Source: Nitrincola sp.
GTDB lineage: Bacteria; Pseudomonadota; Gammaproteobacteria; Pseudomonadales; Balneatricaceae
Assembly (NCBI RefSeq): GCF_048264025.1
Contig: NZ_JBLXDN010000004.1
Coordinates: 30,026 to 94,025 of the forward strand
Direction: 5' to 3'
DNA length: 64,000 nt
Part shown: positions 1-64,000 of the stretch, piece after piece
Layout of the letters: the number at the start of each line of letters is the position of its first letter
How positions within the stretch are numbered: the stretch's first letter is position 1
Program-made: the position numbers and the translations under genes
The notes under the pieces: model-generated
Seen by the model: the letters and a program-made list of their open reading frames with translations, nothing else
Told to the model about the DNA's origin: nothing
Databases searched by the model: none

Positions 1-1
1 A

Positions 2-2014
2 ACCCACACTTCGTCCAATTCAACTGAGCTTGAGCCACTTATCATTGCGCAAGACCGGGCATGGCCACCGTTTGCTTTTGTGGGAGAAAATGGTGAACCG
101 CGCGGTTTACTTATCGAACTATGGCGGGAGATCGCTGCTCAGATGGGGCGGCCGGTTGAGTTTTATCTGGTGGATTGGCCGGATTCAATACGTGCCGTTA
201 CAGAAGGGCGGGCACATCTGCATGGAGGGTTGTTTGCTTCAGAGGATCGGGCTGTTTTTATGCAGTTCAGTGAAGCAATTATGCCGCTCAGTGGGTATCT
301 GTTTGCACCAAGTGGTGGGCCGCTGACAGGATTTGATGATCTGCGTGATAAGCCGATTGGTGTGACGGATGGCAGTTATGAGATGGAGTATATTCAGCAC
401 CATTATCCTGATCAGCCAATACGTGCCTACCGCTCTAATGAATTGGTGGTTATGGCCGCTCTTGCAGGAGAAGTGGCGGCCTATTTGGCCGACTATCCGG
501 TCAGCATGTACTTGCTGGATCGCCATGGGCACCCTTCTAATTTTCATCCGTTAGTGCAGCTTTATACCCAGAATTTAGTTGCTGGGGTAGCGCTAGGGGA
601 TGAGCAGCTGTTGCAAGAAATTAACCAAGCGATCCAGCAACTTGATCAGGATTTTCTTAGCCAACTCAGTTACCGTTGGCTACGTAGTGAATTGGTGGTT
701 GAGGTTGTGCCACGTTGGTTCGTTGCACTGTTAGTGGTTACGATACTGTTACTGGTGTTGGCGGCTTATACACTGTTTCTGTCAAGGCAGCGTCGCGAGA
801 TCCAGCAGTTGGTTTCAATTCAAAACCAGGCTTTGCAGGAGAATGAGCATCTATTTCAGCGCTTAATCGAAAATGCTAATGATATTATCTATATCATATC
901 GGCTGATGCGACTATTGGTTATCTTTCTGGCGAGTGGGTTAATGTTACTGGTTATAGCCTGGAAGAGGCCGTGGGTCAGCCTTTTGCTAAGTATGTTCAT
1001 CCGCAAGACCTTCCATTTTTAGCTGAATGTCACGAGCACACTCTCAAAGGAGGGCGCTTGTCGGGCATTGCATTTCGACTGGTCGATGTCAGGGGGCAAG
1101 TGCATGACATGATTGCCAACGAGTCTTCAGCGCTTGATGCACAGGGTGAGGTTACCTATTACATGGGAATCGCTCGGGATATCACAGAACCCAAGCGAAT
1201 AGAAGCTGAGATGGAGCGTCGCCGAGAACTGTTGGAAGATGTCAAGGTTAAGCTGGAAAAAGAGATCGGGGAGCGCTCCCGTATAGCCAGAGACCTGGAA
1301 ATGGCTCAGGCGCGTGTTGCTCGTGCGCTCGAAGAGGAGCAGAAGGTTACTGTGGCGCAAAAGCAGTTTTTGCGGATTGTGACACATGAGTTCCGAACCC
1401 CGCTGGCAGTCATACAATCTTTAGGTGATCTGCTGGAGCTGGAGGTTAGTAACGATCCCCAGGTGAGGCAAAAGCATATAAGTCGGCTCAAAACGGCTGT
1501 GCAGCGTATGGCTAACTTGCTGAACAAAGCCTTGGATCAAGAACGTGTGGAAACTACTTTCTGGCGTACCAATGCCGCCTGGTTTGATATTAAAACCTTA
1601 TTGCAGGAGTTGGTTGGTGAGGCTGAGCGTTTAAATGGCGATAGTCGTCATTTTACGATTAACGCCATGTCTCGGCGCATGCAAGCGGATCGAGAATTGC
1701 TGATTATCTGCATTAATAACTTATTGGATAATGCGGTCAAGTTTTCACCTGATCAGAGTGAAATTTTCATTAGCGCCTACATGGATGAGCAGAATCGGGT
1801 TTGTATTAGTGTGACTGATCAAGGCAAGGGAGTTAATGAGCAGGATCGCTTCAAGATTTTTGGTAAATACTACCGCCGTAATGCTCAAACCAACCCTGGT
1901 TTAGGTCTGGGGCTCTATCTGGTTGATCAGATTATCCGTCTTCATGGTGGTGATGTGGTGGTCACGAATGCAGCTGATGCAGGGGCCTGCTTTATATTGA
2001 GAATACCCGCCTGA
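2..2014 (+). CDS. Sensor histidine kinase (periplasmic SBP-family-3-like domain, TM, PAS-like, HisKA, HATPase_c); 5' end probably outside the window
   Basis: Frame 2 is open from nt 2 (LEPLIIAQDRAWPPFAFVGENGEPRGLLIELW, a typical start of an amino-acid-binding SBP fold). The M at nt 80 is really an internal GTG. TM segment WFVALLVVTILLLVLAAYTLFL; PAS-like block NANDIIYIISADATIGYLSGEW; H-box VTHEFRTPL; ATPase boxes LLDNAVKFS, DQGKGV, GLGLGLYLV. Confidence 0.85.
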   Translation, partial: THTSSNSTELEPLIIAQDRAWPPFAFVGENGEPRGLLIELWREIAAQMGRPVEFYLVDWPDSIRAVTEGRAHLHGGLFASEDRAVFMQFSEAIMPLSGYLFAPSGGPLTGFDDLRDKPIGVTDGSYEMEYIQHHYPDQPIRAYRSNELVVMAALAGEVAAYLADYPVSMYLLDRHGHPSNFHPLVQLYTQNLVAGVALGDEQLLQEINQAIQQLDQDFLSQLSYRWLRSELVVEVVPRWFVALLVVTILLLVLAAYTLFLSRQRREIQQLVSIQNQALQENEHLFQRLIENANDIIYIISADATIGYLSGEWVNVTGYSLEEAVGQPFAKYVHPQDLPFLAECHEHTLKGGRLSGIAFRLVDVRGQVHDMIANESSALDAQGEVTYYMGIARDITEPKRIEAEMERRRELLEDVKVKLEKEIGERSRIARDLEMAQARVARALEEEQKVTVAQKQFLRIVTHEFRTPLAVIQSLGDLLELEVSNDPQVRQKHISRLKTAVQRMANLLNKALDQERVETTFWRTNAAWFDIKTLLQELVGEAERLNGDSRHFTINAMSRRMQADRELLIICINNLLDNAVKFSPDQSEIFISAYMDEQNRVCISVTDQGKGVNEQDRFKIFGKYYRRNAQTNPGLGLGLYLVDQIIRLHGGDVVVTNAADAGACFILRIPA

Positions 2015-2174
2015 TTGGTAGCTTTGACAGCAGGATGTCATGCTTCGCAGCCTTTAAAATCAAACAGCTATTTTATCTATGCAGATCTGGTTCATTTGTT
2101 GTTCAGGACTTGACTGTTCGATCAACTCTATAATAACTAATCAAAATCTGTTCGGATAGCTGAGGATCTGCTGT

Positions 2175-4805
2175 ATGTTGATGTTTCGGAGGGTACCGAA
2201 CCCTCAATCCCGCGTGTGGCGCCTGACCCGACTATTGCTGGTGGGGGCAGTCTCTATGGCGATTGGCGGGACAGTTTCAGCAGCAGAGCCCTCATCCTCG
2301 GATCAGCAAGCTAGCATTCAGCAGGACTATCACCGTTTGATGCTGAGTGCCCGAGCCGGTGAAATGGCGGGTGCGTATCTTCAGGAAAATGGCCAACGCC
2401 TGTTCATCACCCTGACGGACAGAGCCGATCTGAATGAATGGCGTCAGACCGGTGAGCGTCTGGTGCAGCAGTACAGTCTTTATCATGCGTCCAGCTTACA
2501 GACCCTGGGTGAGCGATCCCACCTGATAATTGATCTGGCCCGTCCGGTTTATCTGGTAGATGAAACGCTGAGCTTGTCAGTAGTTGGTTTGGTTAACTGG
2601 GAAATGGTGTTTGCTAACCTCGATGACACGGTTGTATCAGCAGAACTACTCGATTCGATCCAGGCTGAATCCCGTGGTGGTTTGATTGAATTAACCTTTA
2701 CCGGTCATCATGACCTGATTACTGAGTTAATGTTTGAACAGGACCCTGATCAACTGGTTATCGAATTACCCGGTGTGGATCCCCGACATTATTTACGTCA
2801 AGCCAATTTACAAATGCCCGCATTGCTGGGAATGCCCGAAGTGCAGGGGGCACCCAATGGACACTCCCGTTTGGTGTTTACTACCCAAGGGCCGCTGGAT
2901 CTGGTGGATGCACATACCAGTATTGATCCGGTGACCAACCGAAGCCGTATACATCTGTTGTTGGTACCTGATAGCGCTGTGTCTGAGCGCCTACTGATGG
3001 ACACAGAGCAATTGGATCGCTTTGAGCTTACCCGTGAAGCAGGTACTGGCCTCAATTTGATTATCGGCAAACTTGGCGAGTCTCGTGTGAATGGCTACTT
3101 TCTCGAAGCTCCAGGGCGTTTAATGGTGGACTTTCCCGGTGTCAGTCCCGAGGCTGTAGAGCAGGCGGTGTTTGCCTATTCCCCTGACCCTGATTACGTC
3201 AAGCGTATTCGCTATGGCAAAACCCGCCTGGGTTCAGCCAGAATAGAGTTAACGTTACAAGACGGTTATGCTGAGCAGTTGTCTCGGCAAACCGTTGCTC
3301 ATCGCGACAATTATGAGTTTGGAACACTGGTTTCACTACCTGAGGCCAGTCGCGTGTTATCAGAAGGAGATTATCCGGATGATTTGCAAGGTATTGCCTA
3401 CTTTGAACGCGATACGTTACGCCATTTGCCACGCTTTGACTTCAGTGTGCAGCCATCGTTGACTATAGGTTCAGTGACTCTATCGGGTGCTGAATACCGT
3501 GATGGCAGCAATTTGACAGCGCTGGAGCAAGGGCAACGATTCTCATTGATGACAGCCCTGGATGAAGCGATGCAGCGTGATCCAGCTTATCATGCAGCCC
3601 GGGCTGAGTTCCGTGCCACCCAGGAACTGATTCCTCAGGCACGTTCAGAATATTTGCCTCAGGTGAGTTTTTCGTATCAGTTTTCAGCTAAGAACCAGGA
3701 TGTGCTGAGTTCAGGATCCATTCCGGAAGAACAAACTACCTTGTCCGAACAAAACGCCTCCTTAACGTTGACACAACCTATCTACCGCCCGGGCAGTCTG
3801 ATTGGCCTGACGCAGGCTGAAAAAGCCGTTCAGCAAGCTGAATTGGCACTATTGGCTGCCGAGCAGTCGCTCATTATGCGTATTGCCGAGGCTTACCTGA
3901 ATGTGCTTTCTGCACAAGACAGTCTCGAAGTGGCTAAGGCTGAACACGAAGCCATAGCGACCCAGTTCCGTCAAACCGAGATCAGCTTTCGCAGTGGCTT
4001 GGCCAGTCGCAGTGATTTAAGCGAAGCCCAGAGTCTGACAGCGCTGACCCGTGCACGAATGATCGAGGCGCAGAACCGCCTGGATGATGCGCAGTTGGCT
4101 GTTAAAGAAATTATCGGCAGTGAAGTGGAAAGTCTGCATAGTTTTAGTGCGGATTTCCGGGCTGCACCACCTTTTCCTGCTCAGGTTGAGGCCTGGATCA
4201 GTGCCGCTCTGGATCAGAACCTGTCGTTGCAGTCGCAGCGTATGGCCGAGCAGATTGCCGGTAATCAGATTCGTCGTCAGCGTGCTGATCATTTGCCGAC
4301 AGTCGACTTGTTTGCATCCACCGGTTATCAGGATGCTGATAAAACGCTCTACAGTGATAGCCGTCAGACGGTCAGCAATTATGAAGTCGGCATTCGGGTC
4401 AATGTACCGATCTTTAGTGGTGGACGCACTTCCTCTCTGGTGCGCGAAGCAACAGCACGTTATGAACAGACCGGCCATGAAGTTGAGCTGGAGCATCGGC
4501 GCACTGAACGCACTGTGCGTTCAGCATTCAATGGGGTGACCAGCAGTGCGGAAATGTTGGCTGCGCTGCGTGAAGGGGTGTTGGCGCAGGAGGTTCGTCT
4601 GGCAACGCGGATGCGTGGTTTCCAGGCAGGACTGGAGTCAACCGTCGCGGTACTGGATGCCTACCAGAGCTACTATGCTGCACGACGTGATTTTCTGCAG
4701 TCACGTTATGATTATTTGATGAATCGACTGGTTCTGAAACAGTCTGTTGGCACGCTGAGTCGTCAGGATCTGGCTGAACTGGATCGCCTTCTGGAGCGCC
4801 ACTAA
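2175..4805 (+). CDS. TolC-family outer-membrane channel (C-terminal ~430 aa) with ~440-aa N-terminal extension carrying AMIN-like repeats
   Basis: Signal peptide LLLVGAVSMAIGGTVSAAEP. From nt ~3513 the sequence is TolC/OEP-like with two internally repeated halves (LMTALDEAMQRDPAYHAARAEFRATQELIPQARSEYLPQVSFSYQFS ... LSLQSQRMAEQIAGNQIRRQRADHLPTVDLFASTGY). The N-terminal part contains recurring strand motifs ending in hydrophobic-D/E-hydrophobic-P-G-V (LVIELPGVDP, LMVDFPGVSP, HLIIDLARP), as in AMIN domains. Confidence 0.85.
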   Translation: MLMFRRVPNPQSRVWRLTRLLLVGAVSMAIGGTVSAAEPSSSDQQASIQQDYHRLMLSARAGEMAGAYLQENGQRLFITLTDRADLNEWRQTGERLVQQYSLYHASSLQTLGERSHLIIDLARPVYLVDETLSLSVVGLVNWEMVFANLDDTVVSAELLDSIQAESRGGLIELTFTGHHDLITELMFEQDPDQLVIELPGVDPRHYLRQANLQMPALLGMPEVQGAPNGHSRLVFTTQGPLDLVDAHTSIDPVTNRSRIHLLLVPDSAVSERLLMDTEQLDRFELTREAGTGLNLIIGKLGESRVNGYFLEAPGRLMVDFPGVSPEAVEQAVFAYSPDPDYVKRIRYGKTRLGSARIELTLQDGYAEQLSRQTVAHRDNYEFGTLVSLPEASRVLSEGDYPDDLQGIAYFERDTLRHLPRFDFSVQPSLTIGSVTLSGAEYRDGSNLTALEQGQRFSLMTALDEAMQRDPAYHAARAEFRATQELIPQARSEYLPQVSFSYQFSAKNQDVLSSGSIPEEQTTLSEQNASLTLTQPIYRPGSLIGLTQAEKAVQQAELALLAAEQSLIMRIAEAYLNVLSAQDSLEVAKAEHEAIATQFRQTEISFRSGLASRSDLSEAQSLTALTRARMIEAQNRLDDAQLAVKEIIGSEVESLHSFSADFRAAPPFPAQVEAWISAALDQNLSLQSQRMAEQIAGNQIRRQRADHLPTVDLFASTGYQDADKTLYSDSRQTVSNYEVGIRVNVPIFSGGRTSSLVREATARYEQTGHEVELEHRRTERTVRSAFNGVTSSAEMLAALREGVLAQEVRLATRMRGFQAGLESTVAVLDAYQSYYAARRDFLQSRYDYLMNRLVLKQSVGTLSRQDLAELDRLLERH

Positions 4806-4832
4806 GTTGTGGAAGGTGAAGTTGAGTATTAA

Positions 4833-4854
4833 AGCGAGCTAACTCGCTGGAGGA
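4833..4854 (+). promoter_or_regulatory. Perfect 6-bp stem / 4-nt loop hairpin (AGCGAG-CTAA-CTCGCT) directly abutting the GGAGGA Shine-Dalgarno of the giant gene
   Basis: Read directly: 4833-4838 AGCGAG, 4839-4842 CTAA, 4843-4848 CTCGCT, 4849-4854 GGAGGA, ATG at 4861. No U-tract follows, so it is not an intrinsic terminator. Confidence 0.35.
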
Positions 4855-4860
4855 TTACAC

Positions 4861-7800
4861 ATGGGAAGCGCAGCACGCTATCTGCACAATGCGGCTGGAC
4901 AGTCCTGGAAGCATCGGGCCTTGCGGCAATGGCATGGCCTGATCAGGCGTTCGCTGGACACTCAGCGGGTTAATAGCCAGCGTCAAGCGACCACTGAGGT
5001 GGAGTTGCTTGAGCAGCGTTTTATGCTTTCCGGTGATCTGTTGGTGATACCACCCACCCCTCAGGATTCGCAGGAATCTGTGATCAATCTGCAGCACCAG
5101 GCAGAAGCCGATATGCTGGCGGATTTTTCACTTGGTGGCGTACAGCAGCAAAGCTTGATTGATGAGCTGATCTTCATTGATACGGCTGTTGAGCAGCCTG
5201 AATATCTGATAGAGCAAGCATTAGCCCAGCGTGGTGATGGCCAGGCCCGTGTTGAAGTGGTTTATCTGGATGCCGGTGCAGACGGTGTGCAGCAAATCAG
5301 CCAGTGGTTGTCGCAATATGCTGATTTGCAAGCGATCCATATTATTTCTCATGGCGAAGCCGCCAGTGTGCAGCTGGGCAACACCACACTTGATACGACC
5401 TCACTGGATGCTTATGCAGAAGTACTCAGTAGCTGGCAAACCGCTTTAGCTGAAGGCGCTGATCTGTTGTTTTATGGCTGCTCTGTGGCCGAGGGAGAGG
5501 CAGGTCAGGCTTTTGTTGAGCGTATTGCTGAACTCACTGGTGCGGATGTAGCGGCATCGGATGACATGACTGGTGCGGAGCAGTTGGGTGGTAATTGGAT
5601 CTTCGAATACACCACCGGGGTAATCGAAACCCAGGCATTATTCAGTGCCGGCCATACGGTTTACGATGCCTTACTGGCTGATCTGACATTTACGGATGAA
5701 TCAAAATCCGCCATATTGACTGCGCTGCAGAACCTGGACCAACTGGGTAACCAGGCACTCAATGATGCGTTATCTAATGCGGATATACCCGGGCTGAGTA
5801 ACACCAGTATCCTGAGCCTGTTGGACTTAGGTGGTGCCAATTTTGATTTGCATGCAAACGCCAATAACTATTTTGCCAGTGGCGGCCCACACACCCTCTC
5901 TGGGCTGGTCAGCTATCTCAACAATAATAGCGCTTTATTGCTTATTGACGGTATAGAAGCCACGCTGACAGTCGATGCCAGCAATCCAGCTATGCCAATC
6001 TATGGCTTGCGTCTGACAGCGGATCTACAGCGTAACTCGACACACACAGTAACACTGAATCCGGCTGGCTATACACTCGATGCTATCACAGCCGATGCTG
6101 TCACCCGGCTGAAACTGGCACTCGAAGCCGGTATTCGCTTGAGTACGGACCCGAGTGTTGACCCCGAGGGTTTTATCCGCGCAGATAAGCTGCAACTCAG
6201 TACGCAGATGTCCGGTGAAGGTGATTTTAGCCTGAATTTGGGTGCCGCGTTTACCTTGCAGGATCCAGACAATCTGGATAACAGTCGCCAGATCACCAAT
6301 AGCGAATATGCTGTTAGTCTGATTCAACGTCAGGTGACAGCTGAAGCTCAGGGGCGTTTTGCCTTAAGTGGTGCTACACAGCAGGCTGCATTTGGTGCTC
6401 AGGCCTATCTGGCGCTGCAGGGTATACTGAATGGCGACGCGCTGAGTTTCAATTTTTACCGTGATGCCAATCTAAGTGATGCAGCCATTCAGGCGCAACT
6501 GCAAACGTTGTTGGCGCACTGGGCGCAGTTGGCGGTACAGCTGGATCAGTTGCAAGCACTTTCTGTCGAGTTACCGCTGGTCGATCAGTCACTCCTGTCG
6601 CTGATGGTGACGGAAGATGGCCGCACTCTGGGTGATATTTTCCAGTTTGGTTACTATCTGCCGGGTGGCGGTTTTACCACTGTGTTGCAGCAATACCTCT
6701 CTCAGGGTGATGCCACCTACATGGGGTTGATGTTGGAGTTGCAGGATTACCTGCATGGCCGTGGGACTTATAGCAGTTTGCAGTCGCTGATTCCGGCCGA
6801 TGCCAGTGATTCCCTGTTCAACGTGACGGGAGGGCTTAATACGGCGGGTAACGAACTCGCTTTAGGCCTGGAGTTGGCACTAAACCGTGAGTTTCTGGCA
6901 CAGCTCAGCTTTGGTGATGCGCTTGCCAAGGTGGGTTTTGCCTGGGGTGATGGACAGGGAATAACCCTGAATGCTCTAATCGATCTCAAGTTTGATCACC
7001 GCATTACCACGTCTTCGGCCAGCTTTGACCTCAATGAACTTGCGTTACAGGTTAGTGCGCCTACTGGAACCTTCTATGCACCCGCTCTATTGGGTGCCTT
7101 GCCAGTCACTGCCAGTGGTGTGCTGACATTTGACTCTGGACGAGTCACTGTGACAGCCGTTGATGACGTTGTGTCAGCTGATACCTCAACTGCTGAGGTC
7201 AATGCTGCTCTGAGTATGACCCTTTCAGGTGATCTGTTTGGGGTGCCTCTGGAAACTCTGGCCGGTGGTGTTCCTGGGGTTGAGATCAGTTTTAATAATG
7301 GTGCGGCGACCTCTTGGACAGACATTGCCAACTATAACTCTGAGGTGACGCTGTCCCACTTTACTCAGTTGAGTGCATTGAGCAGTCTGGAACCCCAGCA
7401 GTTGATGGATATGCTGTCTGATGTTGTCCTGTACCTGGAATCCTTGCGTGATTCTGGTGAATTTGACGGTTTGCTCCCTTTCACTGAGGTGAATCTGGGG
7501 CAGGGGCTGGATTTCAGTCAGGGCCTGATGGCCTTGTTTAACGAGGGCCTGCAGGCAACCCGTCAGGAAATACTTGCGGGTCAGGCGGTATCACCACGTT
7601 TGACGGACAATCTGTCATTTGATTTACAGGTGCAAATGCCAGGGCAGTCAGAGCTGTCGGTATTGACCATTACACTGCTAGCCAGCGAAACCAGCAGCTT
7701 TACCCATATCAATCAACTCGCCAGCCTCATTGATCAGAAAATAGCGCAGGCCGCTAACGCTGTATTGGGCTGGCAATTGCTGGATAGTGATGTGCCGGTA

Positions 7801-10800
7801 ACAGCGCTGGTACCGGTGGCGGCAGTCACTGAGCTGATCAAAGGCGGCCTGTTACAAGCAGGTCGCTATAGCAACGCTCAGCAGCAGGTCAGGTTGCACA
7901 CCAGCGGGGGCGATTTCCGTATCCGTGTTGGGGATGGCAGTTGGTCTGCAGAGGTCTCCAGTTATAGCAGTGCGGCAGAATTGCAGCGTGTATTGGAGAA
8001 TCTGCCGGAGATTGGCAAGGGTAATGTGCAGGTCACAGGGGACGCACGTAACTGGCAGGTTACTTTTGTCGGTGCATTGTCGGGTCAGGAGGTCGCACCG
8101 CTGGAAGTGGAATTTGCTGCCAATGCCAAGGCCGGTGGTTTGTTAGAAGTCTCCGCACAGGATCTGGACCGCGTCGATGGGCTCACCTACGGGCGCCTGG
8201 TGATCTCTCAAACACAGCCAGGTACGTTTGAGAAATTGAATATTGCACCATCTGTAGGGATTCAATTTAGCGAAGAACAGGCCGCGGCATTTGATGTCGA
8301 TGAAGATACACCGGTGCAACCAGCGGTGTATCAGTTGCAGTTGATTCATGCGGCCGGTGGTAGTTTCAGCGTTAATTTCAGCTATGACGGACAGTCATTT
8401 GAGACTGAGACGATCAGTCTGGAGGGCGAGGGAACCTGGAGCGATCGGATTGCATTGGCCTTGAATAAGGCGATTAACGATGCCTACCGTGAGGATAATG
8501 CGGGGCATGTAGATCAGGAATATCTCACAGTAGAACTGGCTCCCTTGGGCACTACCAATGACGGTATCCAGTCATTCTATATTGCAGCGAATATTCTGGA
8601 GGTCAGCGCCGGAAAAACCTTGAGCGGCTTCTCGGCTGATATTACTGAGCTCCGTTCTCAACCCGGTGTACAGGTGTTCGTGACTACCCTACAAGAGGGT
8701 CGCGTGGGTACCTCTGCGGAAGGGCGGTTGGGTGAAGTTCAGCGTCTGACCTTGGCGAATGTTGCCGGTGGCAGTCTGCAGATGCTATTGAATCTGGCTG
8801 ATGAAGCACTGGAATCTGATGTCCTGAGTCTTACCACATCGGGTGAGTTGAAAACGGCCAATCAATTAGCGGCCGATCTTGCTTCCACGCTCTATCAGAT
8901 GCTGATTAAGGTCTATGCCGACCTGGATCCAGCTGATATTCAGGTGTCAGTTGTCGCGGGTCAGGGCTATACCTTCGATATCCGTTTTACCGGTCAATTG
9001 TCCGGCCAGGATATAAATACCCTGTCAATCAATAAAACCAGCATAGTCTCAGCATCGGATTTTACCACCAGCTATGCCGATCTTACCTTGGCTGGTTTTC
9101 AGGCGGCAGGCGAGTCCATGCAGACTCATTCACAGCCGGGATTCACTGATTGGCACGTGTTGATGGACCGTTTCCAGCACGCAACCAACAGCCTGTTGAA
9201 TAACACCCTGACAACTGAATTTGCCGAGTTCAGTGTCAATCCTCGTTTTGATCTGGCCAGCCAAACACTCTGGCTGGACCTGTTCGTAGGCTCAGGTATC
9301 CAGATCGATGCAGTTCAGTTGCTATTGGATGCTGAAGCGGGTGGACTAGAGGGGTTCAGTGTCGATGCCTGGATGGATATTACTCATGAAACCTTTTTCA
9401 ATGGATCATTGGGCTTTGACCTGAGTCAGCCACAGGCTATTTCACTCCTGGCTGTGGGGCCTGTGGTGGGCTCTGTGACTGGAACTCAGGCTGATCCTGT
9501 GCTTAACAACCAAACGCTGTCGCTAGGATTTAATGTGGATGGACGCCAGTTTAATCTGGCTGACATACTGGCTGCTCAACCCACTGAAAATGGATTCGCC
9601 AGTGCGGCAGGCGCACAAGTATCGGTGACCTCGCAGACTGATTATATTAACAGCAGCGTCAATGCATTTATTCGTGTTAATGGCAGCGTGCTGGAAAACA
9701 GTGAAATCAGTGCCGTAGGCCGTGCGCCCGGCCTGGCGCTAAAGGTTGGTAGTGATGAGTATGTTAGTGTCATTAATGGGCTGGATGCTGGAGCAACCAT
9801 TGAGGTCGTTATCCAGATCAATGGTGTTGAGCGGTCGTTATTAGTTGATTCGACTATCACTGCCAATGCTCTCAGAGACAGCATCAATAGTGCCTTTAAT
9901 AGTGCATTTGACGCCACCCTGAACGGTGATCGGCTGGTGTCCATTCTGAATGCGGAGCTGGCCGCAATTGCCGGCACTGGACCTCTGTCAGGCTATGATA
10001 ATCTGGCTGGTGCACTGTATTTCGAGTTGACTGCAGAAGGGCAGTTGCAACTCCGCACCTTTGCCGCGGTTAACCAGATTATTCTGACACAGCCGAATAC
10101 GGCGGAGGGTGTTGTTGGACTGGAGGCTCTAGGAATCCAAATGGGTGTTGAGAACGCCATCCGACCCGCACCTGATTCTAACTATACACTCCCGTCTGAT
10201 GGACGACTGACAGAAGATGCTGCATTCCAGCTGCGCCTCGATAATGCCACAGCTATTGATATTACCCTTCCAGCTTCACTGACGGTTGATAACACTTCGT
10301 TGGCAGATCTGATGGCGGATATTCAGCAGGTACTGAATTCAATTGATATTTCGGCACATGCTTATCTGGGTACGCTAGACGGCGGGTTGGGCTATACCCA
10401 CCTGGGTCAGTTGATCCGCGCAAATTTGCTTTCCACTGAAATCAATACCGGGCTGGACCTCAGCTTTGGAAACGAAGCAGACGCTGATCAGGATATAGAA
10501 CATAGCTACTACCTGGAGCTGCAGGTTCTTGGCAATAAAATTGCGCGTGCCCAGATTGAGATGGCGGATGAGGGCAATATTGGTAACCGTGAACTCGGTC
10601 TGACGGCCAGACAATCGGTAAAAACAGCCGCTGTTTCGATGCAACTGCAAAATGCCATGATAGGTGGCCAGCTCAGTGCCGCAATGCAGGCCGGTGGTTC
10701 GGCTTCGGGTCAGCAAGGGTTGCTGGAGCTGCTTTTTGGCGATATCCAGATTGCCGATGGCGCCTATCAGGGTGCATTTGCGTACTATCTGGTTGATACC

Positions 10801-13800
10801 CTCAACAGCAACGACACCAGCCTGGATTTTAATGCCGCCCTCGACAGTGTGCTGGTACAGGGTGCACAGCTGGGGTTGACGGCAGATACCCAGGTTCGCG
10901 ATGAGACTACATTGCTCCTTACTCCGTTCAACCAGCAGGGTCAGACGGTACATGATGTTGGTCTGACGATCAGTTTCGATGCTTTTACACTGGGTAATCA
11001 GGCCTATGAGGCCTTTGATTTGGCCGTAGTACTACGCCAGTTGGCAACACAGAATAACACCTCGGTTGCTGATCTGGCGGCCGATCTGAATGCCGCTATT
11101 CATGCAGCGCTGAGTGCACATTTTGAAGGGGAGACAAACCCTTTTGATGGTCATGTGTTTGTGGTCGTTGATGATACCGGGCGCTTTGAAAAATTGCGTT
11201 TTGTGACTCTTGCACATGGTGAGGGTGCGACCCGAGTTGAACAGCAAAAAGTTCAGATGACACTGCGCAATCGGTTATTGCTGGATGAGTACAGTGCGGA
11301 GGGGTTGGTCTGGTCGGAGTCGACACAGGCGGCAATCACTCTGGGTGCTATTCAGGTCGGTTTACCCGAAGGGTTCAAGGATCAGTTCGGTAATACCCTG
11401 AGTGCTCCTGATATTAGCGAGTCATTGGTGCTGAATTTAGCGAACGCCGCTGAGGTCTTGAGTCTACCGGATATTCTGGCTGACATTGATGGCGATCTGC
11501 CTGATTTTGGACTCTATCAAGGCCTGGCTGAGCAGAGCTGGGCTGGGGTGCTGGATGACCTGACGCAACTGGCCTCTTTGTTGGGTAATCTGGCGAACAT
11601 GAGCGAATTAAGCTTGTTTGGTCAGAAATTACCGGTACTGAACAAGTCATTGCACGAGTTACTTAATCTTCAAGGTCACTTCAACCAGGTTTATGACGAG
11701 CTGAGTCAGATAGATCAGGCCAGCTTTCGTTCGTTACAGACCTTGCTGGAGTCAGCCTTTGGCCTGGAAGCCAATACGATTGACTACTACCTGGATACAG
11801 ACCGCCAAGCGCTGGTAATCAATATCCCCTTTACGCTGGCGTTTGAATCACTGGAGCAGTTCAATCTGCTGCTGGCTGACGCACGGCTTATGCAGATGTT
11901 TTCGGCTGCAGATCAAACTTTATTAAAAGAGTTGCTCGGTCCTACCCTGAGTATTACCGATGCAAATCAGGAAAGTTTGTTGCGCTTGTTCCGTGAAGTA
12001 ACCTTCAATCTGGAATTAGGGCTGGATCTGGCGCGGGAAGACGAGGGGCAGCCTAATTCTAATCTTGGGCGCTTGTTCCTGTTTAATGCGCGAGACCAGG
12101 GCGGAACGTCGATGCAGTTCCGGCTGTTCAATGATACCGATCAGACGCTGAATTTCACCTCGCCCGTTACGCTATATGAATTGCAGGTTGATGGTGGCAA
12201 GGTCGAGCTGGACCTGGAGGGCGGCTATCAGCTAAACAGCGATGGTGGTCGTCTCTATTTGGGTGAATATGCTGCGCATATCGTTGCCTCCATGTTACCC
12301 GTGCAGGTACAAGCCACGGATGAAAATGGTCAACCACTGTTTGAAGACGATGGCACGACGCCGGTGATGGTGAGTTCAGCCAATACAGATGCCAGCAATG
12401 CTGTCAAAGCGATAAAACAGGGAGCCTTCGACCTGTCCTTGACTGGTGATATTGAAGTCAGCTTACCCCTGAGTATCGTGGTTTCCGACCATTTGGCAGA
12501 CCTTACCGCTGAAGAGTTACCGATATTTGTCAATCCTATGCCTATAGGCACGGCAGAAATTGCTATTCGGGATCTGAATAAACTGCTGAGTAAAATGCTG
12601 GGTGATAGTCTCAGTTTAGCCACCCAGGTGGCTGAAGCGGCCAGGCCGCCACTGGTGAACAATGGCGGTGGCGATTTGAACCAGGAGGGTGTGCCTGGTG
12701 ATACTCAGGACGAGTCTGATTTGCCCGGTGTGGATCTGACTCCGGATAACCCGCTGACCGGTGGCGAAGGTCAATATACCCAGCCCAGTGATGATATTCA
12801 GGTGCCGGTCTTTTCTGCACCTGAGATACAACCTGGCAGTGACGGGTTTGATCTGAGTCTGATACTGCCTAACCTCGGTGGATGGCAGGAGACCTTCCTT
12901 CAGGTGCTACAGAATGCCGGTCTGGGTGAAGATTTTTGTGATCCAGATGGTGTCAGACTGAAAAGTGCCCCCTTACTTTTCTTGTTGAGTGATCCGGCTT
13001 TTGTGGTGGAAACGCTAGATACGGTATTGAGTGCTTTCCAGAGTGTGATCGACACCCTGACATCCGGCGTGGTTGGGCCAATCATCGGTGCTGAAGCCTT
13101 GCAGGAAATGACCCAGTTTGTTGCCGGTCTTCGCGAAGGCTTTATCAGCAGTTTAACTAATGCGTTGAACTCGGTAATTTTCAATTATGGCAGTCTCGAC
13201 AATGCACTGCGCATGGTGCTCTTTGATCTGCTCTACCATCCGGATAATCCATATCTGAACTTCCTGCGCGATTACAATGGCGACGGCATCATTACCCCAG
13301 ATGATATTGTGCTTGAGTACGTAGCCCAGGATGCCGACCAGTACACCTTTGTGAATATCCCTGAGCTGACAACGCTACTTGAAGCTGAACAGCTTTGGGC
13401 AATTCGTAACCTGACTGAGGGCGGACAACGTACTGGGTGGGTGGCATCAGGTGAGCGACTGCAACAGGCTGATGCTGATGGAAATCTGGTATTCCGTGAC
13501 GCTACCGGTAACGCTTATATTCGCATGCCCCAGTTGGATGAGATGGACCAGCAGCGCGAGGATGAAGACGGTAATTTGCTGTTTGAATACTATGCCGCTG
13601 TGCGTGTCAATGTAGCTTCCGAAGGTGAAACACCCGTCTACGAAATCCAGCCGGTCGTAGGTGCCGAGGCTGTTGAATTAGATGCAGACAAGCTCAAACC
13701 CTGCTATTTGGGAATTGCTGGTCAGGTGATTGTTGATCTGACTTATCAGGATTTGTTTGGCGGATTCTGGTATCGCGAGAATATGTCCGGTGACCCAGAC

Positions 13801-16800
13801 TTCCTGACTGATGATCAGGCCGAAGCGATCGATGCCTTCCTGGCATCAGATGCGTTTCTGAGTCAGTTCCCTGGCTGGGACGGTGAGTTGACGGCTGATG
13901 TCATTGAGGTGATCCGTGAAGAGTTTATTAATGACTCCGACCTGCGCGAACTGAAATTTGTCAGCTACTCAGACGAGCAGGTGAACGCCTCCAAACAACT
14001 GGTGTTTGCGCAGAGCAGCGCTGTCCAGTTCCGCATGAACTTGGGTCAAACCATCGAGTTACCCGATGCGTCAGTGGCCTTTGATGTCGGCGTGCCTGGC
14101 CTGAACCTGGAGATAGACGGCGGATTGGCTGTTAATCTGGACTGGGATTTTTTCCTTGGGTTTGGTCTGGATGTCAATCAGGGTTTTTATCTGGTGGCAA
14201 ATATGCCAGGCCATGCAGGTATCGGCCAGGTAACTGAATTTGCTGAAGACAGTCAGGAGTTGTATGGCAAAGCCTGGGTAGCTACCGGTTTTGCTGATGC
14301 AGGTATTTTGCGTGATTCAGCCGGTTTTCCTGTGGATGCCGATGGTAACCGCATTCTCAACGATGAGGGCTATCCTCTCACTGTTGAGGAGGAGGCCCTC
14401 TATGCAGATCAACTCGTGTCGATGGATGAAGCTATCAGCAATCTCTGGTCATTGGATGATGGTGTTGAAGTATCTGAGATACAGTTCCAGATTAGCGCCT
14501 TTCTGGCACCTTCACCGAATGAGACTAATTTCTATGAGCAGCGTGTAGTTGAAGAATATTTCAATCTTGAAACCAAGCAGATTGAGAAGCGCTTCGTCAA
14601 GAACGGTAGTGAATATGTTTATGAAGTAGTTTACACCGACCAGCCCAAACTGGATGCTGAAGGCAATACACTCTATGAGCTGGCCTGGGAATATGAAACC
14701 GAGGTGGTGGATGGTCGTGAACAGATAAAATACGAAGCCTTGCTCAGTGCGGCCGGTCATTTTGTCTACCGTCGTCAGACTGGAAATGGGCAATACGAGT
14801 ATAAAGAAGAAAGCAGCCGTCTTACCAATACTGGTGGCTGGGAGCTGATGCTGCAAACGGACCGCTTCGGTGATCCGATTCCGATCTATACACTGGATGG
14901 CGGTGGTCAGCGTATCGCCGTGATGGTGGATGGCGAACAGGCATTAATGACTGATCGTTTTGGTCGCTATGTGCCTCAATATAAAGAATTGCGTGCTCCG
15001 GCGAGTCTGCAAGCCGAATTGCTGTTTATGAATGGCACCATCACGGATAATTATTCAGGCTGGATTAAAGATAATGAAGGTCGTGTCTGGGGTGATCGTG
15101 AAGCCTGGCAGGATGACACCTTTGGTACCATCTGGTACGACGATCAGTCCAACTTTGATGCCTGGGGTGTCAGCGACACGCTGTTTGATGGCAAGACCGG
15201 CTATGAAGGTTCCAGAACGCAGTTCCTGGCCAGATTTGAAATAGATCTTACCGATAATGCATCACTCGGCTTCAGCTCAGGAGACACTCTGGGATTGGAT
15301 GAAGGTGTGGCTGGGGAAGTGGACGATATACTCGATGGCACCTTTGGTGGCAGCGATGGTCGTCTGACATACAATGTGTTGACCACCAATGACCTGGGTG
15401 ATCTGTTTGAGACACATTGGGAAGCCTATGCACAGATTAACCTGCAGATGCAGCTTGGTGTGGGTTTTGGTGATGCGATTCAACCGGACCTGTTGCCGGC
15501 CATCGAGGGTAACTTCCAGCTTACCTGGTCAGCGGAGAAAGAAGACCCAGATCAGCCGGAATGGCAGCAGTGGATGGATCGTTTTGAGGAATTGACCTCC
15601 AGCGACTACTACTCCCTGTTTGCCGATCAGCCGGGTGTATGGATGACTGATATCGCGTTGGATATGGGGACTTTCTTCTCCAACTTCCTGGAGCCAGTGA
15701 TCGATGTGATTTCAGTGGTTACAGATCCGTTTGCACCAGTCATTGAGCAACTGACCAAGCCGATACCCGGTATTTCTGACCTGATGCGTAAGAACTACTC
15801 GCTGGTGGATATGGCGGTAGACTTCTCCAAAATCAGCGGTGGCAATGCCAAAATAGATTTTATTGTCTCGCTGATCAGCCTGTTTGATACCATCAACAGC
15901 CTCAAAGCCGTGATTGATGCCGGTGGTTCGACAGTCAAGCTGCCGGTGTTTGATGTGTTGTTACTGGCAGGCAATAGTCATTCAGAGTTTGCTCTGGATA
16001 ATGTCCTCAACTACATCGGTGACGTAGCAGATTTCAGTGCCGTTGCCAAAGCGATCCCTGGCGAAACCACCATTTCGCTGGATCAAGGCATGAATGACTT
16101 CTTTGCTGCGCTGGAAAAACCTGCCAATGCGCTGCAGTTCCCGATTATCGATAATCCGGGTGATGCCGTACTGGGTCTGTTGTTTGGTAAACCGGTTGAC
16201 CTGGTAACTTATACTCCGGCTAATCTGGAAGTCGGTGTTGGCTTTCGCAAAAGCTTCCCTGTCTATCCACCGCTGTTTGTCGGTGTAGGGGGGGAGATCA
16301 AGCTGGAGGCTTTTATTACGCTGGGATTCGATACCTATGGTGTGATCAAGTTCCTCGACAGCAAGAATGTTGTGGATGTCATGGATGGATTCTACATCAG
16401 TGACAATATTGACTCCCGAGGGGTAGACCAGCCAGAAGTGATGCTGTCTGCACAACTGGTTGCCTTTGCCGAATTGAATGCAGTAGTCGCACGTGGTGGT
16501 GTGGAAGGAGGAATACGTTTTGAAGGTACGCTGGATCTGTGCGATCCGGACCAGGATGGCAAGGTGCGTGGTTCTGAAATCTACGCAATAATTGCTAAAA
16601 ATCCAGCCGCACTGGTTAGCTTAGATATGCGTGCCACTGCCTTTATCCGCGCTTATCTGGACGTTTTGGCACTGATCAAGTACGTTCGTGTGTGGGAATA
16701 TACCTTCATGGACGTGACGCTGTTTGAGTGGTCACTGGATCTTTGTAATCAGGATCCAGTTCTGGCTTCTATGGATGGTAGCGTGCTGGTGTTGAATACC

Positions 16801-19800
16801 GGTTCCGGTTTTGCGGGTGTCGATGGTTATCCGAAAATCAGTTTTGATGCTTCAGACCGCTTGCGTAAGAGCACCGAAGATGGTGATGAACATTACACTT
16901 TGAACCTGTCTGGTAGCAATATCGAAATAGTAGCGGTATTGCCGAATGGTCAGGAATACACCCAGACCTATCGTCGCTCCACCGCAGTACATGGCTTTAG
17001 TGGAGCCGGAACGGATGTGTTTGATGCGCGCGGTCTTGGCAATATCCCAGTCTATTTTGTCGCGGGTAGTGGTGATAACACCTTCTATGCCAGTAATGCT
17101 GCCAGCGGTAATGTGCTGATTGGTGGTACCCAGGGCATTGCGCGCCTTTACGGAGGCAGTGGTGAGGATATGCTCATTGCTCGGGGTGGGCAAACCGTCA
17201 TGGAAGGTAAGGCCGGGGATGATACCTACCGTTTCCTCAACGAGTGGGGCCGCGTCACTATCAGTGACAACCAAGGCCGTAATATTCTTGATTTCAGTGC
17301 TCAGAAACGCAGTGTGACCTTTGATGATGCAGCGTTGAATGCTGTGCAAGGACGCAATGTTGTGCAATGGCAGGCAAGCACCCAGATTAATCTGGTTAAA
17401 GGTGGTCAGGCCAATGACTGGCTGAACTTCGCCGGTAATGCCCAGAACCTGATGATTACTCTGACCGGGTTAAATGCCGGTTGGGTAACCAGCTCTACCA
17501 GTGGCATGGGGCAGTCCAATTTACCGGCCAATGGCACTCAGCAAGGTGCTGCTGAAACGTCTGGACAAGGCTTTACCTTTGTCGGTTTCGAAAATGTACT
17601 CGGCGGTAAAGGCAGCGACGTATTTCGAGTTCAGGCTGGGGCATCGGTTACAGGTAGTCTGCGTGGCGATACCGGCATGGATAACGTCAATGCCCGTAAC
17701 ACGATCGACTTCTCAGAGTTTACCCAAGGTGTTCAAGTTGATCAGACCGGCACCAGCCGTTTTTCTGGCACTGGTAATATCAGTATTCGTGGTTTCCACA
17801 ATATGTTTGGTGGTGCTGGCAATGATGTACTGATCGGCAACAGCTACAACAATCTGATTGTCGGCAATGGTGGCAGTGATAATCTCAGTGCCATTGGCGG
17901 ACATAATCTACTGATCGCTGATAGCTTTCGGACCTACCGCAATGGCGATAGCAGCGTGTCCGCTATTCAAGTGGGTGACTATACCAGCCTGCAACAGGCT
18001 GGGCTCGCTGGCGGTCATGGCAATGATGGTCGGATGTGGTTGTGGAAAGACAAGACCCTGGAGTCCATCGGTCTGGGCAATGGCAGCCAGGTACTGCGAG
18101 GTGCCGGAGGCAATGACATATTGATGGGATCATTGGGAAGTGATCGAATCCTTTCCGGGGAAGGTAATAATACCATTATGGCCGACCTTGGCCTGATTCG
18201 GGTGGATTTCAATTATAACCTGCCGCTCTATCTGGAAAGCTTCGGGGCAGCCGGTGGCGGCAATGACAGTATCTTCCTCGGCGGTGGTAACAATATTGTT
18301 ATAGCCGGGAATGGCAACGACAGTATTACTGCAGCCGATCGCCCGGAAAGCCTGAATATTATCCTGGGTGATAATGGTCGCATTGCCTTCAAAACTGACC
18401 AACGCACCTTTGCTGTGAATTCGCAGGGTTTTCGTATGCTGGACTATATTGAAGCCCCCGTGAATGAGATGGGGGGTGCCGGGGGTAACAATCTGATCCA
18501 GATGGGCAGTGGCTCGGCGATCATTTTCGGCGGAGCCGGTAATGATGTCATCAGTATGGCAGCATCCAGTTCTACGGCCCAGAATGTGCGTTTTATTGCC
18601 GGTGATCATGCCCGCATCGAAACGGATGGCAATGGCGGCGTGGTGCTGTTCAAAACGTTGGATATCGAAAACAGCAGCGGTGGTGATGACTTCATCCGTA
18701 TCGGTGATGGCGCTGATTCAGCACTGCGTCATCTAGGAAGTAATTTTATCCTCGGCGGCATGGGCTCAGACACGATTCTTATCTCGGCACATTATGATGA
18801 CAATGGGCAACTGATTCGTGGCCTGGCTCAGAGTGAAGATGTGATTATCGGAGATAATGGCGAAATTCGCTGGACAGTGTCCGGTAATGGTAAACCTAAT
18901 CTATTGCAGAGCGTTCGTACCCTTGAAGATGACAAGGGTGGCGATGATGTCATCATAACTGGCAATGCGGGTAAGGTGATTTTGGGTGGTTTTGGCTCTG
19001 ATGAGATCGCTGCACTGGACGGTATCAATATTGTCTTCGGTGACAATGCTGAACTGCAATATGACGCGGTTGCTGTCAATGGCGTGCTCCGTCTGGCGCA
19101 GTCGAAAAATGAAGTGCTGGGCGGTAACGACACCATTACGCTGGGTGAGGGTTATAAGCTGGTTAGCGGTGGTATCGGTGATGATGTGATTTCAATCGAT
19201 GCGCAAGGCACCCCAGAGGCCTTTGGTGTGGAGTGGGATACCGATGGCGGATTCCTTGCTGGTGTAACGGGGATCTCCGCTGTTATTGCCGGGTTTGGCG
19301 GGGTGTTAACAGTACCCGCTCAGGAAGCACGGGGCCGAACCGGTCGCTATATCGCCGGTGATAACCTGCGAGCCACCTTTGATCAGCGTGGCGGTTTAAC
19401 TAACCTGGCGACAACCGACCAGATCGCAGCGACCGGTGGTGATGATCAAATCACCACCGGTCGACAGAATACCAGTGCTTATTTGGGCCTAAACGTGGTG
19501 TTCGGTGGTATGGGGGGGGATCAGATTCTGGTGCAGTCTGGCAGTATGGCTGAGAACGTTATATTTGGTGATAACGGTCAGTATGATCGTCAGGCACTCA
19601 GCTATCAGATGCTGTCACTCACCAGTAGCATTCCCAACTCCGGTGGCAGTGACACAATACAGGTAGGATCTGGCGATAACATTCTGATCGGCGGCTTTGG
19701 CAATGATACTCTGCGCCTAGACTCTGATGATCAACATGCCTTGGTTGCGGCGCATTTCAACCGCAGCATTGTGCTGGGCGATTCAGGTGAAGTTGTCTAT

Positions 19801-22800
19801 TCCGGTGGTGCACTGCAGCGCATCGAAAGCCTGGGACACAATGCTGGGGGCCGTGATAGCGTTACCATCGGCGATGGTGACGTTACCTTCGTTGGGGGCT
19901 TTGGCGGTGATACGCTGAACATTAACTCTAACCGCACGGCCTTCCGTATTCTGGCGGGCGACAATGCACGTATTATTTTTTCACCGGTTCAGGATATTCG
20001 TGAACAGGCCGCCAGCCTGACGCGTATCATCACTCTGGATCAGGTGTCAGCCACCGGTGGTAATGATGTGATGAACATCGGCATTTCCGGAGCTTCCACT
20101 GGCGATATGGGTGAAGTCATCGCACTGGGTGGTGTGGGTTCTGATGCGATCCGTGTGTCTGGTGAACGCGCTCGGGTAACCTTGATTGGTGACAATGGTG
20201 AGGTGCAGCGTGTGGCTGGGCACCAGGGACATCGCTTGCTGGTTAGCAGTCTGGATCCAACACTCGGTGCGGGGGGGACCTTGCAGACTGTAGCCGGTGA
20301 CTATGTCATTATCGGTGGTTCTGGAAGCGATAATATTCGTACTGGTAAAGGTACAGGGGTCGTATTTGGGGACCATGGACGCATCAGCTATTCAGCATCG
20401 GGTTACCTGAGCTCTTTGACCAGTTTGTCGATTGCACAGGGTGGTAATGACACCATCGAGCTGGGTGTCGGTAGTGGTATCGATGGTCATAAATATGTTA
20501 TCGGTGGCGTTGGCTCTGACAACATTACCCTAAGTTCTAACCGCGGTTCAGCTGCAGACCCTATCGAGCGCGCTATTGCCGGTGACAACGTCAGTATGGC
20601 CTTTGATGTCTTGGGACGAATGACCAGTTTCACTACACTCGACAGTGAGTTGGCAACCGGCGGTAACGACCAGATTACCCTGAGTATGTCAGGTGATCGT
20701 GAGAGTGAAGTGATCACGGATTACAATGTTGTTGCCGGTGGTATGGGTGATGACGATATCAATATACAAGGGTCAACACGCAGTAGTGATGTGGTTTCAG
20801 GTGATAACCTGGATTATCGCCGTAGCATCAGTGTTAGCGGCGAACGCCAACATCTGTTTGCTGGAGTGCTAGTGCCAACAGCCGGCGGTAATGACATTAT
20901 TCGTGTTGGCGCTGGTGAAAAGATCCTGTTCGGTGGACAAGGGAATGATCGCATTACCGCTAATACCGAGTCTGGTGATCGTACCGTTATGTTCGGCGAT
21001 GCTGGTAATGCGGTGTTTAACAGCAACGGCAATGGTGAGTTGATCCAGTTACTTTCAACCTCTGCGCAGTTGGGTGGTCAGGATAACCTGACGGTAACCG
21101 GTGGTGAACTGTTCCTGTTTGCTGGACTGGGCCGTGACACTGTGACGGTGACCGGAAATGATGAATCAACACGTATAATCAGTGCGGCCAGTGCTCAGGT
21201 TAACTTTGATCAGGGCGTTGCAGTACTGCTGCAAAGTGCAGGGCCTGATCAGGTTGATGCGGGCAGTGCTGACACCCATTTCATTCTGCCCAACTCAGGT
21301 ACCAATTTTGTTATTGGGGGGGCTGGTTTTGATACGCTTACAGGCAGTCAGGGCGATCAGCATCGACTTTTACCTGGCAGCGGTTCGATCAACCTGCTGA
21401 CTAAAGTAGTCAGTGTGGTGGTGTTAGGTGATGAGGGCGAACTTGGTTTCACTTTAGAGGGTGAGTATGCCACTGGGCTGCCTGATGAGAACGGCGTTTA
21501 TTTGAAACGTCCAGGACGTGATTTTGTTCGTGCTGCCCCGGTGGTGGACCCGGATGATCCAGATCCTGCTGACCCGGATGAGCCGACTGATTTCACCTAT
21601 TTTGGTGCGGGCAGTGTGACCGAGGACCTGGCTAACGAAATTTCCGGACGGATCGCCTATCCTGCACTGGAGGGTGGTTTTGCCACCTTTGATGCTCAGC
21701 AAAATAGCCAGGCTGGACTGTATGGCTACCTCACTGTGTTGGAAAATGGTGCCTGGCGTTACAACCTGGCCCATGACGCGCAAGGATTAAATGCTGACTT
21801 GAATGCTCGGGTACAGGCGTTGACTGATGGTGATCAGCGTACTGAGTATTTCACCGTAACGACCACCGATGGTAGTACTACCACGGTCATCATCACAGTG
21901 AATGGTCGTACAGATACCCCGGCAGATGTGAATGCCCAGATACAGGAAGATGCTGAGCAACTGAGTATTTCTGGTCAGGTAGTCGATACAAATGATCCGC
22001 AACAGCGCACGCTGTTCCAGCCGTTTGAGTCCGTGGGAACTTTTGGTGTTCTAGTGCTCCATGCTGATGGACGCTGGGAGTACCAGTTGGATAATGACAA
22101 AGCCCAGTCACTACGTGAGGGTGAACTGGGAATAGAGCTGTTCCTGGTACAAACCCTGGATGGAGCAACCAGCCAAATTGCCATCACTGTCGAAGGTGTC
22201 AATGATGCGGCTGAAATTCAAGGCAGTTCGACTGCCGCACTGGTAGAAGATGCGCTGGATGCCGAACGTGAACTGCGGGTGGAAGGTCAACTTCGTGTTG
22301 TGGACCCGGATACAGGTGAAGATCGCTTTGATTTGCAACGAATCGAGGCGGCTCAGGGCGTGCTTGGACAACTGCAACTCAGTGCTGAGGGCGACTGGGT
22401 TTACACTCTGCACAATGGTGATATTCAGTATCTGCATGCAGGCGAAACACTGATTGAAACTTTCACCGTTTACTCACTGGATGGCACCGCATCAGAGGTG
22501 ATACAGATTACCTTGACCGGGGTAAATAACCCTGCTCAGATTGCCGGCCAGTTCAGTGGACAAGTGGTTGAAAAACAACAACTCAGTGCCTCAGGCAGCC
22601 TGACTGTCATGGATGCTGATCAAGATCAGTCGTCTTTCCAGCCAGCCAGCTACCACAGTGCTTATGGCCAATTGCAGATCAATGCTCAAGGCCAGTGGGG
22701 CTATCAGTTGCAGGCTGACAGTCAAGCACTGCGTGATCTGAATCGTGATCAGGTGGTTTATGACCGTTTCACACTGAATACACTGGATGGCACGACCTTC

Positions 22801-23427
22801 ATCGTGGAGGTTCGGATCACGGGTGAAACGGGTGTACGAGAAGCCGGTCAAGACAGTGATGCTCTATACCCGCCAAGTGCCATTGATTGGGGGCAGCTGT
22901 CTCCCTCAAATTCGGTGAAAGCCTCCTACAGTCATACTAGCGATGTTGATACTGATCGTGATGGCAAAGACGATGATGATCTGCCAGATGTTCAAATCAG
23001 TCTACTCACACTGGGTCAGCAAGGCTTTATGCAACTCAAGCCGCTGGCTCCCCCTGTAACGGGGGTACAGTTGCGTACCGATCTTTCCAAAGGGCTGCTG
23101 GAGCAGGGTTTACAGATAGAGTCGCTGCCCCTGGCAAACACTGATGCCGATGAAGCCGTCGATAATGATGAACAAGACGCTGTCGAGCAAGCTGATCAGG
23201 TCCTGGATTTACTGGATCCAGGTTTATCAGCCGAGGGTGAGTCTTTCAACCCTACTGGTTCAGAGATACCTGATGAAGAGGATCAAGAGCTCGATGCAAC
23301 CGAAGAAGCAGAAGAAACCCAAGAGATAAATGAAGACGCTGCCAGTTTGCAAGCGTTGCAGACCCTGGCACAGACCGCCGCGTTAACAACCCGTCCTGGA
23401 CGTATTCTCTGGGGTTGGAACGGATGA
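4861..23427 (+). CDS. Giant 6188-aa secreted-adhesin-like protein (LEPR-XLL-like motif, DUF4347-like domain, long mostly non-repetitive body, RTX-like repeats, ~70-aa super-repeats, 4 VCBS-type repeats, acidic tail)
   Basis: Uninterrupted 18.6-kb ORF with GGAGGA 7 nt upstream of the ATG. No hydrophobic signal peptide. Only about 5 Cys seen by eye. Gly/Asp-rich Ca-binding-type repeats and VCBS-like repeats are typical of type-1-secreted giant adhesins. Confidence 0.9.
   Translation: [6188 protein letters not shown]
5008..5028 (+). other. LEPR-XLL-like N-terminal motif (LEQRFML) of the giant protein
   Basis: [12 protein letters not shown] at residues ~48-59 resembles the LEPRxLL(S/F)(A/G)D signature found at the N-termini of very large repetitive bacterial proteins. 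Confidence 0.5.
5155..5640 (+). other. DUF4347-like domain of the giant protein
   Basis: [14 protein letters not shown] ... [48 protein letters not shown] ... [38 protein letters not shown] ... GGNWIFEY matches my memory of the DUF4347 pattern. Confidence 0.7.
17060..18190 (+). repeat. RTX-like Gly/Asp nonapeptide-type repeat blocks (protein level)
   Basis: [85 protein letters not shown] and [29 protein letters not shown] all fit GGxGxDxUx-like units. Confidence 0.7.
18250..21215 (+). repeat. About 14 tandem ~60-75-aa super-repeats (GGxDxI ... GGxGxDxI ... GDNGxI/F), protein level
   Basis: Recurring units start with [120 protein letters not shown] and [10 protein letters not shown]. Each is followed by a second GGxGxD box and a GDN(G/A)-x-(I/V/F) strand. 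Confidence 0.7.
21610..22827 (+). repeat. Four tandem ~100-aa VCBS-type repeats (protein level)
   Basis: Each unit ends with a strand plus a V/TxG-x-N/T-D/N-x-A/P boundary: [102 protein letters not shown]. Each has an internal G-x-W-x-Y motif (GAWRYNL, GRWEYQL, GDWVYTL, GQWGYQL). Confidence 0.75.
22840..23424 (+). other. Acidic, low-complexity C-terminal tail of the giant protein
   Basis: [15 protein letters not shown] ... [24 protein letters not shown] ... [29 protein letters not shown]. Confidence 0.7.
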
Positions 23428-25535
23428 AATCAGACACAATGAACCGAGTATTTTCCATGCAGTTCAGAAAAACACCTCGACAGTACACGACTGGGTACCT
23501 GACCCAGGCGATCAGAATGGCCCTAATAGGAGTGGTATGTGTGCCCATGCATACCGCCGTTCAAGCCAGCGATGTTAGTAGTCAGGTTACCAGCGTGTTC
23601 TATGATCCGGATACAGCTGTCGATCAGTTGCAACCCAACCGCACGGATATGCGCATTCCCCAGCGCATGCAGGGTCGTGTGGTGGTACGCGCGCCCCGTG
23701 CTGTTCGAGTGGATCCGGTGTTAACTGCACCGGTTGAAAATCTGGAGCAGCGGCGTTTCTCACTGGATGCTGTGCGCATGATTGACTCGCAGTTATTTGA
23801 TGAGCAGGAGTTAATGGCAGTAATGACTCCCTGGACTGAGCGCCAGTTGTCCTTCGCCGAGTTTCAATTGGCAGCGCTGACACTCCTGGAACACTTGCGT
23901 GAGCATGGCCATCCTGATGCGGTGTTACGTTTTTCTCAACTTCAGTTTCTTGAAAATCAGCAAGTGGCTGTGGCGATTGACGGTCTAACACCGACAGATA
24001 GCTATCAGGACGGTTCACCACGTATCCAGGTAGCTGGATTTGACGTGCAGGGCGTGACGCTGCTGGATAATGCTGTGGTTCAGTCTCACCTTGCCCCTTG
24101 GACGGGGCGGGCACTTAGCGTTGATGAATTGAGTGAAGCGGTTGAATCAGTTGCTCAGTTGCTGCGTGATCAGGGTTATGCCTTGGCGCAGGCCTGGTTG
24201 CCACCGCAGGAAATTACTGATGGCCAGGTTAAAATTGAGGTGCTGGAAGGGGTCGTAGACGGCGAATCCGGTCATCAAGGTATTACTGTAGCAGATACTC
24301 AACGTATCAAGTCTGAGGTGATTGCGGCTTATCTGGCGGAAGGTGTAGTGGCAGATCAGCCACTTAACATCAATGCGTTGGAGCGTCAGGTACGCCTGCT
24401 GAACGAAATGCCGGGCATTCGCAGTGTTCAGACAGACCTGGCTCCTGGGTCTGTAGCGGGTACCACACAGGTCATTGCTGAGGTTGAAGAAGACGCTCTC
24501 CTGACCTCGGCCGTCACGCTGGATAATTATGGCAGCAAATTCTCTGGTGAAGAGCGTCTGGGGTTAAACCTGAACCTGAACAGTCCGATGGGCTATGGTG
24601 AGCAGTTTTTTGTCAATTATACTGGTTCTGAAGGAACCAATAGCTACAAGCTGGGCGTGCATGCCCCTGTGGGTTACTCCGGTTTGCGCATGGGGGCATC
24701 CTATGCCGCAATGGATGTAAAGCTCAACGAGGGTAGTATTGCGCCGCTTAATCAGAGCAGTGACTCGGAGTCTTTCTCCCTATTTGCCAATTATCCACTG
24801 GCCCGTAGTGCGGCACGCAATATCGATCTGTTTGCCAGCCTGGATCATAAATCCTATCAAAACAACTACCCGGATTTTGGTTTTTTTGACAATCAGCGTG
24901 ATATTACCAGCCTGACAGTCGGTGCCAGTGGTAACCAGATAGACCGCTATCAAGGACGAACAGGTTGGGGTGTTTCCTTGACTCAGGGCGACTTGTCTTT
25001 GAAGGGCAGTGGTGACTCAAGCACTGAAGGCAGTTTCAGCAAGGGTAACTTCAATATTTCCAGACTGCAGGCTTTGCCAGCCGATCAATGGTTTGTTTAT
25101 GCCAGTATGAGTGGGCAGCTAGCCAGTGGCAATCTTGATAGTGCCGAAAAATTTCAGCTAGGCGGACCGATGGGTGTACGCGCCTGGCCAGTAGGTGAAG
25201 CGATTGGTGATCATGGCTGGTTGGCCAATCTGGAACTGCGTCGCAATCTGGGTAATCACGGCGATGCTAATTTCGAAGCCTTTGGTTTTTATGATATCGG
25301 TGGCGTTACCCAGTATGCCAACTCAGCGGATGCTCCAGCCTATTCAGGTCCAAACACCTATGAACTTGGTGGCTATGGTGTCGGGCTAAGCATGACTTAC
25401 AGCGAAACAGGCAATGTACGTCTGGTGTATGCCCAGAAAGACCGTAGTAACCCCAACCCCACAGCCAGTGGCACAGACAGTGATGGCACTGATCAGTCAG
25501 GACGTATCTGGCTGATTGGTACCCTGTTATTCTGA
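23424..25535 (+). CDS. TpsB (ShlB/FhaC/HecB-family) two-partner-secretion outer-membrane transporter with POTRA domains
   Basis: ATG 23424 overlaps the giant-gene stop (ATGA, 23424-23427); a TTG at 23415 is the alternative start. Signal-like MALIGVVCVPMHTAVQA. POTRA-like blocks (FDVQGVTLLDNAVVQSHLAPWTGRALSVDELSEAVESVAQLLRDQGYALAQAWLPPQEITDGQVKIEVLEG). The beta-barrel ends in an aromatic residue (...IWLIGTLLF). Confidence 0.9.
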   Translation: MKSDTMNRVFSMQFRKTPRQYTTGYLTQAIRMALIGVVCVPMHTAVQASDVSSQVTSVFYDPDTAVDQLQPNRTDMRIPQRMQGRVVVRAPRAVRVDPVLTAPVENLEQRRFSLDAVRMIDSQLFDEQELMAVMTPWTERQLSFAEFQLAALTLLEHLREHGHPDAVLRFSQLQFLENQQVAVAIDGLTPTDSYQDGSPRIQVAGFDVQGVTLLDNAVVQSHLAPWTGRALSVDELSEAVESVAQLLRDQGYALAQAWLPPQEITDGQVKIEVLEGVVDGESGHQGITVADTQRIKSEVIAAYLAEGVVADQPLNINALERQVRLLNEMPGIRSVQTDLAPGSVAGTTQVIAEVEEDALLTSAVTLDNYGSKFSGEERLGLNLNLNSPMGYGEQFFVNYTGSEGTNSYKLGVHAPVGYSGLRMGASYAAMDVKLNEGSIAPLNQSSDSESFSLFANYPLARSAARNIDLFASLDHKSYQNNYPDFGFFDNQRDITSLTVGASGNQIDRYQGRTGWGVSLTQGDLSLKGSGDSSTEGSFSKGNFNISRLQALPADQWFVYASMSGQLASGNLDSAEKFQLGGPMGVRAWPVGEAIGDHGWLANLELRRNLGNHGDANFEAFGFYDIGGVTQYANSADAPAYSGPNTYELGGYGVGLSMTYSETGNVRLVYAQKDRSNPNPTASGTDSDGTDQSGRIWLIGTLLF

Positions 25536-25549
25536 TAGAGGCACAGAGA

Positions 25550-28500
25550 ATGAAAAAGAATAGAAAATACAACGCATCGGTTCGGGCTTTTACCCCCCGA
25601 CTGTTGCCACTGCTGATTGCCTCGGCCATATCACCGATGACGGCGATCGCTGCACCGGATGCCAATGAATTACCCAATGGGGGGCAAATAGTTCATGGGC
25701 AAGGGGCTATTTCCCAGGCGGGTAATGTGATGAATGTTCAACAGAACACGCAGAACATGATTACTAACTGGAACAGCTTCAACGTAGGTAGTCAGGCGAC
25801 TGTGAACTTCCATCAGCCTGGTGCGAGTTCTACGGTGTTGAACCGGGTCACATCCGGTGATCCCAGCCAGATTCATGGTCAGATCAATGCCAATGGTAAT
25901 GTGATCATTGCTAACCCGGCTGGCGTCATGTTCGGGCAGTCGGCCCGCGTGGATGTCGGTGGCTTGATGGCAGCGGGTCAGGATATTGCTGATCAGGATT
26001 TTGTCGAAGGTAATCTGCAACTGGATAAGATGTCAGCCGGTGGACAGGTGATCAACCAGGGACAGATTCATACCCGAAGTGGTGGATTCGTAATTCTGGC
26101 GGCTGATCAGGTCAGTAATAGCGGACGCATCGAAGCCCCGGAAGGCACGGTGGCGTTGCTGGCTGGCGAGCAGGCGCGTGTAGAACTGACGGCAGGCGGG
26201 CTGATCGGTATTCGGGTGGATGGCGAAACCGCAACTGCCGCCATTCAAAACACGGGTGTGCTGGTATCCGACGGTGGCAAGGTTCTCATTCAGAGTCGAC
26301 AGGCCACCGGTGCCTTGGCGGCTGCTGTCAATCAGACGGGTATTATCCGTGCTAATTCAGTGGCTGAAAATGAAGGGCGCATCATTATTGACGGGGGGCA
26401 GGGCGATGTGCTGCTGGCGGGCAGGGTTGAAGCAACTGGTCTTGAACCCGATCTGTCCGGAGGCTATATCAGTGCCACAGGTGACCGGGTGCTGGTCAGT
26501 GGTGAACTGGATGCCAGTGGCGCCAATGCTGGTGGCGAGGTTTATCTGGGAGGTGGTTGGCAAGGGCAGGATGCTGCGATTGCTGAAGCACGTCAGGTAC
26601 ATATCGAGATGGGGGCACGGGTAACTGCCGATGCTACGGTGGAAGGTGATGGTGGACAGATAGCGCTCTGGTCTTCTGAAGTGACCACCCATGCCGGGGT
26701 TATTTCAGCACGTGGTGCCGGTGATGGACAAGGCGGTGCAGTCGAAACTTCCAGTCGCGGTGCTTTGGGTGTGACGGGTGAGGTGGATGTGTCTGCAACC
26801 ACGGGCCAGGGGGGCTTGTGGCTACTTGATCCTGAAAATATCACCGTGGTCACCCCAGGCGGTGTTAACTGGGATGGAGCTGGCGCGGGAAATGTCAGTG
26901 TGAGTAACACCTCCATACAGAATACTCTCAATACCGGTGGTAACGTTATTCTTCAGGCCGATGACAGCATCACTATTGCAGCCAATATTTCCAAAACATC
27001 GGGTGGTGATGCACGTCTGACATTTGATGCGGGTGGCAACATTACCCTGAACACGGGTATCGATATATCGGCTACCACTGGACGGCTACATCTGGATTTC
27101 GGTACCACGTTACCCAGTACCGGCACGGCCTTCATTAATGGTCGACTGGCCACCAACGGTGGTACGGTCACTTTCTGGAAAGATGCCCAGATGGGGGCTT
27201 CCAATCCTGTCAGTACCCAAATCACCGGAATAGTGGGTGGCACAGGCCCTTATACCTCAGGTGATATCATCTTCAAACAGGATCTCTTGCTGGCGGCCAG
27301 TGATGCCAATGTCACCCTGGGCGCACAGGGACAATCTGACGGTGGTTTCACCGGTCTGGGTGGTGATATTCGTATTGAGGGTGATATATACAGCGTAGAA
27401 GCAGCCAATCAGTTACTTCGACCTCAGTCCCTGACGCTGGATACGCGTGGCACATCAGCGGGTGCGATTGTATTGGGCAGTGACGCCAGTAATTTTGTTG
27501 GTGGCAACGGCCAGTCGGCCTTACGACAGCTAAGCTTTCTCGGTCCTCAGACAATTACCCTGAACGCCGGCCTGATCAATCTGTTGTCACCCTCGGGTGC
27601 GGTGATCACTGCTGGATCGACATTGGGAACCCCCGAGTTACAGCTGAATGCCGCACATACCATAATAAATATTAACGGTGGCACGGTATCCGGTGTCACT
27701 GGCTATACCGACTATGTGCAGGATACCTTTGATATTCGTGGAATGAGTACGGCGGAATCATTGGTGATCAATTCCGACCGTTCGATCAAGATTCTGAATC
27801 AGCAAATTGCTGCCGACAGAGCCGAAGGGATGGATGTGATCCTGAATCCCTTTGTTGCCGCTGATGCATTAGGTGGTGCTGTGATTATGCTGGAAGCTGC
27901 GATTCTCACTAACGGTGGCAATATTTTTCTCGGCGGTGCCTCGAACCTGACTAATGCCGGTGTGGTGAATAATGCTGATGTTGACCAGTTTGCCGCAGGT
28001 TTTGCCGGTGACAGTGACAGCCGTACCGATGGGGTGTTTCTGCAGAATGTCCAGTTGGACAGTCGTGGTACGGATACCGATGGACTGATCAATATCAGTG
28101 GCCGAGCGCCTTTGGCGCAATCAGCCGGTGCCGGGGTGCGTATTGCCGGTGCGGCGACACGGATTGAGTCGGGCCGTAATGATATACAGGTGATTGGGCG
28201 TGTTACTACCCAGACCAATGCCGGTAATAAAGACGGTGTTATTATTGGTGAAGGCAGTGCGGCACGCTCATTGCTGGCGACCAGCAGCGGTAATCTGATT
28301 GTTGAAGGTGATGCGTCTGCCGTGGTGAATCCAAGCGGTGGTACCCGTTATAACGGCTTGATGCTGTCTTCCGGGGTGCTGTTGCGTACCGAGACAGGTG
28401 ATATACAGTTAACCGGGCGCGGTGGTGGTGGCAACCAGAACTTTATTCAGGAGAACCATGGTATTCGCATGGAAGACCTGAATACCAGTGTGATTTCCGA

Positions 28501-31500
28501 ATCTGGTAATATTCTGCTGTTGGGCGCTTCGGGTGGCAAAACCTCTGATCAAGGGGAAAACAGCTATGGCATCTATGCTGCTGGTAATGCCATGTACATT
28601 GGCCGGGATCAGAACCGCAGTACCGCCGCAGGAGATATCGTCTTCGTAGGTGACTCCATGCAGTTCGTCAACACCTCAGATCAGCGTCTGCAGGTGTCTA
28701 GCAGTGGTCACCTGGTCATTCGTCCCGAGCATGACGACACCAATATCCATCTGGGCAATGCCGGCACCCGCCCCGAACTAAATGGGGTCAGTACCCTTTA
28801 TTTAGGCGAGAACTGGTTTAACGGCAGTGCCCTGGGGGTGTTTCTGCCAGGACCAGTGATCACAGCCAGTAATGTATCCACTAATGTGCAGCAACTCTCT
28901 ATACAGGGTAATGCTGGTGGTGCTTTCACTCTGGTTATCGGTGAGCAGGAAACCGCGGCCATTACCTATACCACTAACCTGACAGATCTACGTGATCAGA
29001 TTCAGGCCGCTATACAGGGGATAACCGGACATGAGGGAGCCACTGTCAGTATTTCCGGTAGTAACTTACGGATTAACTTTACCGCTGCTCCCGCCAGTCT
29101 AGTGGTCGCTGGTGGCGATACCCGCGGCTTTGAAGCGATCACGTTGGGCCGCAGTGATCTGACCGGCCAGATTCAAGTGAATGCACCCACGACTTTCCGT
29201 GATGATGTGACGTTTTTGAGTGGCACGCATGGCAGCGACTATCAGGCCAATATGGTCATTAATTCGGCATTGACCGTACAACGTCAACCCAATTCAACCC
29301 AGCATGGATTGCTGACACTGGTAGCGAATGCTTTGGATAAACGAGCGTTGGTGGCCAAAGGGTTGATTACAGCCAATCAACTTAATTTGCTGGGCGCAGG
29401 TCAGTTTATAGCGACTGCCAGTAACCAGATTGCAGGTTTCTCCGCCGAGGTGGAAGGTGATGTCACACTGCGTAACAACCAGTCACTTCAGATTACAGAA
29501 AATGAATCACTCTGGCTGGATGCTATCGATTATGCGGGTAATCCGGTTCTGACCACCCCCACCGCTCAGACAACCACAGGTATTACCCTGACCGGTGGTC
29601 GACAGCTTGAAGTGCTGCTGGATACAGGTGATTTACGCCAGTCAGAAAATGTTTTCGTTGAAAGTGGCAAAGTCAGCCTGGTGACCGGTGGTGGACGTAT
29701 TATTCAGGAAAATAATGCCATTATTCGTGCTGCTAACCTTTGGTTATCAGCTACTACGGGCATTTCAGCGTTACACAGTGATAATGAAATCGACGCCTTG
29801 GCGGGCAACTTTACTGGTAGCGCCGGGCTAGAATTTAGCAATGCTCAGACGCTGTCGATAGACGGAGTGTCGATTGATCAATATCGTGCTGATACCGCTT
29901 CAACCAGTCTGGAAGGACAAGTGAATACCACCGAGTCAGATCGAAATGGTCTGCGTGGCGCCACTGGCGCCAGTGGTGGCACACTGGCAGTTGTTGTCAG
30001 ACAGGGAGATTTGTTACAGGGTGCGACTGAAGGTAGTTCGCAGTTACGGGCACAGCGAGCGGTGCTGCTGGCTGACCAAGGTAGCCTGTTGCTACAGAAT
30101 CAAACCAATCAAATCAGTATATTAACTGCCAAAGTGAATGCTGATAATGAGGATATAACCGTGTTCAATGCCCAGGCGATGACGCTTGGTAGTGTCACCG
30201 GGCTATCTGAAGCTCTCATTACTGGCGGCACTCAAGTAGGCGCTCAGGCAGCTGAGGGTGGTAATATCACCCTGGCGACAGTCAATGGCACCTTGACGGT
30301 AGCACGAGATGTGATGACGCTTGGCAGTGGAAATATCGATTTGCGTGCCGGTGGCACAGCGTCAAATCTAGCCATTGTGCCGGAGTCTGGTCAGCTTGCT
30401 TCGATCAGCAGTGGCAGCGGACAGATACAGCTGTTGGCCGGGCAAAGTATTACTACGCAATCCACCAGCGATGCTAGCGCTGAAGTGAGCACTGCTGGCA
30501 ATGTAATGCTACAGGCGGGCAGTGCGATAGGTTCTCAACAGAATCGAATCGAACTATCCGGTGTCGATACCCTGGCAGCCACGGCAGGTAATGGCAGCAT
30601 TTGGCTGCGCAGTCTCGGTACAGATCCAATAATATTGGGTCAAGTGAATGCATTGAATTCGGCTCAGTTAGTCGGTGGTGCGGTCACTGATCTTGCTGGA
30701 CTGATTACACAGCAGGGTAATGGTAATATCACCCTGACCACTCAGGGCGGTGATATTCGTGTGGTGTCAGCGCTGAATGCCAATGGCAGTGGTTATGTTG
30801 ATTTGCGCACAGCGGGCACAGGTAATATTGACATCAATGGCGCGACAATTACCTCTGCAACCGGGACGCTGCAGTTGGTTGCGGGTGGGGCTATTGGTAC
30901 CAATACTCTGACCGGTACTCAGGCAGAGCTGGCGACAGCCGGTCAGGTGTTGCTGAGTAGTGGCGGTCAGATAGGCACAGAAACCCAGCGCATCGAGATC
31001 GCCAGTGCCGCTCAGTTGGCCTCTCAGAGTCTTGGCAGTCAGTTTATTGCGCATAGCGGTGATGATCTGGCGATCAGTCAGGTTAATGCTGTTAATAGCA
31101 GCAGTGAGCTGGATAGGAGTGTCACCTCACTCAGTGGCATGAACGCCGGTCAGGGCAGTGTAATCGATCTGGATGTAGATCAGGCACTGTCACTGAATGC
31201 GGGTATCAGCACAACAACGACTGCTGGCATTGTCCGACTGGCGGCTGCCAGCATCAGTCAGTTAGTCGACAGTGGTAGCGAAATCTTGACGCAGGGTCTG
31301 CAACTGATTTCCCGTGTCGGCGATCTGCGCTTGGAAAACACCCACAACAGTGTGACAACACTGGCGGCCCGTGCTGCAGCGGGAGCCAGTTATACCAACC
31401 TTGGAAACTTGCAGGTTGATACGGTTTCTGGGGTGCAGGGCATCACAGCGGCCACAGATATTACCCTTCGCAGTGTCGAAGGTGATTTGACCCTGCTGCA

Positions 31501-32965
31501 AGCGCTGGAGGCTGATCAAGCGGCTGGTGTGATTACCCTGCAAGCGTTGCAAGGGGGTGTCCAGTCAGGCAATGCAGCCATCAGCACCGACGCCTTGAGA
31601 CTGGTTGCGGCCCAGAGCAGCGATCTGAGTCATGCCGGCAATCAACTAAACCGTGTGGCGGTGCAGTTGTCGCAGACTCATGCCGACTTCGAGTTAGTGA
31701 ACCAGAGCGGTTTTACCCTTGACAGGGTGATCACCAGTCTTGGGCACAGCGAGAGCCAGGGGCAAACGGATGGCATTCTCACCGCCGGTGGGAATATAAA
31801 CCTGCGGATTAGTGGTAGCGGGGATCTGCAACTCGCACAACAGCTATCCACGGGTTCTCGACAGCAAGGACGTGTCAGCTTAAACGCTGCAGATGGCTCT
31901 TTACTGCGCACGGCAACCGCTGGAATGATTACTGCTAATCAGCTGCAATTGCAGGCAAGTGGGGATGCGCTGCTGACGCAGCCGCAGAATGCGCTGAATA
32001 CAGCTTCTACAACACTCTTCCGTACCGAAAATGCCAATCAGGTAGCAGTTTTGGCAGCAGACCTGGGCGGCGACCTAATGTTTGCGGGTCTGGGGAGTCT
32101 GGAAGTTGGCCAGGTGCTGACGGATGGTGTTCAGGCTGATAATGTCTGGATACGTGCTCAGCAGGATCTCAGGCTGACTCAATCGGTAGTTGCTGACGCG
32201 ACTGGATTGCGTCCAGTGATATTGTCGGCGGGTAATCAATTTTTCAACCAGACGGGTCAGGGTACTGATGCAATTCAGGCTCAGGGTGGGTGGTTGATCT
32301 ATGAGCAGAGCGTCAATGGCTTTACCCAGCGGCTGGCTGGGTTGGTACCCGATTTCAGCTTTTTCAGCACTAGCTACGAACTGCAACGTCCAGGCAATGT
32401 TAGCTTGATGGGTAACGGTTATCTGGTGGGTACGCCGATTGCCGATCCAGAACAGTATCTGCGTCTTCCGGGAACAGAGAACAACACCAGTGGTAACCCT
32501 TTGACAGAGGGTGCAGCGTCTCAGCAGCCCAGTCCTTTGCTGGTATCCCTGGCACCGGTTATCGAGTCAGATCCAGATACCAGCTATGGCATGACGCTGT
32601 CGGTACTGCCTGCCGAAAGCGGATTTGCCAGTCTGACAACCCACTCAACGGGTGGACGTACCCTGGTAGCGCCTGTCGCTATGCAGGTTAGTGCGGATAA
32701 GCCGTTCCAGACCTTGCTGGGTCGTATACTGGGCGATGCAGAGTTGATTGGTGTTTCGCTGGTTGACGGTTCGCCATTACCGGATACACTGCAACTGCTG
32801 GGTAAGGGGCCTTCATTGCGACTGGTTGGCAGCCTGCCTTTGAGCAGCTCACCGTTGTTTATACGACTGGCCATGCAGCATCCGCACAGCGGTGAACCAC
32901 AATGGGTGGATATCCTGATTGAGATCACTGCGCCTGAAGACGACACTGAAACAACAATTATCTAA
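25550..32965 (+). CDS. TpsA exoprotein, filamentous-haemagglutinin-like (N-terminal TPS secretion domain plus long beta-helical repeats)
   Basis: Extended signal peptide. TPS domain LPNGGQIVHGQGAISQAGNVMNVQQNTQNMITNWNSFNVGSQATVNFHQPGASSTVLNRVTSGDPSQIHGQINANGNVIIANPAGVMFG. The body has recurring ...NQI..L.A...GD..L.N...L.I..V... beta-helix-type units. Confidence 0.9.
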   Translation: MKKNRKYNASVRAFTPRLLPLLIASAISPMTAIAAPDANELPNGGQIVHGQGAISQAGNVMNVQQNTQNMITNWNSFNVGSQATVNFHQPGASSTVLNRVTSGDPSQIHGQINANGNVIIANPAGVMFGQSARVDVGGLMAAGQDIADQDFVEGNLQLDKMSAGGQVINQGQIHTRSGGFVILAADQVSNSGRIEAPEGTVALLAGEQARVELTAGGLIGIRVDGETATAAIQNTGVLVSDGGKVLIQSRQATGALAAAVNQTGIIRANSVAENEGRIIIDGGQGDVLLAGRVEATGLEPDLSGGYISATGDRVLVSGELDASGANAGGEVYLGGGWQGQDAAIAEARQVHIEMGARVTADATVEGDGGQIALWSSEVTTHAGVISARGAGDGQGGAVETSSRGALGVTGEVDVSATTGQGGLWLLDPENITVVTPGGVNWDGAGAGNVSVSNTSIQNTLNTGGNVILQADDSITIAANISKTSGGDARLTFDAGGNITLNTGIDISATTGRLHLDFGTTLPSTGTAFINGRLATNGGTVTFWKDAQMGASNPVSTQITGIVGGTGPYTSGDIIFKQDLLLAASDANVTLGAQGQSDGGFTGLGGDIRIEGDIYSVEAANQLLRPQSLTLDTRGTSAGAIVLGSDASNFVGGNGQSALRQLSFLGPQTITLNAGLINLLSPSGAVITAGSTLGTPELQLNAAHTIININGGTVSGVTGYTDYVQDTFDIRGMSTAESLVINSDRSIKILNQQIAADRAEGMDVILNPFVAADALGGAVIMLEAAILTNGGNIFLGGASNLTNAGVVNNADVDQFAAGFAGDSDSRTDGVFLQNVQLDSRGTDTDGLINISGRAPLAQSAGAGVRIAGAATRIESGRNDIQVIGRVTTQTNAGNKDGVIIGEGSAARSLLATSSGNLIVEGDASAVVNPSGGTRYNGLMLSSGVLLRTETGDIQLTGRGGGGNQNFIQENHGIRMEDLNTSVISESGNILLLGASGGKTSDQGENSYGIYAAGNAMYIGRDQNRSTAAGDIVFVGDSMQFVNTSDQRLQVSSSGHLVIRPEHDDTNIHLGNAGTRPELNGVSTLYLGENWFNGSALGVFLPGPVITASNVSTNVQQLSIQGNAGGAFTLVIGEQETAAITYTTNLTDLRDQIQAAIQGITGHEGATVSISGSNLRINFTAAPASLVVAGGDTRGFEAITLGRSDLTGQIQVNAPTTFRDDVTFLSGTHGSDYQANMVINSALTVQRQPNSTQHGLLTLVANALDKRALVAKGLITANQLNLLGAGQFIATASNQIAGFSAEVEGDVTLRNNQSLQITENESLWLDAIDYAGNPVLTTPTAQTTTGITLTGGRQLEVLLDTGDLRQSENVFVESGKVSLVTGGGRIIQENNAIIRAANLWLSATTGISALHSDNEIDALAGNFTGSAGLEFSNAQTLSIDGVSIDQYRADTASTSLEGQVNTTESDRNGLRGATGASGGTLAVVVRQGDLLQGATEGSSQLRAQRAVLLADQGSLLLQNQTNQISILTAKVNADNEDITVFNAQAMTLGSVTGLSEALITGGTQVGAQAAEGGNITLATVNGTLTVARDVMTLGSGNIDLRAGGTASNLAIVPESGQLASISSGSGQIQLLAGQSITTQSTSDASAEVSTAGNVMLQAGSAIGSQQNRIELSGVDTLAATAGNGSIWLRSLGTDPIILGQVNALNSAQLVGGAVTDLAGLITQQGNGNITLTTQGGDIRVVSALNANGSGYVDLRTAGTGNIDINGATITSATGTLQLVAGGAIGTNTLTGTQAELATAGQVLLSSGGQIGTETQRIEIASAAQLASQSLGSQFIAHSGDDLAISQVNAVNSSSELDRSVTSLSGMNAGQGSVIDLDVDQALSLNAGISTTTTAGIVRLAAASISQLVDSGSEILTQGLQLISRVGDLRLENTHNSVTTLAARAAAGASYTNLGNLQVDTVSGVQGITAATDITLRSVEGDLTLLQALEADQAAGVITLQALQGGVQSGNAAISTDALRLVAAQSSDLSHAGNQLNRVAVQLSQTHADFELVNQSGFTLDRVITSLGHSESQGQTDGILTAGGNINLRISGSGDLQLAQQLSTGSRQQGRVSLNAADGSLLRTATAGMITANQLQLQASGDALLTQPQNALNTASTTLFRTENANQVAVLAADLGGDLMFAGLGSLEVGQVLTDGVQADNVWIRAQQDLRLTQSVVADATGLRPVILSAGNQFFNQTGQGTDAIQAQGGWLIYEQSVNGFTQRLAGLVPDFSFFSTSYELQRPGNVSLMGNGYLVGTPIADPEQYLRLPGTENNTSGNPLTEGAASQQPSPLLVSLAPVIESDPDTSYGMTLSVLPAESGFASLTTHSTGGRTLVAPVAMQVSADKPFQTLLGRILGDAELIGVSLVDGSPLPDTLQLLGKGPSLRLVGSLPLSSSPLFIRLAMQHPHSGEPQWVDILIEITAPEDDTETTII

Positions 32966-32987
32966 CAGCACCCTAGAGGATCAATGC

Positions 32988-33290
32988 ATGAGTGATGAAA
33001 ACGAACTGAAATCAGCCGCACAAGCTAACCCTGCCCAGTCGCCCAAAATCCACTGGGACGACAGTGAAATGCAGACTAACTATTCCAATGTCTGCAATGT
33101 CATGGGTACGCGTGAGGAGATCATGTTGCTGTTCGGTTCCAATCAGGCCTGGCAAACGGGTCAGACCGAAGTGAAGGTTAAATTATCCAATCGTATTCTG
33201 CTGACACCCCATGCGGCGAAACGCCTCAAGGTATTGCTGGAAATGGGCCTGAAAGAATATGAAACCAGATTCGGTGAAGTCAAACTCTGA
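32988..33290 (+). CDS. DUF3467-family small protein (100 aa)
   Basis: AGAGGA sits 7 nt upstream of ATG 32988. YSNVCNVMGTREEIMLLFG ... RILLTPHAAKRLKVLLEMGLKEYETRFGEV matches the DUF3467 pattern as I remember it. The longer ORF from 32919 would overlap the tpsA 3' end and was not used. Confidence 0.75.
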   Translation: MSDENELKSAAQANPAQSPKIHWDDSEMQTNYSNVCNVMGTREEIMLLFGSNQAWQTGQTEVKVKLSNRILLTPHAAKRLKVLLEMGLKEYETRFGEVKL

Positions 33291-35082
33291 TATTGCTGTG
33301 ACAGAATCATCCAACGACTGGCTCGGACAGCTACAACAGGCGTCTGAGCCAGATTTTTTTGTACGTTGGCTGGCGTTGTTACAGCAGGAGTTGCCAGGTC
33401 TTGAAGAGGCCGTATTGGTATTGGGACCAGCTGATCAGGGGCCTTTCAAGCCCATTGTGACACATCCACAGAACACCCCCTGTTCATCGGTGTTGATGCG
33501 CTTGTGCGAACAGGTTATGCAACTACGCCGTCCGTTGAGTCAGCGTAATGAGTCTGTGACCCACTGGGTAGTGCCTATTCAACAGGGTGGTGCACTACTG
33601 GGGGTATTGGGTCTGACGGCTAAGAGTCTCTCGACACAGCAACGCCAATGGCTGCAGTGGGGCCTGGGGTGGATACTGACCCGTACCGAGACTTATCAGC
33701 AGGCTGGAGACAGTGAGCTGAGTGAACGTCTGATGGTGCTGCTGGATCTGTTGATGTCCTCTGTTGGAGGGCAGTCATTGCAGGATGCTTGTCAGGCTGT
33801 TTTGTCTCAGGCTGCTGTGAATCTGGGTTGTGATCGAATAGCGCTGGGCTTTGCTACCGGGCAGAGTGTTCGCATGGTAACCCTCTCCAACAGTGCTGAA
33901 TTCACCCGCAGAATCGATCTGGTGCAGTGTATTGAAGGTGCCATGAACGAGGCCGTGGACCAGGGGCATAGTCTATGCTGGCCGCAGCAACAGACCAGTC
34001 TCGATACCTTCAGAGCACATCAGGCGTTAATTCGTGAGCAGGGTAATCACACGGTATTGACGGTACCCTTCATGACGGATGTCGAAAATTACGGCGCCAT
34101 CTGTTTCGAGTGGGCTGAAGCGCCTGATGAACAGCAGCCAGAGTTAGCTGAATCCATTGCCAGTGTTGTTGGCCGCGTGCTGTTGGAAAAGCGTCAGTCA
34201 GAACTGTCTTTGCTCAGTTATCTGGGCCGGCGCGTGAAACATGTCTGCAAGCGTCTGGTCGGGCCTCGCTACCTGGGCACCAAGCTGCTGGTGTTGTTAG
34301 TGACCGTGAGCGTGATATTTTTTACCTTGGCTGAAGGCACTTTCCGCTTAGCATCAGATGCTCGCCTTGAAGGGGCATCGAACCGCACTCTTTCGGCTCC
34401 CTTTGACAGCTATGTTATGGTTGCCCATTACCGTGCGGGTCAGACCGTGGAAGAAGGCGAGGTGCTGGCCGAGCTGGATGACAGTGATCTGCGCCTTGAG
34501 CAACTTCGCTGGCAGAGCCAGTTAGCACAGTTTGAACGTCAAATGCGCCAGTCCCAGGCGCAACGCGATACGGCTCAGGCAAGGGTTGCTGCCGCACAGA
34601 CCGAGCAGGCCGAAGCTCAACTGGCACTGACCAACTCATTGCTCAGCCGCACGCAGATTCGCGCACCCTTTACGGCGCTGATTACGCGAGGTGATCTATC
34701 CCAAGACTTGGGCCTGCCGGTTACCAAAGGGCAAGTGCTGTTTGAGCTGGCGCCACTGGATGAATATCGTTTAGTCCTGGATCTGGCAGAAACTGATATG
34801 GCACATATTCGTGAAGGGCAGCAAGGCCAGTTGGTTCTGAAAGCCTTTCCAGAGGCCAGAATCGATTTCGAGGTGATTAGCGTAACGCCCGTGGCCGAAG
34901 CTCGTGATGGCAAGAACCTGTTTCGCGTTGAAGCTGAAATCGCTCAGCTGTTACCCGCTATGCGTCCTGGTATGGAAGGTGTGGCAAAAGTGGAGGTCAG
35001 TCAGCAGCGTTTGATCTGGATATGGACACGTACACTGGTAGACTGGGCACGTCTGCAATGGTGGAAGTGGTTGGGGCGCTAA
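33259..35082 (+). CDS. Tandem GAF-like cytoplasmic domains, 1 TM, then a periplasmic HlyD-family adaptor
   Basis: The ATG at 33259 overlaps the upstream gene by 32 nt; an in-frame GTG at 33298 is the alternative start. GAF-like blocks (ACQAVLSQAAVNLGCDRIALGF ... VLTVPFMTDVENYGAICFEW). TM LLVLLVTVSVIFFTLA. HlyD features: lipoyl-like hairpin VAHYRAGQTVEEGEVLAELDD, a coiled coil, and TQIRAPFTALITR. Confidence 0.8.
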   Translation: MKPDSVKSNSDIAVTESSNDWLGQLQQASEPDFFVRWLALLQQELPGLEEAVLVLGPADQGPFKPIVTHPQNTPCSSVLMRLCEQVMQLRRPLSQRNESVTHWVVPIQQGGALLGVLGLTAKSLSTQQRQWLQWGLGWILTRTETYQQAGDSELSERLMVLLDLLMSSVGGQSLQDACQAVLSQAAVNLGCDRIALGFATGQSVRMVTLSNSAEFTRRIDLVQCIEGAMNEAVDQGHSLCWPQQQTSLDTFRAHQALIREQGNHTVLTVPFMTDVENYGAICFEWAEAPDEQQPELAESIASVVGRVLLEKRQSELSLLSYLGRRVKHVCKRLVGPRYLGTKLLVLLVTVSVIFFTLAEGTFRLASDARLEGASNRTLSAPFDSYVMVAHYRAGQTVEEGEVLAELDDSDLRLEQLRWQSQLAQFERQMRQSQAQRDTAQARVAAAQTEQAEAQLALTNSLLSRTQIRAPFTALITRGDLSQDLGLPVTKGQVLFELAPLDEYRLVLDLAETDMAHIREGQQGQLVLKAFPEARIDFEVISVTPVAEARDGKNLFRVEAEIAQLLPAMRPGMEGVAKVEVSQQRLIWIWTRTLVDWARLQWWKWLGR

Positions 35083-37238
35083 TGTCTTCTCTTTTTTCAG
35101 CGTCCTGGTATCGCTTGGCAGATCTGGTCCCTCGGCTACGTACACAAACCCGGATTTTTCGGCATGTCTATCGTGGTCAGCGCTGGCATGTCATTCAGGA
35201 TTTAGCCAGTGGCAAATTCTTGCGTCTGAACCCCACAGCTTACAGTATCCTCTCGCTGGTGGATGGACAGTCTACGCTTGATCAAATCTGGAAACAGGCG
35301 GTTGAGCAGTTGCAGGATGATGCGCCGAGTCAGGATGAGGTGCTGCAGTTGATGACGCAGTTAAACCAGATCGGTGTACTGACCAGCAATCGAACTCCCG
35401 ATATTGAAGAGCTTAGCGAACGCTCTATCAAAGCACGACGCAATCGTGTTAAACAATATATTGCCAACCCATTGGCGCTAAGGGTGCCATTGATTGATCC
35501 GGATCGTTTTTTGCAGCACTTAGTGGGTCATATTCCAGTCTGGGCACGACCGCTGCTGCTGACTATCTGGTTAGTCACTGTGGTGTTCGGTATCAGTCTT
35601 GCGGCACTTCACTGGCCCGAACTGACCGGTGATCTGACACGACTGGTATTTACCCCGGAGTATATTTTTACGCTGATCCTGGTGTTTCCACTGATCAAAG
35701 CGATCCATGAATTGGGACATGGTATTGCGATCAAACTGTTTGGTGGCCAGTGTCATGAAATGGGGTTGATGTTTCTGGTGATGGTCCCGATTCCCTACGT
35801 TGATGCCAGTCATGCCATAGCATTTAAGAGCAAATACCAGCGTATGCTGGTGGGCGCTGCCGGGATGATGATTGAGCTATTTGTTGCCAGTCTCGCACTG
35901 TGGCTCTGGACCTGGACACAGCCGGGACTGCTGAGGGTCTTTCTACACGATATTGTGATCCTCGCGGGTGTGGTAACGCTGTTATTCAACTTGAACCCTT
36001 TATTAAGATTCGATGGTTACTACATTTTCAGTGACTGGCTGGAAATTCCCAATCTGGGGAATAAAGCGAATCAGTATTTTGGCTATTTACTGAAACGTTA
36101 CTTGTTGCGTATTGACCGAGGCTTACAGCCGCCACGTCTAACGGCTGGAGAACCGGCTTGGTTGATTAGCTTTGCACTGTTGTCTTTTGTATATCGGATG
36201 TTCATTGTCGGGATGATTCTGCTGTTTGTCGCCTCCCAGTTTTTTGTCATCGGGGTGCTGCTGGCGGCCTATGCGTTCTTTTTGATGATTTTGATGCCGT
36301 TGAGTCGTACCCTCAAGACAGCCTTTAGCGATCCATTAATCAGTGAAAAGCGTCCTCGTCTGTACCTGGTCAGTTTCACGGCTGTTAGTCTGCTGGTAGG
36401 GTTGGTCGGGGTGCTGCCCTTGCCATCAGCGACCTTTGTAGAGGGGGTGGTGTGGATGCCGGAGCAGTCACAGGTACGCGCACGGACCGACTGTTTTGGT
36501 CAGCAGGTACTACACAACCCCGGGGTCGTGAAAGCCGATGAGCCCCTGCTATACTGTGATGAGCCTGTATTGCCAGCCGAGCTGCAGGAAACGCAGGCAC
36601 GTTTGGCTGAGCTGGATGCGGAGTTGCTGCTGGCGAGAGGGACAGACAGAGTCCTGGCACAAAATCTTCTGGAAGAGCGCCAGCATGTTGAGCAGCGTGT
36701 TGCTACGCTTGAACAGCGTATTGATGCCTTCGAAATTCGCAGTCCACATGCGGGTGAATTTGTGATGTCATCGCCTGATGACTTTATGGGTCGCTGGTAT
36801 CATCGTGGCGATATTATTGGCTATCTGCTGGATCCTAGCCACTTCACTTTACTTGTTGCTGTTGATCAGGCCGATGTTGACCGTATTCGCAGTGACAGTG
36901 TCAGTATTGCTATGCGTTCTGCCGACTCAGTACATCAGTCACACCCACTTCGAATATTGCGAGCTGTGCCAGCAGCCACGCGTGATCTGCCAAGCCTGGC
37001 GTTGTCATTGCAAGGGGGAGGGCGTATTGGCTTAAGCCCTGACGGAGCGCCGGGAAGTCGGCCTCAGGCACTCAATCCGGTATTTCTGTTCGAACTGGAA
37101 CTGCTGCAGCCCGAAAACTTTGCGGTACAGGCTTTGGGTGGACGTGTCTATGTTCGCTTTGCGCATACCGATGAGTCAGCGGCACGGCAGATATACCGTC
37201 ACCTGCGTGAACTCTTTATTCGTCGTTTTGGAATCTGA
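35082..37238 (+). CDS. PqqD/RRE-like domain, polytopic M50 (site-2-protease-type) metallopeptidase and C-terminal HlyD-like domain, fused
   Basis: Start at the ATG of TAATG (35080-35084), overlapping the upstream stop. N-terminal FLRLNPTAYSILSLVDGQSTLDQIWKQAVEQL...VLQLMTQLNQIGVL is PqqD-like. HELGH at 35706-35720; NPLLRFDG at 35994-36017. Several TM helices. The C-terminal coiled coil plus FEIRSPHAGEF is HlyD-like. Confidence 0.8.
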   Translation: MSSLFSASWYRLADLVPRLRTQTRIFRHVYRGQRWHVIQDLASGKFLRLNPTAYSILSLVDGQSTLDQIWKQAVEQLQDDAPSQDEVLQLMTQLNQIGVLTSNRTPDIEELSERSIKARRNRVKQYIANPLALRVPLIDPDRFLQHLVGHIPVWARPLLLTIWLVTVVFGISLAALHWPELTGDLTRLVFTPEYIFTLILVFPLIKAIHELGHGIAIKLFGGQCHEMGLMFLVMVPIPYVDASHAIAFKSKYQRMLVGAAGMMIELFVASLALWLWTWTQPGLLRVFLHDIVILAGVVTLLFNLNPLLRFDGYYIFSDWLEIPNLGNKANQYFGYLLKRYLLRIDRGLQPPRLTAGEPAWLISFALLSFVYRMFIVGMILLFVASQFFVIGVLLAAYAFFLMILMPLSRTLKTAFSDPLISEKRPRLYLVSFTAVSLLVGLVGVLPLPSATFVEGVVWMPEQSQVRARTDCFGQQVLHNPGVVKADEPLLYCDEPVLPAELQETQARLAELDAELLLARGTDRVLAQNLLEERQHVEQRVATLEQRIDAFEIRSPHAGEFVMSSPDDFMGRWYHRGDIIGYLLDPSHFTLLVAVDQADVDRIRSDSVSIAMRSADSVHQSHPLRILRAVPAATRDLPSLALSLQGGGRIGLSPDGAPGSRPQALNPVFLFELELLQPENFAVQALGGRVYVRFAHTDESAARQIYRHLRELFIRRFGI

Positions 37239-37241
37239 TCC

Positions 37242-39221
37242 ATGTATGCATTGCAAACACGCACTGTTCAGTATCCGCAACGTACAGATTGGCATGAAGA
37301 TCCCTTGTTAGTGCGATTCTGGGACCGCGGTGCGACGTTGTTTCGTCGGCTGATTCTGATGAATGAAGCGCGACAAAAGGCATTCGTACGGGCGGTGTCA
37401 AAGTGTGAAATGGAACTGCAGGGGGCAACGTCTGAAGTGTTACAGCAGGCTTTATGTGATGTGCGCCTGCATTTGCGTCGGGAGGGTCTACAGCAGCGGC
37501 ATTTGGCACAGGCTTTTGCACTGGTGCGTGTGGCATCGCAACAGACGCTAGGGTTACGCCATCATGATGTACAGATTCGTGGCGGCCATGCCTTAGTGCA
37601 GGGTTTTCTGATCGAAATGAATACCGGCGAAGGTAAAACACTGACGGCTACCCTGGCCGCTGCTGTGGCGGCACTGTCAGGTCGACAAGTTCAGGTGGTG
37701 ACGGTCAATGATTATCTGGCTCAACGGGATGCTACTGAAATGCAGCCTCTCTATGAATGGTTGGGGCTACGCATCGCCTGGGTGCTTGAACAGGCCGGAC
37801 CGGCTGAACGACGCCAGGCCTATCAGGCTGATATTGTGTACTGCACCGGAAAAACGCTGACCTTTGACTACCTCAAGGACCGTATCGCTCTGGATGATCG
37901 TGTATCGCCTTTAAAAATGTTACTGGATGCCTACACCGGTCGCTGGCAACAACAGGTGCTCTTGCCAGGATTGCAGTTTGCCATAGTGGATGAAGTGGAC
38001 AGCATTCTGATCGATGAAGCACGCACACCGCTGATTATTTCATCCTCTGGCGGCTCAGCAGAAGAAGACGCTTTTTATGTCAGCGCGATTGAATTCGCCC
38101 AGCAACTGCGACAGGCAGAACATTTTCAATTCAGCGAAAACCGTCAGTTGATTGACCTGACACTGGCTGGACGTCATCTGCTGGAGCAACTGACTGCTGA
38201 AGCGGAAGGGCTGTGGTGTAACCGTTTTCGGCGAGAAGAAGCGATATTGCAAGCACTCAGTGCATTGCATCGCTTTCAACGGGATATTCATTATATTGTT
38301 CGCGACGACAAGGTGCTGATTGTTGATGAACATACTGGGCGGATCATGCCAGATCGTTCCTGGGAGAAAGGTATGCAGCAGCTGATTGAGGTCAAGGAGA
38401 GTGTTTCCTTGACACCGCCTCGTGTCACTCTGGCAAAAATCAGTTTTCAGCTGTTCTTTCGTCGCTTTCTGCAACTTTCCGGAATGTCGGGCACCTGTCG
38501 TGAAATTGCCGGGGAGATCAGTCGGGTGTACAACCTGCGGATGATCCGTATCCCGCCGCATAAACCCAGCCAACGTGTACAACATGCCAATCAGTTATTC
38601 GCCGATGTAGAGCAAAAATGGCTGGCAGTTGAAGCCTGTATTATTGAGTGCCAGCAACGCGGGCAGCCGGTGCTGGTTGGGACCCGTTCGATTTTAGCCG
38701 CAGATACCTTATCATCGCGCCTGCAGTCCCGTGGCGTTGAGCACCAATTATTACATGCCCGCCAGGATGAAACTGAGGCAGAAATTGTTGCACAGGCAGG
38801 GCAGCGCGGGCGCGTCACCATCGCTACGAATATGGCTGGACGAGGAACCGATATCAAACTGCAAGCGGGTGTAGCTGAACTGGGTGGTTTGCATGTACTG
38901 ATCACTGAGTTGCATGATAATCAGCGTATCGATCGGCAATTAATTGGCCGTTGTGCTCGACAGGGCGAACCCGGTAGTTGGCAGGAAATATTGTCACTTG
39001 AGGATGAGCTGGTGGCCAACTGGTTACCTGTATTAAATCGTCTACTGAGCCTGTTGTTGCGCTCTGCTCCTGAAAATCGAGCAATTCAATGGATGGCCCG
39101 CCGCTATTACCGATCCGCACAGTGGATGCTGGAGCGCTTACACCGGCGTATTCGTGCCAAACTGCTTAAGGCCGAATTCAATTTGCGCCGGTCACTTTCT
39201 TTTACCGGTAAGATGGAGTAA
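37242..39221 (+). CDS. Truncated SecA-like ATPase (659 aa; NBD1, reduced preprotein-binding region, NBD2; no C-terminal scaffold/wing/linker)
   Basis: Collinear with E. coli SecA. LGLRHHDVQIRGGHALVQGFLIEMNTGEGKTLTATLAAAVAAL (GEGKT at 37626-37640), VVTVNDYLAQRD, FAIVDEVDSILIDEARTPLIIS (DEVD at 37989-38000), YIVRDDKVLIVDEHTGR, GMSGT, PVLVGT, TIATNMAGRGTDIKL, GGLHVLITELHDNQRIDRQLIGRCARQGEPGS. The protein ends about 75 aa after the last motif. Confidence 0.9.
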   Translation: MYALQTRTVQYPQRTDWHEDPLLVRFWDRGATLFRRLILMNEARQKAFVRAVSKCEMELQGATSEVLQQALCDVRLHLRREGLQQRHLAQAFALVRVASQQTLGLRHHDVQIRGGHALVQGFLIEMNTGEGKTLTATLAAAVAALSGRQVQVVTVNDYLAQRDATEMQPLYEWLGLRIAWVLEQAGPAERRQAYQADIVYCTGKTLTFDYLKDRIALDDRVSPLKMLLDAYTGRWQQQVLLPGLQFAIVDEVDSILIDEARTPLIISSSGGSAEEDAFYVSAIEFAQQLRQAEHFQFSENRQLIDLTLAGRHLLEQLTAEAEGLWCNRFRREEAILQALSALHRFQRDIHYIVRDDKVLIVDEHTGRIMPDRSWEKGMQQLIEVKESVSLTPPRVTLAKISFQLFFRRFLQLSGMSGTCREIAGEISRVYNLRMIRIPPHKPSQRVQHANQLFADVEQKWLAVEACIIECQQRGQPVLVGTRSILAADTLSSRLQSRGVEHQLLHARQDETEAEIVAQAGQRGRVTIATNMAGRGTDIKLQAGVAELGGLHVLITELHDNQRIDRQLIGRCARQGEPGSWQEILSLEDELVANWLPVLNRLLSLLLRSAPENRAIQWMARRYYRSAQWMLERLHRRIRAKLLKAEFNLRRSLSFTGKME

Positions 39222-39224
39222 ATC

Positions 39225-39950
39225 ATGCGTTGGATGAAACAACAGATAGCTGCCGGGTTTTGCGTACTTGCCGTTGCTGTACCTATTCAGGCAACTGAGC
39301 TGTCAGTGCTGAGTTGTTTGCTGGAACCTTCACTGGATGCCGAGTTAGGTGTGCCTGTTGAGGGTGTGCTGGCTAAGGTTCATGCTGAGCGTTCGGTAAG
39401 GGTAGAGCAGGGTGCCGTATTGGCAGAGCTGGACCTCTCGGTAGAGCAAGCGATAATTAGCATGCAGCGTGCTCGCGAAAATTATGCCAGTCGGCGTCTG
39501 GAGCGCATTCAGGAGTTGCAATCAGGCAACCTGATACCCGCTCAGGAAGTGGATGACATCCGCACTGAGCAGCAACTGGCCCGCCTTGAGCTGGCTGTCC
39601 AGCAGGAACAATTGGAACTGCGCCGAGTGGTTAGTCCATTTTCCGGTATCATTGTGGAACGCTATGCTGATGTCGGTGACTTGATACAAAAAAGTCATAT
39701 TTTTCGATTAGTGCAGTTGGACCCGCTTTATGTTGAGGTGGTGATGACACTGGATCAATTTGGTCGGGTCGTTCCCGGCGACAGGTATCAGGTACATTTG
39801 CAACATCTAGAGACACAGCATGATGCTGAAGTGATTGCTGTTGATCCGATTATAGATGCCGGAAGTGGTACCTTTCGCGTGCGTCTGTCATTACCCAATC
39901 CGGATTCGCATATCCCGGCAGGTTTGAGTTGTAGTATTAACCCACTTTAA
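39225..39950 (+). CDS. Small (241 aa) periplasmic HlyD/MFP-type adaptor with signal peptide
   Basis: ATG lies 3 nt after the SecA-like stop. Signal peptide AAGFCVLAVAVPIQA. Lipoyl-like VEGVLAKVHAERSVRVEQGAVLAELD; short coiled coil; RRVVSPFSGIIVERYADVGD; beta-barrel-like FRVRLSLPNPD. Confidence 0.75.
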   Translation: MRWMKQQIAAGFCVLAVAVPIQATELSVLSCLLEPSLDAELGVPVEGVLAKVHAERSVRVEQGAVLAELDLSVEQAIISMQRARENYASRRLERIQELQSGNLIPAQEVDDIRTEQQLARLELAVQQEQLELRRVVSPFSGIIVERYADVGDLIQKSHIFRLVQLDPLYVEVVMTLDQFGRVVPGDRYQVHLQHLETQHDAEVIAVDPIIDAGSGTFRVRLSLPNPDSHIPAGLSCSINPL

Positions 39951-40008
39951 CTTTACGGATTGCGCATAAGGCTCTATCCGACATGAATAACTGATCAGAG
40001 ATTTAAGT

Positions 40009-40752
40009 ATGTATAAGAAACTGGTTCCACTGAACAAAGAACATCATCAACAATTGCGTATCCAGCCGATCAATGGCTTTCAGTTTGCAGCTGGTGTGCA
40101 CGTTGCCGCCGTTATGCTGCATGAGTTTGCCCGCGCCTCCGCGATTTACCCGATAGTGTTTCTTGAAGATCAGGCTCAGGATAAATTCTATCCCGTTGCT
40201 CTATTAGGTCTGGAGCAGAATGAGAATCTGTTTGTGACCGATGAAGGACGTTGGCAAGCCTCCTACATTCCCGCTGTAATTCGGCGTTATCCATTTGCAT
40301 TGGCTCGTTCGGGTGAAGACGAAGTGTTTACCGTCTGTATTGACGAAGACGCCGAATTGGTTAGTACCCAGGAAGGTAATCCGTTGTTCTCTGATACCGG
40401 TGAACCTGCTGAGGTGATTGAACAGGTCAAACGCTATTTGGGTGAGTTACAGCAAATGGAAGTGATCACTGAAGCATTTTGTCGGTTTCTGCAAAGCCAC
40501 AATCTGTTTACACCGCTAAATATGCAGGTTCGTGTGGGTAATAAAGTACAAAATGTGACCGGGTGCTATGTTGTGAATGAGCAGCGTTTTGCCAATCTTT
40601 CTGACGAGCTTTTTCTACAGATTCGTCATCAGCACTATCTGGCACCCATCTATGCACACCTGACTTCACTGTCGCGTACTGAAAATCTGGCGCTACTTAA
40701 GCAGGGTATTACATCGGTTAGTCAACCCTCGGATGACGACCAGGTTCATTAA
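40009..40752 (+). CDS. SapC-family protein
   Basis: HEFARASAIYPIVFLEDQAQDKFYPVALLGLEQNENLFVTDEGRWQASYIPAVIRRYPFAL is the characteristic SapC-family core. Confidence 0.85.
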   Translation: MYKKLVPLNKEHHQQLRIQPINGFQFAAGVHVAAVMLHEFARASAIYPIVFLEDQAQDKFYPVALLGLEQNENLFVTDEGRWQASYIPAVIRRYPFALARSGEDEVFTVCIDEDAELVSTQEGNPLFSDTGEPAEVIEQVKRYLGELQQMEVITEAFCRFLQSHNLFTPLNMQVRVGNKVQNVTGCYVVNEQRFANLSDELFLQIRHQHYLAPIYAHLTSLSRTENLALLKQGITSVSQPSDDDQVH

Positions 40753-40967
40753 TGATTCAAAATCAACAGGGAATATTCATTTTTTGTTCAGGACATATAG
40801 CCGTATCGACACTAGACTGGTTTATAAACAGCGTATCCCCTTCAAAGACTCGCGTGCAACAGGAGATGGGGCCTGAACGAACAAGGATGTTCGTGACAGG
40901 TTCTGGCAGAAAGTCTTAATTTCTGTCACTATAAATTTCTCTATTAATACCAATACGGCGAGTTAAG

Positions 40968-41462
40968 ATGATCAAAATGAATAAACTTCGTTCTTCACTA
41001 TTACTGACTTTATTTTTTTCGTCAGTGACCTTCGCACAAACACCGCAAACAACAGAGTATCAGGACTGGGTTGGCATTTGTGCTGAGGTTCAGGGTCAAG
41101 AGCGTTGTGAAATACAGCAAGTGCTGAATATGGAGAACGAACAGGGTAATACTCGACTGCTCAGAGCAACAATAAGCAAGCTAGATAATCAGTTGATTAT
41201 GCAACTGCTTTTGCCTCTGGGACTGGATGTTCGTCCGGGCGTAGTGATGCAGATCGATGAAGGTGCCGAGTTTGGCGCGCCATTTTTGACCTGCGTTCAG
41301 GAAGGTTGTCTGGTTGCAGTACCCCTGGACGAAAATCGCTTGACTGAACTGCGTTCGGGTAGTGTTGCCAAGGTGGGTTTCCGGCCTTTTAATACAGAAC
41401 AAACACTGGTAGTAGAACTCTCGTTGATGGGCTTTACGCGTGCCAGCCAGACGGTAAAATAA
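40968..41462 (+). CDS. Invasion-associated locus B (IalB)-family periplasmic protein
   Basis: Signal peptide LLLTLFFSSVTFAQ. YQDWVGICAEVQGQERCEIQQ ... FLTCVQEGCLVAVPLDENRLTELRSGSVAKVGF is the IalB pattern. ATG 40977 is an alternative start. Confidence 0.75.
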   Translation: MIKMNKLRSSLLLTLFFSSVTFAQTPQTTEYQDWVGICAEVQGQERCEIQQVLNMENEQGNTRLLRATISKLDNQLIMQLLLPLGLDVRPGVVMQIDEGAEFGAPFLTCVQEGCLVAVPLDENRLTELRSGSVAKVGFRPFNTEQTLVVELSLMGFTRASQTVK

Positions 41463-41566
41463 TCTCAACGCATTGGGATGTTGCAAATCAAGGTTAGGCC
41501 GTATTCGGGTTTAGTTTAAGTGATTTTTTGCTATGCTAAGGTTAGTGTATTCAAATTGAATTTTGT

Positions 41567-42355
41567 TTGAAAAGGAGCCTTGTATTGGCTACCCAGTTTC
41601 CAGAATCCTTGACTAAACCCGGTTGCGGCTATTGTTTTGTTCCATTGGGCTTCGAGTTTACGTTTGCTTTTCAACCCATTGTGGATATGGAAGCGCGTGA
41701 GATTTTTGGCTATGAAGCCTTGGTGCGAGGCCCCCAGGCTGAATCCGCTTATAGTATTCTTAATCGTATCAATGATGAAAATCGCTATGCTTTTGACCAG
41801 GCTTGCCGGGTTAAGGCTATCCACCTGGCCAGTGAGTTAGGGCTGGATAAGGTATTAAGCATCAACTTTTTGCCTAATGCGGTGTATGAACCGGCGCATT
41901 GTATTCGCAGTACCCTGGCGGCCGCGCGAGAAAGTGGTTTTCCGATTGAAAAGCTCATGTTTGAAATTACCGAATCAGAATATGTGTATGATCGGGCTCA
42001 CCTGACCAATATTTTTAAGCATTATGAAAAACAGGGCTTTATTACCGCGCTGGATGACTTTGGTGCCGGCCATGCCGGGCTGAATATGCTGGCCAGCTTT
42101 ATACCCCAAATCCTCAAAATCGATATGGAGCTAGTGCGTGATATCGATAGCCATTCCGTCAAGCAGATTATTGTTGAGGGTCTGCTTGGCATGTGTGCAA
42201 AGTTAGGGATTACAGTGCTGGCTGAAGGCGTGGAAACCGAAGCCGAAATGCTGTACTTCCGTAAGCATGGGGTTAGGTTGATGCAGGGTTACTATTTTGC
42301 CAAGCCAGGATTTGAAAGCCTGCCCGGATATGATTTTTCTACACAGTCAATCTGA
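41567..42355 (+). CDS. Stand-alone EAL-domain c-di-GMP phosphodiesterase (start codon uncertain: TTG 41567 or TTG 41584)
   Basis: FQPIVD, YEALVRG, NFLPNA, FEITESE, DDFGAGHAGLNMLA, LKIDMELVRD, AEGVETE and QGYYFAKP: all canonical EAL catalytic motifs are present. Confidence 0.85.
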   Translation: MKRSLVLATQFPESLTKPGCGYCFVPLGFEFTFAFQPIVDMEAREIFGYEALVRGPQAESAYSILNRINDENRYAFDQACRVKAIHLASELGLDKVLSINFLPNAVYEPAHCIRSTLAAARESGFPIEKLMFEITESEYVYDRAHLTNIFKHYEKQGFITALDDFGAGHAGLNMLASFIPQILKIDMELVRDIDSHSVKQIIVEGLLGMCAKLGITVLAEGVETEAEMLYFRKHGVRLMQGYYFAKPGFESLPGYDFSTQSI

Positions 42356-42425
42356 CGCTTTTTGTTATACGTAACCTGTTGATCAGATGCTAGCATGCCA
42401 GTTTTTACTCAGTGGTATGCCTAGT

Positions 42426-42899
42426 ATGAAAGCGTTTTTGTTTCGTTATCCTAACCTGTTTCGTCGAGTGATGAATCTCTGGCCGCCACTGTTTTTTAGT
42501 GGCATCAAGCTGGTAACCATCAGTTCTGACTTCCGTTCGGCACGAGTGGATCTGAAGTGGCGCCCCTGGACTAAAAATATCAATGCCAGCCAGTATGGCG
42601 GCAGTCTCTTCTCTATGACTGATCCTTACTACGCCCTGTTGTTGTTCGGTTGTCTGGGCTATGAGCGCTATATTATCTGGGATAAATCAGCCGATATCGA
42701 TTTTATTTCACCTGGTATCGGACGTCTGACTGCCGAGTTTCATCTTGAGGATGAGCAACTGCACCAGATTCGTGAAATGACCGCTGAGGGCGATAAGTGT
42801 TTTCCTGAGTTTGTGGTGTATATTCGCGATCAGCAGGGCACCCTGGTTGCCAAGGTGACCCGACGTCTGTATGTGCGTTTACATGCGAAGCACCGTTAA
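42426..42899 (+). CDS. DUF4442 / hotdog-fold thioesterase-like protein
   Basis: MKAFLFRYPNLFRRVMNLWPPLFFSGIKLVTISSDFRSARVDLKWRPWTKN...GGSLFSMTDPYYALLL resembles the DUF4442 (YiiD C-terminal-like) family. Start chosen at ATG 42426. Confidence 0.6.
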   Translation: MKAFLFRYPNLFRRVMNLWPPLFFSGIKLVTISSDFRSARVDLKWRPWTKNINASQYGGSLFSMTDPYYALLLFGCLGYERYIIWDKSADIDFISPGIGRLTAEFHLEDEQLHQIREMTAEGDKCFPEFVVYIRDQQGTLVAKVTRRLYVRLHAKHR

Positions 42900-42901
42900 A
42901 C

Positions 42902-43921
42902 TCAACTGACTTTACGTGGATCAAAGGCATCACGCACGGCTTCACCGATAAAAATCAGCAGGGTCAGCATCAGTGCCAGGGTAAAGAAGGCTGATAGCCC
43001 CAACCAGGGCGCATGCAGGTTTTCTTTACCCTGAGCGACTAACTCACCCAGCGAGGGTGAACCGGGCGGCAGACCAAAGCCCAGGAAGTCCAGAGCTGTC
43101 AGGGTGACAATCGAGCCATTGAAAATGAACGGCATGAAGGTCAGAGTGGCTACCATCGCATTGGGCAGTACATGGCGGAACATGATCGTTGAGTTGCCTA
43201 ACCCTAAGGCTCTGGCGGCACGTACATATTCCAGATTGCGTCCTCGCAGAAACTCAGCACGCACCACATCGACCAGTTGCATCCAGGAAAACAGCAACAT
43301 GATTCCCAGCAGCCACCAGAAGTTGGGTTCAACAAGGCTGGCAAGAATGATCAACAGAAACAGCACCGGTAAGCCTGACCAGATCTCAATAAAGCGTTGA
43401 AACAGTAGGTCAACCTTACCGCCGTAATATCCCTGTACAGCCCCTGCGGCGACGCCAATGACGGAACTGGCCAGTGTCAGAACCAAGGCAAACACAATCG
43501 AGATACGGAAACCATAGATCACCCGTGCCATCACATCGCGGGCCTGATCATCGGTACCCAGCCAGTTCTCCCAGGAAGGTGGAGAGGGAGCGGGTGAGGG
43601 CAAGTCATAGTTGATGGTCTGGTAGTGATAACGGATCATCGGCCAGACCATCCAGCCGCCAGCATCTTCAATCAGGGATTGTATAAACGGATCACGAAAA
43701 TCGGCAGGCGCATCAAACTCTCCCCCGAACTCCAGCTCAGAGTAGTTATTGAAAACAGGTGAATAGAGACTGCCTTGATAACTGACCAGTATTGGCTTGT
43801 TGTTGGCAATCAGCTCGGCACCTAATGACAGGATAAATAATGCCAGAAAAATCCACAGCGACCAGAAACCCCGGCGGTTGCGGCAGAAAGCATCGATGCG
43901 GCGGCGCATAATCGGCGTCAT
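42902..43921 (-). CDS. yejE: Microcin C / oligopeptide-type ABC transporter permease YejE
   Basis: Collinear with E. coli YejE: NRRGFWSLWIFLALFILSLGAELIANNKP, NWLGTDDQARDVMARVIYGFRISIVF, VQGYYGGKVDLLFQRFIEIWSGLP. Confidence 0.85.
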   Translation of the reverse strand: MTPIMRRRIDAFCRNRRGFWSLWIFLALFILSLGAELIANNKPILVSYQGSLYSPVFNNYSELEFGGEFDAPADFRDPFIQSLIEDAGGWMVWPMIRYHYQTINYDLPSPAPSPPSWENWLGTDDQARDVMARVIYGFRISIVFALVLTLASSVIGVAAGAVQGYYGGKVDLLFQRFIEIWSGLPVLFLLIILASLVEPNFWWLLGIMLLFSWMQLVDVVRAEFLRGRNLEYVRAARALGLGNSTIMFRHVLPNAMVATLTFMPFIFNGSIVTLTALDFLGFGLPPGSPSLGELVAQGKENLHAPWLGLSAFFTLALMLTLLIFIGEAVRDAFDPRKVS

Positions 43922-43923
43922 GA

Positions 43924-45015
43924 TCAGCCCTCCCTGCTACTGAAGTCGATACGCGGGTCGACCAGCGTATAGGTGATGTCACTCACTAGCTTGAGCAACA
44001 AACCGACCAGGGTGAAGATATACAGTGTACCGAAGATTATCGGATAATCACGGCGAATAACGGCTTCGTAACCCAGTAATCCTAGCCCGTCGAGTGAGAA
44101 GATGACTTCGATAAGCAGCGAGCCGGTAAAGAAGATACCGATCAAGGCGGCAGGCATGCCGGCAATAATCAGTAGCATAGCGTTGCGAAACACATGGCCG
44201 TAAAGCACACGGTTTTCTTTCAGGCCTTTAGCTTTAGCAGTTAGCACATACTGTTTGTGAATTTCATCCAGAAATGCATTCTTGGTCAGCATCGTCAAGG
44301 TGGCGAAGCTGGAAATTACCGATGCAAGTACCGGCAGCGAAAGATGCCAGAAGTAATCGCCAATTTTTTGTAGCAGTGTCATTTCATCAAAGTTGGCTGA
44401 TGTCAGGCCTCGTAGCGGAAACCAGTCAAAGTAAGTGCCTCCAGCGAACAGTACGATCAACAGGATGGCAAATAAAAAGTTGGGGATTGCATAGCCGATA
44501 ATGATCGCGCTACTGGTCCACATATCAAACGCGGTGCCATCACGGACAGCTTTACGTATGCCCAGAGGGATAGATACCAGGTAGGCGATCAGTGTGGTCC
44601 AAAGCCCGAGTGATATGGATACCGGCATTTTTTCAATGATCAGTTCCATTACGGTTTTATTGCTGTAAAAGCTGCTGCCAAAATCAAATTTCAGGTAGCT
44701 GACCAGCATCTGCATAAAGCGCTCATGTGCGGGCTTATCGAAACCATACATTTTTTCGATTTCGGCAATCAGAGAAGGATCCAGCCCCTGCGCGCCTCGG
44801 TAGCCTGTTCCTCCTGAGGATGGTGCTGAAGCCAGGTCAGAGCTAGGGCTGCTGCCAATACGCTCTCCAGCCGTATCGCCAAAGCCTTGCAGGTGCGCAA
44901 GGGTCTGTTCAACCGGTCCGCCGGGTGCCAACTGTACGATTAAAAAGTTCAGCAGCAATATACCGAACAGTGTGGGAATAATCAGCAGTAAACGTCGGAC
45001 AATGTAGGCGACCAT
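43924..45015 (-). CDS. yejB: ABC transporter permease YejB
   Basis: Collinear with E. coli YejB: [118 protein letters not shown]. Confidence 0.9.
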
Positions 45016-46814
45016 CAGGGTTTAATCCACCAGGTATCAAAACCTATTGCATGGTTTGGGCGAATATCGGGTATACCGAACTTGTTCCAGTAGGCAATAC
45101 GGTAAGCGTTAGTGTGATAATGCGGAATAACATAATGATTCCATTGCAAAGCACGGTCAAGTGCTCTGGCTCTGTAGACTAGCTGCTCTCGATCAGGTGC
45201 CTGTATCAATTGTTCAACCAGGTGGTCTATGGCGGGGTTGCGGATACCTATTATATTGCGACTACCCTGGCGTTCAGCGCTGGATGAATGCCAGTATTCG
45301 CGTTGTTCATTGCCCGGCGAATTTGACTGGGCAAAGCTGCCCACGACCATATCAAAGTCATAATCACGCAGACGATTGATGTATTGAGAAATATCCACTA
45401 CGCGAATGCTAACCTGAATGCCCATGCGTTCCAGGTTGCGGATAAAGGGCGAGATCAGGCGTTCCAGGTTATTTTGAAAAATAAGTATTTCAAAACGAAA
45501 GGGTTGGCCTTGCTCATTGCGGAGTACGCCCTGATCCAGGTTCCAGCCGGATTTGGCCAGTAGTCGTAACCCTTCACGTATCTGCGTACGTATATTACCG
45601 TCGCCATCGGTTTGTGGCGCACGATAAACCTGGGTAAAGACTTCTTCTGGCAGTTGTTCCCTTAGTGGTTCCAGTATCGCCAGCTCTTCTGCACTGGGCA
45701 GTTCATCAGCGGCCATCTCCGAGTTGGAAAAATAGCTATGGCTGCGCTTGTAGGCATCGTAAAAAATAGCGCGATTGGTCCATTCAAAATCGAAAGCGTG
45801 CGCCAGGGCATAACGTACCTGCGCATCTTCAAAGAGCGAGCGCCGGGTATTCATTACAAAAGCCTGCATGCCGGTAGGATTTTCATGCTCAATGGATTCT
45901 TTGATTATCCGTCCTTCGTTCAGCGCTGAGCCAGTATAGCCGGTAGCCCAGTTCTTTGCGGCATATTCGGTGCGGAAGTCATACCGGCCTGCCTTGAAGG
46001 CTTCCAGTGCCACGGTGCCGTCGCGATAATAATCAAATACCCATTCATCAAAATTATACCGTCCCCGTTGTACCGGCAGGTCTTTACCCCAATAGTCAGG
46101 GTTACGTTTATAGGTGATGGAACGTCCTGGGTCGTAGCTGGCTAGTAGATAAGGTCCTGAGCCGATGGGTACTTCCAGGCCAGACTCTTCAAAGTTGCGC
46201 TGATCCCAGAAGTGCTTTGGCAGTACCGGTACTTCACCGACAATCAGCGCCAGTTCACGGTTTTCTGTTTCAGCAAACTCAAACCGAACGCGGTGACTAC
46301 TGAGTGCTTCGATGCGAGTGATGTCAGCATAGTAAGCACGATAAAATGGGCTGCCTTTTTCTCGTAGTAACTGAAAGGTGTTTACCACATCTTCGGCAGT
46401 GACCGGCACACCATCACTGAACACGGCCTCTTTACGCAGTTCAAATTCGATCCAGCGACGATCATCCGGCAGGGTGATGTGTTCAGCCAGGAGTCCGTAT
46501 ACAGAAAAAGGCTCGTCATCGGATTTTGTGGTCAGACTGTCATACAGCAGGCCGATCCCATCAGCCGGGGTGCCTTTAACTATGAATGGATTGAAGCTGT
46601 CAAAGCTGCTGCCAGCCGCTGCTTGCGCAACGCGGCCGCCTTTGGGTGCGTCAGGGTTAACATATTCAAAGTGGGGAAAGTCAGCAGGGTATTTAAGATC
46701 ACCATGCATGGCGATGCCATGAGTGGTGGTTGTGTCTGCAAAACTCCAACTGCTGAGGCTAAAAAAAAGGATGCTTGCCGTGATGCGTGTAGTGTGTTGC
46801 AGGCGTTTTATCAT
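45015..46814 (-). CDS. yejA: Periplasmic solute-binding protein (family 5) YejA
   Basis: Signal peptide, ~600 aa, family-5 SBP motifs. It heads the yejA-yejB-yejE order with start/stop overlaps. Confidence 0.8.
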
Positions 46815-46820
46815 AGAGTC

Positions 46821-48014
46821 TTAACCTGATTCAGACCTTGTAGTTTTGAGTGCTATATTGGTGCTGTCAGCCGGAACAAGCAAGGTCTGGCCGACACGAA
46901 TGTTGGTGGTGTTTAATTTATTTGCCTGTTGTAACGCCGAAACGGTAGTGCTGTAACGTCGTGCAATAGCACCCAGCGTGTCGCCTGAATTAATGGTGTA
47001 GTGTTGATAATTAACCCGTTGTTCAGCGGGTAATGAAACCAGCGCGCTCTGGAATTGATCCGCTTGCTCAACCGGTACCAGCAGACGGTGTGGTCCCTCT
47101 GGTGCTGTTGCCCAGCGATTGAAGCCAGGGTTGAGGCGTTTCAGTTCCTCCAGGTCTATCTCTGCCAGTTCGGCTGCCTGAGATAGATCGAGTTGTCCAC
47201 CTGTATCAATTTCGGTGAAGTAAGGTTCAGCAGGGATGGCCTCTAGCTCAACCCCCAAACTGTCGGCATCACGAATCATTTTTGCTGTGGCCAGCAGTTT
47301 TGGAACATAACGCATCGTTTCACCAGGCAAGCGTAATGACCAGTAGTCAATAGGCTGATTGGCATTGTTGTTGCGCTTTATAGCGCGCAATACATTACCT
47401 TCACCCGCATTATAGGCTGCAAAGGTAAGCAACCAGTCACCATCAAACATATCGTTGAGCTTGGTTAGATAGGTCAGTGCGGCATCAGTGGAGGCAACTA
47501 TGTCACGACGGCCATCGTACCACCAGTTACTTTCCAGACCAAAGTTGCGAGCGGTACCAGGAATGAACTGCCAAGGGCCAGCCGCTCTAGCTGGAGAGAC
47601 TGCAAAAGGGTTGTAGCCGCTTTCTATGAATGGAATCAGAGCGACTTCAGCTGGCATGCTTCGCTCAATTACCTGCTCAAGAATATAGTGATAGTAGGGA
47701 AGTGCTCGGTGGCTTACGGCAGTCAAATGCTCAGGGTTTTCAGCTAGCCAGTCCAGCTCCCGTGTCACTCTGATATCCTCTCGGTCCAGTTCCAGAAGCA
47801 GGTGTTCTCGGGTCAGGTCCCAGGCGGTCACAGGTTCGATTTTTTGTTGAGATACACTACGCTTATACAAGTTACCCATGTGCATTCTGGAAATCAGTAG
47901 ACTCTGTTCATAGGTATTATGACTTATTTCTTGAGTGGGCTTACTGCTGCTGGCACAGCCGCTGATGACGGCCGCGGCAAGCAGAGAGAATAGACCTGTG
48001 CGTAATTTAGACAT
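46821..48014 (-). CDS. mltD: Membrane-bound lytic murein transglycosylase D-like lipoprotein with one LysM domain
   Basis: Lipobox LLAAAVISGCAS. SLT core LIPFIESGYNPFAVSPARAAGPWQFIPGTA ... AYNAGEGNV. LysM YTINSGDTLGAIARRYSTTVSALQQANKLNTTNIRVGQTLLVP. Position next to gloB as in E. coli. Confidence 0.8.
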   Translation of the reverse strand: MSKLRTGLFSLLAAAVISGCASSSKPTQEISHNTYEQSLLISRMHMGNLYKRSVSQQKIEPVTAWDLTREHLLLELDREDIRVTRELDWLAENPEHLTAVSHRALPYYHYILEQVIERSMPAEVALIPFIESGYNPFAVSPARAAGPWQFIPGTARNFGLESNWWYDGRRDIVASTDAALTYLTKLNDMFDGDWLLTFAAYNAGEGNVLRAIKRNNNANQPIDYWSLRLPGETMRYVPKLLATAKMIRDADSLGVELEAIPAEPYFTEIDTGGQLDLSQAAELAEIDLEELKRLNPGFNRWATAPEGPHRLLVPVEQADQFQSALVSLPAEQRVNYQHYTINSGDTLGAIARRYSTTVSALQQANKLNTTNIRVGQTLLVPADSTNIALKTTRSESG

Positions 48015-48077
48015 AAATAATCTGAACCTGAATGTGAACTTAACCGCACATTCTATCAGTCAAACACTCAGACGCAA

Positions 48078-48857
48078 TCAAAAACTGTTTTTCCATTCCC
48101 TCAACAGCGCTAAAGTTTGTGCTGGCGTGTCAGGATGTTCGCCGCTGTGACCATAAACCGTATGAATAACAGAGGTTTCACGGGTGCGCATGAAGGGGTT
48201 AATGGCTTTCTCCAGACCGATTCGAGACGGTAGTGTTGGCAGGTCCTGTTCGCGCATGCTGCGGCATTTTTCTGTCATCACGCGTATGTCCTGATTTTCG
48301 GGTTCAACAGCATGAGCAAATGCCAGATTGGACAGAGTGTATTCGTGTGCTGCGCAAACGCGGGTATCATCGGGCAGGCTGGCAAAGTAATCCATTGCTG
48401 CTTGCATCTGCTCGGCGGTGCCTTCAAAAAGTCGTCCGCAACCCGCCATGAACAGCGTATCACCACAGAGCAATAAAGCCGCAGACGGCGCATAATAGCT
48501 GATATGATCGAGGGTGTGTCCGGGAACGGCTTTGACTTCAAAAGCCGTATCAAGTAAACAAATCAGATTGCCTTCACTGAGTGGTTGAGTAATACCTTCA
48601 AAGGGAGAGTTGGAAGGCCCGTAGACGGGGCAGTAGTCATTTTGTTGCTGTAGCTCAGTGACGCCGCCGGTATGGTCTTCATGATGGTGGGTAATGAGTA
48701 TGGCAGCGAGATTTTTGTTATTTTCCTGAAGCCATTGCTGAACGCCTTCCGCACTGCCGGGGTCTACTATGATAACGCCTGAATCAGGGGCTTCAGGGTT
48801 ACAGATAGCCCATATATAATTGTCGTTGAATGCGGGGATGGGGGTCAGATTAAGCAT
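48078..48857 (-). CDS. gloB: Hydroxyacylglutathione hydrolase (glyoxalase II)
   Basis: IPAFNDNYIWAI, ILITHHHEDHTGG, VPGHTLDHISYY and CAHEYTLSNLAFA are typical GloB motifs. Confidence 0.9.
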   Translation of the reverse strand: MLNLTPIPAFNDNYIWAICNPEAPDSGVIIVDPGSAEGVQQWLQENNKNLAAILITHHHEDHTGGVTELQQQNDYCPVYGPSNSPFEGITQPLSEGNLICLLDTAFEVKAVPGHTLDHISYYAPSAALLLCGDTLFMAGCGRLFEGTAEQMQAAMDYFASLPDDTRVCAAHEYTLSNLAFAHAVEPENQDIRVMTEKCRSMREQDLPTLPSRIGLEKAINPFMRTRETSVIHTVYGHSGEHPDTPAQTLALLREWKNSF

Positions 48858-48978
48858 AATATGCTCCGGTTAATAAAACTTTAGCCTTAATCGATTGTAC
48901 TGTAATTAAGCATGGCATGTTTAGTCAGTGGGGAAATAATCTGCTGTAACCTGTCTTTCATACCACAGAGGACGCTGT

Positions 48979-49755
48979 ATGAGTCAAGCACAACACATCT
49001 CTGCCGAAGGCCTGACGGAAGGCCTTAAAGACTGGTTTGCTTCGCCACTAGGCCAGGAAATAGCAGCCTGTGAACGTCAGATGGCTGATCAGTTGATCCA
49101 TACAGCCTTTGGTTATCATCTGGTGCAAATAGGCTATGACGCTTCGGTGAAGCTGTATGAGCCGAGCCCGGTTTCGCATAAAGTGATGCTCTGTCCGCGG
49201 ATGTCATTGGGTATGGATGAACACACCATTATTGCTCAGCCGCATGAGTTACCCTTGCCTGATAGCACCATGGATGTTGTGATTCTGCACCATACACTGG
49301 ATTTTGCTGATCAGCCCCATCAGGTGTTGCGAGAAGCCTCGCGGGTATTGCGTCCTGGTGGTCATATGTTGATCGTGAGTTTCAATCCGACCAGCTTCTG
49401 GGGGATTTGTCGACGCAGTAAGCGTGGTGCCAGAGTGCCTTGGGTGGCGCATGGCTTCAGTCATTGGCGCTTGAATGACTGGGTGCGTTTGCTGGATTTG
49501 ACCGAACTCAAAAGTGTCAGTGCTTTTCATCGTCCACCACTGGAGAATGAACGTTGGCGCAAACGTATGGGTTTTCTTGAAAAATGGGTATCTCGCTTTC
49601 CTACCTACAGTGGCGTGGTGTTAATGATGTTAATCCGCAAGGATGTTGCGGGTGTTACCCCATTAAAACCTGCCTGGAAAACGCGTAAACTTATCCCTTT
49701 TCCGGTGGCTGAGCCATCGGCACGTAACAAAACCGCTCGAGGGAAGTCAGTTTGA
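48979..49755 (+). CDS. yafS: Class I SAM-dependent methyltransferase, YafS-like
   Basis: Similar to E. coli YafS ([57 protein letters not shown]). Conserved gloB / yafS-rnhA-dnaQ arrangement. Confidence 0.7.
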
Positions 49756-50198
49756 GTCTAGTGGAAATATTTACCGATGGCGCTTGTAAGGGGAATCCTG
49801 GGCCAGGAGGTTGGGGTGCCTTGTTGCGCTATGAAGGTAAGCAGAAAGAGTTGTATGGTGGTGAGCCAGATACGACCAATAACCGCATGGAAATGACTGC
49901 CGCTGTGGAGGCGCTTAAATGCCTGAAGCGGCCCTGTCAGATACGTTTAACTACCGATTCGCAGTATTTACGTAAAGGGATTACCGAGTGGCTCAAGGGT
50001 TGGAAAAAAAACGGTTGGAAGACGGCCGCAAAGCAGCCAGTTAAAAATGCTGATCTATGGAAGGCGCTTGATGAACAGGTTGCTCGACATCAGGTCGAGT
50101 GGTGCTGGGTAAAGGGTCATAGTGGCCATGTGGAAAATGAGATAGCCGATACCTTGGCAAACCGTGGTGTCGATGAATTCGGTAGGCGAGAAGCGTAA
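49752..50198 (+). CDS. rnhA: Ribonuclease HI (start uncertain: TTG 49752 or GTG 49761)
   Basis: [89 protein letters not shown]. Confidence 0.9.
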
Positions 50199-50932
50199 TG
50201 AGACAGATTATTCTGGATACGGAAACCACCGGTATCGATCCGGCACAGGGCCATAATATTATTGAAATCGGTTGTGTTGAGATGCAGTTACGCCGGCTTA
50301 CGGGTAATACCTATCATCAATATATCCAACCGGATCGTGAGATTGAAGCTGAAGCAATCGCTGTGCACGGGATCACCAATGCCGATCTTGCGGATAAGCC
50401 AAAATTTGCCGCCATCAGCGAGGCGTTTATTGAGTTTGTGCGTGGAGCTGAGCTGATCATTCATAACGCGGCCTTCGATATAGGCTTTCTGGATGCGGAG
50501 TTAGCGCGCAACGGTTATACCGAGCGGATGGAAGATATTTGCCCGAAGGTAACCGATACGCTGATGTTGGCTCGGAGGAAATTTCCAGGGCAAAAAAATA
50601 ATCTGGATGCACTGTGCCGTCGTTTTGGTGTTGAGCATTTTGACCGTGAGTTGCACGGGGCTTTACTGGATTCGAAAATCCTGGCAGAAGTCTATCTGCT
50701 GCTCACCGGTGGGCAAACGGCATTGGCGCTGGGGCAGGAGGGTGATAATGAAGATGACGACGGGGTGTTTGGTGTGCGTCCGGTTAACACTGAAAATCTG
50801 ACTTTCAGAGTGATTGAGCCTTCCGAAGCCGAACTGCAGGCGCACCAGGCGTTTCTAAATCTGCTGGATAAAAAATCAGCGGGTAATTGTGTCTGGCTTA
50901 AGCAGGATAGTGAATCTAAAACAGCAAGTTAG
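50198..50932 (+). CDS. dnaQ: DNA polymerase III epsilon subunit (3'-5' proofreading exonuclease)
   Basis: RQIILDTETTG, IIEIGCVE, LIIHNAAFDIGFLD and HGALLDSKILAEVYL (Exo I-III motifs). Start within TAATG after rnhA. Confidence 0.9.
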   Translation: MRQIILDTETTGIDPAQGHNIIEIGCVEMQLRRLTGNTYHQYIQPDREIEAEAIAVHGITNADLADKPKFAAISEAFIEFVRGAELIIHNAAFDIGFLDAELARNGYTERMEDICPKVTDTLMLARRKFPGQKNNLDALCRRFGVEHFDRELHGALLDSKILAEVYLLLTGGQTALALGQEGDNEDDDGVFGVRPVNTENLTFRVIEPSEAELQAHQAFLNLLDKKSAGNCVWLKQDSESKTAS

Positions 50933-50940
50933 GATTGATT

Positions 50941-51525
50941 ATGCAGGATTTACGTGAAGCTTTGTCGCAAGCCGTTGATGAGGATGAGTTTGCCGCATTG
51001 TCGCGCGAAGCGCAGTTAAGCCGTTGGCAGCAGCAGGCTCAGTTTTGTCATTGTTGTGCCTCGCCCTTGCAACCCCATGCCGAGGAGGCGATAGCGCGGG
51101 AGTGCACTCACTGCGGCCATGTGCATTACCCCCCTGTGTCGCCCTGCATCATCGTACTGATTACCAAGGGTGATCAATGCTTATTAGCGCATGCGGCCAA
51201 TTTCGCACCTGGACGCTACAGTACCCTGGCCGGTTTTATTGAGCCTGGCGAGACGGCCGAGCAAGCCGTTGCCAGGGAAGTGCGTGAAGAGGTCGGGATT
51301 GAAGTGACTAATATTCGTTACTTCAAAAGCCAGTCCTGGCCCTTTCCTCATTCACTGATGTTGGGCTTTTTTGCCGAATATGCAGGCGGGGAGTTGCAGC
51401 CTGATGGTGTGGAAATACTCGCTGCGGACTGGTTCTCGGCTGACAAAATGCCCTATATGCCACCGTCATTTTCTATATCACGGCAGCTAATCGAGCATTT
51501 TCTGACCGGACGAATCAACGACTAA
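50941..51525 (+). CDS. nudC: NAD+ diphosphatase (NADH pyrophosphatase), short form
   Basis: Zinc ribbon CHCCASP...CTHCGHVHYP. Nudix box GFIEPGETAEQAVAREVREEVGI. NudC signature SQSWPFPHSLMLGF. Confidence 0.8.
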   Translation: MQDLREALSQAVDEDEFAALSREAQLSRWQQQAQFCHCCASPLQPHAEEAIARECTHCGHVHYPPVSPCIIVLITKGDQCLLAHAANFAPGRYSTLAGFIEPGETAEQAVAREVREEVGIEVTNIRYFKSQSWPFPHSLMLGFFAEYAGGELQPDGVEILAADWFSADKMPYMPPSFSISRQLIEHFLTGRIND

Positions 51526-51838
51526 AGAGTTTGCCCAGGCGAGTGGCCAGCATGATATTGCCTTCGGCTCGCAGTTGGCCTTTCATGAACGCGCTCATGC
51601 CATCCTGTTCACCACTGATGACTCGAATCAGCGTTGCTTCATCCATCAATAGGGTGATGTCTGGATCTGGATGGTCACCATAATGGCTTTCGCAGTGGGT
51701 ATCTATGATGGTCAAATAAAAAGAGGCTGCATCGGTCACTCTGAACTGATAGATGGCTTTCAGACCCTTGGACTGCTCTGGGTTAAATTTTGCAGGCAGT
51801 TTTAGGACAATTTTATCAAGTGTAATATTTGTGCTCAT
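51515..51838 (-). CDS. SCP2 sterol-binding-domain protein (YhbT-like)
   Basis: LKAIYQFRVTD...DITLLMDEATLIRVISGEQDGMSAFMKGQLRAEGNIMLATRLGKLF is a typical SCP2 C-terminus. Start placed at the internal ATG (MSTNITL) to avoid overlapping the sohB start region. Confidence 0.7.
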   Translation of the reverse strand: MSTNITLDKIVLKLPAKFNPEQSKGLKAIYQFRVTDAASFYLTIIDTHCESHYGDHPDPDITLLMDEATLIRVISGEQDGMSAFMKGQLRAEGNIMLATRLGKLFSR

Positions 51839-51928
51839 GCAGTGGCTTCCGGGCTCATTATTACGTATATATGTTACATTAGCCCGCCGCGAAAGCGAAC
51901 CTGATGCAATTTCCTGTACTTGGAGAAG

Positions 51929-52996
51929 ATGGTGATCGATTTTCTGACACAATATGGCCTGTTTCTGGCCAAAACACTGACATTGGTATTAGCAATTTTG
52001 CTGGTCATAATTGTTGCGGCGAGTTTGGTCAGTCGCCGTCGTCATCAGCAGTCTGAAGGACATGTTGAAGTAAAAAATCTTAATGACAAGTACAAGGAGA
52101 TGTACGAAGCGCTGGAAGAGGCTGTGCTGGATGATGAGTTGCTGCGTCAGCGCATCAAACAAGAGCGTAAGCAAGAAAAATCGGACGCCAAGGCCCGTCG
52201 AAAAGCCGCGAAGAAGGGTGAGTTAGAAGAGGACGATAAAAAACGCATTTATGTGTTGGATTTTGATGGTGATATCAGTGCCTCGGCTACGGATCAGCTG
52301 CGCGAAGAGATCACCGCTATCCTGGCCATTGCCCGTCCTGAAAAAGATGAAGTGGTACTGAACCTGGAAAGCCCCGGTGGCATGGTACATGCTTATGGCT
52401 TTGCTGCCTCACAGCTGGAGCGCTTGCGCCGCAAACAGATTAATCTGACCATTTGTGTCGATAAGGTGGCGGCGAGTGGTGGCTATATGATGGCATGTAT
52501 TGCCAACAAAATCCTGGCCGCACCCTTTGCTGTTGTGGGTTCGATTGGTGTGGTTGCGCAATTACCCAACTTTCACCGCTTGCTGAAGAAAAACGATATC
52601 GACTACGAAATACTGACGGCAGGTGAGTACAAGCGTACCTTGACGGTATTTGGACAGAACACCGATAAAGGTCGGGAGAAGTTTGTTGAAGAGCTGGAAG
52701 AGACGCATCAGCTCTTTAAAACCTTTGTTACCGAATACCGTCCCCAGTTGGATATCGCCAAGGTGGCAACGGGTGAGATTTGGTATGGTCGCCAGGCCAT
52801 AACCGAACAGTTAGTGGATCAGCTGATCACCAGCGATGAATATCTGACCGAGGCGGCTGAAGAGGCTGACTTGTACAAAGTCAGTTACGAACACAAAAAA
52901 GGTTTGCAAGATAGATTGGGCGAATTGGCCGCTGATTCTTCCGATCGGTTGTTATTGCGCTGGTGGCAGCGTATTAGTCAGCGCCCCTTAATGTAA
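51929..52996 (+). CDS. sohB: Peptidase S49 family inner-membrane protease SohB
   Basis: N-terminal TM, Lys/Glu-rich linker, then the S49 core (IYVLDFDGDISAS, LESPGGMVHAYG, AASGGYMMACIANKILAAPFAVVGSIGVV). Confidence 0.85.
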   Translation: MVIDFLTQYGLFLAKTLTLVLAILLVIIVAASLVSRRRHQQSEGHVEVKNLNDKYKEMYEALEEAVLDDELLRQRIKQERKQEKSDAKARRKAAKKGELEEDDKKRIYVLDFDGDISASATDQLREEITAILAIARPEKDEVVLNLESPGGMVHAYGFAASQLERLRRKQINLTICVDKVAASGGYMMACIANKILAAPFAVVGSIGVVAQLPNFHRLLKKNDIDYEILTAGEYKRTLTVFGQNTDKGREKFVEELEETHQLFKTFVTEYRPQLDIAKVATGEIWYGRQAITEQLVDQLITSDEYLTEAAEEADLYKVSYEHKKGLQDRLGELAADSSDRLLLRWWQRISQRPLM

Positions 52997-53005
52997 TAAT
53001 TATCA

Positions 53006-53033
53006 CTGACATTCCGGCTAAAATTTGTATAAT
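53006..53033 (+). promoter_or_regulatory. Putative sigma70 promoter of the TetR-family gene (-35 CTGACA, 16-nt spacer, extended -10 TGTATAAT)
   Basis: Read directly: CTGACA at 53006-53011, TG at 53026-53027, TATAAT at 53028-53033. A small inverted repeat TTGAA-TAGT-TTCAA at 53039-52 just downstream could be an operator. Confidence 0.35.
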
Positions 53034-53085
53034 AGGTGTTGAATAGTTTCAAACGCAGGTTCGTCTTTAAGGGAGTATACGGAAG

Positions 53086-53748
53086 ATGGTGATGAAACGT
53101 CGAGTGAAAACCGCTACAAGGATCATTCTGGCAGCAGAGGCCTTGTTTGCAGAGCAGGGTTTCACTGAAACCACCATGCGGCAAATTACGTCAGCGGCTG
53201 ATGTAAATCTGGCTGCTGTGAATTATCACTTCCGCTCAAAGCAAGGGCTGGTAAATGCTGTATGTGAGCGTCTGATGGAGCCGCTCTGTGATGAGATCGA
53301 ATCAGCGCTTGAAGATCGTATGCTTGATCCCTCACCTGTACGTATTGAAGAACTTCTCGAAATTCTGATGCGTGCGTTGCTGAATGTAAGTCAGATTAAC
53401 ACCTACTCGCTGTCAGTTTTTATGCGTTTGTTAGAACTGGCGTATATGAAGAACCAGGAAGAGTTACGCGAATTCTTTATTACTGAGTATTGGCATAGGC
53501 TGGAAAAATTCATGGATTGCCTACGTAAAGATGCCGCCCCGATGGAAGATAATGAGTTTTTCTGGCGGTTGCATTTTTTGCTTGGCTCAATCGTGTTTAC
53601 CCTGTCCAACTACCATATGCTGTTGACCTTAGAAAAAAGCAGTTTCAAGGACAGTGCTGAAATTGAGCGTATTTTACATCGCATGATCCCAGTACTGGCC
53701 GCTGGCATGCAGGCGCGTGGTGAAAAAACCTATTTCTGCCGCATCTGA
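53086..53748 (+). CDS. TetR/AcrR-family transcriptional regulator
   Basis: N-terminal HTH: ILAAEALFAEQGFTETTMRQITSAADVNLAAVNYHFRSKQGL. Confidence 0.85.
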   Translation: MVMKRRVKTATRIILAAEALFAEQGFTETTMRQITSAADVNLAAVNYHFRSKQGLVNAVCERLMEPLCDEIESALEDRMLDPSPVRIEELLEILMRALLNVSQINTYSLSVFMRLLELAYMKNQEELREFFITEYWHRLEKFMDCLRKDAAPMEDNEFFWRLHFLLGSIVFTLSNYHMLLTLEKSSFKDSAEIERILHRMIPVLAAGMQARGEKTYFCRI

Positions 53749-54236
53749 TGACCGCCGTAGCCATCCAAGTCTCGATTGCCAGGCAGCAACTTCAGCTGTT
53801 TATTCCAGGCGAGTCAGTTCGTAGTTATGCTGTCTCCACGGCTAAAAAGGGTATAGGTAATACCGAAAACAGTGGTTGCACACCCGTTGGCTTGCATTAT
53901 GTCCGTGCTAAAATTGGCTCGGGTTTGCCTGTGAATGCCGTGTTTGTCGGTCGTCGATTTACCGGTGAATACTATACGCCGGCATTAGCGGCGCGTTACC
54001 CGCAGCGTGACTGGATTCTGACACGTATTCTCTGGCTGTGTGGCCTTGAACCTGGCATCAACCGCTTAGGGCGGGTCGATAGCATGCGCCGTTTTATCTA
54101 CATTCATGGCACCCCCGATTCAGAACCCATGGGGTTACCCTTATCTCATGGCTGTGTGCGCATGCGCAATGCCGATATAATTGAACTTTTTGAACTGATT
54201 CCGGCGGGTTGTCGGGTCAGCATTACTGCTGAGTGA
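53748..54236 (+). CDS. L,D-transpeptidase (YkuD) catalytic-domain protein
   Basis: FIYIHGTPDSEPMGLPLSHGCVRMRNADIIELF contains the HG...SHGC(V/I)R active-site signature. Start within TGATG after the TetR gene. Confidence 0.8.
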   Translation: MTAVAIQVSIARQQLQLFIPGESVRSYAVSTAKKGIGNTENSGCTPVGLHYVRAKIGSGLPVNAVFVGRRFTGEYYTPALAARYPQRDWILTRILWLCGLEPGINRLGRVDSMRRFIYIHGTPDSEPMGLPLSHGCVRMRNADIIELFELIPAGCRVSITAE

Positions 54237-54244
54237 GAGAATAC

Positions 54245-55258
54245 ATGGCAACAGGCGCCTTGATGCTGGACCTGGTTGGCACAAAGCTGACCGCTGAGGA
54301 AGCGACAACCCTTCAACAACCAGAAGTGGGTGGGCTGATTTTATTTAGCCGTAACTACACCGATCCGGTGCAGCTTCAGCAACTGATGCAAGCAATTCGG
54401 TCGATACGACCTGATTTGATCGTTGCTGTAGATCAGGAAGGTGGACGGGTGCAGCGTTTTCGCGACGGTTTTACCAGGCTGCCGCCAATGGCTGTCCTGG
54501 GGCGTATGTACCAACAAGATCCAGTCGAGGCTTGTGCTTCAGCGCATGAGCTGGGTTGGTTGATGGCTGCCGAGTTGCGGGCTTTTGATATAGATATCAG
54601 CTTTGCCCCAGTGCTGGATATTGACTGGCAGCAAAGCTCCATTATCGGCGATCGAGCCTTCGCATCTGAGCCTGAAACCCTGGCCAAATTGGCGCTGGCC
54701 TTTATGCAGGGTATGCATGAGGCCGGTATGGCGGCAACTGGTAAACATTTTCCCGGGCATGGCTGGGTACAGGCTGATTCACATCTGGAATTGCCTGTTG
54801 ATGAGCGTGACGAATCCCGTCTTGAACAGTCCGATATCCAGCCATTTAAGTATTTGATTGCAAAGGGTTTGGATGCCATTATGCCTGCCCATGTAGTGTA
54901 CAGTAAGATTGATGCGGAACCGGCAGGCTTTTCACCTTATTGGCTAAAAGAGAAACTTCGCAAACAATTGGGCTTTTCCGGAGTCATATTCAGTGATGAC
55001 CTGACTATGGAAGGTGCCAGTATTGCCGGAAGTTATGCGCAACGCTGCCAAAAAGCTTTGGACGCTGGCTGTGATATGGTGCTGGTCTGCAATAAGCCGC
55101 AGCATGCGCTTGAGGTATTGGACTATTTAAAAACTAGGCCGGTGGTAAACAATCCGCGCATTGCCACGATGCGTGGAAAACCCAGTGACTTACTGCAGGA
55201 CACCCAGCGACTTGAGCAGGCCCGTGAGTTGGCGGGCCGTTGTGTGGCGCTGATCTGA
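54245..55258 (+). CDS. nagZ: Beta-N-acetylhexosaminidase (peptidoglycan recycling)
   Basis: GGLILFSRNY, VAVDQEGGRVQRF, FAPVLD, KHFPGHG and VIFSDDLTMEGA are NagZ (GH3) motifs. Confidence 0.9.
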   Translation: MATGALMLDLVGTKLTAEEATTLQQPEVGGLILFSRNYTDPVQLQQLMQAIRSIRPDLIVAVDQEGGRVQRFRDGFTRLPPMAVLGRMYQQDPVEACASAHELGWLMAAELRAFDIDISFAPVLDIDWQQSSIIGDRAFASEPETLAKLALAFMQGMHEAGMAATGKHFPGHGWVQADSHLELPVDERDESRLEQSDIQPFKYLIAKGLDAIMPAHVVYSKIDAEPAGFSPYWLKEKLRKQLGFSGVIFSDDLTMEGASIAGSYAQRCQKALDAGCDMVLVCNKPQHALEVLDYLKTRPVVNNPRIATMRGKPSDLLQDTQRLEQARELAGRCVALI

Positions 55259-55300
55259 TAGTGAGTTAACCCGTAGTCCTACGAAAATTTAAGAGCAACG

Positions 55301-57046
55301 ATGCAAGCAACAACACGCGAGTCAACAGGTGACAAATCCCGCTGGTTGAAAGGACTGTTGGGTAATGAGAAACGCTGGGTTCGGCTCAGTGTTGCCGCCG
55401 GTATATTTGCTGGCTTAATGCTGGTGCTGCAGGCGCATTTGTTAGCGCGTGCCGTGAATGAGACCCTGTTTCAGGGCGCTCAGCTCAGTGAGCTGAAAGG
55501 GCTTATAGTTATCCTGTTGTTAGCTTTACTGTTCCGTGCCGCTGCCGGTGTGTTCAGAGAATGGAGCGGTCAACGTGCCTCTGTAGGAGTGCGCTCCAGG
55601 TTACGCGCTGAACTACTGGCCAGGTTAGCGCAACTGGGGCCAGCCTATAGCAAGAGCCAGCGTAGTGGTGAGCTTAGCAGCCTGCTGATGGAGCAGGTCG
55701 AAGCACTGGATGGCTTCATCGCACGCTATCTTCCGCAAATGGCCCTGGCTGGCATTATTCCATTAGTTATTTTGGCTTTTGTATTACCGATTAACTGGGC
55801 CGCGGCACTGATTTTTCTGGCAACCGCGCCACTGATCCCTTTGTTCATGGCGCTGGTCGGGACCCGGGCAGCCGAAGCTAACCGTCGTAATTTTCGCGCT
55901 TTAGCACAGCTGAGTGGCTATTTTCTGGATGTTGTTCAGGGATTGGGCACACTGAAGCTGTTTTCCCGTAGCCAGGAGCAACAGCGTGTTATCGCTGATA
56001 ATGCTGATGAGTTCCGTATTCGCACCATGCAGGTATTGCGGCTGGCTTTTTTGTCCTCAGCCGTCCTGGAGTTTTTTGCCTCTATATCTATTGCCATTCT
56101 GGCCGTTTACCTGGGTTTCAGTTTTTTGGGTTTGCTTGATTTCGGTAGCTGGGGCGCTGAAATCACACTCTACCATGCACTGTTTCTGTTGATTCTGGCG
56201 CCGGAGTTTTACTTGCCATTGCGGGAGTTGGGCACACATTACCATTCCAAGCAGGAAGCCATTGCCGCTGCTGAGCGGATCATTGAACTGCTTGATCAAC
56301 ATGAGCACCTGCAATCGGGTGGTCAACAAGTGTTACCTGAACACCAACCTGCGCTTACGTTGGATCGGATCAGTTTTAGTTACCCTGAACAATCCCAGCC
56401 CGTGCTAGACAATTTTTATTTACAGGTTGAACCTGGCGAATGTGTTGCACTGGTAGGGCCTAGTGGAGCAGGTAAATCGACTGTACTGAATTTACTGGCA
56501 GGCTTCGATTGTCCGCAGCAGGGTGACATTCTTATAAGTGCTATCCCCTTGGCAAAATTATCACGTTCACAGTGGATGGATAAGGTCGCATTTGTCAGCC
56601 AGCATACGACGTTATTTCCAGGCAGTATTCGTGACAACCTTTTGATGGCTAACCCTCAAGCGACCGATGATCAACTCAGGCTGGCCTGTGATCAGGCCGC
56701 AGCCAGTGAGTTTATTGATCGCCTTGAGGAGGGGCTGGATACGTCGGTTGGCGAAGCCGGGGCAAACTTTTCTGGTGGTCAGATTCAGCGTTTATCCTTA
56801 GCGAGAGCCTTTTTGAAGAATGCACCGGTGCTGCTGCTGGATGAACCTACCGCGAGCCTGGACCATGCCAGTGAAGAGCTGGTGTTGCAGGCATTGTCTC
56901 GACTCTGTCGTGGGCGGACCACCCTGCTGCTAACACACCGCCCGGCTACTATGAAGTTAGCTGATCGCGTGTGTGTGTTGCAGCAAGGTCGGTGTGTTGA
57001 AGCAGATGCGGCTATGAGACAAGCGTTACAGGGGGCAGTTAACTAA
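55301..57046 (+). CDS. cydD: Thiol-reductant (cysteine/glutathione) ABC exporter subunit CydD
   Basis: Fused TMD-NBD half transporter (GPSGAGKST, LSGGQIQRLSLARA, LLLDEPTASLD). Paired with a second half transporter through a TAATG overlap, in CydD-then-CydC order. Confidence 0.8.
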   Translation: MQATTRESTGDKSRWLKGLLGNEKRWVRLSVAAGIFAGLMLVLQAHLLARAVNETLFQGAQLSELKGLIVILLLALLFRAAAGVFREWSGQRASVGVRSRLRAELLARLAQLGPAYSKSQRSGELSSLLMEQVEALDGFIARYLPQMALAGIIPLVILAFVLPINWAAALIFLATAPLIPLFMALVGTRAAEANRRNFRALAQLSGYFLDVVQGLGTLKLFSRSQEQQRVIADNADEFRIRTMQVLRLAFLSSAVLEFFASISIAILAVYLGFSFLGLLDFGSWGAEITLYHALFLLILAPEFYLPLRELGTHYHSKQEAIAAAERIIELLDQHEHLQSGGQQVLPEHQPALTLDRISFSYPEQSQPVLDNFYLQVEPGECVALVGPSGAGKSTVLNLLAGFDCPQQGDILISAIPLAKLSRSQWMDKVAFVSQHTTLFPGSIRDNLLMANPQATDDQLRLACDQAAASEFIDRLEEGLDTSVGEAGANFSGGQIQRLSLARAFLKNAPVLLLDEPTASLDHASEELVLQALSRLCRGRTTLLLTHRPATMKLADRVCVLQQGRCVEADAAMRQALQGAVN

Positions 57047-58704
57047 TGTCAGCACTTATGCCTTTTATCCGCTTGATGAAACCGCATCTGGGTTGGGTGC
57101 TGTTAGGTAGCTTTCTGGGTTTGGTCACGCTGCTGTCAAGTGTCGGGTTGTTGACCCTCTCCGGTTGGTTTATTTCAGCCACGGCTCTGGCTGGGGTGTC
57201 AGTGGTCTCTGCACAGGCATTTAATTACATGACTCCAGGTGGAGGGGTGAGGGCCTTTGCTATAGCCAGAACCGCTGGGCGGTATTTTGAGCGGGTCACA
57301 ACACATGAAGCAACCTTCAGGTTATTGGCACAGCTGCGCAGTTGGTTTTATGCCCACCTGGAACCCTTGAATCCAGCACGTCTGCGGCATTATCGCTCGG
57401 CTGACCTGCTTAACCGTTTGATTAGTGATATTAACTCACTTGATAATCTGTATTTACGGGTAATTTCTCCCAGCCTGGTTGCGTTGGTTACAGCTGTACT
57501 GGTGTCCTTGTTCCTCTGGTGGATTTCCCCTTCACTGGGGGTGTTGCTGTTGCTGGCTTTATCGGTATCGGGGGTGTTAATCCCCATGCTAGGGCATAAG
57601 CTAGGTGCAGTGACAGGGCGGGACATGGTTGGCCAGGCATCAGCGTTGCGTCAGCGTACCTTGACCTATGTGCAGGGAATGGCAGAGCTGCATGTATATT
57701 CGGCCCTGGATAAACAACAGCTGGAGTTGCAGCAATCTCAGCAGATTTTGTTGCAAGCGCAACTACGTATGAGTCTGGTGAGTGGCGTGACAGCGGCACT
57801 GATGACGTTGGCGGCTGGATTGACTACACTGCTGGCGTTGATGATTGGCATCAATCTGGTGACCGAAGAGCAACTGTCGCCAGCCTGGCTGGCGTTGGTG
57901 GTGTTTTGTGTGCTGGCAAGTTTCGAGGCCGTAGCCTCACTGCCGCTGGCTTACCAATACCTGGGTAAAACCCGTGCGGCGGCAGAGAACCTGCAGGAGA
58001 TCACTTCCCAACGTTCAGATATCGAGTTTCCCGACCAGCCCATAGTGGTTGTAAGAGCAGGAGAAATTCAGTTTGATCAGGTGAGTTTTGCCTATGATTC
58101 CGCCCCAGTATTGCAAGGGTTGTCTATGCAGGTGAATCCAGGGGACAAAGTTGCATTGGTGGGTCATACGGGCAGTGGTAAAAGCTCAATCATTAATTTG
58201 TTATCCCGCTTTTGGCAATACCAACAAGGGCGCGTGTTAGTGGGGGGAGTGGTTGTTGAATCCTACCCCGAACAGCAGTTGCGTGACCAGATGGCGGTCT
58301 TGTCTCAGCCGGTACAGCTGTTTGCCGGTAGTGTCCGTGCGAATTTGCAAGTGGCTGATGCTGAAGCCTCTGATCAGCAGATGCTGGCGTTGTTGGGTCA
58401 GCTTGGCATGACAGAGATGCTCGGCAGCGAAGGCTTGGACCGTGAAGTGGGTGAGGGGGGGAATCGCCTGTCGGGTGGGCAGCGTAAGCGCCTGGGTATT
58501 GCGCGAGCCTTGTTGAAGACGGCACCGATACTGATTCTGGATGAGCCCACAGAAGGTTTGGATATTCACACTGCTGCACAAGTCATGGAGACCGTGTTCA
58601 GTTACCGGCCAGGGCAAACCCTGTTGATTATCACCCACCATATGCAAGAGCTGCATCGTTATGATCAGGTTATCAGGCTGGATCAGGGTCGACGTTTGGA
58701 TTAG
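57046..58704 (+). CDS. cydC: Thiol-reductant ABC exporter subunit CydC
   Basis: Fused TMD-NBD (GHTGSGKSS, LSGGQRKRLGIARA, LILDEPTEGLD), immediately after cydD. Confidence 0.8.
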   Translation: MSALMPFIRLMKPHLGWVLLGSFLGLVTLLSSVGLLTLSGWFISATALAGVSVVSAQAFNYMTPGGGVRAFAIARTAGRYFERVTTHEATFRLLAQLRSWFYAHLEPLNPARLRHYRSADLLNRLISDINSLDNLYLRVISPSLVALVTAVLVSLFLWWISPSLGVLLLLALSVSGVLIPMLGHKLGAVTGRDMVGQASALRQRTLTYVQGMAELHVYSALDKQQLELQQSQQILLQAQLRMSLVSGVTAALMTLAAGLTTLLALMIGINLVTEEQLSPAWLALVVFCVLASFEAVASLPLAYQYLGKTRAAAENLQEITSQRSDIEFPDQPIVVVRAGEIQFDQVSFAYDSAPVLQGLSMQVNPGDKVALVGHTGSGKSSIINLLSRFWQYQQGRVLVGGVVVESYPEQQLRDQMAVLSQPVQLFAGSVRANLQVADAEASDQQMLALLGQLGMTEMLGSEGLDREVGEGGNRLSGGQRKRLGIARALLKTAPILILDEPTEGLDIHTAAQVMETVFSYRPGQTLLIITHHMQELHRYDQVIRLDQGRRLD

Positions 58705-58794
58705 CCTGTTTTGCTTGAGTCACCCTGAGCTTGGGGCTATGCTGAATACTATAAGTTTATATAAACTGTCACTATCGATAAGTGTGGTATCTCC

Positions 58795-60366
58795 TTGAAG
58801 TATCAGGAAACCTTGAATACCATCTACGCGCGCCTTGATCGATTAGGTGATTTGCCGGTATTCAGTGCAACGGTCAATCATATTCGCCAGATCAGTAGTG
58901 CTGGTGATACGGATGCTATGGCACTGGCCATCGCCGTCATGAAGGACGCCAATCTGACCACCAAGCTACTGCGTCTGGCCAACTCTAATCATTATAACCG
59001 TGGCAGTGGCAAAATAACGGCCATCTCACGCGCTGTAGTATTGATAGGTTTTGAGCGTATACGTAACCTCTGCATGACATTAAAGCTGATCGAAAGCTTT
59101 GGCGAGAAAGAGCCGAATCGCCATGTAGAGGATCTGTTGGTTAGCGCTGTTCTGAATGCTTCAACCGCACGTGATCTGGCACTGAGTGCTGGCATCGATG
59201 ATGTTGAGGAAACCTATATTTGTGGCTTACTCTTCAGCTTAGGTGAAATTGTTGTCGCCTTTACCCTACCTGATACCTATCGCGCCATGCTGGAACAGCG
59301 TAAGCAACGTCTGTTGAGCTGGGTGAACATCCAACAGCAAACCCTGGGAGGAGAGTTTGTTACCCTTGGACGTGACTTAATTCAGAGCTGGGGTTTTTCT
59401 AAACGCGTTGTTAGTAGTCTGCGTACGGGTGAGCCTCAACCGGGAGTATCCGAGCAGGAACGACTTAATCAGCAGATCGTTTCCGGCTGTCATCAATTGT
59501 TCGAGCAGGTTTATCAGCGCTCTCCGCAACTGGAAGGTAATGAATATACCGAGCAACTAAAGCTGATGTCAGCGTTGACTCGTCAACCTGCCGAAAAACT
59601 TGAAGAAACACTGCATTATTCTGTCCGGCAGTTGTGTGACCATATTGATCAGTATGGATTGTCGCACCGCGCGTTAATTCCACCCGTTTCCGCTAGTGGT
59701 AATGAATCGCTTGATGAACTCAGTCGTAAAGTGTCCTTTTATGTGCATGCACGACAGGAACAGCAAAGCTCGAAAAAATATCAGGAGGACGCTTATTCTG
59801 TGGAACAACAAAAGCGTCTGGCTGAATACAATCAATTGCAGCTGAAATATCTGGAAAAAATGAATGAACTGATGACCGGTCAGGCACCCACAACTCAGGT
59901 ATTATTGACCTGTGTTGAAGGTATTGAGGCCAGCAGTTCACTGGAACGAGTGGTGTTTTGTCTTAGTGTTAATGCTGGCCAGCAATTGGTGGCAAAGCTG
60001 CTTGAGGGTGAGCAATTGGACCCACTAATGAGTTACTTTCAGTTGAACCGGACAGATAAAAACAGCCGCCTGTTCTTTCATATTATGGACCGAGGTGTTG
60101 CGTTGCTGGTATCTGATGCCAGCGACCCAAGCTGGCAGAATCGTTTGCCAGATGATTACTTACACAGTGTCAGGCCGGGTGGTTTGATCGTGTCACCACT
60201 GATAGTATCCGGCAAAGTCCTGGGCTTACTCTATGCGGATAAAACTGACGTGGCTGGCCCGGTTGAAGATCGTGATTTCAGAGTGTTTAACCAATTTTTG
60301 GTACAATGTCGAATTGCGCTGGAAATGGGTAAGCATTTCAGCACCGACCTGACCAAAAAAGCCTAG
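58795..60366 (+). CDS. HDOD-domain signalling protein with GAF-like C-terminal half (TTG start uncertain)
   Basis: LPVFSATVNHIRQISSAGDTDAMALAIAVMKDANLTTKLLRLANSNHYN ... VVLIGFERIRNL is an HDOD N-terminus. The C-terminal part (VALLVSDASD...SPLIVSGKVLGLLYAD) is GAF-like. Confidence 0.7.
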   Translation: MKYQETLNTIYARLDRLGDLPVFSATVNHIRQISSAGDTDAMALAIAVMKDANLTTKLLRLANSNHYNRGSGKITAISRAVVLIGFERIRNLCMTLKLIESFGEKEPNRHVEDLLVSAVLNASTARDLALSAGIDDVEETYICGLLFSLGEIVVAFTLPDTYRAMLEQRKQRLLSWVNIQQQTLGGEFVTLGRDLIQSWGFSKRVVSSLRTGEPQPGVSEQERLNQQIVSGCHQLFEQVYQRSPQLEGNEYTEQLKLMSALTRQPAEKLEETLHYSVRQLCDHIDQYGLSHRALIPPVSASGNESLDELSRKVSFYVHARQEQQSSKKYQEDAYSVEQQKRLAEYNQLQLKYLEKMNELMTGQAPTTQVLLTCVEGIEASSSLERVVFCLSVNAGQQLVAKLLEGEQLDPLMSYFQLNRTDKNSRLFFHIMDRGVALLVSDASDPSWQNRLPDDYLHSVRPGGLIVSPLIVSGKVLGLLYADKTDVAGPVEDRDFRVFNQFLVQCRIALEMGKHFSTDLTKKA

Positions 60367-60375
60367 GAGTCATTC

Positions 60376-61188
60376 ATGTCATCCATGCACTCATCTTTGC
60401 GAGCTACACTGGTGCAATGCGATTTGCGCTGGGAAGATCCGGTAGAAAATTGTGACCGTATCGATACTATGCTAGGTGACCTAGGTTCGGATGTTACCGA
60501 TTTGATCGTGTTACCGGAAATGTTTGCCACCGGTTTTACTATGAACTCACGTGAAATGGCACAGCCTTATGACGAAAGCGATGTGGTCAAATGGATGCGA
60601 GATCAGGCGATTCAGCGGGGCTGTGTCATTACCGGTAGTGTAGCGGTAAAACAGAACGAGCAGTATTATAACCGCATGATCTGGGCAACCCCGGACGGTG
60701 AGCTAACTTTTTATGATAAGCGTCACCTGTTTCGTATGGCGGGGGAACACCAACGCTATGCCATGGGGCAGGAAAGGGTTGTAGTTGAGTTAAACGGTTT
60801 TCGTATCTTGCTAAGCGTCTGCTATGACTTGCGTTTTCCAGTCTGGTTACGCCAGCAATCATCGTCTGAACAGCCTTTTGAATATGATTTGTTACTTTGT
60901 GTGGCTAACTGGCCTGCACCGCGAGCGCACCCCTGGCGTATATTGCTTCAGGCGCGAGCCGTCGAAAATCTGAGTTATGTCATTGGCGTTAATCGAGTAG
61001 GAGATGATGCCAAGGGTAATCAGTATAGTGGTGATTCGATGCTGGTTGATTTTAAAGGGGAAGCGCTGTGTGATTATCCCAAGGGGGAAGCCTTTATTGA
61101 AACCTGTCAATTAAGTAAGGCGGCACTCGACGGTTTTAGAGATGGTTTTCCTGCCTGGCAAGATGCTGATAAGCATCAAGTGTATTAA
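60376..61188 (+). CDS. yafV: Carbon-nitrogen hydrolase family omega-amidase, YafV-like
   Basis: Collinear with E. coli YafV: LPEMFATGF, FYDKRHLFRMAGEHQRY, VCYDLRFPVW, VANWPAPR, DSMLVDFKGE, FPAWQDAD. Confidence 0.85.
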   Translation: MSSMHSSLRATLVQCDLRWEDPVENCDRIDTMLGDLGSDVTDLIVLPEMFATGFTMNSREMAQPYDESDVVKWMRDQAIQRGCVITGSVAVKQNEQYYNRMIWATPDGELTFYDKRHLFRMAGEHQRYAMGQERVVVELNGFRILLSVCYDLRFPVWLRQQSSSEQPFEYDLLLCVANWPAPRAHPWRILLQARAVENLSYVIGVNRVGDDAKGNQYSGDSMLVDFKGEALCDYPKGEAFIETCQLSKAALDGFRDGFPAWQDADKHQVY

Positions 61189-61198
61189 TCATGCTGTG

Positions 61199-62428
61199 CT
61201 AACTATAACTACTGGCTGTGTCATACAAAGCTTGCATGGATTCTTTGGTTAGCTTCAGGCCACCACGATAGGCATTTTCATACAGCTCACCATCAAAATC
61301 AGCCGGTAGCTTATCCCATTCGCCACTTTCATAGCTCATCACCTGAGATAAAATATCGCCCAGCGGACCGCTGTATTGACTGATGGCCTCTTTTATATCA
61401 TCAGCCAAGGGTAGCTGCTGCAATAGTTCATCCTGCTGTATATCCAATAATAAGTGAATACCGGACATCATACCCACCATAAAATAGGAGGAGTGCGGTA
61501 AGCGCTTCTGTTTGGCGGCAATCAATTCGCACATATGTGCACGTGTCAGTAAGTTACGCGTCAATTCTTCAGGTTTACCAGTATGCGCATCCAACGAAAT
61601 AACGGTTGCCCACTTTCTCACTTGCTCAAGTCCAAGCAGTACCACCGCCTGAGCGACTGATTCCACTTCTCTGACCAGTGCATAGGCCGCCGAGTTAACA
61701 ATGCGCAGCAGTTTGTATGTCAGTACTGGATCTTGCAGAATCAGCTTTTCAATTTTTTCCGGCGTGGCTTTGGGATCACCGAGTATCTGCAGTAACTGAA
61801 TCAGAACCACTTGATTAGCTTTGACTTTTTGTCCAGGCATGGCGCGGGGTTTGCTGAGAAAATTTCCCTGGAACAAGCTGAACTTGCTGGATACACAAAG
61901 TTCCAGGGTTTCATAGTCACTGATATGGGTGGCCATCAACGGCCGTTTCCAGGGCGCCAGATGCTGTTGCAAGGCGTGGATTTCGTCAGGTGATTTACCA
62001 TCCACACTGACTTTAATCAAATAGACCAATTTCAACAGGGAAGAAAAAGCCTCTGGGTCGTCAACGTTACTGACAGAAACCCGATAGCCCTCATTAATCA
62101 GTGGCAGTAGATTACGCAGTGCATCTTTAGGGTCTGCACCTCTGAGACTGAATTCAAGGATGACCTGTTTTTTTGGCAAGCCAGGCAGACCGGTTTGTTT
62201 AAGCAAGGCAAAAGACAAGGAAATAAAGGCAGGAACTCTTTTGACTTCCCCCTGATCTGAAATGCTAGTGTAGGCATCCAGCACCGCCGCTGACGACAGG
62301 CTGTCGTCTTCGGCACTGACCAGTTGCTGTATGGACTCACTTTGGCAGAGCAATTCATAGGCTACAACTTTTTGATGGGCATCAAAGATCGGTTGTCGGG
62401 TAAGAAGAATTTGCGCCTGTGTGCCCAT
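61199..62428 (-). CDS. EAL-like plus HDOD two-domain signalling protein (COG3434-type)
   Basis: N-terminal LTRQPIFDAHQKVVAYELL (degenerate EAL). HDOD part ILQDPVLTYKLLRIVNSAAYAL...AVVLLGLEQVRKW. Confidence 0.75.
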   Translation of the reverse strand: MGTQAQILLTRQPIFDAHQKVVAYELLCQSESIQQLVSAEDDSLSSAAVLDAYTSISDQGEVKRVPAFISLSFALLKQTGLPGLPKKQVILEFSLRGADPKDALRNLLPLINEGYRVSVSNVDDPEAFSSLLKLVYLIKVSVDGKSPDEIHALQQHLAPWKRPLMATHISDYETLELCVSSKFSLFQGNFLSKPRAMPGQKVKANQVVLIQLLQILGDPKATPEKIEKLILQDPVLTYKLLRIVNSAAYALVREVESVAQAVVLLGLEQVRKWATVISLDAHTGKPEELTRNLLTRAHMCELIAAKQKRLPHSSYFMVGMMSGIHLLLDIQQDELLQQLPLADDIKEAISQYSGPLGDILSQVMSYESGEWDKLPADFDGELYENAYRGGLKLTKESMQALYDTASSYS

Positions 62429-62474
62429 ACCGATGGAAAACCTTAATTTGTACTGAGGAGTGGTGTCATGAAAG

Positions 62475-62482
62475 TGTATAAT
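62475..62482 (+). promoter_or_regulatory. Possible extended -10 element (TGTATAAT) upstream of ylqF
   Basis: TGTATAAT at 62475-62482, 66 nt before the ylqF ATG. No convincing -35 at 16-18 nt spacing. An 8-nt direct repeat GTTTGTAG occurs twice just downstream (about 62483-62490 and 62504-62511). Confidence 0.25.
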
Positions 62483-62547
62483 GTTTGTAGTAAGAGCGCA
62501 CTAGTTTGTAGCACTGAATCCCTTTAAGTTATATAAGTCTGAAATCT

Positions 62548-63468
62548 ATGAGTCAAATCAACTGGTTCCCAGGACACATGCACAAAGCGCGTAAAGAGAT
62601 CGCTGAAGTGATGAGTGAAATCGACCTGGTAATCGAAGTACTGGATGCCCGTTTGCCACGATCCAGCGAAAATCCACTGGTTAATCAACTCCGTAAAGGT
62701 AAACCAGTGTTGAAAATCCTCAATAAGCAGGACTTGGCTGACCCGCAAGTCACTGAAGAGTGGCTTGCGCATTTTAATAGCCAGGACGGTGTGCGGGCCA
62801 TTGCACTGGACGCTTCTCAACAGAAATTAGTGAAGCGACTACCTGAGATCTGCAAGCAAATGATACCGGCGAGGGCCAAAGCTGAACGTCCGGTTAGAGC
62901 GATGATTATGGGCATACCCAATGTGGGTAAATCCACGCTGCTGAATGCCATACTGGGACGTAAGCTTGCGAAAGTGGGTAATGAGCCAGCGGTCACGCGT
63001 CAGCAGAAGCGCTACACAGTTCAAGGTGGACTGGCACTGTCTGATACGCCAGGTATACTCTGGCCTAAAATTGAAGATTTGGATTCTGGATACCGTTTGG
63101 CGGCAAGTGGTGCGATTAAAGACACGGCCATTGAGCATGAATTAGTCGCCACGTTTGCTGCACGCTTTATGCTGGATCACTATGCCGATAATCTGCGCGA
63201 ACGTTACCGTTTGACAGACTTGCCGGAGATAGCTGATGACCTGCTCGATGTGATTGGCCGAAAGCGCGGCTGTTTGCGTCCTGGTGGTGTGGTAGACAGA
63301 CATAAAGCATCCGAAATACTGATTAATGAGATGCGCGCCGGTACCTTGGGTCGCATCAGTTTCGAAACCCTTACAGAATGGCAGCAAAAAGATGAAGCGG
63401 CTCGGCTCGCTGCGCTTGAAGCTGAAAATGCAGCCGCGACCGGAGAGAAAAGTAATGACACGCATTAA
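62548..63468 (+). CDS. ylqF: Ribosome biogenesis GTPase A (YlqF/RbgA, circularly permuted GTPase)
   Basis: INWFPGHMHKARKEI, DLVIEVLDARLP, LNKQDL, GIPNVGKSTLLN and DTPGILWPK show the circularly permuted G4-G1-G3 order. Confidence 0.9.
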   Translation: MSQINWFPGHMHKARKEIAEVMSEIDLVIEVLDARLPRSSENPLVNQLRKGKPVLKILNKQDLADPQVTEEWLAHFNSQDGVRAIALDASQQKLVKRLPEICKQMIPARAKAERPVRAMIMGIPNVGKSTLLNAILGRKLAKVGNEPAVTRQQKRYTVQGGLALSDTPGILWPKIEDLDSGYRLAASGAIKDTAIEHELVATFAARFMLDHYADNLRERYRLTDLPEIADDLLDVIGRKRGCLRPGGVVDRHKASEILINEMRAGTLGRISFETLTEWQQKDEAARLAALEAENAAATGEKSNDTH

Positions 63469-63796
63469 AAAACAGCGCAAGTCGGTAAAAGTTATCCTGA
63501 TGGAAACAGCACCGAAGAAAAAAGAACGCTTATCGGATCCGGACAGCTATGCAAGCCGCAAGCAGCAGGCGCAGAAAAAGCGTAAAAAACACCTGTCAGT
63601 CTATGAAAAAGCACGCCTGGAAGCTGAGCAGCAAGCACGTAATGAGGCATCTGGGCGCCGTGGTTCACAAACCTTTGGTCCGCTGGCTGATAAGATTCGC
63701 AAACTCAATGCCAAGAAAAAACAGCAGGAGGCCCGTGCCTCCAAGTCAGCCGAGGCTGAAGAGTCTAGCGACGCAACTAAAGAGTCATCAGATTAA
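63455..63796 (+). CDS. Hypothetical small Lys/Glu/Gln-rich protein (113 aa)
   Basis: GGAGAG lies 8 nt upstream of ATG 63455, which overlaps the ylqF 3' end by 14 nt. MTRIKKQRKSVKV...KKRKKHLSVYEKARLEAEQQARNE...KKKQQEARASK. Low complexity; no family recognised. Confidence 0.45.
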   Translation: MTRIKKQRKSVKVILMETAPKKKERLSDPDSYASRKQQAQKKRKKHLSVYEKARLEAEQQARNEASGRRGSQTFGPLADKIRKLNAKKKQQEARASKSAEAEESSDATKESSD

Positions 63797-63820
63797 GTCA
63801 CTCAAGGGGTAAAGTTTTTA

Positions 63821-64000
63821 ATGTATTTTGGTAGTGATAACCAAACTGGGGCTTCGGAGCAGGTGCTTAAAGCCCTAGTTGAAGCTAACACGGGTATTTG
63901 TGCATCCTACGGTGATGATCAATGGACTGCGGCGGCGGTCAAGGCCGTACAAGCCACATTTGAGTGCGACTGTGAGGTGTTCTTTGTCGCCAGTGGTACG
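63821..64000 (+). CDS. ltaE: Low-specificity L-threonine aldolase-like (beta-eliminating lyase family), 5' part only; continues past the window
   Basis: MYFGSDNQTGASEQVLKALVEANTG...YGDDQWTAAAVKAVQATFECDCEVFFVASGT is a typical N-terminus of threonine aldolases. Confidence 0.65.
   Translation, partial: MYFGSDNQTGASEQVLKALVEANTGICASYGDDQWTAAAVKAVQATFECDCEVFFVASGT

Follow-up and report, generated by a model that had tools for sequence, protein, structure and literature searches.

By which route do the giant proteins bearing the N-terminal LEPR-XLL tag leave the cell? This motif, also written RRLxxExLExRxLLA, was put forward in 2004 as a novel export signal (Studholme et al. 2004, cited in PMC8567305), and no export machinery tied to it was found in the literature searched. 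The question is raised by a stretch of 64,000 nt of Nitrincola sp. (contig NZ_JBLXDN010000004.1; hereafter, the window) in which the gene of such a giant lies upstream of a peculiar gene set. This set, referred to here as the cassette, encodes a DUF3467 protein, a GAF-adaptor, an RRE-M50-adaptor fusion (M50 fusion), a short SecA paralogue and a short periplasmic adaptor, and often a SapC protein. We lean, with a probability of about 0.55, towards the reading that the cassette together with a TolC-family channel constitutes a dedicated export and maturation apparatus for LEPR-XLL proteins, most of which are giant repeat-rich surface proteins. Gene sets of this kind are taken to accompany the genes of such tagged giants in hundreds of bacterial species. 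The export function is inferred and no functional data support it so far; a prior description of such a system was not found in the literature searched.

Composition of the cassette

The five ORFs of the cassette are all carried by the forward strand (Table 1), in a fixed order and with translational coupling. The DUF3467 and GAF-adaptor genes overlap by 32 nt (33259-33290), the GAF-adaptor and M50-fusion genes meet in a TAATG (35080-35084), and gaps of 3 nt separate the M50-fusion gene from that of the short SecA (37239-37241) and the latter from that of the short adaptor (39222-39224). An initial annotation, made from the sequence alone, had given these genes, junctions and motifs, all of which were recovered at its coordinates. 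Its claim that all five genes are translationally coupled held for the junctions, except that the 32-nt overlap hinges on the choice of start codon and is not kept in relatives. Its domain assignments held as well, namely DUF3467 in the first protein, one transmembrane segment and a HlyD adaptor in the second, a PqqD/RRE-like domain with an intact M50 site and a HlyD-like C-terminus in the third, a SecA core ATPase in the fourth and a signal-peptide-bearing HlyD-type adaptor in the fifth. Only the tandem GAF-like domains claimed for the second protein were partly confirmed, with one GAF domain above threshold and the second unconfirmed.

Table 1. Features of the cassette and its surroundings in the window (aa, residues of the encoding protein)
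Feature	Position (nt)	Strand	Support or remark
Outer-membrane factor	2175-4805	+	TIGR01844 299.5 bits (cutoff 225); Pfam OEP, AMIN
Giant protein, 6188 aa, presumed substrate	4861-23427	+	NF012209, DUF4347, VCBS, RTX
TpsB (ShlB/FhaC-type) two-partner secretion transporter	23415-25535	+	Pfam ShlB, POTRA_2
TpsA-type filamentous-haemagglutinin-like exoprotein, 2471 aa	25550-32965	+	TIGR01901 82.6 bits
DUF3467 protein	32988-33290	+	First gene of cassette
GAF-adaptor, 607 aa	33259-35082	+	
GAF domain of GAF-adaptor, aa 172-307			Inside ~335-aa cytoplasmic region
Single transmembrane helix of GAF-adaptor, aa 337-364			TM scan
Periplasmic membrane-fusion (HlyD-type) domain of GAF-adaptor, aa ~370-597			
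RRE-M50-adaptor fusion, 718 aa	35082-37238	+	
PqqD/RRE-type winged-helix leader-binding domain of M50 fusion, aa 23-97	35148-35372	+	PqqD 35.3 bits
Polytopic M50-type metalloprotease core of M50 fusion, aa 155-443	35544-36410	+	
HELGH	35706-35720	+	Translation
NPLLRFDG	35994-36017	+	Translation
Periplasmic adaptor of M50 fusion, aa 450-718			Lipoyl domain, alpha-hairpin, beta-barrel
Short SecA paralogue, 659 aa	37242-39221	+	
GEGKT	37626-37640	+	Translation
DEVD	37989-38000	+	Translation
Short periplasmic adaptor, 241 aa	39225-39950	+	
SapC-family protein, 247 aa	40009-40752	+	PF07277 251 bits

The M50 fusion scores 19 against Pfam Peptidase_M50, below the gathering score of 27.2. The protease assignment is upheld because the NCBIfam model daptide_HExxH matches with an E-value of 3.9e-47, because the HExxH and NPLxxxDG motifs are invariant in 69 homologues and because the structure model is consistent with it. 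Indeed, the AF2 model (mean pLDDT 87.1) displays a confident leader-binding domain, protease core and periplasmic adaptor. By sequence, the kinship of the C-terminus with HlyD is barely visible (E 0.02); by Foldseek, it is matched to MexA, MacA and AcrA (E about 1e-10), and the model thus predicts a true periplasmic adaptor fold, unambiguous at the structural level, with an alpha-hairpin of two helices of ~26 aa each. The family comprises 5657 clusters at 50% identity (E<=1e-30) and keeps a constant length of ~715 aa. Among curated families, the protease is closest to RiPP leader peptidases, as in the RRE-fused HExxH proteases of the daptide (NF041824) and YydH/LiaK (NF058609) types, where an N-terminal PqqD-like domain is likewise followed by a polytopic HExxH protease. 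The daptide protease is the best curated match, yet with 161 bits against an equivalog cutoff of 300. Unlike these enzymes, the M50 fusion adds a C-terminal periplasmic adaptor of ~270 aa, lacks any RiPP biosynthetic context and has presumed giant substrates.

The short SecA runs from NBD1 through the preprotein cross-linking domain (PPXD) and NBD2 to the first scaffold helix; it has no helical wing domain, no two-helix finger and no C-terminal tail. It matches SecA_DEAD (317 bits), SecA_PP_bind and P-loop_SecA, remains below all SecA and SecA2 equivalog cutoffs and aligns solely to residues 35-604 of the Bacillus subtilis SecA. Among 30 members of this family, the Walker A, DExD, TNMAGRGTD and GRxxRQGxPG motifs are invariant, as are two family-specific motifs, the N-terminal YPQRxDW and the C-terminal LSFSGxxE. 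The protein is a SecA cut down to its motor and preprotein clamp, with all ATPase motifs intact. Like the accessory SecA2 proteins (SecA2/SecY2 of streptococci and staphylococci, SecA2 of mycobacteria, Listeria and Clostridioides), it is a non-housekeeping paralogue that would serve a particular group of substrates, which in the case of SecA2 are often very large adhesins. However, SecA2 proteins are full-length (~760-800 aa), with wing domain and two-helix finger, and work with SecY2 or SecYEG in Gram-positive bacteria, whereas the short SecA stops within the first scaffold helix, falls below all four SecA2 models and is found in diderms, where its linkage is to adaptors and TolC. A SecA motor without scaffold and wing is also embedded, with its preprotein-binding domain, in giant proteins of Omnitrophota and Actinobacteria, where it was suggested to aid the export of the giant itself (bioRxiv 10.1101/2023.11.21.568195). 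There, it is a domain inside the giant, beside type II/IV-like secretion genes, whereas the SecA of the cassette is free-standing, and its operon also encodes adaptor fusions and an M50 protease.

Both remaining adaptors are recognized by family models. The GAF-adaptor matches Pfam GAF, GAF_2, HlyD_3 and HlyD_D23 as well as TIGR01730 (87.6 bits), while its first half yields only sub-threshold GAF matches (E 0.05) and no detectable internal duplication. The short adaptor reaches 109.2 bits with TIGR01730 RND_mfp (cutoff 94.9), also matches HlyD_D23 and HlyD_3, and starts with a signal peptide (hydrophobic segment aa 8-33); from these models, it is inferred to be a third membrane-fusion-type subunit. 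The DUF3467 protein is small (100 aa) and cytoplasmic (PF11950, 87.6 bits). It is strongly conserved beside the cassette (36 distinct ORFs) and, in metagenomes, its genes are also found directly 5' of LEPR genes. A structural homologue was sought without success, and a chaperone or targeting role, although possible, is a conjecture. SapC genes form part of the cassette or adjoin it in 7/38 GTDB loci, in some of which they separate the M50 gene from the SecA-like one, and at least 9 metagenome loci have a SapC gene immediately 5' of a LEPR-XLL gene. SapC is thus a recurrent accessory gene of the system, to which no role is assigned.

Conservation of the cassette and absence of a pump

With the M50 fusion as sole query, 80 loci were gathered from GTDB species genomes. 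The M50 fusion has the GAF-adaptor as a neighbour in 73/73 loci and the short SecA as a neighbour in 63/64, while tblastn, which provides lower bounds, detects the short adaptor in at least 45 of 57 loci and DUF3467 in at least 31 of 67. These loci are distributed among alpha-, beta- and gamma-proteobacteria, Nitrospira, Myxococcota, Planctomycetota, Methylomirabilia, Acidobacteriota and Bacteroidota, and the gene order of the window recurs in Marinobacterium, Limnobacter and Magnetococcus. Gene adjacency and order show that the cassette is one conserved unit and not a local oddity. The two-partner secretion genes of the window do not belong to this core. TpsB accompanies the cassette solely in the closest relatives (L003, L004, L005 and L007) and in 1/38 loci of the wider set, and the TpsA-type exoprotein carries an ordinary Sec signal peptide (hydrophobic segment aa 18-36); both are regarded as lineage-specific companions. 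As a separate observation, the window includes an EAL gene (41567-42355), GGDEF-EAL regulators stand near cassettes in 6 loci and a GGDEF regulator is found in L092.

No ABC, RND or MFS gene is present in 2175-40752. The window does include two ABC half-transporters (55301-58704), outside this range, 15 kb off and past unrelated genes on both strands. When 1.48 Mb of loci were scanned by tblastn with AcrB, EmrB, MacB and two ABC exporters, no RND or MFS gene was detected in 85 loci, and ABC ATPase domains were found in just 4/85, kilobases away from the cassette. No pump appears either in the precomputed Pfam annotation of three cassette loci or in the annotated substrate-side neighbourhoods.

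The outer-membrane factor heads the gene string, 55 nt 5' of the giant gene; its TolC-family channel (aa 457-872) is preceded by an unusual N-terminal extension of ~450 aa including an AMIN domain (aa 286-365). In other loci (L020, L027, L050, L068, L092, L157, L162, L163 and L168), TolC genes adjoin the cassette or sit directly 5' of LEPR genes. Only in a minority is TolC adjacent to the cassette (3/38 loci within 7 kb), and the outer-membrane partner is therefore mostly inferred.

The initial annotation had proposed that its reading would be refuted if homologues did not co-occur beyond chance or if relatives kept a pump lost here. The first test favoured it (73/73 and 63/64), and so did the second, since no such relative was seen. 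Its claims that no pump is encoded in 2175-40752 and that a TolC-family channel heads the gene string (TIGR01844) held, as did, in both directions, from cassette to giant and from tag to cassette, the suspected tie to LEPR/DUF4347 giants described below. Its overall interpretation is thus supported, while a conduit with TolC, transport driven by the SecA-like protein and cleavage of the tag by the M50 protease remain inference.

The cassette shares with type I secretion (HlyB-HlyD-TolC, LapBCE and other exporters of giant RTX adhesins) its membrane-fusion-type adaptors and TolC-family channel, giant repeat-rich, RTX-containing surface substrates without Sec signal and a likely one-step export of the unfolded chain. 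It differs in that no ABC transporter is found in or near the locus (85 loci), the sole NTPase being a SecA derivative, in that its adaptors reach 43 bits against a type I HlyD cutoff of 208, in that its signal is N-terminal rather than C-terminal, and in its three distinct adaptor-type proteins, two of which are fusions, with an M50 protease and with a GAF domain respectively. Alternatively, the cassette could be a type I accessory module merely preparing or regulating the giants (unfolding, holding, N-terminal trimming, gating), with their exit through a distant ABC exporter by means of a C-terminal signal. In favour of this view are the RTX nonapeptide repeats of the window giant and of the upstream giants of L040 and L082, the historical tie of SapC to a type I operon of Campylobacter fetus and the many type I sets of Chlorobium chlorochromatii (both in bioRxiv 10.64898/2026.03.19.712371). 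Nevertheless, we judge it unlikely: an ABC exporter is near 0/85 loci and none near substrate-side loci; three adaptor-type proteins, often with their own TolC, would be redundant beside a full type I set; and the final RTX repeat of the window giant lies ~700 aa before the C-terminus, which is atypical of type I signals. RTX repeats typify the substrates of classical type I systems, so that an ABC exporter elsewhere in the genome is not excluded.

Linkage to LEPR-XLL giants

The window giant carries its LEPR-XLL tag at aa 47-67 (nt 4999-5061; ...VELLEQRFMLSGD...) and scores 22.8 bits against NCBIfam NF012209 LEPR-8K (cutoff 17). The tag is followed by DUF4347 (aa 103-264, 183.9 bits), then by VCBS/cadherin-like and RTX repeats, and no hydrophobic segment, hence no such signal peptide, was found in the first 300 aa. 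In general, the tag consists of a basic stretch followed by [F/L]-E-x-L-E-P-R-L-L-L-S-A-D. Formerly an orphan tag only, the motif (NF012209) is present in the window giant and in giants beside related cassettes. In 33/38 loci, the cassette borders directly on an ORF of 1200 aa or more, and LEPR-XLL N-termini are visible beside it in 8 loci in addition to the window. On long contigs, LEPR-bearing DUF4347 proteins have an adjacent cassette in 2/3 cases, and the one untagged DUF4347 protein has none.

The reverse search, in which metagenomes were scanned with the LEPR-XLL motif alone, returned 107 N-terminal instances, of which 70 have 2 kb or more of sequence on their upstream side. In 13/70, a core cassette gene stands directly upstream, and in 23/70 a core gene, DUF3467 or SapC does, for a chance expectation of ~0.3% if each genome is assumed to carry one cassette, i.e., an enrichment of about 50-fold or more. 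For ~80% of the sampled N-termini, the visible upstream flank includes no core gene; such a pattern would follow from a single machine with many scattered substrates or from a cassette located downstream of the giant gene, both being possible and neither shown. For the LEPRxLL giants of Chl. chlorochromatii, which 'lack known signals', a preprint describes sapC and tolC as flanking genes and co-expression with a secA gained by horizontal transfer (bioRxiv 10.64898/2026.03.19.712371).

These linkages bear on a RiPP-type alternative, in which the cassette would mature and export a small leader-bearing peptide and the adjacency of giants would be incidental. It rests on curated families, among which the RRE-M50 part comes closest to PqqD itself and to the peptide-maturation proteases of the daptide and YydH/LiaK types. 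It is the least credible of the alternatives, as neither a precursor peptide nor a radical-SAM enzyme nor another modifying enzyme is conserved in the cassette, a short peptide needs no SecA-type polypeptide motor, and both the adjacency of giants and the reverse enrichment speak against it.

The tag is not a Sec signal: none of the 107 leaders includes a hydrophobic 15-mer (mean KD >= 1.6), and their median net charge is +6. This also weighs on a two-step route, in which the short SecA would pass LEPR-XLL proteins to SecYEG, as SecA2 does in mycobacteria, the M50 fusion being a dedicated membrane signal peptidase and the adaptors and TolC operating only from periplasm to outside. Accessory SecA paralogues using SecYEG are established in Gram-positive bacteria. 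Moreover, the short SecA is a true SecA homologue with intact NBD1, PPXD and NBD2, and the cassette encodes no alternative inner-membrane channel. Against this route, which appears improbable, the short SecA lacks the two-helix finger, wing domain and C-terminal tail and is under all SecA2 family cutoffs, the tag has no hydrophobic core of the type recognized by the SecYEG lateral gate, and the invariant linkage to two membrane-anchored adaptor fusions suggests these as the partners of the short SecA.

A putative export route

In the preferred reading, a dedicated export apparatus, the tag leaving the ribosome would be captured by the RRE domain of the M50 fusion and/or by the preprotein clamp of the short SecA; both domains are shown to be present, whereas their capture of the tag is inferred. 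Devoid of SecY-inserting parts, the short SecA would instead bind the two membrane-anchored adaptor fusions from their cytoplasmic side and, at the expense of ATP, push the unfolded chain in with its N-terminus leading, probably during ongoing translation. At lengths of 6,000 to 36,000 aa, such export would be possible with an N-terminal signal and not with the C-terminal one of type I secretion. The polytopic M50 core would provide or gate the inner-membrane passage and clip the tag; no protein-conducting inner-membrane channel is evident in the cassette, and M50 proteases are not known to act as channels. The periplasmic domains of the three adaptor-type proteins would build a tube docking to TolC; their alpha-hairpin adaptor fold is predicted from the structure model in the M50 fusion and from family models in the two other proteins. 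The GAF domain may tie export to a small-molecule signal, and DUF3467 and SapC would be accessory factors. The single conduit with TolC, the ATP-driven transport and the cleavage of the tag are inferred, without experiment or complex model, and no data support contact among cassette proteins, TolC and giants.

A similar logic is found in peptidase-containing ABC transporters (colicin V CvaAB-TolC; PCAT family), where an N-terminal leader is recognized and cut by the protease domain of the exporter, the cut coinciding with export through an adaptor-TolC conduit. The protease of the cassette is however an RRE-guided intramembrane M50 metalloprotease instead of a cytoplasmic C39 cysteine protease, its motor is SecA-like instead of ABC, and its substrates reach thousands of residues instead of being peptides.

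A last alternative is post-export control, in which the M50 fusion would be a regulated protease releasing or retaining an adhesin by cutting its N-terminal anchor, as LapG/LapD do for LapA, with the GAF domain sensing a nucleotide signal and the SecA-like ATPase extracting or unfolding the N-terminus. Giant type I adhesins such as LapA do have N-terminal retention modules. Two further points in its favour are the cytoplasmic location of the GAF domain of one adaptor and the recurrence of c-di-GMP genes near cassettes (the EAL gene of the window, the six GGDEF-EAL loci, the GGDEF gene of L092). This role is nonetheless doubtful, as it leaves the crossing of the inner membrane unexplained in the absence of a Sec signal or nearby ABC exporter, three adaptor domains and a linked TolC favour a conduit, and the RRE domain and SecA clamp are cytoplasmic devices for substrate capture. 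The cassette is thus the best candidate so far for the unassigned exporter of LEPR-XLL giants.

Organization and conservation of the cassette

The cassette comprises five genes encoding a DUF3467 protein, an adaptor with a GAF domain (GAF-adaptor), a fusion of an RRE-like domain, an M50 metalloprotease and an adaptor (M50 fusion, 718 aa), a short SecA (659 aa) and a short adaptor (241 aa). In Nitrincola sp., it belongs to an uninterrupted string of genes of the + strand spanning positions 2175-40752 of the window, together with a TolC-family channel, a 6188-aa giant presumed to be a substrate, a TpsB/TpsA pair and SapC (see the table). The 659-aa short SecA matches a Nitrincola sp. database entry at 100% identity. 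The coordinates of gene junctions and sequence motifs in the initial annotation, a proposal of a pump-less HlyD/M50/SecA-like export machine, all held, and its domain assignments were retained by Pfam and NCBIfam with four qualifications. The 32-nt overlap that it had counted among the junctions depends on the choice of the start codon and is not kept in relatives. A promoter and terminator scan of positions 32000-42500 gave counts equal to the shuffled expectation and therefore says nothing on operon boundaries.

Positions of the features in the window and in other cassette-bearing or LEPR-bearing loci (L numbers)
Feature	Locus	Position	Strand
AMIN-TolC outer-membrane factor	window	2175-4805	+
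6188-aa giant	window	4861-23427	+
TpsB	window	23415-25535	+
TpsA	window	25550-32965	+
Five-gene cassette	window	32988-39950	+
SapC gene	window	40009-40752	+
IalB family protein	window	40968-41462	
EAL protein	window	41567-42355	
ABC half-transporter pair	window	55301-58704	
TpsB/TpsA companions	L003	12863-21977	
TpsB/TpsA companions	L004	12777-21983	
TpsB/TpsA companions	L007	14950-18206	
Tryptophan-halogenase-family gene	L013	15093-16652	
DUF3467, first copy	L013	5452-5817	
DUF3467, second copy	L013	7660-7980	
Receiver-PAS-GGDEF-EAL protein	L071	16918-19092	
Cassette and fragmented DUF4347 giant	L089	3050-11260	
Hybrid kinase and GGDEF regulator	L092	17507-21110	

The TolC-family channel scores 299.5 bits against TIGR01844 (cutoff 225.15). 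The protein is extended at its N-terminus by some 450 aa that include an AMIN domain (aa 286-365). This peptidoglycan-associated domain, more familiar from PilQ and AmiC, is an unusual feature for an outer-membrane efflux factor. The TpsB/TpsA pair satisfies the criteria of two-partner secretion, with a POTRA domain and a ShlB barrel in TpsB and an N-terminal TPS domain and a Sec signal in TpsA. It is considered a self-sufficient neighbouring system, outside the conserved cassette, and was rejected as part of the core of the machine because it is confined to the closest relatives and TpsA brings its own Sec signal. Such companions are found in the window and its closest relatives (L003, L004 and L007), and in 1/38 loci of the wider set. 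The TpsB ORF of the window has a TTG start, shares its first 13 nt with the end of the giant gene and includes about 200 aa before the POTRA domain. Just downstream of SapC lies a gene for a protein of the IalB (invasion-associated locus B) family with a signal peptide.

The same five genes in identical order are found in Marinobacterium sediminicola, Magnetococcus sp. PR-3 and Limnobacter sp. A giant gene lies directly upstream (11,395-11,635 aa in those where it was called), and these three neighbourhoods are free of transporters within 10 kb of the cassette. The M50-fusion family is large: at E<=1e-30 it falls into 5657 clusters of 50% identity, and all of the top 150 measure about 650-740 aa. 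An M50-fusion profile run against one genome of each GTDB species gave at least 586 confirmed loci, of which the best 80 were analysed. These include Bordetella hinzii, Achromobacter piechaudii, Methylobacterium, Bradyrhizobium, Mesorhizobium, Nitrospira, Myxococcota and Planctomycetota, as well as Methylomirabilia, Acidobacteriota and a Flavobacteriales MAG. As the loci were selected on the M50 fusion alone, the counts of the other genes are unbiased. Where enough flank was available, a GAF-adaptor gene was adjacent in 73/73 loci, a SecA-like gene in 63/64, a short adaptor in 45/57 and DUF3467 in 31/67, the latter two values being tblastn lower bounds for small, divergent proteins.

The initial annotation had stated that no ABC, RND or MFS pump is encoded in 2175-40752, and this held. 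Beyond the window, 85 loci (1.48 Mb) were searched by tblastn with E. coli AcrB, EmrB and MacB and with two adjacent ABC_membrane+ABC_tran half-transporters of the window: no RND or MFS gene was detected in any of them, and ABC ATPase domains appeared in only four, kilobases away from the cassette. The window's half-transporters are read as a heterodimeric exporter of the CydDC/MsbA type and as unlinked neighbours. The pair was rejected as the missing pump because it lies 15 kb downstream of the cluster, with unrelated genes on both strands in between, and has no equivalent near related cassettes. Thus, of the outcomes that would have refuted the initial proposal, a lack of co-occurrence and the retention of a pump in relatives were both checked computationally, and neither refutes it.

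Other features recur around the cassette. A tryptophan-halogenase-family gene (Pfam E 5e-156 in L013) is found near it in five loci. In a subgroup of divergent loci (L011, L013, L041, L045, L060 and L077), the SecA-like protein is only 23-29% identical to that of the window, still being recognized by Pfam as SecA_DEAD and PPXD in L013. The short adaptor gene of this subgroup is sometimes on the opposite strand, and L013 includes two DUF3467 copies.

Architecture of the cassette proteins

The M50 fusion was modelled with 69 homologues at a mean pLDDT of 87.1. The model predicts an RRE/PqqD winged helix at aa 23-97, in which three strands (23-30, 33-40 and 46-49) are followed by three helices (51-58, 66-80 and 84-97). 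The PqqD family PF05402 is matched at 35.3 bits (vs 23.4) and the profile matches the PqqD structure 3g2b (E 1e-3). The criterion of an RRE-type fold is satisfied, while the binding of a leader or peptide is only inferred in the absence of binding data. A helical membrane core is predicted at aa 155-443, carrying HELGH, NPLLRFDG and a site-2-protease-type beta-hairpin (aa 227-240), and HExxH and NPLxxxDG are invariant in the 69 homologues. The assignment as an M50 protease, already made in the initial annotation, is held by these motifs and by the NCBIfam model of an RRE-fused daptide protease (E 3.9e-47), though Peptidase_M50 (PF02163) remains sub-threshold at 19 bits vs 27.2. The fusion is therefore best described as a divergent M50 branch whose nearest curated model is daptide_HExxH.

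A RiPP-type peptide system is a very unlikely explanation of the cassette. Indeed, compared with RiPP proteases, the M50 fusion stays below the equivalog cutoffs, with 161 bits for the daptide model NF041824 (cutoff 300) and 36.8 bits for the YydH-type model NF058609 (cutoff 225), and the biosynthetic context is missing, neither RiPP precursors nor modifying enzymes being conserved near the cassette in the Pfam-annotated neighbourhoods and further loci. Another alternative, in which the cassette would serve the regulated proteolytic release or retention of proteins in the manner of LapG/LapD, is also considered unlikely.

The last part of the M50 fusion (aa 450-718) is predicted to be a periplasmic module made of lipoyl, alpha-hairpin and beta-barrel elements, for which the top Foldseek matches are MexA, MacA and AcrA (E ~1e-10, probability 1.00). 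The proposed HlyD-like C-terminus thus held, but the structure model was needed to establish its adaptor nature.

The short SecA carries a DEAD-type motor, complete with Walker A, Walker B and arginine finger, and a preprotein cross-linking domain (SecA_DEAD 317 bits, SecA_PP_bind 92 bits). Its alignment with B. subtilis SecA is limited to residues 35-604, which correspond to NBD1, the preprotein cross-linking domain, NBD2 and the start of the scaffold helix. The protein stops at aa 659, inside the first scaffold helix, and is devoid of the helical wing domain, the two-helix finger and the C-terminal tail. In canonical SecA, the two-helix finger is inserted into SecY. Housekeeping SecA models (TIGR00963 and NF009538) give 554-565 bits for cutoffs of 800-814 and are matched over model positions ~4-491 only. 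Among 30 homologues, TGEGKT (Walker A), DExD, TNMAGRGTD and GRxxRQGxPG are invariant, and two conserved motifs, the N-terminal YPQRxDW and the C-terminal LSFSGxxE, are specific to the family. As the ATPase motifs are invariant whereas wing, finger and tail are absent, the short SecA is inferred from motif conservation and alignment to be an active motor with its clamp, stripped of the elements engaging SecY.

These features also bear on an alternative in which the short SecA would hand its substrate over to SecYEG before export through the adaptors and TolC. This is considered unlikely since, in addition to lacking finger and wing, the protein scores below all SecA2 models, with 481 bits for TIGR03714 (cutoff 930), 420 for TIGR04221 (725), 505 for TIGR04397 (1085) and 372 for NF012136 (1100). 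With the missing finger and wing, these scores and the absence of SecY2 set the cassette apart from SecA2 systems. Neither the window cluster nor the three homologue neighbourhoods annotated with Pfam contain a SecY-like gene. SecA motor domains without scaffold and wing have been described inside giant proteins of Omnitrophota and proposed to assist the export of the very proteins that carry them (bioRxiv 10.1101/2023.11.21.568195); this case is a parallel to the cassette and not the same system.

The GAF-adaptor consists of about 335 cytoplasmic residues, one transmembrane helix and a HlyD-type periplasmic domain. It passes Pfam HlyD_3 and HlyD_D23, comes just under the cutoff of TIGR01730 (87.6 bits vs 94.9) and is far from the type I HlyD model TIGR01843 (43 bits, cutoff 208.65). 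The tandem GAF domains initially proposed were only partly retained, a single GAF domain being above threshold; a second one was rejected, as its half is only sub-threshold in Pfam and BLASTP of the two halves revealed no duplication. Genes related to c-di-GMP recur beside cassettes and may be tied to this GAF domain; they include the EAL protein of the window, a receiver-PAS-GGDEF-EAL protein in six GTDB loci and, in L092, a hybrid kinase with a GGDEF regulator.

The short adaptor has a signal peptide and matches the RND_mfp model TIGR01730 (109.2 bits, cutoff 94.9). For DUF3467, no structural relative was found by single-sequence or profile searches of PDB sequences, and the single-sequence AF2 model (pLDDT 43.5) was unusable. 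SapC, found in 7/38 loci, is sometimes encoded between the M50 and SecA-like genes.

Giant proteins and the LEPR-XLL tag

The LEPR-XLL (or LExRxLL) motif of cell-surface proteins has been noted as a probable export signal since 2004 (Studholme et al. 2004, as cited in PMC8567305), and 52 genes of Tuwongella immobilis bear it (PMC8567305). No export machinery has been assigned to it in the literature searched. The window giant carries this tag near its N-terminus (NF012209, 22.8 bits vs 17, aa 47-67), and also includes DUF4347, VCBS/cadherin-like and RTX repeats, without any hydrophobic N-terminal segment.

In 33/38 loci in which both flanks are visible, the cassette is directly bordered by an ORF of 1200 aa or more, which usually runs off the 5' end of the locus and stops just before the first cassette gene. 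Where the giant starts beside the cassette, in eight loci and in the window, LEPR-XLL is at its N-terminus. RTX repeats were present in both abutting giants examined (n=2). They are the main argument for an alternative that gives the cassette an accessory role beside a distant ABC exporter, which is considered unlikely. In the window giant, the last RTX repeat lies about 700 aa short of the C-terminus, and the conserved feature common to the giants is N-terminal.

Long contigs were available for three DUF4347 proteins with the LEPR tag; two of these adjoin a cassette, one of them beside a divergent operon of OEP, short adaptor, GAF-adaptor, M50 and SecA genes. DUF4347 itself was rejected as the defining substrate feature because a tag-less DUF4347 protein of Vreelandella has no cassette nearby and many tagged N-termini are without DUF4347. 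In L089, a long-read metagenome contig, the DUF4347 giant adjacent to the cassette is split into many small called genes, likely by frameshift errors. Because of such fragmentation, a database search with the N-terminus of the giant returned only "proteins" of 220-680 aa.

The association was also approached from the tag, by scanning metagenome contigs for DNA encoding E-x-L-E-P-R-L-L-[L/F]-S-A-D. The motif was located at the N-terminus of a long or open-ended ORF in 107/121 instances, in a context matching that of the window giant. In these 107 leaders, the median distance between the first Met and the tag is 35 residues, and the tag follows an R/K-rich stretch (median net charge +6), the extended consensus being R-R-[R/K]-x-[L/F]-x-[F/L]-E-x-L-E-P-R-L-L-L-S-A-D; a hydrophobic core of the Sec type is absent from all of them. 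As the giant gene fills the remainder of each locus, this search covers the upstream side alone. Among 70 tagged N-termini with at least 2 kb upstream, a core cassette gene (M50-fusion, SecA-like or GAF-adaptor) was found upstream in 13, a core gene, DUF3467 or SapC in 23, and any component including an adaptor or TolC in 28. With one 7-kb cassette assumed in every genome, a random stretch of that size would still overlap it in only about 0.3% of cases. SapC or TolC is often directly upstream of the tagged gene, as is TolC in the window.

In Chlorobium chlorochromatii, the two largest known prokaryotic proteins, Cag_663 (36,806 aa) and Cag_665 (20,647 aa), are LEPRxLL giants co-expressed with a horizontally acquired "secA", Cag_1676, and with sapC/tolC neighbours (bioRxiv 10.64898/2026.03.19.712371). 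Should Cag_1676 prove to belong to the short-SecA family and to lie next to M50 and GAF-adaptor genes, this would provide independent transcriptomic support for the proposed link.

Proposed function and significance

The cassette is a fixed module without a conventional pump, which associates one SecA-type ATPase with a preprotein clamp, one fusion of RRE, intramembrane metalloprotease and adaptor, and two more adaptor-type proteins. This module is genomically coupled to proteins whose N-terminal tag is not of the Sec type, and in many cases also to TolC and SapC. The reading preferred here, with moderate confidence (probability about 0.55), is that it forms a dedicated export and maturation system for LEPR-XLL proteins, a function deduced from comparative genomics and structure prediction only. 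In the cytoplasm, the RRE domain, the SecA clamp or both would capture the tag. Docked on the adaptor fusions from the cytoplasmic side, the short SecA would then thread the chain in its unfolded state, starting with the N-terminus and plausibly while translation is still under way. Passage across the inner membrane would be formed or gated by the M50 core, which would also remove the tag, the three adaptor domains would build a periplasmic tube to TolC, and the GAF domain may be a regulatory input.

A bolder reading, to which less credence is given than to its negation, is an unrecognised double-membrane secretion type operating as a one-step SecA-driven conduit. A SecA-derived ATPase without its SecY-engaging parts, re-wired onto the adaptor fusions, would replace the ABC, RND or MFS pump of tripartite TolC assemblies and would drive giants out N-terminus first, probably as they are being translated; substrates would be addressed by the LEPR-XLL tag, read and removed by an RRE-guided M50 protease built into the conduit.

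The cassette borrows modules from type I, SecA2 and RiPP protease systems. With type I secretion, it shares the TolC-family channel of the window string, but it has no ABC transporter, its adaptors fall below the type I model and its presumed signal is N-terminal. The inferred working logic is closest to that of a peptidase-containing exporter such as CvaAB-TolC, SecA standing in for the ABC domains and the RRE-M50 unit for the C39 domain. The open-access literature searched contained no description of the cassette; subscription journals were mostly uncovered, so a prior description is not excluded. As no known class fits the combination and no description was found, it is rated new in kind, its function resting on genomic comparison and predicted structures.

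The orphan LEPR-XLL signal hence gains a specific, testable candidate machine, with cassette orthologues in cultured bacteria, some of them amenable to genetics (Achromobacter, Bordetella hinzii, Mesorhizobium, Bradyrhizobium, Methylobacterium, Marinobacterium and Magnetococcus). Possible uses include the prediction of surface proteomes from tag and cassette and the engineered secretion of very large proteins. If true, the proposal would represent a new energising principle for TolC-dependent export, a surprising evolutionary redeployment of SecA beyond the Sec translocon, and an RRE-guided protease acting on proteins and not on RiPP peptides. It would also account for the export of polypeptides that seem too long for practical post-translational export by a C-terminal signal. 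Should the bolder reading be true, the largest prokaryotic proteins known, Cag_663 among them, would be served by this one machine, as would dozens of tagged surface proteins of planctomycetes.

What the first reader, a model, noticed from the sequence alone, without database searches (positions are those of the whole stretch)
35082..37238. Three-part fusion: PqqD/RRE-like peptide-recognition domain, M50 intramembrane metalloprotease and periplasmic HlyD-like domain
The N-terminal ~100 aa looks like the PqqD-type winged-helix RiPP recognition element that binds leader peptides (WYRLADLVPRLR...FLRLNPTAYSILSLVDGQSTLDQIWKQAVEQL...VLQLMTQLNQIGVL).

It is followed by a multi-TM M50 core. Both zinc-binding and catalytic motifs are intact (HELGH and NPLLRFDG).

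The protein ends in a coiled-coil plus beta-barrel segment resembling a membrane-fusion adaptor (AELQETQARLAELDAELLLA...FEIRSPHAGEFV).

One polypeptide therefore combines substrate-leader recognition (cytoplasm), intramembrane cleavage (membrane) and docking towards the outer membrane (periplasm). Related stand-alone M50 proteins such as B. subtilis YydH act in peptide maturation and export. This architecture suggests leader cleavage coupled to export.
Basis: partly seen in the sequence, partly recalled or inferred. Interest (0 to 1): 0.75.

Follow-up and report, generated by a model that had tools for sequence, protein, structure and literature searches.

The report
Leader-binding protease-adaptor of a giant-adhesin exporter
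This gene encodes a real three-part membrane protein: a peptide-leader-binding domain, an intramembrane zinc protease and a periplasmic adaptor. It is the core of a widespread four-gene, SecA-like-powered export module that was noticed computationally in 2015 but never studied, and that here sits beside a giant adhesin carrying a matching leader-like signal.

Summary
ORF 35082-37238 (718 aa) has three parts:
- an N-terminal PqqD/RRE domain (Pfam above threshold; beta3-alpha3 fold; Foldseek hits to leader-binding TbiB1);
- a 7-TM site-2-protease core, with HExxH and NPxxxxDG invariant in 84 relatives;
- a C-terminal periplasmic-adaptor fold (Foldseek MacA/MexA/AcrA, E about 1e-10).

Seven TM helices plus the positive-inside rule place the RRE in the cytoplasm and the adaptor in the periplasm.

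The protein is not a curiosity. More than 4000 50%-identity clusters share the architecture. In 83 loci it is flanked almost invariably by a GAF-HlyD protein, a truncated SecA-like ATPase and a short HlyD protein. Kamneva et al. (2015) described this module in silico and left its role unknown; they mentioned no RRE or cargo.

A giant cadherin/Ig-repeat gene is usually adjacent. Wherever their N-termini are visible, these giants carry a basic stretch plus E-x-[LM]-E-P-R-x-L-F-S-A-D. This resembles the ELExMEAP leader read by the homologous daptide RRE-protease MpaP.

Best reading: leader recognition and cleavage coupled to ABC-independent tripartite export of the giant adhesin. TpsA and DUF3467 are unlikely substrates. 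The function is inferred, not shown.

The parts
35082..37238 (+). Target ORF, 718 aa: RRE / 7-TM M50 protease / periplasmic adaptor fusion
   Evidence: It is 100% identical to a Nitrincola sp. protein that NCBI names 'PqqD family peptide modification chaperone'.
35130..35384 (+). PqqD/RRE domain (aa 17-101), predicted cytoplasmic
   Evidence: Pfam PF05402 E 1.4e-8, above the gathering score. Beta3-alpha3 fold. Foldseek TbiB1/lasso B1/CteB. PDB PqqD 3g2b.
35544..36410 (+). Seven-helix membrane core with the S2P/M50 fold (aa 155-443)
   Evidence: Helices 155-176, 192-219, 251-278, 283-303, 357-386, 389-415 and 424-443. Hydropathy and K/R distribution. Foldseek 3b4r. NF041824 E 3.9e-47.
35706..35720 (+). 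HELGH zinc-binding/catalytic motif (aa 209-213), in the inner-leaflet half of TM2
   Evidence: H209, E210 and H213 are invariant in 84 of 84 relatives.
35994..36017 (+). NPLLRFDG motif (aa 305-312); it supplies the third zinc ligand, D311, at the cytoplasmic end of TM4
   Evidence: N303, N305, P306 and D311 are invariant in 84 of 84 relatives.
36417..37235 (+). Periplasmic adaptor (MFP/PAP)-like domain (aa 446-718), with the alpha-hairpin at aa 496-548
   Evidence: The top 50 Foldseek hits are all PAPs, E down to 1.1e-10. hhalign to the neighbouring HlyD protein gives 95.5%. pLDDT is mostly 85-94.
33259..35082 (+). GAF-HlyD protein (607 aa): about 338 aa cytoplasmic N-terminus with GAF, one TM helix (339-357), periplasmic adaptor
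   Evidence: Present next to the target in 72 of 73 loci. Its stop overlaps the target start.
37242..39221 (+). Truncated SecA-like ATPase (659 aa): NBD1 + PPXD + NBD2, without the wing domain, two-helix finger or C-terminal tail
   Evidence: Pfam SecA_DEAD, SecA_PP_bind and P-loop_SecA. Aligns only to B. subtilis SecA residues 35-604. GEGKT, DEVD and TNMAGRG motifs are intact. Present in 69 of 70 loci.
39225..39950 (+). Short HlyD/RND-type adaptor (241 aa) with an N-terminal signal or anchor
   Evidence: Present in 59 of 63 loci.
4861..23427 (+). Giant 6188-aa protein, the proposed cargo: N-terminal leader-like motif, DUF4347 domain, cadherin-like/Ig/RTX-like repeats, no hydrophobic signal peptide
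   Evidence: A giant gene or DUF4347 gene is adjacent in at least 33 of 59 loci.
5002..5034 (+). Leader-like motif ELLEQRFMLSG (giant aa 48-58). Family consensus: h-h-E-x-[LM]-E-P-R-h-L-[FL]-S-A-[DG]
   Evidence: Alignment of 14 giant N-termini. A six-frame regex finds one hit in the window and 13 in 1.28 Mb of loci, all at the N-terminus of a cassette-adjacent ORF. Found in 63-81 of 120 public DUF4347 N-terminal fragments.
5167..5652 (+). DUF4347 domain of the giant protein (aa 103-264)
   Evidence: Pfam E 9e-54.
2175..4805 (+). TolC-like outer-membrane factor (876 aa) with an N-terminal AMIN domain; candidate outer-membrane exit duct
   Evidence: Pfam OEP E 1.2e-56 and AMIN E 9e-9. OEP genes lie inside the cassette in L059 and L068.
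32988..33290 (+). DUF3467 protein (100 aa), a frequent cassette companion of unknown role (possibly a chaperone or adaptor)
   Evidence: Pfam E 9.5e-25. Sits between the giant gene and GAF-HlyD in L001, L003 and others. Detected in 29 of 68 loci.
40009..40752 (+). SapC-family protein, an occasional cassette companion
   Evidence: Pfam SapC E 1e-74. Also in L005, L007, L022, L024 and L079.
23415..32965 (+). TpsB (POTRA_2+ShlB) and TpsA (TPS domain, 2471 aa) pair, recurrently linked to the cassette but not part of the core
   Evidence: Downstream of the cassette in L001, L003 and L008-L015. TpsA has a classical Sec signal peptide.

Best explanation
The ORF encodes the inner-membrane core subunit of an ABC-independent, T1SS-like tripartite export machine dedicated to giant repeat adhesins.

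**Proposed mechanism.**
1. The cytoplasmic RRE domain binds the N-terminal leader of the giant protein: a basic stretch followed by E-x-[LM]-E-P-R-x-L-F-S-A-D.
2. The truncated SecA-like ATPase, which keeps its preprotein clamp but lacks the SecY-inserting finger, feeds the unfolded chain N-to-C into a conduit.
3. That conduit is built from an oligomer of the 7-TM protein together with the GAF-HlyD and short HlyD adaptors.
4. The three adaptor domains form the periplasmic tunnel to the TolC-like AMIN-OEP protein.
5. The S2P active site sits in the inner leaflet on the same side as the RRE. It clips the leader, as the homologous RRE-S2P MpaP does for daptide precursors.

**Shown here:** domain folds, topology, active-site conservation, module synteny, adjacency of giant genes, and the leader-like motif.

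**Inferred:** RRE-leader binding, cleavage, direction of transport, identity of the inner-membrane pore, and use of the OEP.
For: - Three-domain architecture and N-in/C-out topology.
- Catalytic H/E/H/D invariant in 84 of 84 relatives.
- aa 18-405 are homologous end-to-end to the daptide RRE-dependent leader peptidase (E 3.9e-47). Its substrates carry the leader motif ELExMEAP (PMC10028931).
- Module conservation where the flanks allow a test: GAF-HlyD 72/73, SecA-like 69/70, short HlyD 59/63. Start/stop overlap and 3-nt gaps indicate one operon.
- There is no ABC, RND or MFS transporter in the module. The SecA-like ATPase motifs are intact, but the protein ends at the equivalent of B. subtilis SecA residue ~604.
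- A giant gene is adjacent: 6188 aa here, 14916 aa in Magnetococcus marinus, 9206 aa in Azoarcus communis.
- The giant has no hydrophobic signal peptide but has a highly specific N-terminal motif. It occurs once in the window and in 13 of the fetched loci, at the N-terminus of a cassette-adjacent ORF in every case.
- A reciprocal look-up from a DUF4347 protein recovered the full cassette immediately upstream (L085).
- An OEP gene lies in the window and inside some cassettes.
- Kamneva et al. independently proposed a secretion role, with SecA_DEAD as the ATPase and the M50 protein as a possible pore (PMC4452313).
Against: - There is no experimental datum for any member. In M. extorquens AM1 the M50, SecA and HlyD genes were barely expressed in exponential phase.
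- The resemblance between the giant's motif and the daptide leader is short (E-x-[LM]-E-[PA]) and could be coincidental.
- Giant genes are not visible within 10 kb in some loci, for example L065.
- Three of four DUF4347 genes looked up on long contigs had no cassette within 10 kb.
- The giants also share a C-terminal GRIxW motif and weak RTX repeats, so a C-terminal signal is possible.
- S2P folds are not known to form protein-conducting pores, and the SecA-like protein lacks the elements that canonical SecA uses to engage a channel.
- Only monomer models were available.
Confidence: 0.5

Rival explanations
1. The machine and cargo are the same, but the logic is reversed. The giant adhesin is exported C-terminus first, as in a classical T1SS, using its C-terminal GRIxW and basic-tail signal. 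Its N-terminus stays tethered by the RRE. The M50 protease then acts as a regulated release or clearance protease, analogous to LapG release of LapA-type adhesins, possibly controlled through the GAF domain and second messengers.
For: - A semi-conserved C-terminal motif occurs in about half of 23 giant C-termini.
- Weak RTX repeats and cadherin-like repeats are typical of T1SS adhesins.
- A GAF domain lies on the long adaptor, and an EAL protein and a PAS histidine kinase are nearby.
Against: - There is no ABC transporter.
- A SecA-type motor moves chains N-to-C in every characterised case (established knowledge).
- The N-terminal motif is much better conserved than the C-terminal one.
- The closest characterised homologue is a leader peptidase, not a release protease.
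Confidence: 0.15
2. The protein matures and exports a small RiPP-like or bacteriocin peptide, as YydH or the daptide MpaP do. The giant gene would be only a neighbour.
For: - The RRE-S2P architecture is so far characterised only in RiPP pathways.
- YydH/LiaK similarity, E 3e-9.
Against: - No short ORF with a leader-like motif was found. The motif regex hits only the giant gene in all six frames of the 64-kb window.
- No modifying enzymes (radical SAM, aminotransferase, methyltransferase, YcaO) lie in the module.
- The NF041824 and NF058609 scores are far below their equivalog cutoffs.
- The module is consistently linked with giant genes.
Confidence: 0.07
3. The M50 core serves mainly as the structural inner-membrane pore or scaffold of the exporter, and the RRE domain is a docking site for the SecA-like ATPase or DUF3467. 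Proteolysis would not be part of the transport cycle.
For: - Kamneva et al. proposed the M50 protein as the pore substitute for the missing ABC transporter.
- No other polytopic membrane protein is in the module.
Against: Absolute invariance of all four catalytic or zinc-binding residues and the NxNP motif across 84 sequences at 37-100% identity argues for retained catalysis. The RRE fold is a dedicated peptide-binding module.
Confidence: 0.1
4. It is a regulatory site-2 protease that releases a membrane-tethered transcription or anti-sigma factor (regulated intramembrane proteolysis).
For: It has the S2P fold and motifs.
Against: - No PDZ or CBS domains and no sigma/anti-sigma genes are in the module.
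- It is fused to a periplasmic adaptor and strictly syntenic with secretion-type genes.
Confidence: 0.03

Closest known systems
Secondary SecA_DEAD / T1SS-like conserved locus of Kamneva, Poudel & Ward 2015 (PLoS One 10:e0129066; PMC4452313)
   Same: The four-gene module is the same: GAF-HlyD, Peptidase_M50-like TM protein with HlyD, SecA_DEAD protein, short HlyD/biotin-lipoyl protein, and sometimes OEP. Their S2 Table lists the M. marinus MC-1 'peptidase, M50 family' proteins Mmc1_2176 and Mmc1_2198. The MC-1 protein P0073 is a full-length relative of the target, 49% identical.
   Different: That study was purely comparative and called the biological role 'completely unknown'. It does not mention the PqqD/RRE domain, giant neighbours, any cargo or any leader motif.
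Daptide RRE-dependent intramembrane leader peptidase MpaP (NCBIfam NF041824; PMC10028931)
   Same: An N-terminal RRE is fused to an S2P/M50 core. The alignment covers model positions 2-364 of 379 (E 3.9e-47). The substrate leader has an acidic E-L-E-x-M-E-A-P motif that resembles the giant's E-x-[LM]-E-P-R.
   Different: - The score is 161 bits against the equivalog cutoff of 300.
- MpaP has no adaptor domain and no SecA-like partner.
- Its substrates are short peptides in Gram-positive BGCs with modifying enzymes, none of which occur here.
YydH/LiaK epipeptide maturation metalloproteases (NCBIfam NF058609)
   Same: An M50-type membrane protease that processes a ribosomal peptide (E 3e-9 over aa 181-327).
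   Different: - Only the protease core matches, at 36.8 bits against a cutoff of 225.
- YydH/LiaK have no RRE match and no adaptor.
- They are partnered with an ABC transporter rather than a SecA-like ATPase (own knowledge).
Peptidase-containing ABC transporter (PCAT) bacteriocin exporters with HlyD-type accessory protein and TolC, e.g. colicin V CvaAB-TolC (own knowledge)
   Same: The logic matches: an N-terminal leader is recognised and cleaved by a protease that is physically part of the exporter, concurrently with one-step transport through an adaptor and TolC duct.
   Different: The parts are non-homologous: C39 cysteine protease against RRE+S2P, and ABC NBD/TMD against SecA-like ATPase plus the 7-TM core. 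PCAT cargoes are small peptides, not proteins of 6000-15000 aa.
Periplasmic adaptor proteins MacA, MexA, AcrA (PDB 3fpp, 1vf7, 6iok, 5nik)
   Same: Lipoyl / alpha-hairpin / beta-barrel fold (Foldseek E 1e-10 to 1e-8, target-normalised TM 0.5-0.67). The hairpin length is comparable to MexA/AcrA.
   Different: - It is covalently fused to a polytopic protease instead of a single anchor or lipid.
- Sequence similarity is too low for Pfam/NCBIfam HlyD models.
- Three different adaptor-type proteins occur in one module.
Classical T1SS for RTX/LapA-type giant adhesins (HlyBD-TolC, LapBCE) (own knowledge; PMC8277102)
   Same: Adaptor(s) plus a TolC-like duct are encoded next to a giant repeat adhesin that lacks a Sec signal peptide.
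   Different: There is no ABC transporter, the conserved signal is N-terminal, and the motor is SecA-like.
SecA-like domains embedded in giant Omnitrophota/Actinobacteria proteins (bioRxiv 10.1101/2023.11.21.568195)
   Same: SecA_DEAD plus a preprotein-binding domain, lacking the scaffold and wing domains, associated with giant proteins.
   Different: There the SecA-like domains are part of the giant polypeptide. No M50/RRE/HlyD module is described.

Membership tests
PqqD / RiPP recognition element (RRE) | Match to Pfam PF05402 above the gathering score | tested here: met
   35.3 bits against 23.4, E 1.4e-8, aa 36-100. PDB PqqD 3g2b E 0.0018 with the family profile.
PqqD / RiPP recognition element (RRE) | Three-stranded antiparallel sheet followed by three helices (winged helix-turn-helix) | tested here: met
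   DSSP shows E23-30, E33-40, E46-49, H51-58, H66-80, H84-97 in two independent models. Foldseek TbiB1, lasso B1 and CteB: probability 0.97-1.0; target-normalised TM 0.67-0.76 for TbiB1/B1.
PqqD / RiPP recognition element (RRE) | Binds a precursor leader peptide | not testable with these tools
   No complex prediction or binding assay was available. The candidate ligand motif was identified.
Peptidase M50 / site-2 protease | HExxH within a TM helix, plus a second motif supplying an Asp zinc ligand (NxxPxxxxDG-like) | tested here: met
   HELGH lies in helix 192-219. N303-L-N305-P306-LLRF-D311-G312 follows helix 283-303. All are invariant in 84 of 84 relatives.
Peptidase M50 / site-2 protease | Pfam PF02163 above the gathering score | tested here: not met
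   19.0 bits against 27.2, aa 198-276 only. Some relatives do carry a precomputed PF02163 hit.
Peptidase M50 / site-2 protease | S2P core fold | tested here: met
   The best Foldseek hit of the aa 1-448 model is M. jannaschii S2P 3b4r_A: probability 1.0, target-normalised TM 0.52, 231 columns, but a modest E of 2.8e-3.
Peptidase M50 / site-2 protease | Zinc-dependent proteolytic activity | not testable with these tools
   Needs biochemistry.
Daptide leader peptidase MpaP (NF041824 equivalog) | Score at or above the curated equivalog cutoff | tested here: not met
   161.2 bits against 300. It is a homologue, not an equivalog.
Daptide leader peptidase MpaP (NF041824 equivalog) | Daptide BGC context: short precursors ending in Thr, DUF-RRE, dehydrogenase, aminotransferase, methyltransferase | tested here: not met
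   None of these occur among the window neighbours or the 83 loci.
Periplasmic adaptor / membrane fusion protein (HlyD family) | Match to Pfam/NCBIfam HlyD-type models | tested here: not met
   No hit on aa 446-718. There is only a weak MexJ hit, E 0.2.
Periplasmic adaptor / membrane fusion protein (HlyD family) | Lipoyl + alpha-helical hairpin + beta-barrel fold | tested here: met
   All top 50 Foldseek PDB hits are PAPs, E down to 1.1e-10. hhalign to the adjacent HlyD-family protein: 95.5%, E 1.6e-8.
Periplasmic adaptor / membrane fusion protein (HlyD family) | Periplasmic location after an inner-membrane anchor | tested here: met
   Seven TM helices; K/R-rich loops at 248-254, 302-356 and 406-426 are predicted inside; K/R-poor loops at 177-187 and 274-282 are predicted outside. 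This is prediction only.
Periplasmic adaptor / membrane fusion protein (HlyD family) | Contacts an outer-membrane factor | not testable with these tools
   An OEP gene is present at 2175-4805, but the interaction is untested.
Type I secretion system | Dedicated ABC transporter | tested here: not met
   No ABC exporter lies in the module in the window or in the 83 loci. The only ABC genes in the window (42902-46814, minus strand) are an Opp-like importer.
Type I secretion system | MFP and TolC-like OMF | tested here: met
   Three adaptor-type proteins and one OEP protein.
Type I secretion system | Cargo with a C-terminal signal and RTX repeats | tested here: inconclusive
   Weak HemolysinCabind hit, E 6.5e-5. 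Semi-conserved C-terminal GRIxW motif.
Secondary-SecA_DEAD T1SS-like module (Kamneva et al. 2015) | Co-encoded GAF-HlyD, M50-like TM protein, SecA_DEAD protein lacking the C-terminal SecA domains, and a short HlyD/biotin-lipoyl protein | tested here: met
   All four are contiguous at 33259-39950. The same order is seen in 59-72 of 63-73 testable loci.
Secondary-SecA_DEAD T1SS-like module (Kamneva et al. 2015) | Orthology to the M50 members listed in their S2 Table | tested here: met
   [quoted passage not shown] Mmc1_2176 and Mmc1_2198 are listed.

The most novel reading that the evidence does not exclude
The module is a distinct class of envelope-spanning protein secretion system. Megadalton adhesins carry an N-terminal, RiPP-style leader (basic stretch plus E-x-[LM]-E-P-R-x-L-F-S-A-D). 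An RRE domain reads this leader, a SecA-like motor threads the chain N-terminus first through a pore built from site-2-protease subunits and three kinds of adaptor into a TolC-like duct, and the S2P active site removes the leader. RiPP leader-recognition logic would thus have been recruited for secretion of the largest bacterial proteins. The widespread 'LEPRxLFSAD' N-terminal motif would be a previously unrecognised secretion signal.
Probability: 0.4. Interest if true: 0.9.

Novelty: new member of a known kind. Interest (0 to 1): 0.65.

Why it matters
- **An open question about giant proteins.** Bacterial proteins of 5000-15000 aa that lack both a Sec signal peptide and an ABC-type T1SS partner have no established export route. 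This protein family (more than 4000 clusters at 50% identity, at least 595 species' genomes) sits at the centre of a conserved module. That module has been known only as a genomic curiosity since 2015.
- **A testable mechanism.** Recognising that its N-terminus is a bona fide RRE homologous to a characterised leader peptidase, and that the neighbouring giants carry a specific leader-like motif, turns 'role completely unknown' into a concrete hypothesis. That hypothesis specifies a signal, a receptor domain, a protease site, a motor and a duct.
- **What it would change if correct.** It would extend RRE biology beyond small natural products. It would define a new secretion signal useful for annotating giant adhesins. 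It would also show a SecA paralogue working without SecYEG.
- **Where to test it.** Tractable hosts exist: Ruegeria pomeroyi SPO2714, Methylobacterium extorquens META1p2401 and Bordetella avium BAV1942.

Tried and rejected
- **HlyD models.** Pfam and NCBIfam gave no HlyD hit on the C-terminus. The claim had to be settled by structure prediction, Foldseek and hhalign. hhalign to the short HlyD neighbour was not significant (8%).
- **PDB sequence search.** The family profile gave only weak PqqD and MexJ hits. DUF3467 has no PDB relative by sequence, so its role stays open.
- **Disulfide idea.** I considered the invariant Cys471/Cys492 pair as evidence for a periplasmic disulfide. I rejected it because both are variable in the wider set of 84 sequences.
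- **Literature.** Searches combining PqqD/M50/HlyD/SecA, SapC/giant, DUF3467, DUF4347, site-2 protease/MFP and PqqD+SecA found nothing on this protein. The last search found Kamneva et al. 2015.
- **Homologue search with the giant N-terminus.** It returned only short fragments under 500 aa. It could therefore not show cargo sizes; I used it only for motif statistics.
- **Reciprocal look-ups.** Starting from DUF4347 proteins on long contigs, the cassette was adjacent in only 1 of 4 cases.
- **Chlorochromatium link.** I tried to connect the horizontally acquired secA (Cag_1676) to this module through the preprint's supplement. Nothing was held there.
- **Rejected cargoes.** TpsA has a Sec signal peptide, its own TpsB and a variable position. 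DUF3467 has no motif and is not universal.
- **Rejected memberships.** Daptide or YydH equivalog membership fails because the scores are far below cutoff and the context is wrong.

Full report
**1. The observation**

The ATG at 35082 overlaps the TAA stop of the upstream gene (TAATG). The next gene starts 3 nt after the stop. The identical protein exists in a Nitrincola sp. genome, where NCBI names it 'PqqD family peptide modification chaperone'.

**2. The three domains**

*N-terminus.* Pfam PqqD is above its gathering score (aa 36-100, E 1.4e-8). A family profile finds X. campestris PqqD in the PDB. Two AlphaFold models (full length: pLDDT 82.9; aa 1-448: pLDDT 76.1) give three strands followed by three helices. 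Foldseek of the N-terminal model finds the leader-binding proteins TbiB1, lasso-peptide B1 and the RRE of CteB, with probability 0.97-1.0 and target-normalised TM 0.67-0.76 for the stand-alone RRE proteins TbiB1/B1.

*Middle.* The NCBIfam model for the daptide intramembrane metalloprotease aligns over aa 18-405 (E 3.9e-47), and YydH/LiaK over aa 181-327 (E 3e-9). The best structural match of the N-terminal model is the M. jannaschii site-2 protease 3b4r. H209, E210, H213, N303, N305, P306 and D311 are invariant in 84 family members at 37-100% identity. Pfam M50 itself is below threshold, so this is a divergent S2P-type protease with an intact active site.

*C-terminus.* No HlyD model matches by sequence. 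However, the model shows strands, a 26+26-residue alpha-hairpin (496-548) and a beta-barrel. All 50 best Foldseek hits in the PDB are periplasmic adaptor proteins (MacA, MexA, AcrA, TMexC, CusB, ZneB, EmrA; E down to 1.1e-10). hhalign links the region to the adjacent HlyD-family protein at 95.5% probability.

**3. Topology**

The model has seven long hydrophobic helices: 155-176, 192-219, 251-278, 283-303, 357-386, 389-415 and 424-443. Loops predicted inside are K/R-rich, and loops predicted outside are K/R-poor. With the RRE in the cytoplasm, the adaptor domain is periplasmic. Both protease motifs lie at the cytoplasmic ends of TM2 and TM4, on the RRE side.

**4. Context: a conserved four-gene module**

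The family is large.
- More than 5000 hits in the 90%-clustered database, the best 120 of them essentially all about 715 aa.
- 4018 clusters at 50% identity with E <= 1e-30, the best 150 nearly all full length.
- At least 595 species' genomes.

I examined 83 loci from Gamma-, Beta- and Alphaproteobacteria, Magnetococcales, Desulfobacterota, Myxococcota, Methylomirabilota and others. The flanking genes, counted where the flanks allow a test, are:

| Neighbour | Position | Present |
|---|---|---|
| GAF-HlyD protein | upstream | 72/73 |
| SecA-like protein | downstream | 69/70 |
| Short HlyD protein | downstream | 59/63 |

The SecA-like protein (659 aa) keeps NBD1, the preprotein cross-linking domain and NBD2. 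Its GEGKT, DEVD and TNMAGRG motifs are intact. It aligns only to B. subtilis SecA residues 35-604, so the wing domain, two-helix finger and C-terminal tail are absent. The long adaptor has a roughly 338-aa cytoplasmic N-terminus with a GAF domain and one TM helix. The short adaptor has only an N-terminal signal or anchor. No ABC, RND or MFS transporter belongs to the module. A TolC-like OEP protein with an AMIN domain lies at 2175-4805, and OEP genes lie inside the cassette in L059 and L068.

**5. Prior description**

The last literature search found Kamneva, Poudel & Ward 2015 (PMC4452313). [quoted passage not shown] These are co-encoded with a GAF-HlyD protein, a Peptidase_M50-like protein carrying HlyD domains, and a HlyD/biotin-lipoyl protein, sometimes with OEP. 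They suggested a T1SS-related secretion function, with SecA_DEAD as the ATPase and the M50 protein as a possible pore. They stated that the biological role is 'completely unknown'.

Their S2 Table lists the M. marinus MC-1 M50 proteins Mmc1_2176 and Mmc1_2198. The MC-1 protein P0073 is a 49% identical, full-length relative of the target with the same neighbours. The window's gene is thus a new member of that module. The paper does not mention PqqD/RRE, giant genes, adhesins, cargo or leaders.

**6. The likely cargo**

A giant gene lies immediately upstream of the module:

| Organism | Size of the giant protein |
|---|---|
| This window | 6188 aa |
| M. marinus MC-1 | 14916 aa |
| Azoarcus communis | 9206 aa |

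A giant ORF or a DUF4347-type gene is visible in at least 33 of 59 loci with enough flank. This is a lower bound: in L075 the upstream cadherin/Big_9 gene is merely split into two ORFs.

The window's giant has a DUF4347 domain (aa 103-264), cadherin-like, Ig and weak RTX repeats, and no hydrophobic signal peptide. Fourteen giant N-termini align to a short basic stretch followed by h-h-E-x-[LM]-E-P-R-h-L-[FL]-S-A-[DG]; in the window this is ELLEQRFMLSG, nt 5002-5034.

A regex for this motif, applied to all six frames, hits once in the 64-kb window and 13 times in 1.28 Mb of loci. Every hit is at the extreme N-terminus of an ORF next to the module. Among 120 public DUF4347 N-terminal fragments, 63 (strict pattern) to 81 (relaxed pattern) carry the motif, mostly at residues 10-30.

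The daptide study, which discovered that RiPP class through RRE domains fused to an intramembrane S2P, reports the leader motif ELExMEAP. It assigns leader removal to that RRE-dependent peptidase (PMC10028931). The resemblance between E-x-M-E-A-P and E-x-[LM]-E-P-R is short but suggestive, given the homology of the two enzymes.

**7. Mechanism proposed**

1. The RRE binds the giant's N-terminal leader in the cytoplasm.
2. The SecA-like ATPase drives the unfolded chain N-to-C into a conduit formed by oligomers of the 7-TM protein and the anchors of the two other adaptors.
3. The three adaptor domains bridge to the TolC-like duct.
4. The S2P site, on the cytoplasmic leaflet next to the RRE, removes the leader.

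The logic parallels peptidase-containing ABC exporters of bacteriocins, but with non-homologous parts. The folds, topology, conservation, synteny and motif are shown. Binding, cleavage, directionality, pore identity and OEP use are inferred.

**8. Caveats and rivals**

- No member has been studied experimentally. In M. extorquens the downstream genes were barely expressed in exponential phase.
- Some loci have no giant within 10 kb (L065).
- Of four DUF4347 genes looked up on long contigs, only one (L085) has the module adjacent.
- Giant C-termini share an acidic tract, an Ala/Leu-rich stretch, a GRIxW motif and a basic tail in about half of 23 cases. C-terminus-first export, with the protease acting as a release enzyme, therefore cannot be excluded.
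- A small-peptide (RiPP) cargo is unlikely: there is no precursor-like ORF and there are no modifying enzymes.
- A purely structural role for the M50 core conflicts with absolute conservation of the catalytic residues.
- A regulatory-RIP role lacks any supporting context.
- TpsA (Sec signal peptide, own TpsB, variable position) and DUF3467 (29 of 68 loci, no motif) are unlikely substrates. DUF3467 may be a chaperone or adaptor.

**9. Verdict**

The protein belongs to a module already noticed in 2015, so it is a new member of a known but experimentally uncharacterised kind. What appears unreported in the searchable literature is the RRE assignment in this context, the giant-adhesin cargo, and the leader-like N-terminal signal.

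- Interest: 0.65
- Confidence in the mechanism: about 0.5

Noticed in passing
window 2175-4805 (+): The TolC-like outer-membrane factor is unusually long (876 aa). It carries an AMIN domain (aa 286-365) in an N-terminal extension ahead of the OEP repeats.
   Followed up: partly
window 23398-23424 (+); C-termini of upstream giants in L001, L003, L009, L015-L017, L031, L049: Giant proteins end with an acidic low-complexity tract, an Ala/Leu-rich stretch, a semi-conserved G-R-I-x-W motif and often a basic tail (window: ...PGRILWGWNG-stop). This may be a second sorting or anchoring signal.
   Followed up: partly
window 23415-32965 (+); L001, L003, L008-L015: A TpsB/TpsA two-partner secretion pair recurs next to the module. 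Its position varies: between the giant gene and DUF3467 here and in L005, and downstream of the short HlyD gene elsewhere. Its functional link to the module is unknown.
   Followed up: partly
window 33259-35082 (+), 41567-42355 (+), 80-2014 (+): The long adaptor has a cytoplasmic GAF domain. An EAL-domain protein and an SBP-PAS histidine kinase lie in the same region. This hints at second-messenger control like that of LapA-type adhesins.
   Followed up: no
window 32988-33290 (+) and 40009-40752 (+): DUF3467 (100 aa) and SapC-family proteins are recurrent but non-universal companions of the module. A 2026 preprint (10.64898/2026.03.19.712371) reports sapC and tolC flanking the giant symbiosis genes of Chlorochromatium, plus a horizontally acquired secA. 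That may be the same machinery.
   Followed up: partly
L085 4650-7170; L075 26-7451: In long-read metagenome assemblies the target homologue (L085) and an upstream giant cadherin/Big_9 gene (L075) are split into several ORFs by apparent frameshifts. Gene-call-based surveys will therefore undercount both the module and the giant cargoes.
   Followed up: yes
L087 10001-10942 and 19096-19983: Two DUF4347-type genes lie on one contig with no module within 10 kb. This suggests several cargoes per genome served in trans, or an alternative export route.
   Followed up: no
window 35022 / 35058 / 35082: There are three in-frame ATG candidates for the target. An 87% identical relative is annotated from the equivalent of 35058 (MVEVVG...). 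Family conservation begins at the 35082 start.
   Followed up: yes

Follow-up and report, generated by a model that had tools for sequence, protein, structure and literature searches.

The Locus

A cassette of tightly coupled genes lies on the forward strand of a 64,000-nucleotide stretch of Nitrincola sp. DNA (contig NZ_JBLXDN010000004.1, positions 30,026 to 94,025, assembly GCF_048264025.1; hereafter the window). It encodes a GAF-domain HlyD-type protein, a PqqD-M50-HlyD fusion, a shortened SecA homologue and a short HlyD-type adaptor, and it lies next to a giant protein gene which is itself adjacent to a gene of the TolC family. The features are collected in Table 1. The genes of the cassette are either overlapping or only 3 nt apart. 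The M50 gene ends with TGA at 37238 and is separated by 3 nt (tcc) from the ATG of the SecA-like gene, which in turn ends with TAA and is followed after 3 nt (atc) by the ATG of the short HlyD-type gene, the gaps being as described in the initial annotation. A promoter and terminator scan of 32500-41600 gave counts at chance level and nothing could be said about transcription units.

Table 1. Features of the short SecA cassette and its neighbours, in coordinates of the window.
Coordinates	Strand	Feature	Support
2175..4805	+	TolC-family outer-membrane channel with N-terminal extension of about 440 aa containing an AMIN domain	NCBIfam search
4861..23427	+	Giant protein (6188 aa), candidate cargo; LEPR-XLL motif at residues 47-67 (nt 4999-5061), DUF4347 at 103-264 (nt 5167-5652), VCBS/cadherin-like/RTX repeats, C-terminal ...GRILWGWNG	NCBIfam LEPR-XLL above cut-off; no hydrophobic signal peptide
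23415..32965	+	TpsB (706 aa) and TpsA (2471 aa; Sec signal peptide plus TPS domain), two-partner secretion pair	TpsB-TpsA pair next to the cassette in about 20 loci
32988..33290	+	DUF3467 protein (100 aa), highly conserved accessory component of one subclade of the system	Pfam E=5.7e-25; present in 33/65 loci
33259..35082	+	GAF-domain membrane-fusion (HlyD-type) protein; about 335 cytoplasmic residues, one TM (339-357), periplasmic HlyD domain	Profile searches; TM scan
35082..37238	+	PqqD(RRE)-M50 metalloprotease-HlyD-like fusion, about 6-8 TM segments; longest ORF starts at 35022, homologues point to a start at 35082 (MSSLFSASWYR)	Pfam PqqD and Peptidase_M50; TM scan; HExxH and NPxxxxD invariant in 82/82 sequences
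37242..39221	+	Short SecA-like ATPase, 659 aa, ATG start	100% identical to a Nitrincola sp. protein
37371..38519	+	NBD1 (residues 44-426, interrupted by the cross-linking domain); Walker A GEGKT (129-133), DEVD (250-253)	Pfam SecA_DEAD E=1.4e-94; K132 conserved in 64/66 sequences, D250 in 64/66, E251 in 66/66
38067..38390	+	Preprotein cross-linking domain (residues 276-383), full length	Pfam SecA_PP_bind E=4.3e-26, model 3-110 of 110
38565..39017	+	NBD2 (residues about 442-592); TNMAGRGTD and arginine-finger motif RIDRQLIGRCARQGEPGS	Pfam P-loop_SecA E=1e-48; R534 and R562 conserved in 66/66 sequences, R565 and R570 in 65/66
39078..39203	+	Predicted single long C-terminal helix (residues 613-654), equivalent to the first helix of the SecA helical scaffold domain; protein ends 5 residues later	AF2 secondary structure
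39225..39950	+	Short HlyD/RND-type periplasmic adaptor (241 aa) with N-terminal signal-peptide-like segment	Profile searches; TM scan
40009..40752	+	SapC-family protein; family linked to type I secretion of surface-layer proteins	Pfam E=1e-74; next to the cassette in 6 other loci
55301..58704		ABC pair without adjacent adaptor, 15 kb away	Profile searches

Domain Architecture of the Short SecA

Profile and structure comparisons have been employed to establish which parts of SecA are retained. The Pfam search revealed NBD1, the cross-linking domain and NBD2 but no SecA_SW hit, and the NCBIfam SecA models are matched only to about position 600 of about 790. In a PDB sequence search, B. subtilis SecA was found at E=2e-119 with residues 61-649 of the query aligned to SecA 35-604. 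The AF2 model (pLDDT 86, pTM 0.79) gave B. subtilis SecA 1tf5 as the best Foldseek match with a TM-score of 0.77. The identity to canonical SecA is about 37% over NBD1, the cross-linking domain, NBD2 and the first scaffold helix, while the helical wing domain, the IRA1/two-helix finger and the C-terminal SecB/zinc-binding tail are absent. About 26 extra N-terminal residues with a conserved YPQR motif and a 17-residue insert in NBD1 were also observed. The protein resembles the E. coli N68 truncation (5k9t) plus one helix.

The initial annotation of this gene as a truncated SecA paralogue, collinear with the motor through both nucleotide-binding domains, is confirmed. Nevertheless, two of its statements need correction. 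The helical scaffold was described as apparently missing, but the tail of 80 residues that follows RQGEPGS (residues 573-579) is predicted to form a short helix (596-608) and a 42-residue helix (613-654), the latter aligning with the first long helix of the SecA scaffold domain. The segment between TPLIIS and YIVRDD was said to look shorter, but it comprises 82 residues as compared with 81 in B. subtilis SecA, and the reading of a reduced cross-linking domain was rejected. It appears to be shorter only than the E. coli version.

We also considered whether the gene might be the housekeeping secA or a decaying pseudogene, and both are very unlikely. The best 120 homologues are all 619-679 aa, dN/dS against N. 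lacisaponensis is about 0.03 and the catalytic residues are conserved in 64-66 of 66 sequences, although two relatives show one frameshift each. The score of 554-570 bits is below the cut-offs of the NCBIfam SecA models (800-862). The presence of a canonical secA elsewhere in this genome is inferred from the missing domains and from the work of Kamneva, Poudel and Ward (PLoS One 2015, PMC4452313), in which these proteins were found in addition to canonical SecA in the same genomes.

Conservation of the Cassette

The arrangement was already described in silico by Kamneva et al. (PMC4452313), who reported secondary SecA_DEAD domain proteins with loss of the scaffold-wing domain, next to a GAF-HlyD protein, a weakly M50-like membrane protein, a HlyD protein and sometimes an OEP/TolC, and who suggested SecA_DEAD as the ATPase in place of that of an ABC transporter and the M50 protein as the membrane part. 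That study was purely computational and named no cargo, no PqqD domain, no DUF3467, no giant or LEPR-XLL proteins and no two-partner secretion neighbours, and Oceanospirillales such as Nitrincola do not appear in the parts of it that were examined. In M. extorquens AM1, the SecA-like, M50 and HlyD genes were barely expressed in exponential phase.

The neighbourhood was found again in 80 further loci. In loci retrieved through the M50 fusion alone, the order GAF-HlyD, M50 fusion, SecA-like, HlyD holds, with the SecA-like gene adjacent in 62/63 informative loci, GAF-HlyD upstream of M50 in 69/71 and the short HlyD downstream in 51/59. The taxa range over Gamma-, Beta- and Alphaproteobacteria, Magnetococcales, Nitrospiraceae and Myxococcota and include Marinobacterium, Achromobacter, Bradyrhizobium and Zoogloea. 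However, six loci have the cassette without a SecA-like gene between M50 and the short adaptor, which means that the motor is not always encoded in cis. The family is large. The partner M50 fusion alone has 4018 clusters at 50% identity, and the family occurs in well-studied genera such as Achromobacter, Bradyrhizobium, Zoogloea and Methylobacter. Literature searches on the cassette and its domains found no experimental work in the library searched, and a 2021 Chem Rev review of tripartite systems does not mention the cassette in the portion examined.

No solved structure exists for the M50 fusion. The closest named relative of the fusion is a RiPP leader protease, the daptide intramembrane HExxH protease (NF041824), which it matches at E=4e-47 over model positions 2-364 of 379, although it carries an extra C-terminal HlyD-like periplasmic domain. 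This match, together with the combination of PqqD with an M50 HExxH protease, which is typical of RiPP leader processing, raises the possibility that the cassette matures and exports a small leader-bearing peptide, for example the DUF3467 product or an unannotated small ORF, with the SecA-like protein as an accessory unfoldase and the giant genes as mere neighbours. DUF3467 indeed sits directly upstream of the cassette in about half of the loci. We consider this unlikely, as the score of 161 bits is far below the cut-off of 300, no small precursor gene or modification enzymes were found in the operon, and DUF3467 is conserved over its whole folded length rather than in a leader/core pattern and is absent from half of the loci. 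The linkage of the giant genes described below is also against it.

The Candidate Cargo

The giant proteins next to the cassette lack a Sec signal peptide and carry a basic stretch, an N-terminal LEPR-XLL motif and DUF4347. The linkage was observed in both directions. A giant ORF sits directly upstream in 31/45 loci, while in loci retrieved through the DUF4347 N-domain alone 39/67 have a cassette or TolC gene directly upstream, and 25/27 giants flanked by the core cassette carry the LEPR-XLL motif. Nevertheless, roughly 40-50% of DUF4347 giants show no cassette within the visible upstream flank, though it could still lie downstream as it does here. Of three DUF4347 fragments on long contigs, one had the cassette directly upstream and two had none within 10 kb upstream, a one-sided view because the giant genes exceed the flank. 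The only solved DUF4347 protein (9QPE chain G, a small P. aeruginosa T6SS effector) is not significantly similar to the domain of the giant (E=1.1). At their C-termini the giants share an A/G/L-rich stretch followed by GRIxW and a basic tail, and the RTX repeats are internal.

The C-terminal hydrophobic segment with its basic tail could be a membrane anchor, and M50 enzymes are classically signalling proteases while the GAF domain suggests ligand sensing. One may therefore think of a regulatory or quality-control module, in which a site-2-protease-type M50 enzyme controls expression or release of the giant adhesin by regulated intramembrane proteolysis, the SecA-like ATPase extracts or unfolds the substrate and the cassette itself transports nothing. 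This is an unlikely explanation, as three membrane-fusion-type periplasmic domains and a TolC channel are hard to explain without transport and no anti-sigma or sigma factor genes are in the operon.

Proposed Export Mechanism

The model that we favour, with moderate confidence, is that the 659-aa protein is the cytoplasmic ATPase of a dedicated envelope-spanning exporter, which resembles a type I secretion system but has the ABC transporter replaced. In this model, the PqqD-M50-HlyD fusion and the GAF-HlyD protein form the inner-membrane platform, the short HlyD-type adaptor and a TolC channel complete the duct, and the cargo is the neighbouring giant adhesin-like protein with its N-terminal leader, a basic stretch followed by LEELEPRxLxSAD. 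The cytoplasmic PqqD-like domain would bind the leader, as RRE domains do in RiPP systems; the short SecA would hold the unfolded chain in its cross-linking-domain clamp and feed it into the membrane complex using ATP; the M50 active site would remove the leader; and the chain would leave through the adaptor/TolC tunnel. Every functional step, the identity of the membrane conduit and the direction of transport are inferred, and an M50 protease fold is not a known protein-conducting channel. The recurrent TpsB/TpsA pair is not explained by the model.

More tentatively, the cassette could represent a distinct type of Gram-negative secretion system for giant proteins, ABC-independent and powered by a SecY-independent SecA-like motor, with an RRE domain reading the LEPR-XLL leader, an intramembrane protease removing it, and a hetero-oligomeric HlyD-type tunnel and TolC as the exit. 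This would explain how thousands of LEPR-XLL/DUF4347 giant proteins without signal peptides reach the cell surface.

An alternative is that the short SecA is a SecA2-like helper of the general Sec pathway, delivering the giant protein or the TpsA to the housekeeping SecYEG channel, with the HlyD/TolC proteins acting only in a second, outer-membrane step. It is a true SecA homologue with a complete clamp domain, Kamneva et al. (PMC4452313) place the clade next to actinobacterial SecA2, which uses SecYEG, and the neighbouring TpsA does have a Sec signal peptide. However, this seems improbable, as the wing domain and the two-helix finger/IRA1, which in SecA-SecY structures generally engage the channel (PDB 3DIN and 5EUL are among the structure hits), are absent, the giant proteins lack signal peptides and the tight coupling is with membrane-fusion proteins rather than Sec genes. 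All four NCBIfam SecA2 models (TIGR03714, TIGR04221, TIGR04397 and NF012136) gave 372-505 bits against cut-offs of 725-1100.

Comparison with Known Systems

The accessory SecA2 proteins of Gram-positives and mycobacteria are likewise SecA paralogues next to very large surface proteins, and solved SecA2 structures were matched at E=1e-94 to 1e-111. The present protein is much more truncated than any SecA2 structure hit (705-786 residues) and its partners are membrane-fusion proteins, an M50 protease and TolC. None of the 30 window ORFs of at least 150 aa that were scanned, including the whole operon, is SecY- or Asp-like, the scan having left out five ORFs of that size on the + strand (50198-50932, 50935-51525, 53086-53748, 53748-54236 and 54233-55258) and four beyond 60376.

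With type I secretion systems (HlyB-HlyD-TolC; the LapA/large-adhesin type) the locus shares HlyD-type adaptors and TolC beside a giant repeat-rich adhesin-like protein, and a SapC neighbour. No ABC transporter was found in the operon, the pair listed in Table 1 being the only one found in the window. There are three different adaptor-type proteins, and the conserved motif of the cargo is N-terminal, while the role of the shared C-terminal stretch is unknown.

Another comparison is with the SecA_DEAD domains embedded in Omnitrophota/Actinobacteria giant proteins (West-Roberts et al. 2023 preprint, 10.1101/2023.11.21.568195), where a SecA motor plus preprotein-binding domain without scaffold-wing is associated with giant proteins and was proposed to aid their own export. 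In that case the SecA module is part of the giant polypeptide and the neighbours are type II/IV-like secretion genes, while here it is a separate 659-aa protein in a HlyD/M50/TolC cassette.

Domain architecture and sequence conservation

The ORF of the SecA-like protein starts with ATG and encodes 659 aa, and it lies 3 nt after the TGA of the upstream gene and 3 nt before the ATG of the next gene. The protein is clearly a SecA homologue. Pfam searches returned SecA_DEAD (E=1.4e-94), SecA_PP_bind (4.3e-26) and P-loop_SecA (1e-48), and phmmer against PDB sequences found B. subtilis SecA at E=2e-119, with query residues 61-649 aligned to residues 35-604, while SecA2 structures scored 1e-94 to 1e-111. 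No hit was obtained for SecA_SW (scaffold-wing). NCBIfam SecA and SecA2 models were matched only up to about position 600 of about 790, and the scores of 372-570 bits are far below the curated cut-offs of 725-1100.

An AF2 model built on 51 family members (pLDDT 86, pTM 0.79) was employed to map the remaining subdomains. Its best Foldseek match is B. subtilis SecA in the open form (1tf5, TM 0.77, 37% identity), and the E. coli N68 truncation (5k9t) is also among the hits. The protein begins with an N-terminal extension of about 26 residues carrying a conserved YPQR motif, followed by NBD1 (44-426), which is interrupted by a full-length cross-linking domain (276-383, Pfam model 3-110 of 110), and by NBD2 (about 442-592). 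A short helix (596-608) and one 42-residue helix (613-654), which aligns with the first long helix of the scaffold domain, come next, and only five residues remain after it. The wing domain, the IRA1/two-helix finger and the C-terminal tail are absent. Two details of the initial annotation need correction. The scaffold was thought to be missing, but one scaffold helix is kept, and the segment between TPLIIS and YIVRDD, which had looked shortened, is 82 residues against 81 in B. subtilis, so the cross-linking domain is not reduced. Nevertheless, its interpretation as a truncated SecA paralogue rather than the housekeeping secA is essentially right, although no search for a canonical secA in this genome was made.

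The protein is 100% identical to a Nitrincola sp. entry, and the best 120 homologues are all 619-679 aa. In 66 family members taken from the loci described below, the Walker A lysine, the DExD acidic residues and the motif V/VI arginines are conserved in 64-66 sequences. Comparison with N. lacisaponensis gave a dN/dS of about 0.03 for this gene and 0.04-0.06 for its neighbours, though dS is saturated and the figures are qualitative only. Taken together, these results exclude a decaying pseudogene. Single frameshifts splitting the SecA-like gene were seen only in two of the compared loci, L008 (Oceanisphaera psychrotolerans) and L066, where they could reflect a sequencing error or local gene loss.

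Genomic context

The genes surrounding the short SecA are listed in the table together with the smaller features discussed in the text. No ABC exporter is found in the operon, and the only ABC pair among the window ORFs scanned lies 15 kb away. The TolC-family protein is 876 aa and carries an N-terminal extension of about 440 residues with an AMIN domain, which is peptidoglycan-associated in other proteins. A similar 875-aa TolC precedes the giant gene in another locus (L089).

Genes and smaller features of the locus, with coordinates in the window
Coordinates	Strand	Feature
80-2014	+	sensor kinase (SBP-PAS histidine kinase), at the 5' end of the locus
2175-4805	+	TolC with an AMIN-containing N-terminal extension
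4861-23427	+	6188-aa giant protein
4999-5061		LEPR-XLL motif of the giant protein (residues 47-67)
5167-5652		DUF4347 of the giant protein (residues 103-264)
23340-23427		C-terminus of the giant protein
23415-25535	+	TpsB
25550-32965	+	TpsA
32988-33290	+	DUF3467 (100 aa)
33259-35082	+	GAF-HlyD
35022-35082		interval between the longest ORF start of the M50 fusion and the start indicated by homologues
35082-37238	+	PqqD-M50-HlyD-like fusion
37242-39221	+	short SecA
39210-39227		last codons of the SecA-like gene and start of the next gene
39225-39950	+	short HlyD-type adaptor with a signal-peptide-like N-terminus
40009-40752	+	SapC
40968-42899		IalB-family protein, EAL (c-di-GMP phosphodiesterase) protein and DUF4442 protein

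Conservation of the cassette

Individual inspection of loci from Marinobacterium, Magnetococcus and Limnobacter revealed the same gene order. We then scanned one genome per species using the M50 fusion alone, so that the scan was independent of SecA, and obtained 80 loci from Gamma-, Beta- and Alphaproteobacteria, Magnetococcales, Syntrophorhabdus, Nitrospiraceae and Myxococcota. Where enough flank is present, GAF-HlyD is upstream in 69/71 loci, the short SecA is directly downstream in 62/63 loci, the short adaptor follows in 51/59 loci and DUF3467 is present in 33/65 loci. The figure for the short SecA counts six loci in which the longest ORF start overlaps the M50 gene, and in this set one locus alone (L070) lacks it. 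With the loci retrieved through the giant proteins (see below), six have the cassette without a SecA-like gene (L070, L105, L107, L111, L126 and L166). In these variants the M50 fusion is followed directly by the short adaptor and a LEPR-XLL giant, with no room for a SecA-like gene, and the motor is either encoded elsewhere or dispensable in these lineages.

The M50 fusion keeps HExxH and NPxxxxD in 82/82 sequences. It has 4018 representatives at 50% identity with E<=1e-30, and nearly all of the 150 best hits are 700-740 aa, while six shorter ones look truncated. Although the longest ORF of the fusion begins further upstream, homologues start at MSSLFSASWYR, and the corresponding ATG overlaps the last base of the GAF-HlyD stop codon, suggesting translational coupling.

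Giant proteins as candidate cargo

A giant ORF, cut by the end of the locus, lies directly upstream of the cassette in 31/45 loci, and in several other loci it lies directly downstream. Where the N-terminus is visible it has no hydrophobic signal peptide. Instead, a basic stretch is followed by LEELEPRxLxSAD and then by DUF4347. The window protein hits NCBIfam NF012209 (LEPR-XLL) at 26.2 bits against a cut-off of 17, and DUF4347 at E=9e-54. Among 120 DUF4347 N-terminal fragments, 91 carry the motif, at a median position of residue 19. In the reverse direction, 80 metagenomic loci were retrieved through the DUF4347 domain alone. Of the 67 loci with at least 1 kb of upstream sequence, 39 have a cassette or TolC gene directly upstream, which is a lower bound because the cassette can also lie beyond the 3' end of a 20-35 kb gene, as it does here. 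The M50 and/or SecA-like gene is seen in 27 loci, and 25 of those 27 giants carry the LEPR-XLL motif.

DUF4347 has invariant H..HG, YGC and TGADVAASDD columns, which could be a His/Cys catalytic dyad. The only solved DUF4347 protein (9QPE chain G, a small Hcp-loaded T6SS effector of P. aeruginosa) is not significantly similar. The C-termini of the giants in the window and in loci L003, L004, L016-L022, L028-L032 and L052 share an A/G/L-rich hydrophobic stretch, then G-R-I-x-W, then a basic tail, and the window protein ends ...AALTTRPGRILWGWNG. This pattern could be an anchor, a sorting signal or a secretion signal.

Earlier work and proposed mechanism

Kamneva, Poudel & Ward (2015) (PMC4452313) described secondary SecA_DEAD domain proteins lacking scaffold-wing, found them in addition to canonical SecA as a clade next to actinobacterial SecA2, and suggested a type-I-like machine. 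They named no cargo, PqqD domain or DUF3467. A 2023 preprint reports scaffold-less SecA modules inside Omnitrophota giant proteins, and a 2026 preprint on Chlorochromatium notes giant proteins without known export signals next to sapC and tolC, and a horizontally acquired secA in the same genome. No experimental study was found in the literature searched. The short SecA appears to belong to a published but uncharacterised family, and what is added here is that this widespread and untested system can be tied to a specific class of candidate giant cargo with a recognisable leader.

We propose that the PqqD domain binds the LEPR-XLL leader, that the M50 site cleaves it, that the short SecA drives the unfolded chain, and that the three HlyD-type domains and TolC form the duct, the inner-membrane conduit being unidentified. 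These steps are inferred. Leader binding in particular is suggested by analogy with RRE domains in RiPP pathways, and the N-terminal 425 residues of the fusion align with the daptide leader protease model over nearly its full length, although below its cut-off.

Accessory genes and minor features

A TpsB/TpsA two-partner secretion pair recurs beside the cassette in about 20 loci (among L003, L004 and L014-L034), either upstream as here or downstream. The TpsA has an ordinary Sec signal peptide, and the linkage is unexplained by the proposed mechanism. DUF3467 is extremely conserved across classes (for example NVCNV.GTREE and PxAAKRL) and is present in only about half of the cassettes. Its predicted secondary structure consists of three called beta-strands plus a low-confidence stretch (32-45), then one long helix, and no structural match was found.

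The last codons of the SecA-like gene (aag atg gag TAA) provide a GGAG 6 nt before the next ATG. The conserved C-terminal ...ME may therefore partly reflect the ribosome-binding site of the next gene, with the terminal glutamate constrained partly at the RNA level. The EAL protein and its neighbours downstream of the cassette, together with the SBP-PAS histidine kinase, may link the adhesin-like cargo to c-di-GMP regulation.
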